From Yuukianura sp. NJ FZ-2021 (lineage: Eukaryota): a stretch of DNA of 64,000 nucleotides. A program made the position numbers and the translations under genes. Positions 1 through 64,000 of the stretch are shown here, piece by piece; the stretch's first letter is position 1; every line of letters starts with the position of its first letter. Location: positions 310,001 through 374,000 of the forward strand of contig CM102287.1 of assembly GCA_046563655.1 (NCBI GenBank). Reading direction: 5' to 3'. Under the pieces are notes generated by a model. That model was not told the origin of the DNA and searched no databases. It saw only the letters and a list, made by a program, of their open reading frames with translations.

Positions 1-310
1 CGATCTATCCACGCCAATTATCCTTGGGTTCCTGTAGTACTTTTCAGGAGGATTTCAGAAAAGTAACTCATTTTCACCCGGCATCGCTCCGCGTGGAGGT
101 TTTTCGAAATATTTGTTTGGAAACAAATTTTCATAAAGAAAAGTAACGAGATGAGGGACGACACAGCAAGTGAAAGTGGGTTCCTGTAGCCCTTTTTATG
201 AGGATTTCAAAAATGTAATTTACTTTTACCTGGCATCGTTTCGGAATGCATTTCTTTTGAATTTTTGTTGTGAAACATGAATTTTCATAAATAAAGGTAA
301 CAAGATGAGG

Positions 311-465
311 GACGACACAGCAAGTGAAAGTGGGCTTCTGTAGCTCTTTTTATGAGGATTTCAAAAATGTAGTTGACTTTTACCTAGCATCGTTTCGGAC
401 TGCATTTCTTTTGAATTCTTTGTTTTGAAACATGAATTTTCATAAATAAAAGTAACAAGATTAGA
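311..465 (+). repeat. Representative 155 bp satellite monomer
   Basis: Anchor-to-anchor distance 311 to 466. Consensus is approximately GACGACACAGCAAGTGAAAGTGGGCTCCTGTAGCACTTTTTATGAGGATTTCAAAAATGTAGTTGACTTTTACCTAGCATCGTTTCGGAATGCATTTCTTTTGAATTCTTTGTTTTGAAACATGAATTTTCATAAATAAAAGTAACAAGATTAGG; individual copies differ at a few diagnostic sites. Confidence 0.97.
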
Positions 466-620
466 GACGACACAGCAAGTGAAAGTGGGCTCCTGTAGCA
501 CTTTTTATGTGGATTTCAAAGCTGTAGTTGATTTTTACCCAGCATCGTTCCGGAACGCATTTCTTTTGAATTCTTTGTTTTGAAACAAGAATTTTCCTAA
601 ATAAAAGTAACAAGATTAGG

Positions 621-1007
621 GACGACACAGCAAGTGAAAGTGGGCTCCTGTAGCACTTATTATGAGGATTTCAAAAATGAAATTTACTTTCTGTTTATTC
701 TCACATTAGCATGTTCATTCTCACAAATTTAAGTCGTTTTCGACAAAATGGTGCTCGGCATTGCACTGGGTACCGTTTACCAACCCAAGATAAACTCCGA
801 GGCAGAGCGGTTCATCCAGACTTTTAAGTACGCTCTAACCAGATTTAATGGCGATCTATCCACGCCAATTATCCTTGGGTTCCTGTAGTACTTTTCAGGA
901 GGATTTCAGAAAAGTAACTCATTTTCACCCGGCATCGCTCCGCGTGGAGGTTTTTCGAAATATTTGTTTGGAAACAAATTTTCATAAAGAAAAGTAACGA
1001 GATTAGG
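621..1007 (+). repeat. Representative 387 bp long unit (L): monomer head (621-690), non-monomer insert (~691-875), diverged monomer tail (~876-1007); about 69 copies in the window
   Basis: Anchor-to-anchor distance 621 to 1008. The head matches the monomer up to AATTTACTTT. The tail TGGGTTCCTGTAGTACTTTTCAGGAGGATTTCAGAAAAGTAACTCATTTTCACCCGGCATCG...GAAACAAATTTTCATAAAGAAAAGTAACGAGAT aligns colinearly with the monomer. Confidence 0.96.
728..888 (+). pseudogene. Degenerate LTR-retrotransposon (Ty3/Gypsy-like) integrase core fragment inside the L unit (first complete copy; repeated in every L)
   Basis: Manual translation: 728-739 FKSF; frameshift; 741-767 RQNGARHCT; frameshift; 769-888 GTVYQPKINSEAERFIQTFKYALTRFNGDLSTPIILGFL*. 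This matches the recalled rve-domain pattern F..F...NGI.H..S.PYHP.SNG.AERF.QTFK.AL around the catalytic Glu (codon 805-807). No database search was run. Confidence 0.8.
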
Positions 1008-4000
1008 GACGACACAGCAAGTGAAAGTGGGTTCCTGTAGCCCTTTTTATGAGGATTTCAAAAATGTAGTTGACTGTTACCTAGCATCGTTCCGGAATGC
1101 ATTTCTTTTGAATTCTCTGTTTTGAAACATGAATTTTCATAAATAAAAGTAACAAGATGAGGGACGACACAGCAAGTGAAAGTGGGCTCCTGTAGCACTT
1201 TTTATGAGGATTTCAAAAATGTAATTTACTTTTACCTGGCATCGTTTCGGAATGCATTTCTTTTGAATTTTTGTTGTGAAACATGAATTTTCATAAATAA
1301 AGGTAACAAGATGAGGGACGACACAGCAAGTGAAAGTGGGCTTCTGTAGCTCTTTTTATGAGGATTTCAAAAATGTAGTTGACTTTTACCTAGCATCGTT
1401 TCGGATTGCATTTCTTTTGAATTCTTTGTTTTGAAACATGAATTTTCATAAATAAAAGTAACAAGATTAGGGACGACACAGCAAGTGAAAGTGGGCTCCT
1501 GTAGCACTTTTTATGTGGATTTCAAAGCTGTAGTTGATTTTTACCTAGCATCGTTTCGGAATGCATTTCTTTTGAATTCTTTGTTTTGAAACATGAATTT
1601 TCATAAATAAAAGTAACAAGATTAGGGACGACACAGCAAGTGAAAGTGGGCTCCTGTAGCACTTTTTATGTGGATTTCAAAGCTGTAGTTGATTTTTACC
1701 CAGCATCGTTCCGGAATGCATTTCTTTTGAATTCTTTGTTTTGAAACAAGAATTTTCCTAAATAAAAGTAACAAGATTAGGGACGACACAGCAAGTGAAA
1801 GTGGGCTCCTGTAGCACTTATTATGAGGATTTCAAAAATGAAATTTACTTTCTGTTTATTCTCACATTAGCATGTTCATTCTCACAAATTTAAGTCGTTT
1901 TCGACAAAATGGTGCTCGGCATTGCCCTGGGTACCGTTTACCAACCCAAGATAAACTCCGAGGCAGAGCGGTTCATCCAGACTTTTAAGTACGCTCTAAC
2001 CAGATTTAATGGCGATCTATCCACGCCAATTATCCTTGGGTTCCTGTAGTACTTTTCAGGAGGATTTCAGAAAAGTAACTCATTTTCACCCGGCATCGCT
2101 CCGCGTGGAGGTTTTTCGAAATATTTGTTTGGAAACAAATTTTCATAAAGAAAAGTAACGAGATGAGGGACGACACAGCAAGTGAAAGTGGGTTCCTGTA
2201 GCCCTTTTTATGAGGATTTCAAAAATGTAATTTACTTTTACCTGGCATCGTTTCGGAATGCATTTCTTTTGAATTTTTGTTGTGAAACATGAATTTTCAT
2301 AAATAAAGGTAACAAGATGAGGGACGACACAGCAAGTGAAAGTGGGCTTCTGTAGCTCTTTTTATGAGGATTTCAAAATGTAGTTGACTTTTACCTAGCA
2401 TCGTTTCGGATTGCATTTCTTTTGAATTCTTTGTTTTGAAACATGAATTTTCATAAATAAAAGTAACAAGATTAGAGACGACACAGCAAGTGAAAGTGGG
2501 CTCCTGTAGCACTTTTTATGTGGATTTCAAAGCTGTAGTTGATTTTTACCCAGCATCGTTCGGGAACGCATTTCTTTTGAATTCTTTGTTTTGAAACAAG
2601 AATTTTCCTAAATAAAAGTAACAAGATTAGGGACGACACAGCAAGTGAAAGTGGGCTCCTGTAGCACTTATTATGAGGATTTCAAAAATGAAATTTACTT
2701 TCTGTTTATTCTCACATTAGCATGTTCATTCTCACAAATTTAAGTCGTTTTCGACAAAATGGTGCTCGGCATTGCACTGGGTACCGTTTACCAACCCAAG
2801 ATAAACTCCGAGGCAGAGCGGTTCATCCAGACTTTTAAGTACGCTCTAACCAGATTTAATGGCGATCTATCCACGCCAATTATCCTTGGGTTCCTGTAGT
2901 ACTTTTCAGGAGGATTTCAGAAAAGTAACTCATTTTCACCCGGCATCGCTCCGCGTGGAGGTTTTTCGAAATATTTGTTTGGAAACAAATTTTCATAAAG
3001 AAAAGTAACGAGATGAGGGACGACACAGCAAGTGAAAGTGGGTTCCTGTAGCCCTTTTTATGAGGATTTCAAAAATGTAATTTACTTTTACCTGGCATCG
3101 TTTCGGAATGCATTTCTTTTGAATTTTTGTTGTGAAACATGAATTTTCATAAATAAAGGTAACAAGATGAGGGACGACACAGCAAGTGAAAGTGGGCTTC
3201 TGTAGCTCTTTTTATGAGGATTTCAAAATGTAGTTGACTTTTACCTAGCATCGTTTCGGATTGCATTTCTTTTGAATTCTTTGTTTTGAAACATGAATTT
3301 TCATAAATAAAAGTAACAAGATTAGAGACGACACAGCAAGTGAAAGTGGGCTCCTGTAGCACTTTTTATGTGGATTTCAAAGCTGTAGTTGATTTTTACC
3401 CAGCATCGTTCCGGAACGCATTTCTTTTGAATTCTTTGTTTTGAAACAAGAATTTTCCTAAATAAAAGTAACAAGATTAGGGACGACACAGCAAGTGAAA
3501 GTGGGCTCCTGTAGCACTTATTATGAGGATTTCAAAAATGAAATTTACTTTCTGTTTATTCTCACATTAGCATGTTCATTCTCACAAATTTAAGTCGTTT
3601 TCGACAAAATGGTGCTCGGCATTGCACTGGGTACCGTTTACCAACCCAAGATAAACTCCGAGGCAGAGCGGTTCATCCAGACTTTTAAGTACGCTCTAAC
3701 CAGATTTAATGGCGATCTATCCACGCCAATTATCCTTGGGTTCCTGTAGTACTTTTCAGGAGGATTTCAGAAAAGTAACTCATTTTCACCCGGCATCGCT
3801 CCGCGTGGAGGTTTTTCGAAATATTAGTTTGGAAACAAATTTTCATAAAGAAAAGTAACGAGATTAGGGACGACACAGCAAGTGAAAGTGGGTTCCTGTA
3901 GCCCTTTTTATGAGGATTTCAAAAATGTAGTTGACTGTTACCTAGCATCGTTCCGGAATGCATTTCTTTTGAATTCTCTGTTTTGAAACATGAATTTTCA

Positions 4001-7000
4001 TAAATAAAAGTAACAAGATGAGGGACGACACAGCAAGTGAAAGTGGGCTCCTGTAGCACTTTTTATGAGCATTTCAAAAATGTAATTTACTTTTACCTGG
4101 CATCGTTTCGGAATGCATTTCTTTTGAATTTTTGTTGTGAAACATGAATTTTCATAAATAAAGGTAACAAGATGAGGGACGACACAGCAAGTGAAAGTGG
4201 GCTTCTGTAGCTCTTTTTATGAGGATTTCAAAAATGTAGTTGACTTTTACCTAGCATCGTTTCGGATTGCATTTCTTTTGAATTCTTTGTTTTGAAACAT
4301 GAATTTTCATAAATAAAAGTAACAAGATTAGGGACGACACAGCAAGTGAAAGTGGGCTCCTGTAGCACTTTTTATGTGGATTTCAAAGCTGTAGTTGATT
4401 TTTACCTAGCATCGTTTCGGAATGCATTTCTTTTGAATTCTTTGTTTTGAAACATGAATTTTCCTAAATAAAAGTAACAAGATTAGGGACGACACAGCAA
4501 GTGAAAGTGGGCTCCTGTAGCACTTATTATGAGGATTTCAAAAATGAAATTTACTTTCTGTTTATTCTCACATTAGCATGTTCATTCTCACAAATTTAAG
4601 TCGTTTTCGACAAAATGGTGCTCGGCATTGCCCTGGGTACCGTTTACCAACCCAAGATAAACTCCGAGGCAGAGCGGTTCATCCAGACTTTTAAGTACGC
4701 TCTAACCAGATTTAATGGCGATCTATCCACGCCAATTATCCTTGGGTTCCTGTAGTACTTTTCAGGAGGATTTCAGAAAAGTAACTCATTTTCACCCGGC
4801 ATCGCTCCGCGTGGAGGTTTTTCGAAATATTTGTTTGGAAACAAATTTTCATAAAGAAAAGTAACGAGATGAGGGACGACACAGCAAGTGAAAGTGGGTT
4901 CCTGTAGCCCTTTTTATGAGGATTTCAAAAATGTAGTTGACTGTTACCTAGCATCGTTCCGGAATTCATTTCTTTTGAATTCTCTGTTTTGAAACATGAA
5001 TTTTCATAAATAAAAGTAACAAGATGAGGGACGACACAGCAAGTGAAAGTGGGCTCCTGTAGCACTTTTTATGAGGATTTCAAAAATGTATTTTACTTTT
5101 ACCTGGCATCGTTTCGGAATGCATTTCTTTTGAATTCTTTGTTTTTAAACATGAATTTTCATAAATAAAAGTAACAAGATTAGAGACGACACAGCAAGTG
5201 AAAGTGGGCTCCTGTAGCACTTTTTATGTGGATTTCAAAGCTGTAGTTGATTTTTACCCAGCATCGTTCCGGAACGCATTTCTTTTGAATTCTTTGTTTT
5301 GAAACAAGAATTTTCCTAAATAAAAGTAACAAGATTAGGGACGACACAGCAAGTGAAAGTGGGCTCCTGTAGCACTTTTTATGTGGATTTCAAAGCTGTA
5401 GTTGATTTTTACCCAGCATCGTTCCGGAATGCATTTCTTTTGAATTCTTTGTTTTGAAACAAGAATTTTCCTAAATAAAAGTAACAAGATTAGGGACGAC
5501 ACAGCAAGTGAAAGTGGGCTCCTGTAGCACTTATTATGAGGATTTCAAAAATGAAATTTACTTTCTGTTTATTCTCACATTAGCATGTTCATTCTCACAA
5601 ATTTAAGTCGTTTTCGACAAAATGGTGCTCGGCATTGCCCTGGGTACCGTTTACCAACCCAAGATAAACTCCGAGGCAGAGCGGTTCATCCAGACTTTTA
5701 AGTACGCTCTAACCAGATTTAATGGCGATCTATCCACGCCAATTATCCTTGGGTTCCTGTAGTACTTTTCAGGAGGATTTCAGAAAAGTAACTCATTTTC
5801 ACCCGGCATCGCTCCGCGTGGAGGTTTTTCGAAATATTTGTTTGGAAACAAATTTTCATAAAGAAAAGTAACGAGATGAGGGACGACACAGCAAGTGAAA
5901 GTGGGTTCCTGTAGCCCTTTTTATGAGGATTTCAAAAATGTAGTTGACTGTTACCTAGCATCGTTCCGGAATTCATTTCTTTTGAATTCTCTGTTTTGAA
6001 ACATGAATTTTCATAAATAAAAGTAACAAGATGAGGGACGACACAGCAAGTGAAAGTGGGCTCCTGTAGCACTTTTTATGAGGATTTCAAAAATGTATTT
6101 TACTTTTACCTGGCATCGTTTCGGAATGCATTTCTTTTGAACTCTTTGTTTTTAAACATGAATTTTCATAAATAAAAGTAACAAGATGAGGGACGACACA
6201 GCAAGTGAAAGTGGGCTCCTGTAGCACTTTTTATGAGGATTTCAAAAATGTAATTTACTTTTACCTGGCATCGTTTCGGAATGCATTTCTTTTGAATTTT
6301 TGTTGTGAAACGTGAATTTTCATAAATAAAGGTAACAAGATGAGGGACGACACAGCAAGTGAAAGTGGGCTTCTGTAGCTCTTTTTATTAGGATTTCAAA
6401 AATGTAGTTGACTTTTACCTAGCATCGTTTCGGAATGCATTTCTTTTGAATTCTTTGTTTTGAAACATGAATTTTCATAAATAAAAGTAACAAGATTAGG
6501 GACGACACAGCAAGTGAAAGTGGGCTCCTGTAGCACTTTTTATGAGGATTTCAAAAATGTAATTTACTTTTACCTGGCATCGTTTCGGAATGCATTTCTT
6601 TTGAATTTTTGTTGTGAAACATGAATTTTCATAAATAAAGGTAACAAGATGAGGGACGACACAGCAAGTGAAAGTGGGCTTCTGTAGCTCTTTTTATGAG
6701 GATTTCAAAAATGTAGTTGACTTTTACCTAGCATCGTTTCGGATTGCATTTCTTTTGAATTCTTTGTTTTGAAACATGAATTTTCATAAATAAAAGTAAC
6801 AAGATTAGGGACGACACAGCAAGTGAAAGTGGGCTCCTGTAGCACTTTTTATGTGGATTTCAAAGCTGTAGTTGATTTTTACCTAGCATCGTTTCGGAAT
6901 GCATTTCTTTTGATTTCTTTGTTTTGAAACATGAATTTTCATAAATAAAAGTAACAAGATTAGGGACGACACAGCAAGTGAAAATGGGCTCCTGTAGCAC

Positions 7001-10000
7001 ATATTATGAGGATTTCAAAAATGTAATTTACTTTCTGTTCATTCTCACATTAGCATGTTTATTCTCAGAAATTTAAGTCGTTTTCGACAAAATGGTGCTC
7101 GGCATTGCCCTGGGTACCGTTTACCAACCCAAGATAATCTCCGAGGCAGAGCGGTTCATCCAGACTCTTAAGTACGCTCTAACCAGATTTAATGGCGATC
7201 TATCCACGCCAATTATCCTTGGGTTCCTGTAGTACTTTTCAGGAGGATTTCAGAAAAGTAACTCATTTTCACCCGGCATCGCTCCGCGTGGAGGTTTTTC
7301 GAAATATTTGTTTGGAAACAAATTTTCATGAAGAAAAGTAACGAGATGAGGGACGACACAGCAAGTGAAAGTGGGTTCCTGTAGCACTTTTTATGAGGAT
7401 TTCAAAAATGTAGTTGACTGTTACCTAGCATCGTTCCGGAATTCATTTCTTTTGAATTCTCTGTTTTGAAACATGAATTTTCATAAATAAAAGTAACAAG
7501 ATGAGGGACGACACAGCAAGTGAAAGTGGGCTCCTGTAGCACTTTTTATGAGGATTTCAAAAATGTAATTTACTTTTACCTGGCATCGTTTCGGAATGCA
7601 TTTCTTTTGAATTCTTTGTTTTGAAACATGAATTTTCCTAAATAAAAGTAACAAGATTAGGGACGACACAACAAGTGAAAGTGGGCTCCTGTAGCACTTT
7701 TTATGAGGATTTCAAAAATGAAAGTTACTTTCTGTTTATTCTCACATTAGCATGTTCATTCTCACAAATTTAAGTCGTTTTCGACAAAATGGTGCTCGGC
7801 ATTGCCCTGGGTACCGTTTACCAACCCAAGATAAACTCCGAGGCAGAGCGGTTCATCCAGACTTTTAAGTACGCTCTAACCAGATTTAATGGCGATCTAT
7901 CCACGCCAATTATCCTTGGGTTCCTGTAGTACTTTTCAGGAGGATTTCAGAAAAGTAACTCATTTTCACCCGGCATCGCTCCGCGTGGAGGTTTTTCGAA
8001 ATATTTGTTTGGAAACAAATTTTCATAAAGAAAAGTAACGAGATGAGGGACGACACAGCAAGTGAAAGTGGGTTCCTGTAGCCCTTTTTATGAGGATTTC
8101 AAAAATGTAGTTGACTGTTACCTAGCATCGTTCCGGAATTCATTTCTTTTGAATTCTCTGTTTTGAAACATGAATTTTCATAAATAAAAGTAACAAGATG
8201 AGGGACGACACAGCAAGTGAAAGTGGGCTCCTGTAGCACTTTTTATGAGGATTTCAAAAATGTATTTTACTTTTACCTGGCATCGTTTCGGAATGCATTT
8301 CTTTTGAATTCTTTGTTTTTAAACATGAATTTTCATAAATAAAAGTAACAAGATGAGGGACGACACAGCAAGTGAAAGTGGGCTCCTGTAGCACTTTTTA
8401 TGAGGATTTCAAAAATGTAATTTACTTTTACCTGGCATCGTTTCGGAATGCATTTCTTTTGAATTTTTGTTGTGAAACATGAATTTTCATAAATAAAGGT
8501 AACAAGATGAGGGACGACACAGCAAGTGAAAGTGGGCTTCTGTAGCTCTTTTTATGAGGATTTCAAAAATGTAGTTGACTTTTACCTAGCATCGTTTCGG
8601 AATGCATTTCTTTTGAATTCTTTGTTTTGAAACATGAATTTTCATAAATAAAAGTAACAAGATTAGGGACGACACAGCAAGTGAAAGTGGGCTCCTGTAG
8701 CACTTTTTATGTGGATTTCAAAGCTGTAGTTGATTTTTACCCAGCATCGTTCCAGAATGCATTTCTTTTGAATTCTTTGTTTTGAAACAAGAATTTTCCT
8801 AAATAAAAGTAACAAGATTAGGGACGACACAGCAAGTGAAAGTGGGCTCCTGTAGCACTTATTATGAGGATTTCAAAAATGAAATTTACTTTCTGTTTAT
8901 TCTCACATTAGCATGTTCATTCTCACAAATTTAAGTCGTTTTCGACAAAATGGTGCTCGGCATTGCCCTGGGTACCGTTTACCAACCCAAGATAAACTCC
9001 GAGGCAGAGCGGTTCATCCAGACTTTTAAGTACGCTCTAACCAGATTTAATGGCGATCTATCCACGCCAATTATCCTTGGGTTCCTGTAGTACTTTTCAG
9101 GAGGATTTCAGAAAAGTAACTCATTTTCACCCGGCATCGCTCCGCGTGGAGGTTTTTCGAAATATTTGTTTGGAAACAAATTTTCATAAAGAAAAGTAAC
9201 GAGATGAGGGACGACACAGCAAGTGAAAGTGGGTTCCTGTAGCCCTTTTTATGAGGATTTCAAAAATGTAGTTGACTGTTACCTAGCATCGTTCCGGAAT
9301 TCATTTCTTTTGAATTCTCTGTTTTGAAACATGAATTTTCATAAATAAAAGTAACAAGATGAGGGACGACACAGCAAGTGAAAGTGGGCTCCTGTAGCAC
9401 TTTTTATGAGGATTTCAAAAATGTATTTTACTTTTACCTGGCATCGTTTCGGAATGCATTTCTTTTGAATTCTTTGTTTTGAAACATGAATTTTCATAAA
9501 TAAAAGTAACAAGATGAGGGACGACACAGCAAGTGAAAGTGGGCTCCTGTAGCACTTTTTATGAGGATTTCAAAAATGTAATTTACTTTTACCTGGCATC
9601 GTTTCGGAATGCATTTCTTTTGAATTTTTGTTGTGAAACGTGAATTTTCATAAATAAAGGTAACAAGATGAGGGACGACACAGCAAGTGAAAGTGGGCTT
9701 CTGTAGCTCTTTTTATTAGGATTTCAAAAATGTAGTTGACTTTTACCTAGCATCGTTTCGGAATGCATTTCTTTTGAATTCTTTGTTTTGAAACATGAAT
9801 TTTCATAAATAAAAGTAACAAGATTAGGGACGACACAGCAAGTGAAAGTGGGCTCCTGTAGCACTTTTTATGTGGATTTCAAAAATGTAATTTACTTTTA
9901 CCTGGCATCGTTTCGGAATGCATTTCTTTTGAATTTTTGTTGTGAAACATGAATTTTCATAAATAAAGGTAACAAGATGAGGGACGACACAGCAAGTGAA

Positions 10001-13000
10001 AGTGGGCTTCTGTAGCTCTTTTTATGAGGATTTCAAAAATGTAGTTGACTTTTACCTAGCATCGTTTCGGATTGCATTTCTTTTGAATTCTTTGTTTTGA
10101 AACATGAATTTTCATAAATAAAAGTAACAAGATTAGGGACGACACAGCAAGTGAAAGTGGGCTCCTGTAGCACTTTTTATGTGGATTTCAAAGCTGTAGT
10201 TGATTTTTACCTAGCATCGTTTGGGAATGCATTTCTTTTGAATTCTTTGTTTTGAAACATGAATTTTCATAAATAAAAGTAACAAGATTAGGGACGACAC
10301 AGCAAGTGAAAGTGGGCTCCTGTAGCACTTTTTATGTGGATTTCAAAGCTGTAGTTGATTTTTACCCAGCATCGTTCCGGAATGCATTTCTTTTGAATTC
10401 TTTGTTTTGAAACAAGAATTTTCCTAAATAAAAGTAACAAGATTAGGGACGACACAGCAAGTGAAAGTGGGCTCCTGTAGCACTTATTATGAGGATTTCA
10501 AAAATGAAATTTACTTTCTGTTTATTCTCACATTAGCATGTTCATTCTCACAAATTTAAGTCGTTTTCGACAAAATGGTGCTCGGCATTGCCCTGGGTAC
10601 CGTTTACCAACCCAAGATAAACTCCGAGGCAGAGCGGTTCATCCAGACTTTTAAGTACGCTCTAACCAGATTTAATGGCGATCTATCCACGCCAATTATC
10701 CTTGGGTTCCTGTAGTACTTTTCAGGAGGATTTCAGAAAAGTAACTCATTTTCACCCGGCATCGCTCCGCGTGGAGGTTTTTCGAAATATTTGTTTGGAA
10801 ACAAATTTTCATAAAGAAAAGTAACGAGATGAGGGACGACACAGCAAGTGAAAGTGGGTTCCTGTAGCCCTTTTTATGAGGATTTCAAAAATGTAGTTGA
10901 CTGTTACCTAGCATCGTTCCGGAATTCATTTCTTTTGAATTCTCTGTTTTGAAACATGAATTTTCATAAATAAAAGTAACAAGATGAGGGACGACACAGC
11001 AAGTGAAAGTGGGCTCCTGTAGCACTTTTTATGAGGATTTCAAAAATGTAATTTACTTTTACCTGGCATCGTTTCGGAATGCATTTCTTTTGAATTTTTG
11101 TTGTGAAACATGAATTTTCATAAATAAAGGTAACAAGATGAGGGACGACACAGCAAGTGAAAGTGGGCTTCTGTAGCTCTTTTTATTAGGATTTCAAAAA
11201 TGTAGTTGACTTTTACCTAGCATCGTTTCGGAATGCATTTCTTTTGAATTCTTTGTTTTGAAACATGAATTTTCATAAATAAAAGTAACAAGATTAGGGA
11301 CGACACAGCAAGTGAAAGTGGGCTCCTGTAGCACTTTTTATGTGGATTTCAAAGCTGTAGTTGATTTTTACCCAGCATCGTTCCAGAATGCATTTCTTTT
11401 GAATTCTTTGTTTTGAAACAAGAATTTTCCTAAATAAAAGTAACAAGATTAGGGACGACACAGCAAGTGAAAGTGGGCTCCTGTAGCACTTATTATGAGG
11501 ATTTCAAAAATGAAATTTACTTTCTGTTTATTCTCACATTAGCATGTTCATTCTCACAAATTTAAGTCGTTTTCGACAAAATGGTGCTCGGCATTGCCCT
11601 GGGTACCGTTTACCAACCCAAGATAAACTCCGAGGCAGAGCGGTTCATCCAGACTTTTAAGTACGCTCTAACCAGATTTAATGGCGATCTATCCACGCCA
11701 ATTATCCTTGGGTTCCTGTAGTACTTTTCAGGAGGATTTCAGAAAAGTAACTCATTTTCACCCGGCATCGCTCCGCGTGGAGGTTTTTCGAAATATTTGT
11801 TTGGAAACAAATTTTCATAAAGAAAAGTAACGAGATGAGGGACGACACAGCAAGTGAAAGTGGGTTCCTGTAGCCCTTTTTATGAGGATTTCAAAAATGT
11901 AGTTGACTGTTACCTAGCATCGTTCCGGAATTCATTTCTTTTGAATTCTCTGTTTTGAAACATGAATTTTCATAAATAAAAGTAACAAGATGAGGGACGA
12001 CACAGCAAGTGAAAGTGGGCTCCTGTAGCACTTTTTATGAGGATTTCAAAAATGTAGTTGACTTTTACCTGGCATCGTTTCGGATTGCATTTCTTTTGAA
12101 TTCTTTGTTTTGAAACATGAATTTTCATAAATAAAAGTAACAAGATTAGAGACGACACAGCAAGTGAAAGTGGGCTCCTGTAGCACTTTTTATGTGGATT
12201 TCAAAGCTGTAGTTGATTTTTACCCAGCATCGTTCCGGAACGCATTTCTTTTGAATTCTTTGTTTTGAAACAAGAATTTTCCTAAATAAAAGTAACAAGA
12301 TTAGGGACGACACAGCAAGTGAAAGTGGGCTCCTGTAGCACTTATTATGAGGATTTCAAAAATGAAATTTACTTTCTGTTTATTCTCACATTAGCATGTT
12401 CATTCTCACAAATTTAAGTCGTTTTCGACAAAATGGTGCTCGGCATTGCACTGGGTACCGTTTACCAACCCAAGATAAACTCCGAGGCAGAGCGGTTCAT
12501 CCAGACTTTTAAGTACGCTCTAACCAGATTTAATGGCGATCTATCCACGCGAATTATCCTTGGGTTCCTGTAGTACTTTTCAGGAGGATTTCAGAAAAGT
12601 AACTCATTTTCACCCGGCATCGCTCCGCGTGGAGGTTTTTCGAAATATTTGTTTGGAAACAAATTTTCATAAAGAAAAGTAACGAGATTAGGGACGACAC
12701 AGCAAGTGAAAGTGGGTTCCTGTAGCCCTTTTTATGAGGATTTCAAAAATGTAATTTACTTTTACCTGGCATCGTTTCGGAATGCATTTCTTTTGAATTT
12801 TTGTTGTGAAACATGAATTTTCATAAATAAAGGTAACAAGATGAGGGACGACACAGCAAGTGAAAGTGGGTTCCTGTAGCCCTTTTTATGAGGATTTCAA
12901 AAATGTAGTTGACTGTTACCTAGCATCGTTCCGGAATGCATTTCTTTTGAATTCTCTGTTTTGAAACATGAATTTTCATAAATAAAAGTAACAAGATGAG

Positions 13001-15477
13001 GGACGACACAGCAAGTGAAAGTGGGCTCCTGTAGCACTTTTTATGAGGATTTCAAAAATGTAATTTACTTTTACCTGGCATCGTTTCGGAATGCATTTCT
13101 TTTGAATTTTTGTTGTGAAACATGAATTTTCATAAATAAAGGTAACAAGATGAGGGACGACACAGCAAGTGAAAGTGGGCTTCTGTAGCTCTTTTTATGA
13201 GGATTTCAAAAATGTAGTTGACTTTTACCTAGCATCGTTTCGGATTGCATTTCTTTTGAATTCTTTGTTTTGAAACATGAATTTTCACAAATAAAAGTAA
13301 CAAGATAAGGGACGACACAGCAAGTGAAAGTGGGCTCCTGTAGCACTTTTTATGAGGATTTCAAAAATGTAGTTGACTTTTACCTAGCATCGTTTCGGAA
13401 TGCATTTCTTTTGAATTCTTTGTTTTGAAACATGAATTTTCATAAATAAAAGTAACAAGATTAGGGACGACACAGCAAGTGAAAGTGGGCTCCTGTAGCA
13501 CTTTTTATGTGGATTTCAAAGCTGTAGTTGATTTTTACCCAGCATCGTTCCGGAATGCATTTCTTTTGAATTCTTTGTTTTGAAACAAGAATTTTCCTAA
13601 ATAAAAGTAACAAGATTAGGGACGACACAGCAAGTGAAAGTGGGCTCCTGTAGCACTTATTATGAGGATTTCAAAAATGAAATTTACTTTCTGTTTATTC
13701 TCACATTAGCATGTTCATTCTCACAAATTTAAGTCGTTTTCGACAAAATGGTGCTCGGCATTGCCCTGGGTACCGTTTACCAACCCAAGATAAACTCCGA
13801 GGCAGAGCGGTTCATCCAGACTTTTAAGTACGCTCTAACCAGATTTAATGGCGATCTATCCACGCCAATTATCCTTGGGTTCCTGTAGTACTTTTCAGGA
13901 GGATTTCAGAAAAGTAACTCATTTTCACCCGGCATCGCTCCGCGTGGAGGTTTTTCGAAATATTTGTTTGGAAACAAATTTTCATAAAGAAAAGTAACGA
14001 GATGAGGGACGACACAGCAAGTGAAAGTGGGTTCCTGTAGCCCTTTTTATGAGGATTTCAAAAATGTAGTTGACTGTTACCTAGCATCGTTCCGGAATTC
14101 ATTTCTTTTGAATTCTCTGTTTTGAAACATGAATTTTCATAAATAAAAGTAACAAGATGAGGGACGACACAGCAAGTGAAAGTGGGCTCCTGTAGCACTT
14201 TTTATGAGGATTTCAAAAATGTATTTTACTTTTACCTGGCATCGTTTCGGAATGCATTTCTTTTGAATTTTTGTTGTGAAACATGAATTTTCATAAATAA
14301 AAGTAACAAGATGAGGGACGACACAGCAAGTGAAAGTGGGCTCCTGTAGCACTTTTTATGAGGATTTCAAAAATGTAATTTACTTTTACCTGGCATCGTT
14401 TCGGAATGCATTTCTTTTGAATTTTTGTTGTGAAACGTGAATTTTCATAAATAAAGGTAACAAGATGAGGGACGACACAGCAAGTGAAAGTGGGCTTCTG
14501 TAGCTCTTTTTATTAGGATTTCAAAAATGTAGTTGACTTTTACCTAGCATCGTTTCGGAATGCATTTCTTTTGAATTCTTTGTTTTGAAACATGAATTTT
14601 CATAAATAAAAGTAACAAGATTAGGGACGACACAGCAAGTGAAAGTGGGCTCCTGTAGCACTTTTTATGTGGATTTCAAAGCTGTAGTTGATTTTTACCC
14701 AGCATCGTTCCAGAATGCATTTCTTTTGAATTCTTTGTTTTGAAACAAGAATTTTCCTAAATAAAAGTAACAAGATTAGGGACGACACAGCAAGTGAAAG
14801 TGGGCTCCTGTAGCACTTATTATGAGGATTTCAAAAATGAAATTTACTTTCTGTTTATTCTCACATTAGCATGTTCATTCTCACAAATTTAAGTCGTTTT
14901 CGACAAAATGGTGCTCGGCATTGCCCTGGGTACCGTTTACCAACCCAAGATAAACTCCGAGGCAGAGCGGTTCATCCAGACTTTTAAGTACGCTCTAACC
15001 AGATTTAATGGCGATCTATCCACGCCAATTATCCTTGGGTTCCTGTAGTACTTTTCAGGAGGATTTCAGAAAAGTAACTCATTTTCACCCGGCATCGCTC
15101 CGCGTGGAGGTTTTTCGAAATATTTGTTTGGAAACAAATTTTCATAAAGAAAAGTAACGAGATGAGGGACGACACAGCAAGTGAAAGTGGGTTCCTGTAG
15201 CCCTTTTTATGAGGATTTCAAAAATGTAGTTGACTGTTACCTAGCATCGTTCCGGAATTCATTTCTTTTGAATTCTCTGTTTTGAAACATGAATTTTCAT
15301 AAATAAAAGTAACAAGATGAGGGACGACACAGCAAGTGAAAGTGGGCTCCTGTAGCACTTTTTATGAGGATTTCAAAAATGTAATTTACTTTTACCTGGC
15401 ATCGTTTCGGAATGCATTTCTTTTGAATTCTTTGTTTTGAAACATGAATTTTCCTAAATAAAAGTAACAAGATTAGG

Positions 15478-15864
15478 GACGACACAGCAAGTGAAAATGG
15501 GCTCCTGTAGCACATATTATGAGGATTTCAAAAATGAAATTTACTTTCTGTTCATTCTCACATTAGCATGTTTATTCTCAGAAATTTAAGTCGTTTTCGA
15601 CAAAATGGTGCTCGGCATTGCCCTGGGTACCGTTTACCAACCCAAGATAAACTCCGAGGCAGAGCGGTTCATCCAGACCCTTAAGTACGCTCTAACCAGA
15701 TTTAATGGTGATCTATCCACGCCAATTATCCTTGGGTTCCTGTAGTACTTTTCAGGAGGATTTCAGAAAAGTAACTCGTTTTCACCCGGCATCGCTCCGC
15801 GTGGAGGTTTTTCGAAATATTTGTTTGGAAACAAATTTTCATAAAGAAAAGTAACGAGATGAGG
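15478..15864 (+). repeat. L-unit subtype B (first complete copy)
   Basis: Linked diagnostic variants relative to subtype A: GAAAATGGG, CACATATTAT, TGTTCATTC...TGTTTATTCTCAGAAA, AC(C/T)CTTAAG, GGTGATC, ACTCGTTTT. Confidence 0.9.
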
Positions 15865-18649
15865 GACGACACAGCAAGTGAAAGTGGGTTCCTGTAGCCC
15901 TTTTTATGAGGATTTCAAAAATGTAGTTGACTGTTACCTAGCATCGTTCCGGAATGCATTTCTTTTGAATTCTCTGTTTTGAAACATGAATTTTCATAAA
16001 TAAAAGTAACAAGATGAGGGACGACACAGCAAGTGAAAGTGGGCTCCTGTAGCACTTTTTATGAGGATTTCAAAAATGTAATTTACTTTTACCTGGCATC
16101 GTTTCGGAATGCATTTCTTTTGAATTTTTGTTGTGAAACATGAATTTTCATAAATAAAGGTAACAAGATGAGGGACGACACAGCAAGTGAAAGTGGGCTT
16201 CTGTAGCTCTTTTTATGAGGATTTCAAAAATGTAGTTGACTTTTACCTAGCATCGTTTCGGAATGCATTTCTTTTGAATTCTTTGTTTTGAAACATGAAT
16301 TTTCATAAATAAAAGTAACAAGATTAGGGACGACACAGCAAGTGAAAGTGGGCTCCTGTAGCACTTTTTATGTGGATTTCAAAGCTGTAGTTGATTTTTA
16401 CCCAGCATCGTTCCGGAATGCATTTCTTTTGAATTCTTTGTTTTGAAACAAGAATTTTCCTAAATAAAAGTAACAAGATTAGGGACGACACAGCAAGTGA
16501 AAGTGGGCTCCTGTAGCACTTATTATGAGGATTTCAAAAATGAAATTTACTTTCTGTTTATTCTCACATTAGCATGTTCATTCTCACAAATTTAAGTCGT
16601 TTTCGACAAAATGGTGCTCGGCATTGCCCTGGGTACCGTTTACCAACCCAAGATAAACTCCGAGGCAGAGCGGTTCATCCAGACTTTTAAGTACGCTCTA
16701 ACCAGATTTAATGGCGATCTATCCACGCCAATTATCCTTGGGTTCCTGTAGTACTTTTCAGGAGGATTTCAGAAAAGTAACTCATTTTCACCCGGCATCG
16801 CTCCGCGTGGAGGTTTTTCGAAATATTTGTTTGGAAACAAATTTTCATAAAGAAAAGTAACGAGATGAGGGACGACACAGCAAGTGAAAGTGGGTTCCTG
16901 TAGCCCTTTTTATGAGGATTTCAAAAATGTAGTTGACTGTTACCTAGCATCGTTCCGGAATTCATTTCTTTTGAATTCTCTGTTTTGAAACATGAATTTT
17001 CATAAATAAAAGTAACAAGATGAGGGACGACACAGCAAGTGAAAGTGGGCTCCTGTAGCACTTTTTATGTGGATTTCAAAGCTGTAGTTGATTTTTACCC
17101 AGCATCGTTCCGGAACGCATTTCTTTTGAATTCTTTGTTTTGAAACAAGAATTTTCCTAAATAAAAGTAACAAGATTAGGGACGACACAGCAAGTGAAAG
17201 TGGGCTCCTGTAGCACTTATTATGAGGATTTCAAAAATGAAATTTACTTTCTGTTTATTCTCACATTAGCATGTTCATTCTCACAAATTTAAGTCGTTTT
17301 CGACAAAATGGTGCTCGGCATTGCACTGGGTACCGTTTACCAACCCAAGATAAACTCCGAGGCAGAGCGGTTCATCCAGACTTTTAAGTACGCTCTAACC
17401 AGATTTAATGGCGATCTATCCACGCCAATTATCCTTGGGTTCCTGTAGTACTTTTCAGGAGGATTTCAGAAAAGTAACTCATTTTCACCCGGCATCGCTC
17501 CGCGTGGAGGTTTTTCGAAATATTTGTTTGGAAACAAATTTTCATAAAGAAAAGTAACGAGATTAGGGACGACACAGCAAGTGAAAGTGGGTTCCTGTAG
17601 CCCTTTTTATGAGGATTTCAAAAATGTAATTTACTTTTACCTGGCATCGTTTCGGAATGCATTTCTTTTGAATTTTTGTTTTGAAACATGAATTTTCATA
17701 AATAAAGGTAACAAGATGAGGGACGACACAGCAAGTGAAAGTGGGTTCCTGTAGCCCTTTTTATGAGGATTTCAAAAATGTAGTTGACTGTTACCTAGCA
17801 TCGTTCCGGAATGCATTTCTTTTGAATTCTCTGTTTTGAAACATGAATTTTCATAAATAAAAGTAACAAGATGAGGGACGACACAGCAAGTGAAAGTGGG
17901 CTCCTGTAGCACTTTTTATGAGGATTTCAAAAATGTAATTTACTTTTACCTGGCATCGTTTCGGAATGCATTTCTTTTGAATTTTTGTTGTGAAACATGA
18001 ATTTTCATAAATAAAGGTAACAAGATGAGGGACGACACAGCAAGTGAAAGTGGGCTTCTGTAGCTCTTTTTATGAGGATTTCAAAAATGTAGTTGACTTT
18101 TACCTAGCATCGTTTCGGATTGCATTTCTTTTGAATTCTTTGTTTTGAAACATGAATTTTCATAAATAAAAGTAACAAGATTAGGGACGACACAGCAAGT
18201 GAAAGTGGGCTCCTGTAGCACTTTTTATGAGGATTTCAAAGTAGTAGTTGACTTTTACCTAGCATCGTTTCGGAATGCATTTCTTTTGAATTCTTTGCTT
18301 TGAAACATGAATTTTCATAAATAAAAGTAACAAGATTAGGGACGACACAGCAAGTGAAAGTGGGCTCCTGTAGCACTTTTTATGTGGATTTCAAAGCTGT
18401 AGTTGATTTTTACCCAGCATCGTTCCGGAATGCATTTCTTTTGAATTCTTTGTTTTGAAACATGAATTTTCATAAATAAAGGTAACAAGATAAGGGACGA
18501 CACAGCAAGTGAAAGTGGGCTCCTGTAGCACTTTTTGTGAGGATTTCAAAAATGTAATTTACTTTCTGTTCATTCTCACATTAGCATGTTCATTCTCACA
18601 AATTTAAGTCGTTTTCGACAAAATGGTGCTCGGCATTGCCCTGGGTACC

Positions 18650-21495
18650 GTTTACCAACCCAAGATAAACTCGAGGCAGAGCGGTTCATCCAGACTTTTA
18701 AGTACGCTCTAACCAGATTTAATGGCGATCTATCCACGCCAATTATCCTTGGGTTCCTGTAGTACTTTTCAGGAGGATTTCAGAAAAGTAACTCATTTTC
18801 ACCGGCAGCTCCGTGGAGGTTTTTCGAAATATTTGTTTGGAAACAAATTTTCAGAAAAGTAACGAGATGAGGGACGACACAGCAAGTGAAAGTGGGTTCA
18901 GCCCTTTTTATGAGGATTTCAAAAATACTGATTTTTACCTAGGCATCGTTCCGGAATGCATTTCTTTTGAATTCTTTGTTTTGAAACATGAATTTTCATA
19001 AATAAAAGTAACAAGATGAGGGACGACACAGCAAGTGAAAGTGGGCTCCTGTAGCACTTATTATGAGGATTTCAAAAATGAAATTTACTTTCTGTTTATT
19101 CTCACATTAGCATGTTCTCGGAAATGCATTAAGTCGTTTTCGACAAAATGGTGCTCGGCATTGCCCTGGGTACCGTTTACCAACCGAAACATGCAGAGCG
19201 GTTTTCATAAACTTTTAAAGTACGCTCTAACCAAGATGATGGCGACGATCCACAGCCAAGTGAAAGTGGGTTCCTGTAGCACTTTTTATGAGGATTTCAG
19301 AAATGTAGTTGATTTTTACCTGGCATCGTTCCGCGAATGCATTTCTTTTCGAATTCTCTGTTTTGAAACATGAATTTTCACAAATAAAGGTAACAAGATG
19401 AGGGACGACACAGCAAGTGAAAGTGGGCTCCTGTAGCACTTTTTATGAGGATTTCAAAGATGTAGTTGACTTTTACCCAGCATCGTTCCGGAATGCATTT
19501 CTTTTGAATTCTTTGTTTTGAAACATGAATTTTCATAAATAAAAGTAACAAGATGAGGGACGACACAGCAAGTGAAAGTGGGCTCCTGTAGCACTTTTTA
19601 TGAGGATTTCAAAAATGTAGTTGACTTTTACCTAGCATCGTTCCGGAACGCATTTCTTTTGAATTCTTTGTTTTGAAACATGAATTTTCATAAATAAAGG
19701 TAACAAGATGTAGGACTACACAGCAAGTGAAAGTGGGCTCTTGTAGCCCTTTTTATGAGGATTTCAAAAATGTAATTTACTTTCTGTTCATTCTCACATT
19801 AGCATGTTCATTCTCACAAATTTAAGTCGTTTTCGACAAAATGGTGCTCGGCATTGCCCTGGGTACCGTTTACCAACCCAAGATAAACTCCGAGGCAGAG
19901 CGGTTCATCCAGACTTTTAAGTACGCTCTAACCAGATTTAATGGCGATCTATCCACGCCATTTAAACTTGGGTTCCTGTAGTACTTTTCAGGAGGATTAC
20001 AGAAAAGTAACTCATTTTCACCAGGCATCTCTCCGCATGGAGGTTTTTCGAAATATTTGTTTTGGAAACAAATTTTCATAAAGGAAAGTAACGAGATGAG
20101 GGACTACACAGCAAGTGAAAGTGGGCTCCTGTAGCACTTTTTATGAGGATTTCAAAGATGTAGTTGACTTTTACCTAGCATCGTTCCGGAATGCATTTCT
20201 TTTGAATTTTTTGTTTTGAAACATGAATTTTCATAAACAATGGTAACAAGATAAGGGACGACACAGCAAGTGAAAAAGGGCTCCTGTAGCACTTTTTATG
20301 AGGATTTCAAAAATGTAGTTGACTTTTACCCAGCATCGTTCCGGAGTGCATTTCTTTTGATTTCTTTGTTTTGAAACATGAATTTTCATAAATAAAAGTA
20401 ACAAGATTAGGGACGACACAGCAAGTGAAAATGGGCTCCTGTAGCACATGTTATGAGGATTTCAAAAATGTAAATTTACTTTTACCTGTTCATTCGGAAT
20501 GCATTTCATTTGCATTTTGTTGTGAAACATTCTCATAAATTTAAAGTCGTTTTCGACAAAATGATGCTCGGCATTGCCCTGGGTACCGTTTACCAACCCA
20601 AGATAAACTCCGAGGCAGAGCGGGCATCCAGAATTTTAAGTACGCTCTAACCAGATTTAATGAGCGATCTATCCACGCCAATGTATCCTTGGGTTCCTGT
20701 AGTACTTTTACCTAGGAGGATTTCAGAAAAGTAATTCATTTTCACCCGGCATCGCTCCGCGTGGAGGTCTTTTCGAAATATTTGTTTTGGAAACATGAAT
20801 TTTCATAAATAAAAGTAACAAGATTAGGGACGACACAGCAAGTGAAAGTGGGCTCCTGTAGCACTTTTTATGAGGATTTCAAAAATGTAGTTGACTTTTA
20901 CCCAGCATCGTTTCGGAATGCATTTCTTTTGAATTTTTTGTTTTGAAACATGAATTTTCATAAATAAAAGGTAACAAGATGAGGGACGACACAGCAAGTG
21001 AAAGTGGGCTCCTGTAGCACTTTTTATGAGGATTTCAAAAATGTAATTTGACTTTTTACCTGCATCGTTCCGGAATGCATTTCTTTTGAATTCTTTGTTT
21101 TGAAACATGAATTTTCCTATAAATAAAAGGTAACAAGATGAGGGACGACACAGCAAGTGAAAGTGGGTTCCTGTAGCACTTTTTATGAGGATTTCAAAAA
21201 TGTAGTTTCTGTTTATTCTCACATTAGCATCGTTCGGAATGCATTAAGTCGTTTTCGACAAAATGGTGCTCGGCATTGCCCTGGGTACCGTTTACCAACC
21301 CAAGATGAAACTTTTCATAAACTTTTAAAACGCTCTAACCAAGATTTAATGGGACGATCTATCCACGCCAATTATCCTTGGGTTCCTGTAGTACTTTTCA
21401 GGAGGATTTCAGAAAATGTATTTTACTCATTTTCACCCGGCATCGCTCCGCGAATGGAGGTCTTTTCGAAATATTTGTTTTGAAACATGAATTTT
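18650..21495. other. Degenerate or mosaic segment of the array (probable assembly consensus artefact)
   Basis: Dense small indels and fine interleaving of L-insert and monomer sequence, e.g. CAACCGAAACATGCAGAGCGGTTTTCATAAACTTTTAAAGTACG at ~19180 and TGTTCATTCGGAATGCATTTCATTTGCATTTTG at ~20490. The flanking copies are near-identical to each other. Confidence 0.75.
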
Positions 21496-24400
21496 CATAA
21501 AGAAAAGTAACGAGATGAGGGACGACACAGCAAGTGAAAGTGGGTTCCTGTAGCCCTTTTTATGAGGATTTCAAAAATGTAGTTGACTGTTACCTAGCAT
21601 CGTTCCGGAATGCATTTCTTTTGAATTCTCTGTTTTGAAACATGAATTTTCATAAATAAAAGTAACAAGATGAGGGACGACACAGCAAGTGAAAGTGGGC
21701 TCCTGTAGCACTTTTTATGAGGATTTCAAAAATGTATTTTACTTTTACCTGGCATCGTTTCGGAATGCATTTCTTTTGAATTTTTGTTGTGAAACATGAA
21801 TTTTCATAAATAAAAGTAACAAGATGAGGGACGACACAGCAAGTGAAAGTGGGCTCCTGTAGCACTTTTTATGAGGATTTCAAAAATGTAATTTACTTTT
21901 ACCTGGCATCGTTTCGGAATGCATTTCTTTTGAATTTTTGTTGTGAAACGTGAATTTTCATAAATAAAGGTAACAAGATGAGGGACGACACAGCAAGTGA
22001 AAGTGGGCTTCTGTAGCTCTTTTTATTAGGATTTCAAAAATGTAGTTGACTTTTACCTAGCATCGTTTCGGAATGCATTTCTTTTGAATTCTTTGTTTTG
22101 AAACATGAATTTTCATAAATAAAAGTAACAAGATTAGGGACGACACAGCAAGTGAAAGTGGGCTCCTGTAGCACTTTTTATGTGGATTTCAAAGCTGTAG
22201 TTGATTTTTACCCAGCATCGTTCCAGAATGCATTTCTTTTGAATTCTTTGTTTTGAAACAAGAATTTCCCTAAATAAAAGTAACAAGATTAGGGACGACA
22301 CAGCAAGTGAAAGTGGGCTCCTGTAGCACTTATTATGAGGATTTCAAAAATGAAATTTACTTTCTGTTTATTCTCACATTAGCATGTTCATTCTCACAAA
22401 TTTAAGTCGTTTTCGACAAAATGGTGCTCGGCATTGCCCTGGGTACCGTTTACCAACCCAAGATAAACTCCGAGGCAGAGCGGTTCATCCAGACTTTTAA
22501 GTACGCTCTAACCAGATTTAATGGCGATCTATCCACGCCAATTATCCTTGGGTTCCTGTAGTACTTTTCAGGAGGATTTCAGAAAAGTAACTCATTTTCA
22601 CCCGGCATCGCTCCGCGTGGAGGTTTTTCGAAATATTTGTTTGGAAACAAATTTTCATAAAGAAAAGTAACAAGATTAGGGACGACACAGCAAGTGAAAG
22701 TGGGCTCCTGTAGCACTTATTATGAGGATTTCAAAAATGAAATTTACTTTCTGTTTATTCTCACATTAGCATGTTCATTCTCACAAATTTAAGTCGTTTT
22801 CGACAAAATGGTGCTCGGCATTGCCCTGGGTACCGTTTACCAACCCAAGATAAACTCCGAGGCAGAGCGGTTCATCCAGACTTTTAAGTACGCTCTAACC
22901 AGATTTAATGGCGATCTATCCACGCCAATTATCCTTGGGTTCCTGTAGTACTTTTCAGGAGGATTTCAGAAAAGTAACTCATTTTCACCCGGCATCGCTC
23001 CGCGTGGAGGTTTTTCGAAATATTTGTTTGGAAACAAATTTTCATAAAGAAAAGTAACGAGATGAGGGACGACACAGCAAGTGAAAGTGGGTTCCTGTAG
23101 CCCTTTTTATGAGGATTTCAAAAATGTAGTTGACTGTTACCTAGCATCGTTCCGGAATTCATTTCTTTTGAATTCTCTGTTTTGAAACATGAATTTTCAT
23201 AAATAAAAGTAACAAGATGAGGGACGACACAGCAAGTGAAAGTGGGCTCCTGTAGCACTTTTTATGAGGATTTCAGAAATGTAATTTACTTTTACCTGGC
23301 ATCGTTTCGGAATGCATTTCTTTTGAATTCTTTGTTTTGAAACATGAATTTTCCTAAATAAAAGTAACAAGATTAGGGACGACACAGCAAGTGAAAATGG
23401 GCTCCTGTAGCACATATTATGAGGATTTCAAAAATGAAATTTACTTTCTGTTCATTCTCACATTAGCATGTTTATTCTCAGAAATTTAAGTCGTTTTCGA
23501 CAAAATGGTGCTCGGCATTGCCCTGGGTACCGTTTACCAACCCAAGATAAACTCCGAGGCAGAGCGGTTCATCCAGACCCTTAAGTACGCTCTAACCAGA
23601 TTTAATGGTGATCTATCCACGCCAATTATCCTTGGGTTCCTGTAGTACTTTTCAGGAGGATTTCAGAAAAGTAACTCGTTTTCACCCGGCATCGCTCCGC
23701 GTGGAGGTTTTTCGAAATATTTGTTTGGAAACAAATTTTCATAAAGAAAAGTAACGAGATGAGGGACGACACAGCAAGTGAAAGTGGGTTCCTGTAGCCC
23801 TTTTTATGAGGATTTCAAAAATGTAGTTGACTGTTACCTAGCATCGTTCCGGAATGCATTTCTTTTGAATTCTCTGTTTTGAAACATGAATTTTCATAAA
23901 TAAAAGTAACAAGATGAGGGACGACACAGCAAGTGAAAGTGGGCTCCTGTAGCACTTTTTATGAGGATTTCAAAAATGTAATTTACTTTTACCTGGCATC
24001 GTTTCGGAATGCATTTCTTTTGAATTTTTGTTGTGAAACATGAATTTTCATAAATAAAGGTAACAAGATGAGGGACGACACAGCAAGTGAAAGTGGGTTC
24101 CTGTAGCCCTTTTTATGAGGATTTCAAAAATGTAGTTGACTTTTACCTAGCATCGTTTCGGATTGCATTTCTTTTGAATTCTTTGTTTTGAAACATGAAT
24201 TTTCATAAATAAAAGTAACAAGATTAGAGACGACACAGCAAGTGAAAGTGGGCTCTTGTAGCACTTTTTATGTGGATTTCAAAAATGTATTTTACTTTTA
24301 CCTGGCATCGTTTCGGAATGCATTTCTTTTGAATTTTTGTTGTGAAACATGAATTTTCATAAATAAAAGTAACAAGATGAGGGACGACACAGCAAGTGAA

Positions 24401-27012
24401 AGTGGGTTCCTGTAGCCCTTTTTATGAGGATTTCAAAAATGTAGTTGACTGTTACCTAGCATCGTTCCGGAATTCATTTCTTTTGAATTCTCTGTTTTGA
24501 AACATGAATTTTCATAAATAAAAGTAACAAGATGAGGGACGACACAGCAAGTGAAAGTGGGCTCCTGTAGCACTTTTTATGAGGATTTCAAAAATGTATT
24601 TTACTTTTACCTGGCATCGTTTCGGAATGCATTTCTTTTGAATTTTTGTTTGAAACATGAATTTTCATAAATAAAAGTAACAAGATGAGGGACGACACAG
24701 CAAGTGAAAGTGGGCTCCTGTAGCACTTTTTATGAGGATTTCAAAAATGTAATTTACTTTTACCTGGCATCGTTTCGGAATGCATTTCTTTTGAATTTTT
24801 GTTGTGAAACGTGAATTTTCATAAATAAAGGTAACAAGATGAGGGACGACACAGCAAGTGAAAGTGGGCTTCTGTAGCTCTTTTTATGAGGATTTCAAAA
24901 ATGTAGTTGACTTTTACCTAGCATCGTTTCGGAATGCATTTCTTTTGAATTCTTTGTTTTGAAACATGAATTTTCATAAATAAAAGTAACAAGATTAGGG
25001 ACGACACAGCAAGTGAAAGTGGGCTCCTGTAGCACTTTTTATGTGGATTTCAAAGCTGTAGTTGATTTTTACCCAGCATCGTTCCAGAATGCATTTCTTT
25101 TGAATTCTTTGTTTTGAAACAAGAATTTTCCTAAATAAAAGTAACAAGATTAGGGACGACACAGCAAGTGAAAGTGGGCTCCTGTAGCACTTATTATGAG
25201 GATTTCAAAAATGAAATTTACTTTCTGTTTATTCTCACATTAGCATGTTCATTCTCACAAATTTAAGTCGTTTTCGACAAAATGGTGCTCGGCATTGCCC
25301 TGGGTACCGTTTACCAACCCAAGATAAACTCCGAGGCAGAGCGGTTCATCCAGACTTTTAAGTACGCTCTAACCAGATTTAATGGCGATCTATCCACGCC
25401 AATTATCCTTGGGTTCCTGTAGTACTTTTCAGGAGGATTTCAGAAAAGTAACTCATTTTCACCCGGCATCGCTCCGCGTGGAGGTTTTTCGAAATATTTG
25501 TTTGGAAACAAATTTTCATAAAGAAAAGTAACGAGATGAGGGACGACACAGCAAGTGAAAGTGGGTTCCTGTAGCCCTTTTTATGAGGATTTCAAAAATG
25601 TAGTTGACTGTTACCTAGCATCGTTCCGGAATTCATTTCTTTTGAATTCTCTGTTTTGAAACATGAATTTTCATAAATAAAAGTAACAAGATGAGGGACG
25701 ACACAGCAAGTGAAAGTGGGCTCCTGTAGCACTTTTTATGAGGATTTCAAAAATGTAATTTACTTTTACCTGGCATCGTTTCGGAATGCATTTCTTTTGA
25801 ATTCTTTGTTTTGAAACATGAATTTTCCTAAATAAAAGTAACAAGATTAGGGACGACACAGCAAGTGAAAATGGGCTCCTGTAGCACATATTATGAGGAT
25901 TTCAAAAATGAAATTTACTTTCTGTTCATTCTCACATTAGCATGTTTATTCTCAGAAATTTAAGTCGTTTTCGACAAAATGGTGCTCGGCATTGCCCTGG
26001 GTACCGTTTACCAACCCAAGATAAACTCCGAGGCAGAGCGGTTCATCCAGACCCTTAAGTACGCTCTAACCAGATTTAATGGTGATCTATCCACGCCAAT
26101 TATCCTTGGGTTCCTGTAGTACTTTTCAGGAGGATTTCAGAAAAGTAACTCGTTTTCACCCGGCATCGCTCCGCGTGGAGGTTTTTCGAAATATTTGTTT
26201 GGAAACAAATTTTCATAAAGAAAAGTAACGAGATGAGGGACGACACAGCAAGTGAAAGTGGGTTCCTGTAGCCCTTTTTATGAGGATTTCAAAAATGTAG
26301 TTGACTGTTACCTAGCATCGTTCCGGAATGCATTTCTTTTGAATTCTCTGTTTTGAAACATGAATTTTCATAAATAAAAGTAACAAGATGAGGGACGACA
26401 CAGCAAGTGAAAGTGGGCTCCTGTAGCACTTTTTATGAGGATTTCAAAAATGTAATTTACTTTTACCTGGCATCGTTTCGGAATGCATTTCTTTTGAATT
26501 CTTTGTTTTGAAACATGAATTTTCATAAATAAAAGTAACAAGATGAGGGACGACACAGCAAGTGAAAGTGGGCTCCTGTAGCACTTTTTATGAGGATTTC
26601 AAAAATGTAATTTACTTTTACCTGGCATCGTTTCGGAATGCATTTCTTTTGAATTTTTGTTGTGAAACGTGAATTTTCATAAATAAAGGTAACAAGATGA
26701 GGGACGACACAGCAAGTGAAAGTGGGCTTCTGTAGCTCTTTTTATGAGGATTTCAAAAATGTAGTTGACTTTTACCTAGCATCGTTTCGGAATGCATTTC
26801 TTTTGAATTCTTTGTTTTGAAACATGAATTTTCATAAATAAAAGTAACAAGATTAGGGACGACACAGCAAGTGAAAGTGGGCTCCTGTAGCACTTTTTAT
26901 GTGGATTTCAAAGCTGTAGTTGATTTTTACCCAGCATCGTTCCAGAATGCATTTCTTTTGAATTCTTTGTTTTGAAACAAGAATTTCCCTAAATAAAAGT
27001 AACAAGATTAGG

Positions 27013-30000
27013 GACGACACAGCAAGTGAAAGTGGGCTCCTGTAGCACTTATTATGAGGATTTCAAAAATGAAATTTACTTTCTGTTTATTCTCACATTA
27101 GCATGTTCATTCTCACAAATTTAAGTCGTTTTCGACAAAATGGTGCTCGGCATTGCCCTGGGTACCGTTTACCAACCCAAGATAAACTCCGAGGCAGAGC
27201 GGTTCATCCAGACTTTTAAGTACGCTCTAACCAGATTTAATGGCGATCTATCCACGCCAATTATCCTTGGGTTCCTGTAGTACTTTTCAGGAGGATTTCA
27301 GAAAAGTAACTCATTTTCACCCGGCATCGCTCCGCGTGGAGGTTTTTCGAAATATTTGTTTGGAAACAAATTTTCATAAAGAAAAGTAACGAGATGAGGG
27401 ACGACACAGCAAGTGAAAGTGGGTTCCTGTAGCCCTTTTTATGAGGATTTCAAAAATGTAGTTGACTGTTACCTAGCATCGTTCCGGAATTCATTTCTTT
27501 TGAATTCTCTGTTTTGAAACATGAATTTTCATAAATAAAAGTAACAAGATGAGGGACGACACAGCAAGTGAAAGTGGGCTCCTGTAGCACTTTTTATGAG
27601 GATTTCAAAAATGTAATTTACTTTTACCTGGCATCGTTTCGGAATGCATTTCTTTTGAATTCTTTGTTTTGAAACATGAATTTTCCTAAATAAAAGTAAC
27701 AAGATTAGGGACGACACAGCAAGTGAAAATGGGCTCCTGTAGCACATATTATGAGGATTTCAAAAATGAAATTTACTTTCTGTTCATTCTCACATTAGCA
27801 TGTTTATTCTCAGAAATTTAAGTCGTTTTCGACAAAATGGTGCTCGGCATTGCCCTGGGTACCGTTTACCAACCCAAGATAAACTCCGAGGCAGAGCGGT
27901 TCATCCAGACCCTTAAGTACGCTCTAACCAGATTTAATGGTGATCTATCCACGCCAATTATCCTTGGGTTCCTGTAGTACTTTTCAGGAGGATTTCAGAA
28001 AAGTAACTCGTTTTCACCCGGCATCGCTCCGCGTGGAGGTTTTTCGAAATATTTGTTTGGAAACAAATTTTCATAAAGAAAAGTAACGAGATGAGGGACG
28101 ACACAGCAAGTGAAAGTGGGTTCCTGTAGCCCTTTTTATGAGGATTTCAAAAATGTAGTTGACTGTTACCTAGCATCGTTCCGGAATGCATTTCTTTTGA
28201 ATTCTCTGTTTTGAAACATGAATTTTCATAAATAAAAGTAACAAGATGAGGGACGACACAGCAAGTGAAAGTGGGCTCCTGTAGCACTTTTTATGAGGAT
28301 TTCAAAAATGTAATTTACTTTTACCTGGCATCGTTTCGGAATGCATTTCTTTTGAATTTTTGTTGTGAAACATGAATTTTCATAAATAAAGGTAACAAGA
28401 TGAGGGACGACACAGCAAGTGAAAGTGGGCTTCTGTAGCTCTTTTTATGAGGATTTCAAAAATGTAGTTGACTTTTACCTAGCATCGTTTCGGATTGCAT
28501 TTCTTTTGAATTCTTTGTTTTGAAACATGAATTTTCATAAATAAAAGTAACAAGATTAGAGACGACACAGCAAGTGAAAGTGGGCTCCTGTAGCACTTTT
28601 TATGTGGATTTCAAAGCTGTAGTTGATTTTTACCCAGCATCGTTCCGGAACGCATTTCTTTTGAATTCTTTGTTTTGAAACAAGAATTTTCCTAAATAAA
28701 AGTAACAAGATTAGGGACGACACAGCAAGTGAAAGTGGGCTCCTGTAGCACTTATTATGAGGATTTCAAAAATGAAATTTACTTTCTGTTTATTCTCACA
28801 TTAGCATGTTCATTCTCACAAATTTAAGTCGTTTTCGACAAAATGGTGCTCGGCATTGCACTGGGTACCGTTTACCAACCCAAGATAAACTCCGAGGCAG
28901 AGCGGTTCATCCAGACTTTTAAGTACGCTCTAACCAGATTTAATGGCGATCTATCCACGCCAATTATCCTTGGGTTCCTGTAGTACTTTTCAGGAGGATT
29001 TCAGAAAAGTAACTCATTTTCACCCGGCATCGCTCCGCGTGGAGGTTTTTCGAAATATTTGTTTGGAAACAAATTTTCATAAAGAAAAGTAACGAGATGA
29101 GGGACGACACAGCAAGTGAAAGTGGGTTCCTGTAGCCCTTTTTATGAGGATTTCAAAAATGTAGTTGACTGTTACCTAGCATCGTTCCGGAATTCATTTC
29201 TTTTGAATTCTCTGTTTTGAAACATGAATTTTCATAAATAAAAGTAACAAGATGAGGGACGACACAGCAAGTGAAAGTGGGCTCCTGTAGCACTTTTTAT
29301 GAGGATTTCAAAAATGTAATTTACTTTTACCTGGCATCGTTTCGGAATGCATTTCTTTTGAATTCTTTGTTTTGAAACATGAATTTTCCTAAATAAAAGT
29401 AACAAGATTAGGGACGACACAGCAAGTGAAAATGGGCTCCTGTAGCACATATTATGAGGATTTCAAAAATGAAATTTACTTTCTGTTCATTCTCACATTA
29501 GCATGTTTATTCTCAGAAATTTAAGTCGTTTTCGACAAAATGGTGCTCGGCATTGCCCTGGGTACCGTTTACCAACCCAAGATAAACTCCGAGGCAGAGC
29601 GGTTCATCCAGACTCTTAAGTACGCTCTAACCAGATTTAATGGTGATCTATCCACGCCAATTATCCTTGGGTTCCTGTAGTACTTTTCAGGAGGATTTCA
29701 GAAAAGTAACTCGTTTTCACCCGGCATCGCTCCGCGTGGAGGTTTTTCGAAATATTTGTTTGGAAACAAATTTTCATAAAGAAAAGTAACGAGATGAGGG
29801 ACGACACAGCAAGTGAAAGTGGGTTCCTGTAGCCCTTTTTATGAGGATTTCAAAAATGTAGTTGACTGTTACCTAGCATCGTTCCGGAATGCATTTCTTT
29901 TGAATTCTCTGTTTTGAAACATGAATTTTCATAAATAAAAGTAACAAGATGAGGGACGACACAGCAAGTGAAAGTGGGCTCCTGTAGCACTTTTTATGAG

Positions 30001-30418
30001 GATTTCAAAAATGTAATTTACTTTTACCTGGCATCGTTTCGGAATGCATTTCTTTTGAATTTTTGTTGTGAAACATGAATTTTCATAAATAAAGGTAACA
30101 AGATGAGGGACGACACAGCAAGTGAAAGTGGGCTTCTGTAGCTCTTTTTATGAGGATTTCAAAAATGTAGTTGACTTTTACCTAGCATCGTTTCGGATTG
30201 CATTTCTTTTGAATTCTTTGTTTTGAAACATGAATTTTCATAAATAAAAGTAACAAGATTAGAGACGACACAGCAAGTGAAAGTGGGCTCCTGTAGCACT
30301 TTTTATGTGGATTTCAAAGCTGTAGTTGATTTTTACCCAGCATCGTTCCGGAACGCATTTCTTTTGAATTCTTTGTTTTGAAACAAGAATTTTCCTAAAT
30401 AAAAGTAACAAGATTAGG
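27013..30418 (+). repeat. Two tandem copies of the dominant 1703 bp higher-order repeat (LA + 2 monomers + LB + 4 monomers)
   Basis: LA anchors at 27013, 28716 and 30419; 697 + 1006 = 1703; identical ORF-track hits at 27529 and 29232. Confidence 0.93.
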
Positions 30419-33400
30419 GACGACACAGCAAGTGAAAGTGGGCTTCTGTAGCACTTATTATGAGGATTTCAAAAATGAAATTTACTTTCTGTTTATTCTC
30501 ACATTAGCATGTTCATTCTCACAAATTTAAGTCGTTTTCGACAAAATGGTGCTCGGCATTGCACTGGGTACCGTTTACCAACCCAAGATAAACTCCGAGG
30601 CAGAGCGGTTCATCCAGACTTTTAAGTACGCTCTAACCAGATTTAATGGCGATCTATCCACGCCAATTATCCTTGGGTTCCTGTAGTACTTTTCAGGAGG
30701 ATTTCAGAAAAGTAACTCATTTTCACCCGGCATCGCTCCGCGTGGAGGTTTTTCGAAATATTTGTTTGGAAACAAATTTTCATAAAGAAAAGTAACGAGA
30801 TTAGGGACGACACAGCAAGTGAAAGTGGGTTCCTGTAGCCCTTTTTATGAGGATTTCAAAAATGTAGTTGACTGTTACCTAGCATCGTTCCGGAATGCAT
30901 TTCTTTTGAATTCTCTGTTTTGAAACATGAATTTTCATAAATAAAAGTAACAAGATGAGGGACGACACAGCAAGTGAAAGTGGGCTCCTGTAGCACTTTT
31001 TATGAGGATTTCAAAAATGTAATTTACTTTTACCTGGCATCGTTTCGGAATGCATTTCTTTTGAATTTTTGTTGTGAAACATGAATTTTCATAAATAAAG
31101 GTAACAAGATGAGGGACGACACAGCAAGTGAAAGTGGGCTTCTGTAGCTCTTTTTATGAGGATTTCAAAAATGTAGTTGACTTTTACCTAGCATCGTTTC
31201 GGATTGCATTTCTTTTGAATTCTTTGTTTTGAAACATGAATTTTCATAAATAAAAGTAACAAGATTAGAGACGACACAGCAAGTGAAAGTGGGCTCTTGT
31301 AGCACTTTTTATGTGGATTTCAAAGCTGTAGTTGATTTTTACCCAGCATCGTTCCGGAACGCATTTCTTTTGAATTCTTTGTTTTGAAACAAGAATTTTC
31401 CTAAATAAAAGTAACAAGATTAGGGACGACACAGCAAGTGAAAGTGGGCTTCTGTAGCACTTATTATGAGGATTTCAAAAATGAAATTTACTTTCTGTTT
31501 ATTCTCACATTAGCATGTTCATTCTCACAAATTTAAGTCGTTTTCGACAAAATGGTGCTCGGCATTGCACTGGGTACCGTTTACCAACCCAAGATAAACT
31601 CCGAGGCAGAGCGGTTCATCCAGACTTTTAAGTACGCTCTAACCAGATTTAATGGCGATCTATCCACGCCAATTATCCTTGGGTTCCTGTAGTACTTTTC
31701 AGGAGGATTTCAGAAAAGTAACTCATTTTCACCCGGCATCGCTCCGCGTGGAGGTTTTTCGAAATATTTGTTTGGAAACAAATTTTCATAAAGAAAAGTA
31801 ACGAGATTAGGGACGACACAGCAAGTGAAAGTGGGTTCCTGTAGCCCTTTTTATGAGGATTTCAAAAATGTAGTTGACTGTTACCTAGCATCGTTCCGGA
31901 ATGCATTTCTTTTGAATTCTCTGTTTTGAAACATGAATTTTCATAAATAAAAGTAACAAGATGAGGGACGACACAGCAAGTGAAAGTGGGCTCCTGTAGC
32001 ACTTTTTATGAGGATTTCAAAAATGTAATTTACTTTTACCTGGCATCGTTTCGGAATGCATTTCTTTTGAATTTTTGTTGTGAAACATGAATTTTCATAA
32101 ATAAAGGTAACAAGATGAGGGACGACACAGCAAGTGAAAGTGGGCTTCTGTAGCTCTTTTTATTAGGATTTCAAAAATGTAGTTGACTTTTACCTAGCAT
32201 CGTTTCGGAATGCATTTCTTTTGAATTCTTTGTTTTGAAACATGAATTTTCATAAATAAAAGTAACAAGATTAGGGACGACACAGCAAGTGAAAGTGGGC
32301 TCCTGTAGCACTTTTTATGTGGATTTCAAAGCTGTAGTTGATTTTTACCCAGCATCGTTCCGGAATGCATTTCTTTTGAATTCTTTGTTTTGAAACAAGA
32401 ATTTTCCTAAATAAAAGTAACAAGATTAGGGACGACACAGCAAGTGAAAGTGGGCTCCTGTAGCACTTATTATGAGGATTTCAAAAATGAAATTTACTTT
32501 CTGTTTATTCTCACATTAGCATGTTCATTCTCACAAATTTAAGTCGTTTTCGACAAAATGGTGCTCGGCATTGCCCTGGGTACCGTTTACCAACCCAAGA
32601 TAAACTCCGAGGCAGAGCGGTTCATCCAGACTTTTAAGTACGCTCTAACCAGATTTAATGGCGATCTATCCACGCCAATTATCCTTGGGTTCCTGTAGTA
32701 CTTTTCAGGAGGATTTCAGAAAAGTAACTCATTTTCACCCGGCATCGCTCCGCGTGGAGGTTTTTCGAAATATTTGTTTGGAAACAAATTTTCATAAAGA
32801 AAAGTAACGAGATGAGGGACGACACAGCAAGTGAAAGTGGGTTCCTGTAGCCCTTTTTATGAGGATTTCAAAAATGTAGTTGACTGTTACCTAGCATCGT
32901 TCCGGAATTCATTTCTTTTGAATTCTCTGTTTTGAAACATGAATTTTCATAAATAAAAGTAACAAGATGAGGGACGACACAGCAAGTGAAAGTGGGCTCC
33001 TGTAGCACTTTTTATGAGGATTTCAAAAATGTAATTTACTTTTACCTGGCATCGTTTCGGAATGCATTTCTTTTGAATTCTTTGTTTTGAAACATGAATT
33101 TTCCTAAATAAAAGTAACAAGATTAGGGACGACACAGCAAGTGAAAATGGGCTCCTGTAGCACATATTATGAGGATTTCAAAAATGAAATTTACTTTCTG
33201 TTCATTCTCACATTAGCATGTTTATTCTCAGAAATTTAAGTCGTTTTCGACAAAATGGTGCTCGGCATTGCCCTGGGTACCGTTTACCAACCCAAGATAA
33301 ACTCCGAGGCAGAGCGGTTCATCCAGACCCTTAAGTACGCTCTAACCAGATTTAATGGTGATCTATCCACGCCAATTATCCTTGGGTTCCTGTAGTACTT

Positions 33401-36400
33401 TTCAGGAGGATTTCAGAAAAGTAACTCGTTTTCACCCGGCATCGCTCCGCGTGGAGGTTTTTCGAAATATTTGTTTGGAAACAAATTTTCATAAAGAAAA
33501 GTAACGAGATGAGGGACGACACAGCAAGTGAAAGTGGGTTCCTGTAGCCCTTTTTATGAGGATTTCAAAAATGTAGTTGACTGTTACCTAGCATCGTTCC
33601 GGAATGCATTTCTTTTGAATTCTCTGTTTTGAAACATGAATTTTCATAAATAAAAGTAACAAGATGAGGGACGACACAGCAAGTGAAAGTGGGCTCCTGT
33701 AGCACTTTTTATGAGGATTTCAAAAATGTAATTTACTTTTACCTGGCATCGTTTCGGAATGCATTTCTTTTGAATTTTTGTTGTGAAACATGAATTTTCA
33801 TAAATAAAGGTAACAAGATGAGGGACGACACAGCAAGTGAAAGTGGGCTTCTGTAGCTCTTTTTATGAGGATTTCAAAAATGTAGTTGACTTTTACCTAG
33901 CATCGTTTCGGATTGCATTTCTTTTGAATTCTTTGTTTTGAAACATGAATTTTCATAAATAAAAGTAACAAGATTAGAGACGACACAGCAAGTGAAAGTG
34001 GGCTCCTGTAGCACTTTTTATGTGGATTTCAAAGCTGTAGTTGATTTTTACCCAGCATCGTTCCGGAACGCATTTCTTTTGAATTCTTTGTTTTGAAACA
34101 AGAATTTTCCTAAATAAAAGTAACAAGATTAGGGACGACACAGCAAGTGAAAGTGGGCTCCTGTAGCACTTATTATGAGGATTTCAAAAATGAAATTTAC
34201 TTTCTGTTTATTCTCACATTAGCATGTTCATTCTCACAAATTTAAGTCGTTTTCGACAAAATGGTGCTCGGCATTGCACTGGGTACCGTTTACCAACCCA
34301 AGATAAACTCCGAGGCAGAGCGGTTCATCCAGACTTTTAAGTACGCTCTAACCAGATTTAATGGCGATCTATCCACGCCAATTATCCTTGGGTTCCTGTA
34401 GTACTTTTCAGGAGGATTTCAGAAAAGTAACTCATTTTCACCCGGCATCGCTCCGCGTGGAGGTTTTTCGAAATATTTGTTTGGAAACAAATTTTCATAA
34501 AGAAAAGTAACGAGATGAGGGACGACACAGCAAGTGAAAGTGGGTTCCTGTAGCCCTTTTTATGAGGATTTCAAAAATGTAGTTGACTGTTACCTAGCAT
34601 CGTTCCGGAATTCATTTCTTTTGAATTCTCTGTTTTGAAACATGAATTTTCATAAATAAAAGTAACAAGATGAGGGACGACACAGCAAGTGAAAGTGGGC
34701 TCCTGTAGCACTTTTTATGAGGATTTCAAAAATGTAATTTACTTTTACCTGGCATCGTTTCGGAATGCATTTCTTTTGAATTCTTTGTTTTGAAACATGA
34801 ATTTTCCTAAATAAAAGTAACAAGATTAGGGACGACACAGCAAGTGAAAATGGGCTCCTGTAGCACATATTATGAGGATTTCAAAAATGAAATTTACTTT
34901 CTGTTCATTCTCACATTAGCATGTTTATTCTCAGAAATTTAAGTCGTTTTCGACAAAATGGTGCTCGGCATTGCCCTGGGTACCGTTTACCAACCCAAGA
35001 TAAACTCCGAGGCAGAGCGGTTCATCCAGACTCTTAAGTACGCTCTAACCAGATTCAATGGTGATCTATCCACGCCAATTATCCTTGGGTTCCTGTAGTA
35101 CTTTTCAGGAGGATTTCAGAAAAGTAACTCGTTTTCACCCGGCATCGCTCCGCGTGGAGGTTTTTCGAAATATTTGTTTGGAAACAAATTTTCATAAAGA
35201 AAAGTAACGAGATGAGGGACGACACAGCAAGTGAAAGTGGGTTCCTGTAGCCCTTTTTATGAGGATTTCAAAAATGTAGTTGACTGTTACCTAGCATCGT
35301 TCCGGAATGCATTTCTTTTGAATTCTCTGTTTTGAAACATGAATTTTCATAAATAAAAGTAACAAGATGAGGGACGACACAGCAAGTGAAAGTGGGCTCC
35401 TGTAGCACTTTTTATGAGGATTTCAAAAATGTAATTTACTTTTACCTGGCATCGTTTCGGAATGCATTTCTTTTGAATTTTTGTTGTGAAACATGAATTT
35501 TCATAAATAAAGGTAACAAGATGAGGGACGACACAGCAAGTGAAAGTGGGCTTCTGTAGCTCTTTTTATGAGGATTTCAAAAATGTAGTTGACTTTTACC
35601 TAGCATCGTTTCGGATTGCATTTCTTTTGAATTCTTTGTTTTGAAACATGAATTTTCATAAATAAAAGTAACAAGATTAGAGACGACACAGCAAGTGAAA
35701 GTGGGCTCCTGTAGCACTTTTTATGTGGATTTCAAAGCTGTAGTTGATTTTTACCCAGCATCGTTCCGGAACGCATTTCTTTTGAATTCTTTGTTTTGAA
35801 ACAAGAATTTTCCTAAATAAAAGTAACAAGATTAGGGACGACACAGCAAGTGAAAGTGGGCTTCTGTAGCACTTATTATGAGGATTTCAAAAATGAAATT
35901 TACTTTCTGTTTATTCTCACATTAGCATGTTCATTCTCACAAATTTAAGTCGTTTTCGACAAAATGGTGCTCGGCATTGCACTGGGTACCGTTTACCAAC
36001 CCAAGATAAACTCCGAGGCAGAGCGGTTCATCCAGACTTTTAAGTACGCTCTAACCAGATTTAATGGCGATCTATCCACGCCAATTATCCTTGGGTTCCT
36101 GTAGTACTTTTCAGGAGGATTTCAGAAAAGTAACTCATTTTCACCCGGCATCGCTCCGCGTGGAGGTTTTTCGAAATATTTGTTTGGAAACAAATTTTCA
36201 TAAAGAAAAGTAACGAGATTAGGGACGACACAGCAAGTGAAAGTGGGTTCCTGTAGCCCTTTTTATGAGGATTTCAAAAATGTAGTTGACTGTTACCTAG
36301 CATCGTTCCGGAATGCATTTCTTTTGAATTCTCTGTTTTGAAACATGAATTTTCATAAATAAAAGTAACAAGATGAGGGACGACACAGCAAGTGAAAGTG

Positions 36401-39400
36401 GGCTCCTGTAGCACTTTTTATGAGGATTTCAAAAATGTAATTTACTTTTACCTGGCATCGTTTCGGAATGCATTTCTTTTGAATTTTTGTTGTGAAACAT
36501 GAATTTTCATAAATAAAGGTAACAAGATGAGGGACGACACAGCAAGTGAAAGTGGGCTTCTGTAGCTCTTTTTATGAGGATTTCAAAAATGTAGTTGACT
36601 TTTACCTAGCATCGTTTCGGATTGCATTTCTTTTGAATTCTTTGTTTTGAAACATGAATTTTCATAAATAAAAGTAACAAGATTAGGGACGACACAGCAA
36701 GTGAAAATGGGCTCCTGTAGCACATATTATGAGGATTTCAAAAATGAAATTTACTTTCTGTTCATTCTCACATTAGCATGTTTATTCTCAGAAATTTAAG
36801 TCGTTTTCGACAAAATGGTGCTCGGCATTGCCCTGGGTACCGTTTACCAACCCAAGATAAACTCCGAGGCAGAGCGGTTCATCCAGACTCTTAAGTACGC
36901 TCTAACCAGATTTAATGGTGATCTATCCACGCCAATTATCCTTGGGTTCCTGTAGTACTTTTCAGGAGGATTTCAGAAAAGTAACTCGTTTTCACCCGGC
37001 ATCGCTCCGCGTGGAGGTTTTTCGAAATATTTGTTTGGAAACAAATTTTCATAAAGAAAAGTAACGAGATGAGGGACGACACAGCAAGTGAAAGTGGGTT
37101 CCTGTAGCCCTTTTTATGAGGATTTCAAAAATGTAGTTGACTGTTACCTAGCATCGTTCCGGAATGCATTTCTTTTGAATTCTCTGTTTTGAAACATGAA
37201 TTTTCATAAATAAAAGTAACAAGATGAGGGACGACACAGCAAGTGAAAGTGGGCTCCTGTAGCACTTTTTATGAGGATTTCAAAAATGTAATTTACTTTT
37301 ACCTGGCATCGTTTCGGAATGCATTTCTTTTGAATTTTTGTTGTGAAACATGAATTTTCATAAATAAAGGTAACAAGATGAGGGACGACACAGCAAGTGA
37401 AAGTGGGCTTCTGTAGCTCTTTTTATGAGGATTTCAAAAATGTAGTTGACTTTTACCTAGCATCGTTTCGGATTGCATTTCTTTTGAATTCTTTGTTTTG
37501 AAACATGAATTTTCATAAATAAAAGTAACAAGATTAGAGACGACACAGCAAGTGAAAGTGGGCTCTTGTAGCACTTTTTATGTGGATTTCAAAGCTGTAG
37601 TTGATTTTTACCCAGCATCGTTCCGGAACGCATTTCTTTTGAATTCTTTGTTTTGAAACAAGAATTTTCCTAAATAAAAGTAACAAGATTAGGGACGACA
37701 CAGCAAGTGAAAGTGGGCTCCTGTAGCACTTATTATGAGGATTTCAAAAATGAAATTTACTTTCTGTTTATTCTCACATTAGCATGTTCATTCTCACAAA
37801 TTTAAGTCGTTTTCGACAAAATGGTGCTCGGCATTGCACTGGGTACCGTTTACCAACCCAAGATAAACTCCGAGGCAGAGCGGTTCATCCAGACTTTTAA
37901 GTACGCTCTAACCAGATTTAATGGCGATCTATCCACGCCAATTATCCTTGGGTTCCTGTAGTACTTTTCAGGAGGATTTCAGAAAAGTAACTCATTTTCA
38001 CCCGGCATCGCTCCGCGTGGAGGTTTTTCGAAATATTTGTTTGGAAACAAATTTTCATAAAGAAAAGTAACGAGATGAGGGACGACACAGCAAGTGAAAG
38101 TGGGTTCCTGTAGCCCTTTTTATGAGGATTTCAAAAATGTAGTTGACTGTTACCTAGCATCGTTCCGGAATTCATTTCTTTTGAATTCTCTGTTTTGAAA
38201 CATGAATTTTCATAAATAAAAGTAACAAGATGAGGGACGACACAGCAAGTGAAAGTGGGCTCCTGTAGCACTTTTTATGAGGATTTCAAAAATGTAATTT
38301 ACTTTTACCTGGCATCGTTTCGGAATGCATTTCTTTTGAATTCTTTGTTTTGAAACATGAATTTTCCTAAATAAAAGTAACAAGATTAGGGACGACACAG
38401 CAAGTGAAAATGGGCTCCTGTAGCACATATTATGAGGATTTCAAAAATGAAATTTACTTTCTGTTCATTCTCACATTAGCATGTTTATTCTCAGAAATTT
38501 AAGTCGTTTTCGACAAAATGGTGCTCGGCATTGCCCTGGGTACCGTTTACCAACCCAAGATAAACTCCGAGGCAGAGCGGTTCATCCAGACTCTTAAGTA
38601 CGCTCTAACCAGATTTAATGGTGATCTATCCACGCCAATTATCCTTGGGTTCCTGTAGTACTTTTCAGGAGGATTTCAGAAAAGTAACTCGTTTTCACCC
38701 GGCATCGCTCCGCGTGGAGGTTTTTCGAAATATTTGTTTGGAAACAAATTTTCATAAAGAAAAGTAACGAGATGAGGGACGACACAGCAAGTGAAAGTGG
38801 GTTCCTGTAGCCCTTTTTATGAGGATTTCAAAAATGTAGTTGACTGTTACCTAGCATCGTTCCGGAATGCATTTCTTTTGAATTCTCTGTTTTGAAACAT
38901 GAATTTTCATAAATAAAAGTAACAAGATGAGGGACGACACAGCAAGTGAAAGTGGGCTCCTGTAGCACTTTTTATGAGGATTTCAAAAATGTAATTTACT
39001 TTTACCTGGCATCGTTTCGGAATGCATTTCTTTTGAATTTTTGTTGTGAAACATGAATTTTCATAAATAAAGGTAACAAGATGAGGGACGACACAGCAAG
39101 TGAAAGTGGGCTTCTGTAGCTCTTTTTATGCGGATTTCAAAAATGTAGTTGACTTTTACCTAGCATCGTTTCGGATTGCATTTCTTTTGAATTCTTTGTT
39201 TTGAAACATGAATTTTCATAAATAAAAGTAACAAGATTAGAGACGACACAGCAAGTGAAAGTGGGCTCCTGTAGCACTTTTTATGTGGATTTCAAAGCTG
39301 TAGTTGATTTTTACCCAGCATCGTTCCGGAACGCATTTCTTTTGAATTCTTTGTTTTGAAACAAGAATTTTCCTAAATAAAAGTAACAAGATTAGGGACG

Positions 39401-42400
39401 ACACAGCAAGTGAAAGTGGGCTTCTGTAGCTCTTTTTATGAGGATTTCAAAAATGTAGTTGACTTTTACCTAGCATCGTTTCGGATTGCATTTCTTTTGA
39501 ATTCTTTGTTTTGAAACATGAATTTTCATAAATAAAAGTAACAAGATTAGGGACGACACAGCAAGTGAAAATGGGCTCCTGTAGCACATATTATGAGGAT
39601 TTCAAAAATGAAATTTACTTTCTGTTCATTCTCACATTAGCATGTTTATTCTCAGAAATTTAAGTCGTTTTCGACAAAATGGTGCTCGGCATTGCCCTGG
39701 GTACCGTTTACCAACCCAAGATAAACTCCGAGGCAGAGCGGTTCATCCAGACTCTTAAGTACGCTCTAACCAGATTTAATGGTGATCTATCCACGCCAAT
39801 TATCCTTGGGTTCCTGTAGTACTTTTCAGGAGGATTTCAGAAAAGTAACTCGTTTTCACCCGGCATCGCTCCGCGTGGAGGTTTTTCGAAATATTTGTTT
39901 GGAAACAAATTTTCATAAAGAAAAGTAACGAGATGAGGGACGACACAGCAAGTGAAAGTGGGTTCCTGTAGCCCTTTTTATGAGGATTTCAAAAATGTAG
40001 TTGACTGTTACCTAGCATCGTTCCGGAATGCATTTCTTTTGAATTCTCTGTTTTGAAACATGAATTTTCATAAATAAAAGTAACAAGATGAGGGACGACA
40101 CAGCAAGTGAAAGTGGGCTCCTGTAGCACTTTTTATGAGGATTTCAAAAATGTAATTTACTTTTACCTGGCATCGTTTCGGAATGCATTTCTTTTGAATT
40201 TTTGTTGTGAAACATGAATTTTCATAAATAAAGGTAACAAGATGAGGGACGACACAGCAAGTGAAAGTGGGCTTCTGTAGCTCTTTTTATGAGGATTTCA
40301 AAAATGTAGTTGACTTTTACCTAGCATCGTTTCGGATTGCATTTCTTTTGAATTCTTTGTTTTGAAACATGAATTTTCATAAATAAAAGTAACAAGATTA
40401 GAGACGACACAGCAAGTGAAAGTGGGCTCCTGTAGCACTTTTTATGTGGATTTCAAAGCTGTAGTTGATTTTTACCCAGCATCGTTCCGGAACGCATTTC
40501 TTTTGAATTCTTTGTTTTGAAACAAGAATTTTCCTAAATAAAAGTAACAAGATTAGGGACGACACAGCAAGTGAAAGTGGGCTCCTGTAGCACTTATTAT
40601 GAGGATTTCAAAAATGAAATTTACTTTCTGTTTATTCTCACATTAGCATGTTCATTCTCACAAATTTAAGTCGTTTTCGACAAAATGGTGCTCGGCATTG
40701 CACTGGGTACCGTTTACCAACCCAAGATAAACTCCGAGGCAGAGCGGTTCATCCAGACTTTTAAGTACGCTCTAACCAGATTTAATGGCGATCTATCCAC
40801 GCCAATTATCCTTGGGTTCCTGTAGTACTTTTCAGGAGGATTTCAGAAAAGTAACTCATTTTCACCCGGCATCGCTCCGCGTGGAGGTTTTTCGAAATAT
40901 TTGTTTGGAAACAAATTTTCATAAAGAAAAGTAACGAGATGAGGGACGACACAGCAAGTGAAAGTGGGTTCCTGTAGCCCTTTTTATGAGGATTTCAAAA
41001 ATGTAGTTGACTGTTACCTAGCATCGTTCCGGAATTCATTTCTTTTGAATTCTCTGTTTTGAAACATGAATTTTCATAAATAAAAGTAACAAGATGAGGG
41101 ACGACACAGCAAGTGAAAGTGGGCTCCTGTAGCACTTTTTATGAGGATTTCAAAAATGTAATTTACTTTTACCTGGCATCGTTTCGGAATGCATTTCTTT
41201 TGAATTCTTTGTTTTGAAACATGAATTTTCCTAAATAAAAGTAACAAAGATTAGGGACGACACAGCAAGTGAAAATGGGCTCCTGTAGCACATATTATGA
41301 GGATTTCAAAAATGAAATTTACTTTCTGTTCATTCTCACATTAGCATGTTTATTCTCAGAAATTTAAGTCGTTTTCGACAAAATGGTGCTCGGCATTGCC
41401 CTGGGTACCGTTTACCAACCCAAGATAAACTCCGAGGCAGAGCGGTTCATCCAGACTCTTAAGTACGCTCTAACCAGATTTAATGGTGATCTATCCACGC
41501 CAATTATCCTTGGGTTCCTGTAGTACTTTTCAGGAGGATTTCAGAAAAGTAACTCGTTTTCACCCGGCATCGCTCCGCGTGGAGGTTTTTCGAAATATTT
41601 GTTTGGAAACAAATTTTCATAAAGAAAAGTAACGAGATGAGGGACGACACAGCAAGTGAAAGTGGGTTCCTGTAGCCCTTTTTATGAGGATTTCAAAAAT
41701 GTAGTTGACTGTTACCTAGCATCGTTCCGGAATGCATTTCTTTTGAATTCTCTGTTTTGAAACATGAATTTTCATAAATAAAAGTAACAAGATGAGGGAC
41801 GACACAGCAAGTGAAAGTGGGCTCCTGTAGCACTTTTTATGAGGATTTCAAAAATGTAATTTACTTTTACCTGGCATCGTTTCGGAATGCATTTCTTTTG
41901 AATTTTTGTTGTGAAACATGAATTTTCATAAATAAAGGTAACAAGATGAGGGACGACACAGCAAGTGAAAGTGGGCTTCTGTAGCTCTTTTTATGAGGAT
42001 TTCAAAAATGTAGTTGACTTTTACCTAGCATCGTTTCGGATTGCATTTCTTTTGAATTCTTTGTTTTGAAACATGAATTTTCATAAATAAAAGTAACAAG
42101 ATTAGAGACGACACAGCAAGTGAAAGTGGGCTCCTGTAGCACTTTTTATGTGGATTTCAAAGCTGTAGTTGATTTTTACCCAGCATCGTTCCGGAACGCA
42201 TTTCTTTTGAATTCTTTGTTTTGAAACAAGAATTTTCCTAAATAAAAGTAACAAGATTAGGGACGACACAGCAAGTGAAAGTGGGCTCCTGTAGCACTTA
42301 TTATGAGGATTTCAAAAATGAAATTTACTTTCTGTTTATTCTCACATTAGCATGTTCATTCTCACAAATTTAAGTCGTTTTCGACAAAATGGTGCTCGGC

Positions 42401-44816
42401 ATTGCACTGGGTACCGTTTACCAACCCAAGATAAACTCCGAGGCAGAGCGGTTCATCCAGACTTTTAAGTACGCTCTAACCAGATTTAATGGCGATCTAT
42501 CCACGCCAATTATCCTTGGGTTCCTGTAGTACTTTTCAGGAGGATTTCAGAAAAGTAACTCATTTTCACCCGGCATCGCTCCGCGTGGAGGTTTTTCGAA
42601 ATATTTGTTTGGAAACAAATTTTCATAAAGAAAAGTAACGAGATTAGGGACGACACAGCAAGTGAAAGTGGGTTCCTGTAGCCCTTTTTATGAGGATTTC
42701 AAAAATGTAGTTGACTGTTACCTAGCATCGTTCCGGAATGCATTTCTTTTGAATTCTCTGTTTTGAAACATGAATTTTCATAAATAAAAGTAACAAGATG
42801 AGGGACGACACAGCAAGTGAAAGTGGGCTCCTGTAGCACTTTTTATGAGGATTTCAAAAATGTAATTTACTTTTACCTGGCATCGTTTCGGAATGCATTT
42901 CTTTTGAATTTTTGTTGTGAAACATGAATTTTCATAAATAAAGGTAACAAGATGAGGGACGACACAGCAAGTGAAAGTGGGCTTCTGTAGCTCTTTTTAT
43001 GAGGATTTCAAAAATGTAGTTGACTTTTACCTAGCATCGTTTCGGATTGCATTTCTTTTGAATTCTTTGTTTTGAAACATGAATTTTCATAAATAAAAGT
43101 AACAAGATTAGGGACGACACAGCAAGTGAAAGTGGGCTCCTGTAGCACTTTTTATGTGGATTTCAAAGCTGTAGTTGATTTTTACCTAGCATCGTTTCGG
43201 AATGCATTTCTTTTGAATTCTTTGTTTTGAAACATGAATTTTCATAAATAAAAGTAACAAGATTAGGGACGACACAGCAAGTGAAAGTGGGCTCCTGTAG
43301 CACTTTTTATGTGGATTTCAAAGCTGTAGTTGATTTTTACCCAGCATCGTTCCGGAATGCATTTCTTTTGAATTCTTTGTTTTGAAACAAGAATTTTCCT
43401 AAATAAAAGTAACAAGATTAGGGACGACACAGCAAGTGAAAGTGGGCTCCTGTAGCACTTATTATGAGGATTTCAAAAATGAAATTTACTTTCTGTTTAT
43501 TCTCACATTAGCATGTTCATTCTCACAAATTTAAGTCGTTTTCGACAAAATGGTGCTCGGCATTGCCCTGGGTACCGTTTACCAACCCAAGATAAACTCC
43601 GAGGCAGAGCGGTTCATCCAGACTTTTAAGTACGCTCTAACCAGATTTAATGGCGATCTATCCACGCCAATTATCCTTGGGTTCCTGTAGTACTTTTCAG
43701 GAGGATTTCAGAAAAGTAACTCATTTTCACCCGGCATCGCTCCGCGTGGAGGTTTTTCGAAATATTTGTTTGGAAACAAATTTTCATAAAGAAAAGTAAC
43801 GAGATGAGGGACGACACAGCAAGTGAAAGTGGGTTCCTGTAGCCCTTTTTATGAGGATTTCAAAAATGTAGTTGACTGTTACCTAGCATCGTTCCGGAAT
43901 TCATTTCTTTTGAATTCTCTGTTTTGAAACATGAATTTTCATAAATAAAAGTAACAAGATGAGGGACGACACAGCAAGTGAAAGTGGGCTCCTGTAGCAC
44001 TTTTTATGAGGATTTCAAAAATGTAATTTACTTTTACCTGGCATCGTTTCGGAATGCATTTCTTTTGAATTCTTTGTTTTGAAACATGAATTTTCCTAAA
44101 TAAAAGTAACAAGATTAGGGACGACACAGCAAGTGAAAATGGGCTCCTGTAGCACATATTATGAGGATTTCAAAAATGAAATTTACTTTCTGTTCATTCT
44201 CACATTAGCATGTTTATTCTCAGAAATTTAAGTCGTTTTCGACAAAATGGTGCTCGGCATTGCCCTGGGTACCGTTTACCAACCCAAGATAAACTCCGAG
44301 GCAGAGCGGTTCATCCAGACTCTTAAGTACGCTCTAACCAGATTTAATGGTGATCTATCCACGCCAATTATCCTTGGGTTCCTGTAGTACTTTTCAGGAG
44401 GATTTCAGAAAAGTAACTCGTTTTCACCCGGCATCGCTCCGCGTGGAGGTTTTTCGAAATATTTGTTTGGAAACAAATTTTCATAAAGAAAAGTAACGAG
44501 ATGAGGGACGACACAGCAAGTGAAAGTGGGTTCCTGTAGCCCTTTTTATGAGGATTTCAAAAATGTAGTTGACTGTTACCTAGCATCGTTTCGGATTGCA
44601 TTTCTTTTGAATTCTTTGTTTTGAAACATGAATTTTCATAAATAAAAGTAACAAGATTAGGGACGACACAGCAAGTGAAAGTGGGCTCCTGTAGCACTTT
44701 TTATGTGGATTTCAAAGCTGTAGTTGATTTTTACCCAGCATCGTTCCGGAACGCATTTCTTTTGAATTCTTTGTTTTGAAACAAGAATTTTCCTAAATAA
44801 AAGTAACAAGATTAGG

Positions 44817-47800
44817 GACGACACAGCAAGTGAAAGTGGGCTCCTGTAGCACTTATTATGAGGATTTCAAAAATGAAATTTACTTTCTGTTTATTCTCAC
44901 ATTAGCATGTTCATTCTCACAAATTTAAGTCGTTTTCGACAAAATGGTGCTCGGCATTGCCCTGGGTACCGTTTACCAACCCAAGATAAACTCCGAGGCA
45001 GAGCGGTTCATCCAGACTTTTAAGTACGCTCTAACCAGATTTAATGGCGATCTATCCACGCCAATTATCCTTGGGTTCCTGTAGTACTTTTCAGGAGGAT
45101 TTCAGAAAAGTAACTCATTTTCACCCGGCATCGCTCCGCGTGGAGGTTTTTCGAAATATTTGTTTGGAAACAAATTTTCATAAAGAAAAGTAACGAGATG
45201 AGGGACGACACAGCAAGTGAAAGTGGGTTCCTGTAGCCCTTTTTATGAGGATTTCAAAAATGTAGTTGACTGTTACCTAGCATCGTTCCGGAATTCATTT
45301 CTTTTGAATTCTCTGTTTTGAAACATGAATTTTCATAAATAAAAGTAACAAGATGAGGGACGACACAGCAAGTGAAAGTGGGCTCCTGTAGCACTTTTTA
45401 TGAGGATTTCAAAAATGTAATTTACTTTTACCTGGCATCGTTTCGGAATGCATTTCTTTTGAATTCTTTGTTTTGAAACATGAATTTTCCTAAATAAAAG
45501 TAACAAGATTAGGGACGACACAGCAAGTGAAAATGGGCTCCTGTAGCACATATTATGAGGATTTCAAAAATGAAATTTACTTTCTGTTCATTCTCACATT
45601 AGCATGTTTATTCTCAGAAATTTAAGTCGTTTTCGACAAAATGGTGCTCGGCATTGCCCTGGGTACCGTTTACCAACCCAAGATAAACTCCGAGGCAGAG
45701 CGGTTCATCCAGACTCTTAAGTACGCTCTAACCAGATTTAATGGTGATCTATCCACGCCAATTATCCTTGGGTTCCTGTAGTACTTTTCAGGAGGATTTC
45801 AGAAAAGTAACTCGTTTTCACCCGGCATCGCTCCGCGTGGAGGTTTTTCGAAATATTTGTTTGGAAACAAATTTTCATAAAGAAAAGTAACGAGATGAGG
45901 GACGACACAGCAAGTGAAAGTGGGTTCCTGTAGCCCTTTTTATGAGGATTTCAAAAATGTAGTTGACTGTTACCTAGCATCGTTCCGGAATGCATTTCTT
46001 TTGAATTCTCTGTTTTGAAACATGAATTTTCATATATAAAAGTAACAAGATGAGGGACGACACAGCAAGTGAAAGTGGGCTGCTGTAGCACTTTTTATGA
46101 GCATTTCAAAAATGTAATTTACTTTTACCTGGCATCGTTTCGGAATGCATTTCTTTTGAATTTTTGTTGTGAAACATGAATTTTCATAAATAAAGGTAAC
46201 AAGATGAGGGACGACACAGCAAGTGAAAGTGGGCTTCTGTAGCTCTTTTTATGAGGATTTCAAAAATGTAGTTGACTTTTACCTAGCATCGTTTCGGATT
46301 GCATTTCTTTTGAATTCTTTGTTTTGAAACATGAATTTTCATAAATAAAAGTAACAAGATTAGGGACGACACAGCAAGTGAAAGTGGGCTCCTGTAGCAC
46401 TTTTTATGTGGATTTCAAAGCTGTAGTTGATTTTTACCCAGCATCGTTCCGGAACGCATTTCTTTTGAATTCTTTGTTTTGAAACAAGAATTTTCCTAAA
46501 TAAAAGTAACAAGATTAGGGACGACACAGCAAGTGAAAGTGGGCTCCTGTAGCACTTATTATGAGGATTTCAAAAATGAAATTTACTTTCTGTTTATTCT
46601 CACATTAGCATGTTCATTCTCACAAATTTAAGTCGTTTTCGACAAAATGGTGCTCGGCATTGCCCTGGGTACCGTTTACCAACCCAAGATAAACTCCGAG
46701 GCAGAGCGGTTCATCCAGACTTTTAAGTACGCTCTAACCAGATTTAATGGCGATCTATCCACGCCAATTATCCTTGGGTTCCTGTAGTACTTTTCAGGAG
46801 GATTTCAGAAAAGTAACTCATTTTCACCCGGCATCGCTCCGCGTGGAGGTTTTTCGAAATATTTGTTTGGAAACAAATTTTCATAAAGAAAAGTAACGAG
46901 ATGAGGGACGACACAGCAAGTGAAAGTGGGTTCCTGTAGCCCTTTTTATGAGGATTTCAAAAATGTAGTTGACTGTTACCTAGCATCGTTCCGGAATTCA
47001 TTTCTTTTGAATTCTCTGTTTTGAAACATGAATTTTCATAAATAAAAGTAACAAGATGAGGGACGACACAGCAAGTGAAAGTGGGCTCCTGTAGCACTTT
47101 TTATGAGGATTTCAAAAATGTAATTTACTTTTACCTGGCATCGTTTCGGAATGCATTTCTTTTGAATTCTTTGTTTTGAAACATGAATTTTCCTAAATAA
47201 AAGTAACAAGATTAGGGACGACACAGCAAGTGAAAATGGGCTCCTGTAGCACATATTATGAGGATTTCAAAAATGAAATTTACTTTCTGTTCATTCTCAC
47301 ATTAGCATGTTTATTCTCAGAAATTTAAGTCGTTTTCGACAAAATGGTGCTCGGCATTGCCCTGGGTACCGTTTACCAACCCAAGATAAACTCCGAGGCA
47401 GAGCGGTTCATCCAGACTCTTAAGTACGCTCTAACCAGATTTAATGGTGATCTATCCACGCCAATTATCCTTGGGTTCCTGTAGTACTTTTCAGGAGGAT
47501 TTCAGAAAAGTAACTCGTTTTCACCCGGCATCGCTCCGCGTGGAGGTTTTTCGAAATATTTGTTTGGAAACAAATTTTCATAAAGAAAAGTAACGAGATG
47601 AGGGACGACACAGCAAGTGAAAGTGGGTTCCTGTAGCCCTTTTTATGAGGATTTCAAAAATGTAGTTGACTGTTACCTAGCATCGTTCCGGAATGCATTT
47701 CTTTTGAATTCTCTGTTTTGAAACATGAATTTTCATATATAAAAGTAACAAGATGAGGGACGACACAGCAAGTGAAAGTGGGCTGCTGTAGCACTTTTTA

Positions 47801-48222
47801 TGAGCATTTCAAAAATGTGATTTACTTTTACCTGGCATCGTTTCGGAATGCATTTCTTTTGAATTTTTGTTGTGAAACATGAATTTTCATAAATAAAGGT
47901 AACAAGATGAGGGACGACACAGCAAGTGAAAGTGGGCTTCTGTAGCTCTTTTTATGAGGATTTCAAAAATGTAGTTGACTTTTACCTAGCATCGTTTCGG
48001 ATTGCATTTCTTTTGAATTCTTTGTTTTGAAACATGAATTTTCATAAATAAAAGTAACAAGATTAGGGACGACACAGCAAGTGAAAGTGGGCTCCTGTAG
48101 CACTTTTTATGTGGATTTCAAAGCTGTAGTTGATTTTTACCCAGCATCGTTCCGGAACGCATTTCTTTTGAATTCTTTGTTTTGAAACAAGAATTTTCCT
48201 AAATAAAAGTAACAAGATTAGG
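44817..48222 (+). repeat. Two tandem 1703 bp HOR copies sharing private variants
   Basis: Anchors at 44817, 46520 and 48223. Variants CATATATAAA, GGGCTGCTG and ATGAGCATT occur at ~46031-46105 and again 1703 bp later. Confidence 0.92.
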
Positions 48223-51200
48223 GACGACACAGCAAGTGAAAGTGGGCTCCTGTAGCACTTATTATGAGGATTTCAAAAATGAAATTTACTTTCTGTTTAT
48301 TCTCACATTAGCATGTTCATTCTCACAAATTTAAGTCGTTTTCGACAAAATGGTGCTCGGCATTGCCCTGGGTACCGTTTACCAACCCAAGATAAACTCC
48401 GAGGCAGAGCGGTTCATCCAGACTTTTAAGTACGCTCTAACCAGATTTAATGGCGATCTATCCACGCCAATTATCCTTGGGTTCCTGTAGTACTTTTCAG
48501 GAGGATTTCAGAAAAGTAACTCATTTTCACCCGGCATCGCTCCGCGTGGAGGTTTTTCGAAATATTTGTTTGGAAACAAATTTTCATAAAGAAAAGTAAC
48601 GAGATGAGGGACGACACAGCAAGTGAAAGTGGGTTCCTGTAGCCCTTTTTATGAGGATTTCAAAAATGTAGTTGACTGTTACCTAGCATCGTTCCGGAAT
48701 TCATTTCTTTTGAATTCTCTGTTTTGAAACATGAATTTTCATAAATAAAAGTAACAAGATGAGGGACGACACAGCAAGTGAAAGTGGGCTCCTGTAGCAC
48801 TTTTTATGAGGATTTCAAAAATGTAATTTACTTTTACCTGGCATCGTTTCGGAATGCATTTCTTTTGAATTCTTTGTTTTGAAACATGAATTTTCATAAA
48901 TAAAAGTAACAAGATTAGGGACGACACAGCAAGTGAAAGTGGGCTCCTGTAGCACTTTTTATGTGGATTTCAAAGCTGTAGTTGATTTTTACCCAGCATC
49001 GTTCCGGAACGCATTTCTTTTGAATTCTTTGTTTTGAAACAAGAATTTTCCTAAATAAAAGTAACAAGATTAGGGACGACACAGCAAGTGAAAGTGGGCT
49101 CCTGTAGCACTTATTATGAGGATTTCAAAAATGAAATTTACTTTCTGTTTATTCTCACATTAGCATGTTCATTCTCACAAATTTAAGTCGTTTTCGACAA
49201 AATGGTGCTCGGCATTGCCCTGGGTACCGTTTACCAACCCAAGATAAACTCCGAGGCAGAGCGGTTCATCCAGACTTTTAAGTACGCTCTAACCAGATTT
49301 AATGGCGATCTATCCACGCCAATTATCCTTGGGTTCCTGTAGTACTTTTCAGGAGGATTTCAGAAAAGTAACTCATTTTCACCCGGCATCGCTCCGCGTG
49401 GAGGTTTTTCGAAATATTTGTTTGGAAACAAATTTTCATAAAGAAAAGTAACGAGATGAGGGACGACACAGCAAGTGAAAATGGGCTCCTGTAGCACATA
49501 TTATGAGGATTTCAAAAATGAAATTTACTTTCTGTTCATTCTCACATTAGCATGTTTATTCTCAGAAATTTAAGTCGTTTTCGACAAAATGGTGCTCGGC
49601 ATTGCCCTGGGTACCGTTTACCAACCCAAGATAAACTCCGAGGCAGAGCGGTTCATCCAGACTCTTAAGTACGCTCTAACCAGATTTAATGGTGATCTAT
49701 CCACGCCAATTATCCTTGGGTTCCTGTAGTACTTTTCAGGAGGATTTCAGAAAAGTAACTCGTTTTCACCCGGCATCGCTCCGCGTGGAGGTTTTTCGAA
49801 ATATTTGTTTGGAAACAAATTTTCATAAAGAAAAGTAACGAGATGAGGGACGACACAGCAAGTGAAAGTGGGTTCCTGTAGCCCTTTTTATGAGGATTTC
49901 AAAAATGTAGTTGACTGTTACCTAGCATCGTTCCGGAATGCATTTCTTTTGAATTCTCTGTTTTGAAACATGAATTTTCATAAATAAAAGTAACAAGATG
50001 AGGGACGACACAGCAAGTGAAAGTGGGCTCCTGTAGCACTTTTTATGAGGATTTCAAAAATGTAATTTACTTTTACCTGGCATCGTTTCGGAATGCATTT
50101 CTTTTGAATTTTTGTTGTGAAACATGAATTTTCATAAATAAAGGTAACGAGATGAGGGACGACACAGCAAGTGAAAGTGGGTTCCTGTAGCCCTTTTTAT
50201 GAGGATTTCAAAAATGTAGTTGACTGTTACCTAGCATCGTTCCGGAATGCATTTCTTTTGAATTCTCTGTTTTGAAACATGAATTTTCATAAATAAAAGT
50301 AACAAGATGAGGGACGACACAGCAAGTGAAAGTGGGCTCCTGTAGCACTTTTTATGAGGATTTCAAAAATGTAATTTACTTTTACCTGGCATCGTTTCGG
50401 AATGCATTTCTTTTGAATTTTTGTTGTGAAACATGAATTTTCATAAATAAAGGTAACAAGATGAGGGACGACACAGCAAGTGAAAGTGGGCTTCTGTAGC
50501 TCTTTTTATGAGGATTTCAAAAATGTAGTTGACTTTTACCTAGCATCGTTTCGGATTGCATTTCTTTTGAATTCTTTGTTTTGAAACATGAATTTTCATA
50601 AATAAAAGTAACAAGATTAGAGACGACACAGCAAGTGAAAGTGGGCTCCTGTAGCAGTTTTTATGTGGATTTCAAAGCTGTAGTTGATTTTGCCCAGCAT
50701 CGTTCCGGAACGCATTTCTTTTGAATTCTTTGTTTTGAAACAAGAATTTTCCTAAATAAAAGTAACAAGATTAGGGACGACACAGCAAGTGAAAGTGGGC
50801 TCCTGTAGCACTTATTATGAGGATTTCAAAAATGAAATTTACTTTCTGTTTATTCTCACATTAGCATGTTCATTCTCACAAATTTAAGTCGTTTTCGACA
50901 AAATGGTGCTCGGCATTGCACTGGGTACCGTTTACCAACCCAAGATAAACTCCGAGGCAGAGCGGTTCATCCAGACTTTTAAGTACGCTCTAACCAGATT
51001 TAATGGCGATCTATCCACGCCAATTATCCTTGGGTTCCTGTAGTACTTTGCAGGAGGATTTCAGAAAAGTAACTCATTTTCACCCGGCATCGCTCCGCGT
51101 GGAGGTTTTTCGAAATATTTGTTTGGAAACAAATTTTCATAAAGAAAAGTAACGAGATTAGGGACGACACAGCAAGTGAAAGTGGGTTCCTGTAGCCCTT

Positions 51201-52633
51201 TTTATGAGGATTTCAAAAATGTAGTTGACTGTTACCTAGCATCGTTCCGGAATGCATTTCTTTTGAATTCTCTGTTTTGAAACATGAATTTTCATAAATA
51301 AAAGTAACAAGATGAGGGACGACACAGCAAGTGAAAGTGGGCTCCTGTAGCACTTTTTATGAGGATTTCAAAAATGTAATTTACTTTTACCTGGCATCGT
51401 TTCGGAATGCATTTCTTTTGAATTTTTGTTGTGAAACATGAATTTTCATAAATAAAGGTAACAAGATGAGGGACGACACAGCAAGTGAAAGTGGGCTTCT
51501 GTAGCTCTTTTTATGAGGATTTCAAAAATGTAGTTGACTTTTACCTAGCATCGTTTCGGATTGCATTTCTTTTGAATTCTTTGTTTTGAAACATGAATTT
51601 TCATAAATAAAAGTAACAAGATTAGGGACGACACAGCAAGTGAAAGTGGGCTCCTGTAGCACTTTTTATGTGGATTTCAAAGCTGTAGTTGATTTTTACC
51701 TAGCATCGTTTCGGAATGCATTTCTTTTGAATTCTTTGTTTTGAAACATGAATTTTCATAAATAAAAGTAACAAGATTAGGGACGACACAGCAAGTGAAA
51801 GTGGGCTCCTGTAGCACTTTTTATGTGGATTTCAAAGCTGTAGTTGATTTTTACCCAGCATCGTTCCGGAATGCATTTCTTTTGAATTCTTTGTTTTGAA
51901 ACAAGAATTTTCCTAAATAAAAGTAACAAGATTAGGGACGACACAGCAAGTGAAAGTGGGCTCCTGTAGCACTTATTATGAGGATTTCAAAAATGAAATT
52001 TACTTTCTGTTTATTCTCACATTAGCATGTTCATTCTCACAAATTTAAGTCGTTTTCGACAAAATGGTGCTCGGCATTGCCCTGGGTACCGTTTACCAAC
52101 CCAAGATAAACTCCGAGGCAGAGCGGTTCATCCAGACTTTTAAGTACGCTCTAACCAGATTTAATGGCGATCTATCCACGCCAATTATCCTTGGGTTCCT
52201 GTAGTACTTTTCAGGAGGATTTCAGAAAAGTAACTCATTTTCACCCGGCATCGCTCCGCGTGGAGGTTTTTCGAAATATTTGTTTGGAAACAAATTTTCA
52301 TAAAGAAAAGTAACGAGATGAGGGACGACACAGCAAGTGAAAGTGGGTTCCTGTAGCCCTTTTTATGAGGATTTCAAAAATGTAGTTGACTGTTACCTAG
52401 CATCGTTCCGGAATTCATTTCTTTTGAATTCTCTGTTTTGAAACATGAATTTTCATAAATAAAAGTAACAAGATGAGGGACGACACAGCAAGTGAAAGTG
52501 GGCTCCTGTAGCACTTTTTATGAGGATTTCAAAAATGTAATTTACTTTTACCTGGCATCGTTTCGGAATGCATTTCTTTTGAATTCTTTGTTTTGAAACA
52601 TGAATTTTCCTAAATAAAAGTAACAAGATTAGG

Positions 52634-54724
52634 GACGACACAGCAAGTGAAAATGGGCTCCTGTAGCACATATTATGAGGATTTCAAAAATGAAATTTAC
52701 TTTCTGTTCATTCTCACATTAGCATGTTTATTCTCAGAAATTTAAGTCGTTTTCGACAAAATGGTGCTCGGCATTGCCCTGGGTACCGTTTACCAACCCA
52801 AGATAAACTCCGAGGCAGAGCGGTTCATCCAGACTCTTAAGTACGCTCTAACCAGATTTAATGGTGATCTATCCACGCCAATTATCCTTGGGTTCCTGTA
52901 GTACTTTTCAGGAGGATTTCAGAAAAGTAACTCGTTTTCACCCGGCATCGCTCCGCGTGGAGGTTTTTCGAAATATTTGTTTGGAAACAAATTTTCATAA
53001 AGAAAAGTAACGAGATGAGGGACGACACAGCAAGTGAAAGTGGGTTCCTGTAGCCCTTTTTATGAGGATTTCAAAAATGTAGTTGACTGTTACCTAGCAT
53101 CGTTCCGGAATGCATTTCTTTTGAATTCTCTGTTTTGAAACATGAATTTTCATAAATAAAAGTAACAAGATGAGGGACGACACAGCAAGTGAAAGTGGGT
53201 TCCTGTAGCCCTTTTTATGAGGATTTCAAAAATGTAGTTGACTGTTACCTAGCATCGTTCCGGAATTCATTTCTTTTGAATTCTCTGTTTTGAAACATGA
53301 ATTTTCATAAATAAAAGTAACAAGATGAGGGACGACACAGCAAGTGAAAGTGGGCTCCTGTAGCACTTTTTATGAGGATTTCAAAAATGTAATTTACTTT
53401 TACCTGGCATCGTTTCGGAATGCATTTCTTTTGAATTCTTTGTTTTGAAACATGAATTTTCCTAAATAAAAGTAACAAGATTAGGGACGACACAGCAAGT
53501 GAAAATGGGCTCCTGTAGCACATATTATGAGGATTTCAAAAATGAAATTTACTTTCTGTTCATTCTCACATTAGCATGTTTATTCTCAGAAATTTAAGTC
53601 GTTTTCGACAAAATGGTGCTCGGCATTGCCCTGGGTACCGTTTACCAACCCAAGATAAACTCCGAGGCAGAGCGGTTCATCCAGACTCTTAAGTACGCTC
53701 TAACCAGATTTAATGGTGATCTATCCACGCCAATTATCCTTGGGTTCCTGTAGTACTTTTCAGGAGGATTTCAGAAAAGTAACTCGTTTTCACCCGGCAT
53801 CGCTCCGCGTGGAGGTTTTTCGAAATATTTGTTTGGAAACAAATTTTCATAAAGAAAAGTAACGAGATGAGGGACGACACAGCAAGTGAAAGTGGGTTCC
53901 TGTAGCCCTTTTTATGAGGATTTCAAAAATGTAGTTGACTGTTACCTAGCATCGTTCCGGAATGCATTTCTTTTGAATTCTCTGTTTTGAAACATGAATT
54001 TTCATAAATAAAAGTAACAAGATGAGGGACGACACAGCAAGTGAAAGTGGGTTCCTGTAGCCCTTTTTATGAGGATTTCAAAAATGTAGTTGACTGTTAC
54101 CTAGCATCGTTCCGGAATTCATTTCTTTTGAATTCTCTGTTTTGAAACATGAATTTTCATAAATAAAAGTAACAAGATGAGGGACGACACAGCAAGTGAA
54201 AGTGGGCTCCTGTAGCACTTTTTATGAGGATTTCAAAAATGTAATTTACTTTTACCTGGCATCGTTTCGGAATGCATTTCTTTTGAATTCTTTGTTTTGA
54301 AACATGAATTTTCCTAAATAAAAGTAACAAGATTAGGGACGACACAGCAAGTGAAAATGGGCTCCTGTAGCACATATTATGAGGATTTCAAAAATGAAAT
54401 TTACTTTCTGTTCATTCTCACATTAGCATGTTTATTCTCAGAAATTTAAGTCGTTTTCGACAAAATGGTGCTCGGCATTGCCCTGGGTACCGTTTACCAA
54501 CCCAAGATAAACTCCGAGGCAGAGCGGTTCATCCAGACTCTTAAGTACGCTCTAACCAGATTTAATGGTGATCTATCCACGCCAATTATCCTTGGGTTCC
54601 TGTAGTACTTTTCAGGAGGATTTCAGAAAAGTAACTCGTTTTCACCCGGCATCGCTCCGCGTGGAGGTTTTTCGAAATATTTGTTTGGAAACAAATTTTC
54701 ATAAAGAAAAGTAACGAGATGAGG
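52634..54724 (+). repeat. Local 852 bp HOR (LB + 3 monomers) with three consecutive LB units
   Basis: LB anchors at 52634, 53486 and 54338; ORF-track hits at 52453, 53305 and 54157. Confidence 0.92.
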
Positions 54725-57700
54725 GACGACACAGCAAGTGAAAGTGGGTTCCTGTAGCCCTTTTTATGAGGATTTCAAAAATGTAGTTGACTGTTACCTA
54801 GCATCGTTCCGGAATGCATTTCTTTTGAATTCTCTGTTTTGAAACATGAATTTTCATAAATAAAAGTAACAAGATGAGGGACGACACAGCAAGTGAAAGT
54901 GGGCTCCTGTAGCACTTTTTATGAGGATTTCAAAAATGTAATTTACTTTTACCTGGCATCGTTTCGGAATGCATTTCTTTTGAATTTTTGTTGTGAAACA
55001 TGAATTTTCATAAATAAAGGTAACAAGATGAGGGACGACACAGCAAGTGAAAGTGGGCTCCTGTAGCACTTTTTATGTGGATTTCAAAGCTGTAGTTGAT
55101 TTTTACCCAGCATCGTTCCGGAACGCATTTCTTTTGAATTCTTTGTTTTGAAACAAGAATTTTCCTAAATAAAAGTAACAAGATTAGGGACGACACAGCA
55201 AGTGAAAGTGGGCTCCTGTAGCACTTATTATGAGGATTTCAAAAATGAAATTTACTTTCTGTTTATTCTCACATTAGCATGTTCATTCTCACAAATTTAA
55301 GTCGTTTTCGACAAAATGGTGCTCGGCATTGCACTGGGTACCGTTTACCAACCCAAGATAAACTCCGAGGCAGAGCGGTTCATCCAGACTTTTAAGTACG
55401 CTCTAACCAGATTTAATGGCGATCTATCCACGCCAATTATCCTTGGGTTCCTGTAGTACTTTTCAGGAGGATTTCAGAAAAGTAACTCATTTTCACCCGG
55501 CATCGCTCCGCGTGGAGGTTTTTCGAAATATTTGTTTGGAAACAAATTTTCATAAAGAAAAGTAACGAGATTAGGGACGACACAGCAAGTGAAAGTGGGT
55601 TCCTGTAGCCCTTTTTATGAGGATTTCAAAAATGTAGTTGACTGTTACCTAGCATCGTTCCGGAATGCATTTCTTTTGAATTCTCTGTTTTGAAACATGA
55701 ATTTTCATAAATAAAAGTAACAAGATGAGGGACGACACAGCAAGTGAAAGTGGGCTCCTGTAGCACTTTTTATGAGGATTTCAAAAATGTAATTTACTTT
55801 TACCTGGCATCGTTTCGGAATGCATTTCTTTTGAATTTTTGTTGTGAAACATGAATTTTCATAAATAAAGGTAACAAGATGAGGGACGACACAGCAAGTG
55901 AAAGTGGGCTTCTGTAGCTCTTTTTATGAGGATTTCAAAAATGTAGTTGACTTTTACCTAGCATCGTTTCGGATTGCATTTCTTTTGAATTCTTTGTTTT
56001 GAAACATGAATTTTCATAAATAAAAGTAACAAGATTAGGGACGACACAGCAAGTGAAAGTGGGCTCCTGTAGCACTTTTTATGTGGATTTCAAAGCTGTA
56101 GTTGATTTTTACCTAGCATCGTTTCGGAATGCATTTCTTTTGAATTCTTTGTTTTGAAACATGAATTTTCATAAATAAAAGTAACAAGATTAGGGACGAC
56201 ACAGCAAGTGAAAGTGGGCTCCTGTAGCACTTTTTATGTGGATTTCAAAGCTGTAGTTGATTTTTACCCAGCATCGTTCCGGAATGCATTTCTTTTGAAT
56301 TCTTTGTTTTGAAACAAGAATTTTCCTAAATAAAAGTAACAAGATTAGGGACGACACAGCAAGTGAAAATGGGCTCCTGTAGCACATATTATGAGGATTT
56401 CAAAAATGTAATTTACTTTCTGTTCATTCTCACATTAGCATGTTCATTCTCAGAAATTTAAGTCGTTTTCAACAAAATGGTGCTCGGCATTGCCCTGGGT
56501 ACCGTTTACCAACCCAAGATAAACTCCGAGGCAGAGCGGTTCATCCAGACTCTTAAGTACGCTCTAACCAGATTTAATGGCGATCTATCCACGCCAATTA
56601 TCCTTGGGTTCCTGTAGTACTTTTCAGGAGGATTTCAGAAAAGTAACTCATTTTCACCCGGCATCGCTCCGCGTGGAGGTTTTTCGAAATATTTGTTTGG
56701 AAACAAATTTTCATAAAGAAAAGTAACGAGATGAGGGACGACACAGCAAGTGAAAGTGGGTTCCTGTAGCCCTTTTTATGAGGATTTCAAAAATGTAGTT
56801 GACTGTTACCTAGCATCGTTCCGGAATTCATTTCTTTTGAATTCTCTGTTTTGAAACATGAATTTTCATAAATAAAAGTAACAAGATGAGGGACGACACA
56901 GCAAGTGAAAGTGGGCTCCTGTAGCACTTTTTATGAGGATTTCAAAAATGTAATTTACTTTTACCTGGCATCGTTTCGGAATGCATTTCTTTTGAATTCT
57001 TTGTTTTGAAACATGAATTTTCCTAAATAAAAGTAACAAGATTAGGGACGACACAGCAAGTGAAAATGGGCTCCTGTAGCACATATTATGAGGATTTCAA
57101 AAATGAAATTTACTTTCTGTTCATTCTCACATTAGCATGTTTATTCTCAGAAATTTAAGTCGTTTTCGACAAAATGGTGCTCGGCATTGCCCTGGGTACC
57201 GTTTACCAACCCAAGATAAACTCCGAGGCAGAGCGGTTCATCCAGACTCTTAAGTACGCTTTAACCAGATTTAATGGTGATCTATCCACGCCAATTATCC
57301 TTGGGTTCCTGTAGTACTTTTCAGGAGGATTTCAGAAAAGTAACTCGTTTTCACCCGGCATCGCTCCGCGTGGAGGTTTTTCGAAATATTTGTTTGGAAA
57401 CAAATTTTCATAAAGAAAAGTAACGAGATGAGGGACGACACAGCAAGTGAAAGTGGGTTCCTGTAGCCCTTTTTATGAGGATTTCAAAAATGTAGTTGAC
57501 TGTTACCTAGCATCGTTCCGGAATGCATTTCTTTTGAATTCTCTGTTTTGAAACATGAATTTTCATAAATAAAAGTAACAAGATGAGGGACGACACAGCA
57601 AGTGAAAGTGGGCTCCTGTAGCACTTTTTATGAGGATTTCAAAAATGTAATTTACTTTTACCTGGCATCGTTTCGGAATGCATTTCTTTTGAATTTTTGT

Positions 57701-60700
57701 TGTGAAACATGAATTTTCATAAATAAAGGTAACAAGATGAGGGACGACACAGCAAGTGAAAGTGGGCTTCTGTAGCTCTTTTTATGAGGATTTCAAAAAT
57801 GTAGTTGACTTTTACCTAGCATCGTTTCGGATTGCATTTCTTTTGAATTCTTTGTTTTGAAACATGAATTTTCATAAATAAAAGTAACAAGATTAGAGAC
57901 GACACAGCAAGTGAAAGTGGGCTCCTGTAGCACTTTTTATGTGGATTTCAAAGCTGTAGTTGATTTTTACCCAGCATCGTTCCGGAACGCATTTCTTTTG
58001 AATTCTTTGTTTTGAAACAAGAATTTTCCTAAATAAAAGTAACAAGATTAGGGACGACACAGCAAGTGAAAGTGGGCTCCTGTAGCACTTATTATGAGGA
58101 TTTCAAAAATGAAATTTACTTTCTGTTTATTCTCACATTAGCATGTTCATTCTCACAAATTTAAGTCGTTTTCGACAAAATGGTGCTCGGCATTGCACTG
58201 GGTACCGTTTACCAACCCAAGATAAACTCCGAGGCAGAGCGGTTCATCCAGACTTTTAAGTACGCTCTAACCAGATTTAATGGCGATCTATCCACGCCAA
58301 TTATCCTTGGGTTCCTGTAGTACTTTTCAGGAGGATTTCAGAAAAGTAACTCATTTTCACCCGGCATCGCTCCGCGTGGAGGTTTTTCGAAATATTTGTT
58401 TGGAAACAAATTTTCATAAAGAAAAGTAACGAGATTAGGGACGACACAGCAAGTGAAAGTGGGTTCCTGTAGCCCTTTTTATGAGGATTTCAAAAATGTA
58501 GTTGACTGTTACCTAGCATCGTTCCGGAATGCATTTCTTTTGAATTCTCTGTTTTGAAACATGAATTTTCATAAATAAAAGTAACAAGATGAGGGACGAC
58601 ACAGCAAGTGAAAGTGGGCTCCTGTAGCACTTTTTATGAGGATTTCAAAAATGTAATTTACTTTTACCTGGCATCGTTTCGGAATGCATTTCTTTTGAAT
58701 TTTTGTTGTGAAACATGAATTTTCATAAATAAAGGTAACAAGATGAGGGACGACACAGCAAGTGAAAGTGGGCTTCTGTAGCTCTTTTTATGAGGATTTC
58801 AAAAATGTAGTTGACTTTTACCTAGCATCGTTTCGGATTGCATTTCTTTTGAATTCTTTGTTTTGAAACATGAATTTTCATAAATAAAAGTAACAAGATT
58901 AGGGACGACACAGCAAGTGAAAGTGGGCTCCTGTAGCACTTTTTATGTGGATTTCAAAGCTGTAGTTGATTTTTACCTAGCATCGTTTCGGAATGCATTT
59001 CTTTTGAATTCTTTGTTTTGAAACATGAATTTTCATAAATAAAAGTAACAAGATTAGGGACGACACAGCAAGTGAAAGTGGGCTCCTGTAGCACTTTTTA
59101 TGTGGATTTCAAAGCTGTAGTTGATTTTTACCCAGCATCGTTCCGGAATGCATTTCTTTTGAATTCTTTATTTTGAAACAAGAATTTTCCTAAATAAAAG
59201 TAACAAGATTAGGGACGACACAGCAAGTGAAAATGGGCTCCTGTAGCACATATTATGAGGATTTCAAAAATGTAATTTACTTTCTGTTCATTCTCACATT
59301 AGCATGTTCATTCTCAGAAATTTAAGTCGTTTTCAACAAAATGGTGCTCGGCATTGCCCTGGGTACCGTTTACCAACCCAAGATAAACTCCGAGGCAGAG
59401 CGGTTCATCCAGACTCTTAAGTACGCTCTAACCAGATTTAATGGCGATCTATCCACGCCAATTATCCTTGGGTTCCTGTAGTACTTTTCAGGAGGATTTC
59501 AGAAAAGTAACTCATTTTCACCCGGCATCGCTCCGCGTGGAGGTTTTTCGAAATATTTGTTTGGAAACAAATTTTCATAAAGAAAAGTAACGAGATGAGG
59601 GACGACACAGCAAGTGAAAGTGGGTTCCTGTAGCCCTTTTTATGAGGATTTCAAAAATGTAGTTGACTGTTACCTAGCATCGTTCCGGAATTCATTTCTT
59701 TTGAATTCTCTGTTTTGAAACATGAATTTTCATAAATAAAAGTAACAAGATGAGGGACGACACAGCAAGTGAAAGTGGGCTCCTGTAGCACTTTTTATGA
59801 GGATTTCAAAAATGTAATTTACTTTTACCTGGCATCGTTTCGGAATGCATTTCTTTTGAATTCTTTGTTTTGAAACATGAATTTTCCTAAATAAAAGTAA
59901 CAAGATTAGGGACGACACAGCAAGTGAAAATGGGCTCCTGTAGCACATATTATGAGGATTTCAAAAATGAAATTTACTTTCTGTTCATTCTCACATTAGC
60001 ATGTTTATTCTCAGAAATTTAAGTCGTTTTCGACAAAATGGTGCTCGGCATTGCCCTGGGTACCGTTTACCAACCCAAGATAAACTCCGAGGCAGAGCGG
60101 TTCATCCAGACTCTTAAGTACGCTCTAACCAGATTTAATGGTGATCTATCCACGCCAATTATCCTTGGGTTCCTGTAGTACTTTTCAGGAGGATTTCAGA
60201 AAAGTAACTCGTTTTCACCCGGCATCGCTCCGCGTGGAGGTTTTTCGAAATATTTGTTTGGAAACAAATTTTCATAAAGAAAAGTAACGAGATGAGGGAC
60301 GACACAGCAAGTGAAAGTGGGTTCCTGTAGCCCTTTTTATGAGGATTTCAAAAATGTAGTTGACTGTTACCTAGCATCGTTCCGGAATGCATTTCTTTTG
60401 AATTCTCTGTTTTGAAACATGAATTTTCATAAATAAAAGTAACAAGATGAGGGACGACACAGCAAGTGAAAGTGGGCTCCTGTAGCACTTTTTATGAGGA
60501 TTTCAAAAATGTAATTTACTTTTACCTGGCATCGTTTCGGAATGCATTTCTTTTGAATTTTTGTTGTGAAACATGAATTTTCATAAATAAAGGTAACAAG
60601 ATGAGGGACGACACAGCAAGTGAAAGTGGGCTTCTGTAGCTCTTTTTATGAGGATTTCAAAAATGTAGTTGACTTTTACCTAGCATCGTTTCGGATTGCA

Positions 60701-63700
60701 TTTCTTTTGAATTCTTTGTTTTGAAACATGAATTTTCATAAATAAAAGTAACAAGATTAGAGACGACACAGCAAGTGAAAGTGGGTTCCTGTAGCCCTTT
60801 TTATGAGGATTTCAAAAATGTAGTTGACTGTTACCTAGCATCGTTCCGGAATTCATTTCTTTTGAATTCTCTGTTTTGAAACATGAATTTTCATAAATAA
60901 AAGTAACAAGATGAGGGACGACACAGCAAGTGAAAGTGGGCTCCTGTAGCACTTTTTATGAGGATTTCAAAAATGTAATTTACTTTTACCTGGCATCGTT
61001 TCGGAATGCATTTCTTTTGAATTCTTTGTTTTGAAACATGAATTTTCCTAAATAAAAGTAACAAGATTAGGGACGACACAGCAAGTGAAAATGGGCTCCT
61101 GTAGCACATATTATGAGGATTTCAAAAATGAAATTTACTTTCTGTTCATTCTCACATTAGCATGTTTATTCTCAGAAATTTAAGTCGTTTTCGACAAAAT
61201 GGTGCTCGGCATTGCCCTGGGTACCGTTTACCAACCCAAGATAAACTCCGAGGCAGAGCGGTTCATCCAGACTCTTAAGTACGCTCTAACCAGATTTAAT
61301 GGTGATCTATCCACGCCAATTATCCTTGGGTTCCTGTAGTACTTTTCAGGAGGATTTCAGAAAAGTAACTCGTTTTCACCCGGCATCGCTCCGCGTGGAG
61401 GTTTTTCGAAATATTTGTTTGGAAACAAATTTTCATAAAGAAAAGTAACGAGATGAGGGACGACACAGCAAGTGAAAGTGGGTTCCTGTAGCCCTTTTTA
61501 TGAGGATTTCAAAAATGTAGTTGACTGTTACCTAGCATCGTTCCGGAATGCATTTCTTTTGAATTCTCTGTTTTGAAACATGAATTTTCATAAATAAAAG
61601 TAACAAGATGAGGGACGACACAGCAAGTGAAAGTGGGCTCCTGTAGCACTTTTTATGAGGATTTCAAAAATGTAATTTACTTTTACCTGGCATCGTTTCG
61701 GAATGCATTTCTTTTGAATTTTTGTTGTGAAACATGAATTTTCATAAATAAAGGTAACAAGATGAGGGACGACACAGCAAGTGAAAGTGGGCTTCTGTAG
61801 CTCTTTTTATGAGGATTTCAAAAATGTAGTTGACTTTTACCTAGCATCGTTTCGGATTGCATTTCTTTTGAATTCTTTGTTTTGAAACATGAATTTTCAT
61901 AAATAAAAGTAACAAGATTAGAGACGACACAGCAAGTGAAAGTGGGCTCCTGTAGCACTTTTTATGTGGATTTCAAAGCTGTAGTTGATTTTTACCCAGC
62001 ATCGTTCCGGAACGCATTTCTTTTGAATTCTTTGTTTTGAAACAAGAATTTTCCTAAATAAAAGTAACAAGATTAGGGACGACACAGCAAGTGAAAGTGG
62101 GCTCCTGTAGCACTTATTATGAGGATTTCAAAAATGAAATTTACTTTCTGTTTATTCTCACATTAGCATGTTCATTCTCACAAATTTAAGTCGTTTTCGA
62201 CAAAATGGTGCTCGGCATTGCACTGGGTACCGTTTACCAACCCAAGATAAACTCCGAGGCAGAGCGGTTCATCCAGACTTTTAAGTACGCTCTAACCAGA
62301 TTTAATGGCGATCTATCCACGCCAATTATCCTTGGGTTCCTGTAGTACTTTTCAGGAGGATTTCAGAAAAGTAACTCATTTTCACCCGGCATCGCTCCGC
62401 GTGGAGGTTTTTCGAAATATTTGTTTGGAAACAAATTTTCATAAAGAAAAGTAACGAGATTAGGGACGACACAGCAAGTGAAAGTGGGTTCCTGTAGCCC
62501 TTTTTATGAGGATTTCAAAAATGTAGTTGACTGTTACCTAGCATCGTTCCGGAATGCATTTCTTTTGAATTCTCTGTTTTGAAACATGAATTTTCATAAA
62601 TAAAAGTAACAAGATGAGGGACGACACAGCAAGTGAAAGTGGGCTCCTGTAGCACTTTTTATGAGGATTTCAAAAATGTAATTTACTTTTACCTGGCATC
62701 GTTTCGGAATGCATTTCTTTTGAATTTTTGTTGTGAAACATGAATTTTCATAAATAAAGGTAACAAGATGAGGGACGACACAGCAAGTGAAAGTGGGCTT
62801 CTGTAGCTCTTTTTATGAGGATTTCAAAAATGTAGTTGACTTTTACCTAGCATCGTTTCGGATTGCATTTCTTTTGAATTCTTTGTTTTGAAACATGAAT
62901 TTTCATAAATAAAAGTAACAAGATTAGGGACGACACAGCAAGTGAAAGTGGGCTCTTGTAGCACTTTTTATGTGGATTTCAATGCTGTAGTTGATTTTTA
63001 CCCAGCATCGTTCCGGAACGCATTTCTTTTGAATTCTTTGTTTTGAAACAAGAATTTTCCTAAATAAAAGTAACAAGATTAGGGACGACACAGCAAGTGA
63101 AAGTGGGCTCCTGTAGCACTTATTATGAGGATTTCAAAAATGAAATTTACTTTCTGTTTATTCTCACATTAGCATGTTCATTCTCACAAATTTAAGTCGT
63201 TTTCGACAAAATGGTGCTCGGCATTGCCCTGGGTACCGTTTACCAACCCAAGATAAACTCCGAGGCAGAGCGGTTCATCCAGACTTTTAAGTACGCTCTA
63301 ACCAGATTTAATGGCGATCTATCCACGCCAATTATCCTTGGGTTCCTGTAGTACTTTTCAGGAGGATTTCAGAAAAGTAACTCATTTTCACCCGGCATCG
63401 CTCCGCGTGGAGGTTTTTCGAAATATTTGTTTGGAAACAAATTTTCATAAAGAAAAGTAACGAGATGAGGGACGACACAGCAAGTGAAAGTGGGTTCCTG
63501 TAGCCCTTTTTATGAGGATTTCAAAAATGTAGTTGACTGTTACCTAGCATCGTTCCGGAATTCATTTCTTTTGAATTCTTTGTTTTGAAACATGAATTTT
63601 CATAAATAAAAGTAACAAGATGAGGGACGACACAGCAAGTGAAAGTGGGCTCCTGTAGCACTTTTTATGAGGATTTCAAAAATGTAATTTACTTTTACCT

Positions 63701-64000
63701 GGCATCGTTTCGGAATGCATTTCTTTTGAATTTTTGTTGTGAAACGTGAATTTTCATAAATAAAGGTAACAAGATGAGGGACGACACAGCAAGTGAAAGT
63801 GGGCTTCTGTAGCTCTTTTTATGAGGATTTCAAAAATGTAGTTGACTTTTACCTAGCATCGTTTCGGAATGCATTTCTTTTGAATTCTTTGTTTTGAAAC
63901 ATGAATTTTCATAAATAAAAGTAACAAGATGTGGGACGACACAGCAAGTGAAAGTGGGCTTCTGTAGCTCTTTTTATGAGGATTTCAAAAATGTAGTTGA

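Follow-up and report, generated by a model that had tools for sequence, protein, structure and literature searches.

The stretch of DNA analyzed here (64,000 nt in total, in the following referred to as the window) carries many copies of a short insert, and its best explanation is that a non-coding relic of a gypsy integrase gene was captured a single time in a satellite and was then co-amplified with it; we put the probability of this reading at about 0.9. Judged by its sequence, the insert is foreign to the satellite and homologous to integrases, and it resembles the K02A2.6-like lineage. That the capture took place only once, how the events followed each other, and by which mechanism the amplification proceeded are our inferences.

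A single satellite array with higher-order units of variable length

The whole 64,000-nt window is occupied by a single tandem array of a 155-bp satellite that runs on one strand. Tandem Repeats Finder detected repeats with periods of 155, 309, and 464 bp along the entire window, with 86-95% matches at the period of 155 bp, and the GC content across the window is flat (35-38%). A map of the monomer starts resolved the array into 370 units, 291 of which have a length of 150-158 bp and 64 a length of 234-235 bp; the latter are designated I units below. Clustering of the monomers at no more than six edits gave five types (a to e). Pairwise differences among types a, b, d, and e amount to 7-16 bases, whereas type c differs from these by 30-33 of 152-155 bases and is thus far more divergent than the other four types are among themselves.

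1..64000, + strand: satellite array with monomer types a-e and the I unit, arranged in higher-order units (HORs) of variable length (Tandem Repeats Finder, monomer map, coverage)
876..1027, + strand: type c monomer of 152 bp, located directly after the insert in regular units and containing 'FL*Y' (clustering)

Together, the five monomer types and the 185-bp segment described below cover 63,962 of the 64,000 bases, with a longest gap of 7 bases. The original prediction that this segment is the only non-monomer sequence of the window therefore holds, as does its statement that no LTR or target-site duplication is visible: only 38 of the 64,000 bases remain uncovered, and no other ORF matches retroelement families.

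The units follow each other in recurring orders, i.e., I-c-b-a (697 bp) and I-c-b-a-e-d (1006 bp), next to other variants in which one to nine monomers lie between the inserts. Among the 65 insert spacings, 697 bp and 1006 bp were each found 17 times and 1161 bp nine times, and rarer forms (including 852 bp) account for the others; since these spacings vary, the length of the HOR unit is not fixed. Regular units contain one insert each, and type c is always the next monomer. As is expected of a satellite with HORs, distinct monomer types recur in order, and the insert copies are 81-100% identical. It had been proposed that the insert marks every HOR; this applies where the array is regular, with one insert per unit, but the HORs themselves are of variable length.

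An irregular stretch rich in small indels is present at positions 18560-21420, especially at 19041-19270 and 21190-21380. Insert and monomer sequences alternate in register within its units, with monomer words, for example, in place of short parts of the insert. One contig from a public sequencing run likewise joins insert position 804 to monomer sequence. The interleaving within 18560-21420 represents either real recombinants or conversion tracts, or errors of assembly polishing. A search of Rfam with positions 1-3000 gave no match, and a literature search for three sequence words of the repeat retrieved no paper that contains them.

Anatomy and copies of the 185-bp insert

The I unit is a hybrid. 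About 50 monomer bases (641-690) are joined to 185 foreign bases (691-875), and the insert takes the place of monomer positions ~51-155; it is not a plain insertion.

641..690, + strand: first ~50 bases of a monomer, cut where the insert starts; 5' part of the 235-bp I unit (direct reading; 64 units of 234-235 bp)
691..875, + strand: foreign 185-bp segment that replaces the remainder of the monomer; the only non-satellite DNA in the window (no monomer similarity, GC content)

Local alignment of the insert with a monomer dimer gave a score of 16, compared with 16.4 +/- 2.2 for shuffled sequences, and 322 of 500 shuffles reached this value. We therefore rule out that the insert is a diverged monomer, since its similarity to the satellite is no better than that of shuffles. 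The GC content of the insert amounts to 42.7%, and that of its core (733-875) to 46.9%; the mean of the 291 monomers is 36.0% and their maximum 41.4%. The AT-rich 5' end of the insert (691-732) possesses a GC content of 28.6% and carries an 11-base word (TT[TC]ATTCTCACA) twice, at a distance of 22 bases. The extent of the segment had originally been given as 691-888. Positions 691-875 are indeed foreign, but positions 876-888, which supply the final four codons and the stop of the open frame described below ('LGFL*'), belong to the monomer and not to the insert.

We counted 66 insert copies with a 40-mer probe (no more than four mismatches) and 68 with a 17-mer, and blastn of the insert yielded 69 HSPs, all of them on the + strand. 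Sixty-seven of these HSPs are of full length (at least 170 bp) and 81-100% identical; one of the remaining two is truncated (20528-20689) and the other is cut by the start of the window. The predicted number of ~69 copies thus agrees with the about 68 that recur (66-69, depending on the probe). In 64 of 68 copies, the 5' junction word is the same save for one SNP; the word at the 3' junction is the same in 62 of 68. Since the insert occurs in one orientation, with uniform junctions, at one copy per unit, and next to a fixed neighbour, we infer that it was captured a single time and that this unit was then amplified, in line with the earlier proposal that the fragment had been embedded once and had spread with the satellite.

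Two haplotypes of the insert can be distinguished by Phe or Leu at the codon at 823-825 together with three linked sites in the 5' part. The Phe haplotype was followed by the 697-bp spacing in 13 cases, and the Leu haplotype by the 1006-bp spacing in 12. This alternation of haplotypes and units, which is a tendency, creates stretches with a super-unit of ~1703 bp.

Reading frames across the insert

Translation of the + strand of positions 661-1010 yielded ...HKFKSF in frame 2, RQNGARHCT in frame 3, and GTVYQPKINSEAERFIQTFKYALTRFNGDLSTPIILGFL*Y in frame 1, exactly the readings that the original prediction had offered. The frame of 46 codons to which it had drawn attention is present when counted from the ATG and comprises 51 codons from stop to stop.

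733..885, + strand: stop-to-stop frame of 51 codons (46 codons from the ATG at 748) (translation)
737..740, + strand: first frame break, where the reading passes from frame 2 into frame 3, within four consecutive T (traceback)
765..769, + strand: second frame break, from frame 3 to frame 1 (traceback; the codon at 765 precedes the shift and that at 769 follows it)

Eight peptide variants of the 733-885 frame occur in 66 copies, and two of these variants have stops or have lost the frame. The frame is an accidental open one that is composed of relic and monomer, and there is no evidence that it is coding.

Curated libraries and protein searches provide hints only

Searches of curated libraries with the 51-codon frame gave sub-threshold matches only, as one would expect if the resemblance to integrases were a matter of chance and the insert were non-coding DNA of unknown origin. 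In Pfam, residues 12-35 matched rve_3 with an E value of 0.023 and 14.9 bits (cut-off 26.5), and two other copy variants produced the same match. The curated Pfam cut-off for an rve-type core (PF00665 / PF13683) was not reached, no match to rve was obtained, and the other two frames were blank. None of 33 control ORFs (at least 25 codons, both strands, one full unit) had a Pfam match at an E value below 0.1; because 34 ORFs were queried, the E value of 0.023 for rve_3 is not significant when taken alone. NCBIfam returned the IS481 transposase, a DDE enzyme of the rve type, for residues 12-34 (E values of 0.094 and 0.028), and PHROGs a transposase at an E value of 0.3. The latter ranked below a match to a family of unknown function (residues 30-49, partly encoded by the monomer) that we took as noise. 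The weak Pfam and NCBIfam hits are independent of each other and fall on one stretch of the frame (residues 12-35). A genuine plant integrase fragment of 51 residues from the homologous place, used as a positive control, obtained zero Pfam matches as well. Since such a fragment also fails, library scores at this length decide nothing and say little either way about a chance resemblance.

General protein searches were affected by spurious matches. A sequence search of solved structures with the 51-residue frame hit HIV-2 and SIV protease at E values of 0.24-1.4, which we regard as noise, and a word-indexed search of longer proteins gave 15 candidates, none of them at an E value of 10 or lower. 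An exhaustive phmmer search of 1.84 billion representative proteins found no K02A2.6-like match at an E value of 0.001 or lower and returned two matches in total, both of which we rejected. The first (P0001; E value of 2.5e-24) is an artefact, since 14 weak stretches of a 1113-residue low-complexity repeat had been summed. In the second (P0002; E value of 8e-6), one match of 15 of 33 residues to a plant gypsy fragment had been counted double. This hypothetical protein of Mikania micrantha contains two tandem degraded plant gypsy integrase fragments at a distance of ~128 residues and represents a further example of an integrase sequence that became part of a tandem duplication.

A profile of 61 plant gypsy integrases supported only 21-25 residues of the frame (10.6 bits with HMMER). 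A frameshift-aware alignment with this profile reached 26.8 bits compared with 12.7 +/- 1.7 for dinucleotide shuffles (0 of 1000 attained the observed score), and frameshifts gave no gain with this profile. The six intact peptide variants scored 9.1-13.2 bits against the plant gypsy profile, the rest of the 405 distinct ORFs of the window scored no more than 3.1 bits, and monomer tiles no more than 15.5 bits. When the columns of the plant profile were permuted, the maximum was 19.0 bits versus the 26.8 bits of the genuine one (0 of 300), a first result that argues against chance.

Homology to animal K02A2.6-like integrases

We reached the decisive family by scanning metagenome contigs for a pattern derived from the 51-residue frame; this gave 16 loci, and in 11 of them 60 or more residues of an open frame precede the match. 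Seven of the match-spanning ORFs were scanned with Pfam, and every one carries rve. The two longest products (L001, 1227 residues; L015, 1253 residues) contain aspartyl protease, RVT_1, RT_RNaseH, Integrase_H2C2, and rve domains in this order, and the closest relatives of the insert are thus pol proteins in which protease, RT, RNase H, and integrase follow each other. The integrase region of L001 possesses 520 relatives at an E value of 0.001 or lower. The 120 of these that were listed carry RVT_1, RT_RNaseH, and rve; among them, those with a species name all stem from animals (ants, fishes, a tick, a scallop, a springtail, and Trichinella), and most of the named ones bear the NCBI name 'uncharacterized protein K02A2.6-like'.

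For the decisive profile, we used 119 of the listed relatives of L001 and excluded the product of L001 itself. The 51-codon frame alone scored 24.0 bits against this profile (E value of 1.5e-9), a reading bridged by X at one break 26.4 bits (2.8e-10), and the three-frame reading bridged by X at both breaks 41.0 bits (9e-15; all three E values refer to the search of one sequence). The difference between 41.0 bits for two breaks and 24.0 bits for the unbroken frame upholds the predicted identity of the insert as an integrase with two frameshifts. In frameshift-aware dynamic programming, the insert reached 47.8 bits with the 119-protein profile, compared with 12.3 +/- 1.6 for shuffled sequences (maximum 24.8 bits; 0 of 1000), so that the stitched peptide clearly exceeds its shuffled controls. 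The same procedure without shifts gave 37.0 bits; the upstream frames hence add 10.8 bits.

Because the family was reached through the insert's own pattern, the scores over 769-855 are partly selected, and only a test of the upstream part is fully independent. For this test, positions 769-875 were kept fixed and positions 691-768 were shuffled; none of 2000 such sequences reached 47.8 bits with the 119-protein profile, and one of 2000 reached the observed score with a profile of nine loci. Upstream of the shared motif, the relatives resemble the insert as translated in its other two frames, which had not been used to find the family.

713..855, + strand: integrase-core alignment, 48 columns, colinear and gap-free (9-locus traceback, columns 69-116; HMMER, columns 71-117 of the 119-protein profile)
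805..807, + strand: GAG codon aligned to the catalytic Glu of D,D(35)E (pairs with the 'e' of 'aeR')

The aligned path runs in frame 2 at 713-739, in frame 3 at 741-767, and in frame 1 at 769-855. These data bring the explanation by chance close to being refuted. That the decisive family was found through a word of the query does speak for it, but the exact eight-residue word ERFIQTFK occurs in only five of the 119 profile members, and the E value of 9e-15 was thus obtained on a profile in which 114 members lack this word. The independent upstream shuffles (0 of 2000) and the colinear, gap-free alignment over 48 columns count against chance as well.

The best single proteins are 48-55% identical to the insert over 46-49 residues and score 47.8-53.1 bits; the best plant-type gypsy integrase scores 28.9 bits over 28 residues. 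We checked the names of nine of the top ten pairwise matches and found three K02A2.6-like proteins of ants, one protein of a springtail, and five without a name. As far as this NCBI name goes, the proposed Ty3/Gypsy K02A2.6-like lineage is supported. It is highly improbable that the donor was another gene of the rve type, i.e., a domesticated gypsy-derived host gene, a DNA transposon, or a bacterial IS481-like element. The best matches belong to pol polyproteins that also possess RT and RNase H domains, and copies of retroelements would far outnumber domesticated genes as potential donors. Forty-eight codons are too short to reveal RT, LTRs, or gag, and one of the listed relatives is named 'Gypsy retrotransposon integrase-like protein 1'. 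The IS481 transposase was the top match in NCBIfam; however, it was a marginal one, with E values of 0.03-0.09 over only 23 residues.

In the consensus of the profile, the Glu of 'aeR' is located about 35-36 positions past the Asp of 'sdnG', which corresponds to the D(35)E spacing. The Glu of the AER motif in the insert, which had been taken for the catalytic residue, aligns with this position. The Asp column of 'sdnG' lies a few columns ahead of the first aligned column; because it precedes the start of the alignment, just one of the three catalytic residues survives. The insert does not encode all three residues of the D,D(35)E triad in a single open frame: it has the Glu codon only, and its frame is broken twice. 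The term 'active-site fragment', chosen in the original prediction, is thus an overstatement, since both Asp residues are missing.

No alignment to integrase was obtained in 691-712 or in the 20 bp at 856-875, and at the 5' end up to 42 bp of the insert match nothing. The 'FL*Y' reading, which had been equated with the FL..YR of integrases, is situated in monomer c and did not withstand comparison: positions 829-1027 scored 9.2 bits against the columns that follow 'TFK', compared with 9.9 +/- 1.5 for shuffled sequences, 639 of 1000 of which reached this value. Monomer c as a whole (876-1027) scored 9.2 bits against integrase (shuffled, 9.2 +/- 1.5; 448 of 1000 reach this value), no better than types a, b, d, and e.

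The insert is a relic of the rve-type integrase family and not a working member. With a frame that is broken twice, 48 alignable codons, and one of three catalytic residues, the piece is now non-coding.

Proposed origin of the hybrid unit

We propose that an animal Ty3/gypsy LTR retrotransposon, related to those that encode K02A2.6-like proteins, once resided in or beside the 155-bp satellite. Deletion or recombination would have left ~185 bp from the middle of the integrase gene and would have removed ~105 bp of the host monomer. The resulting 235-bp hybrid unit would then have become one position of the HOR and may have multiplied with it by the processes typical of satellites (unequal crossing-over, gene conversion, and segmental amplification). 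Further unequal exchanges, now among monomers, may afterwards have altered the number of monomers between the inserts.

The homology to integrase is also compatible with the reverse order of events, in which the 155-bp repeats would have arisen within or at the edge of a retrotransposon and the integrase piece would be a leftover of this parent element. Satellites born from tandem repeats in Ty3/gypsy elements are documented (PMC7004042; PMC3648361). However, such arrays sit at the 3' end of the gene or in the untranslated region, and the piece found here is the middle of the integrase core. The insert has monomers on both sides and interrupts one of them at approximately position 50, and the ORFs of the monomers are without similarity to retroelements (33 control ORFs; monomer tiles no more than 15.5 bits). 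We consider the reverse order unlikely and favor the capture of an integrase fragment by a pre-existing satellite.

Comparison with known systems

The insert and the K02A2.6-like integrases share 48 colinear core residues, from FxxF through GI.H, YHP, and NG.AERF.QTFK, including the catalytic Glu. Unlike these integrases, the insert is a fragment with two frame breaks and without Asp-Asp, and it also differs from K02A2.6-like elements in that it is devoid of the zinc-binding and C-terminal domains, RT, RNase H, and LTRs.

The origin of tandem repeats from retroelements is an already documented type of event, of which the array studied here is a clear further instance. The LCA-ApaI repeats of the Arctic lamprey are a chromosomal repeat family with homology to the integrase-coding region of gypsy, in which the whole repeat is a 702-bp unit that is 70.7% identical to Gypsy-26_PM-I (PMC5381345). 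In contrast, the 185-bp piece analyzed here is one HOR position among unrelated 155-bp monomers and has no known parent element. In Lathyrus, satellites are derived from Ogre Ty3/gypsy elements (PMC7004042), and the CRM1TR and CRM4TR repeats of maize stem from the LTR-UTR of CRM elements (PMC3648361). As in these Ogre and CRM satellites, retroelement sequence has been multiplied in a tandem array; however, the Ogre and CRM arrays are of untranslated or LTR origin and their monomers are element-derived, whereas the monomers of our array lack similarity to an element and the captured part is internal coding sequence. With its five monomer types (7-33 differences), their fixed order, and near-identical units, the array resembles HORs of the centromeric type, but in one of its positions a truncated monomer is fused to foreign DNA, and the length of its units varies.

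Our analysis shows how an HOR unit of a satellite can form around a fragment captured from a mobile element. The insert provides a datable and recognizable marker for the satellite; since its ancestral state, a coding integrase, is known, the decay of the relic offers a way to put the array's haplotypes into order and to follow the satellite from species to species. Annotators should bear in mind that a short open frame within a satellite may be a relic. A lineage-specific profile combined with the bridging of frames exposed a homology that curated libraries and an exhaustive protein search had missed.

The insert in public sequencing runs

We inspected the Logan contigs of four public sequencing runs from two organisms. 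The insert is very abundant in the four runs and is present in both organisms. In run X1, 1970 insert pieces were recovered, of which 395 matched at 99% or more, 704 at 95-99%, 711 at 90-95%, and 160 below 90%; in the second organism, one contig spans 662-905 with 31 differences. Stops occur among the insert variants of these runs, as do numerous amino-acid exchanges. Because both organisms carry the insert, the relic is older than their split, or than an exchange between them, and has diversified inside the arrays. The insert was found almost solely in the context of the satellite, with a share of 0-0.01 that continues into unlike sequence. Among the contigs of the four runs at a likeness of at least 80%, none leads from the insert into other retroelement sequence; contigs of this kind lose rare variants, so that a parent element may have escaped them.

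Since the relic has been kept once per unit, at a fixed place, and in two organisms, it may be considered as a functional part of the repeat: a landing site for chromatin or centromere proteins or a phasing element, a source of small RNAs against a living retrotransposon family, or the template for a peptide of 46 codons (ATG at 748). None of these roles is shown, and uniform copies are expected from amplification alone; we regard a function as very unlikely and retain the reading of a passively co-amplified relic.

Contigs with an extra T in the T run (736-740) were recovered from each of the four public runs; in three runs this variant is the minor form, and in the run of the second organism it accounts for the majority of the depth. 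The extra T brings frames 2 and 1 into register, which is not the integrase-like reading. We rejected the one-break reading suggested by this variant, since it scored 26.4 bits with the 119-protein profile versus 41.0 bits for two breaks.

A hand count of the variable sites over the whole frame gave 10, 9, and 16 sites at codon positions 1, 2, and 3, respectively, with no clear skew. Six sites that vary in the public runs are spaced at every third base (804, 807, 810, 813, 816, and 819) and belong to different haplotypes. Each of them falls on a third codon position within AERFIQ, and five read as synonymous.
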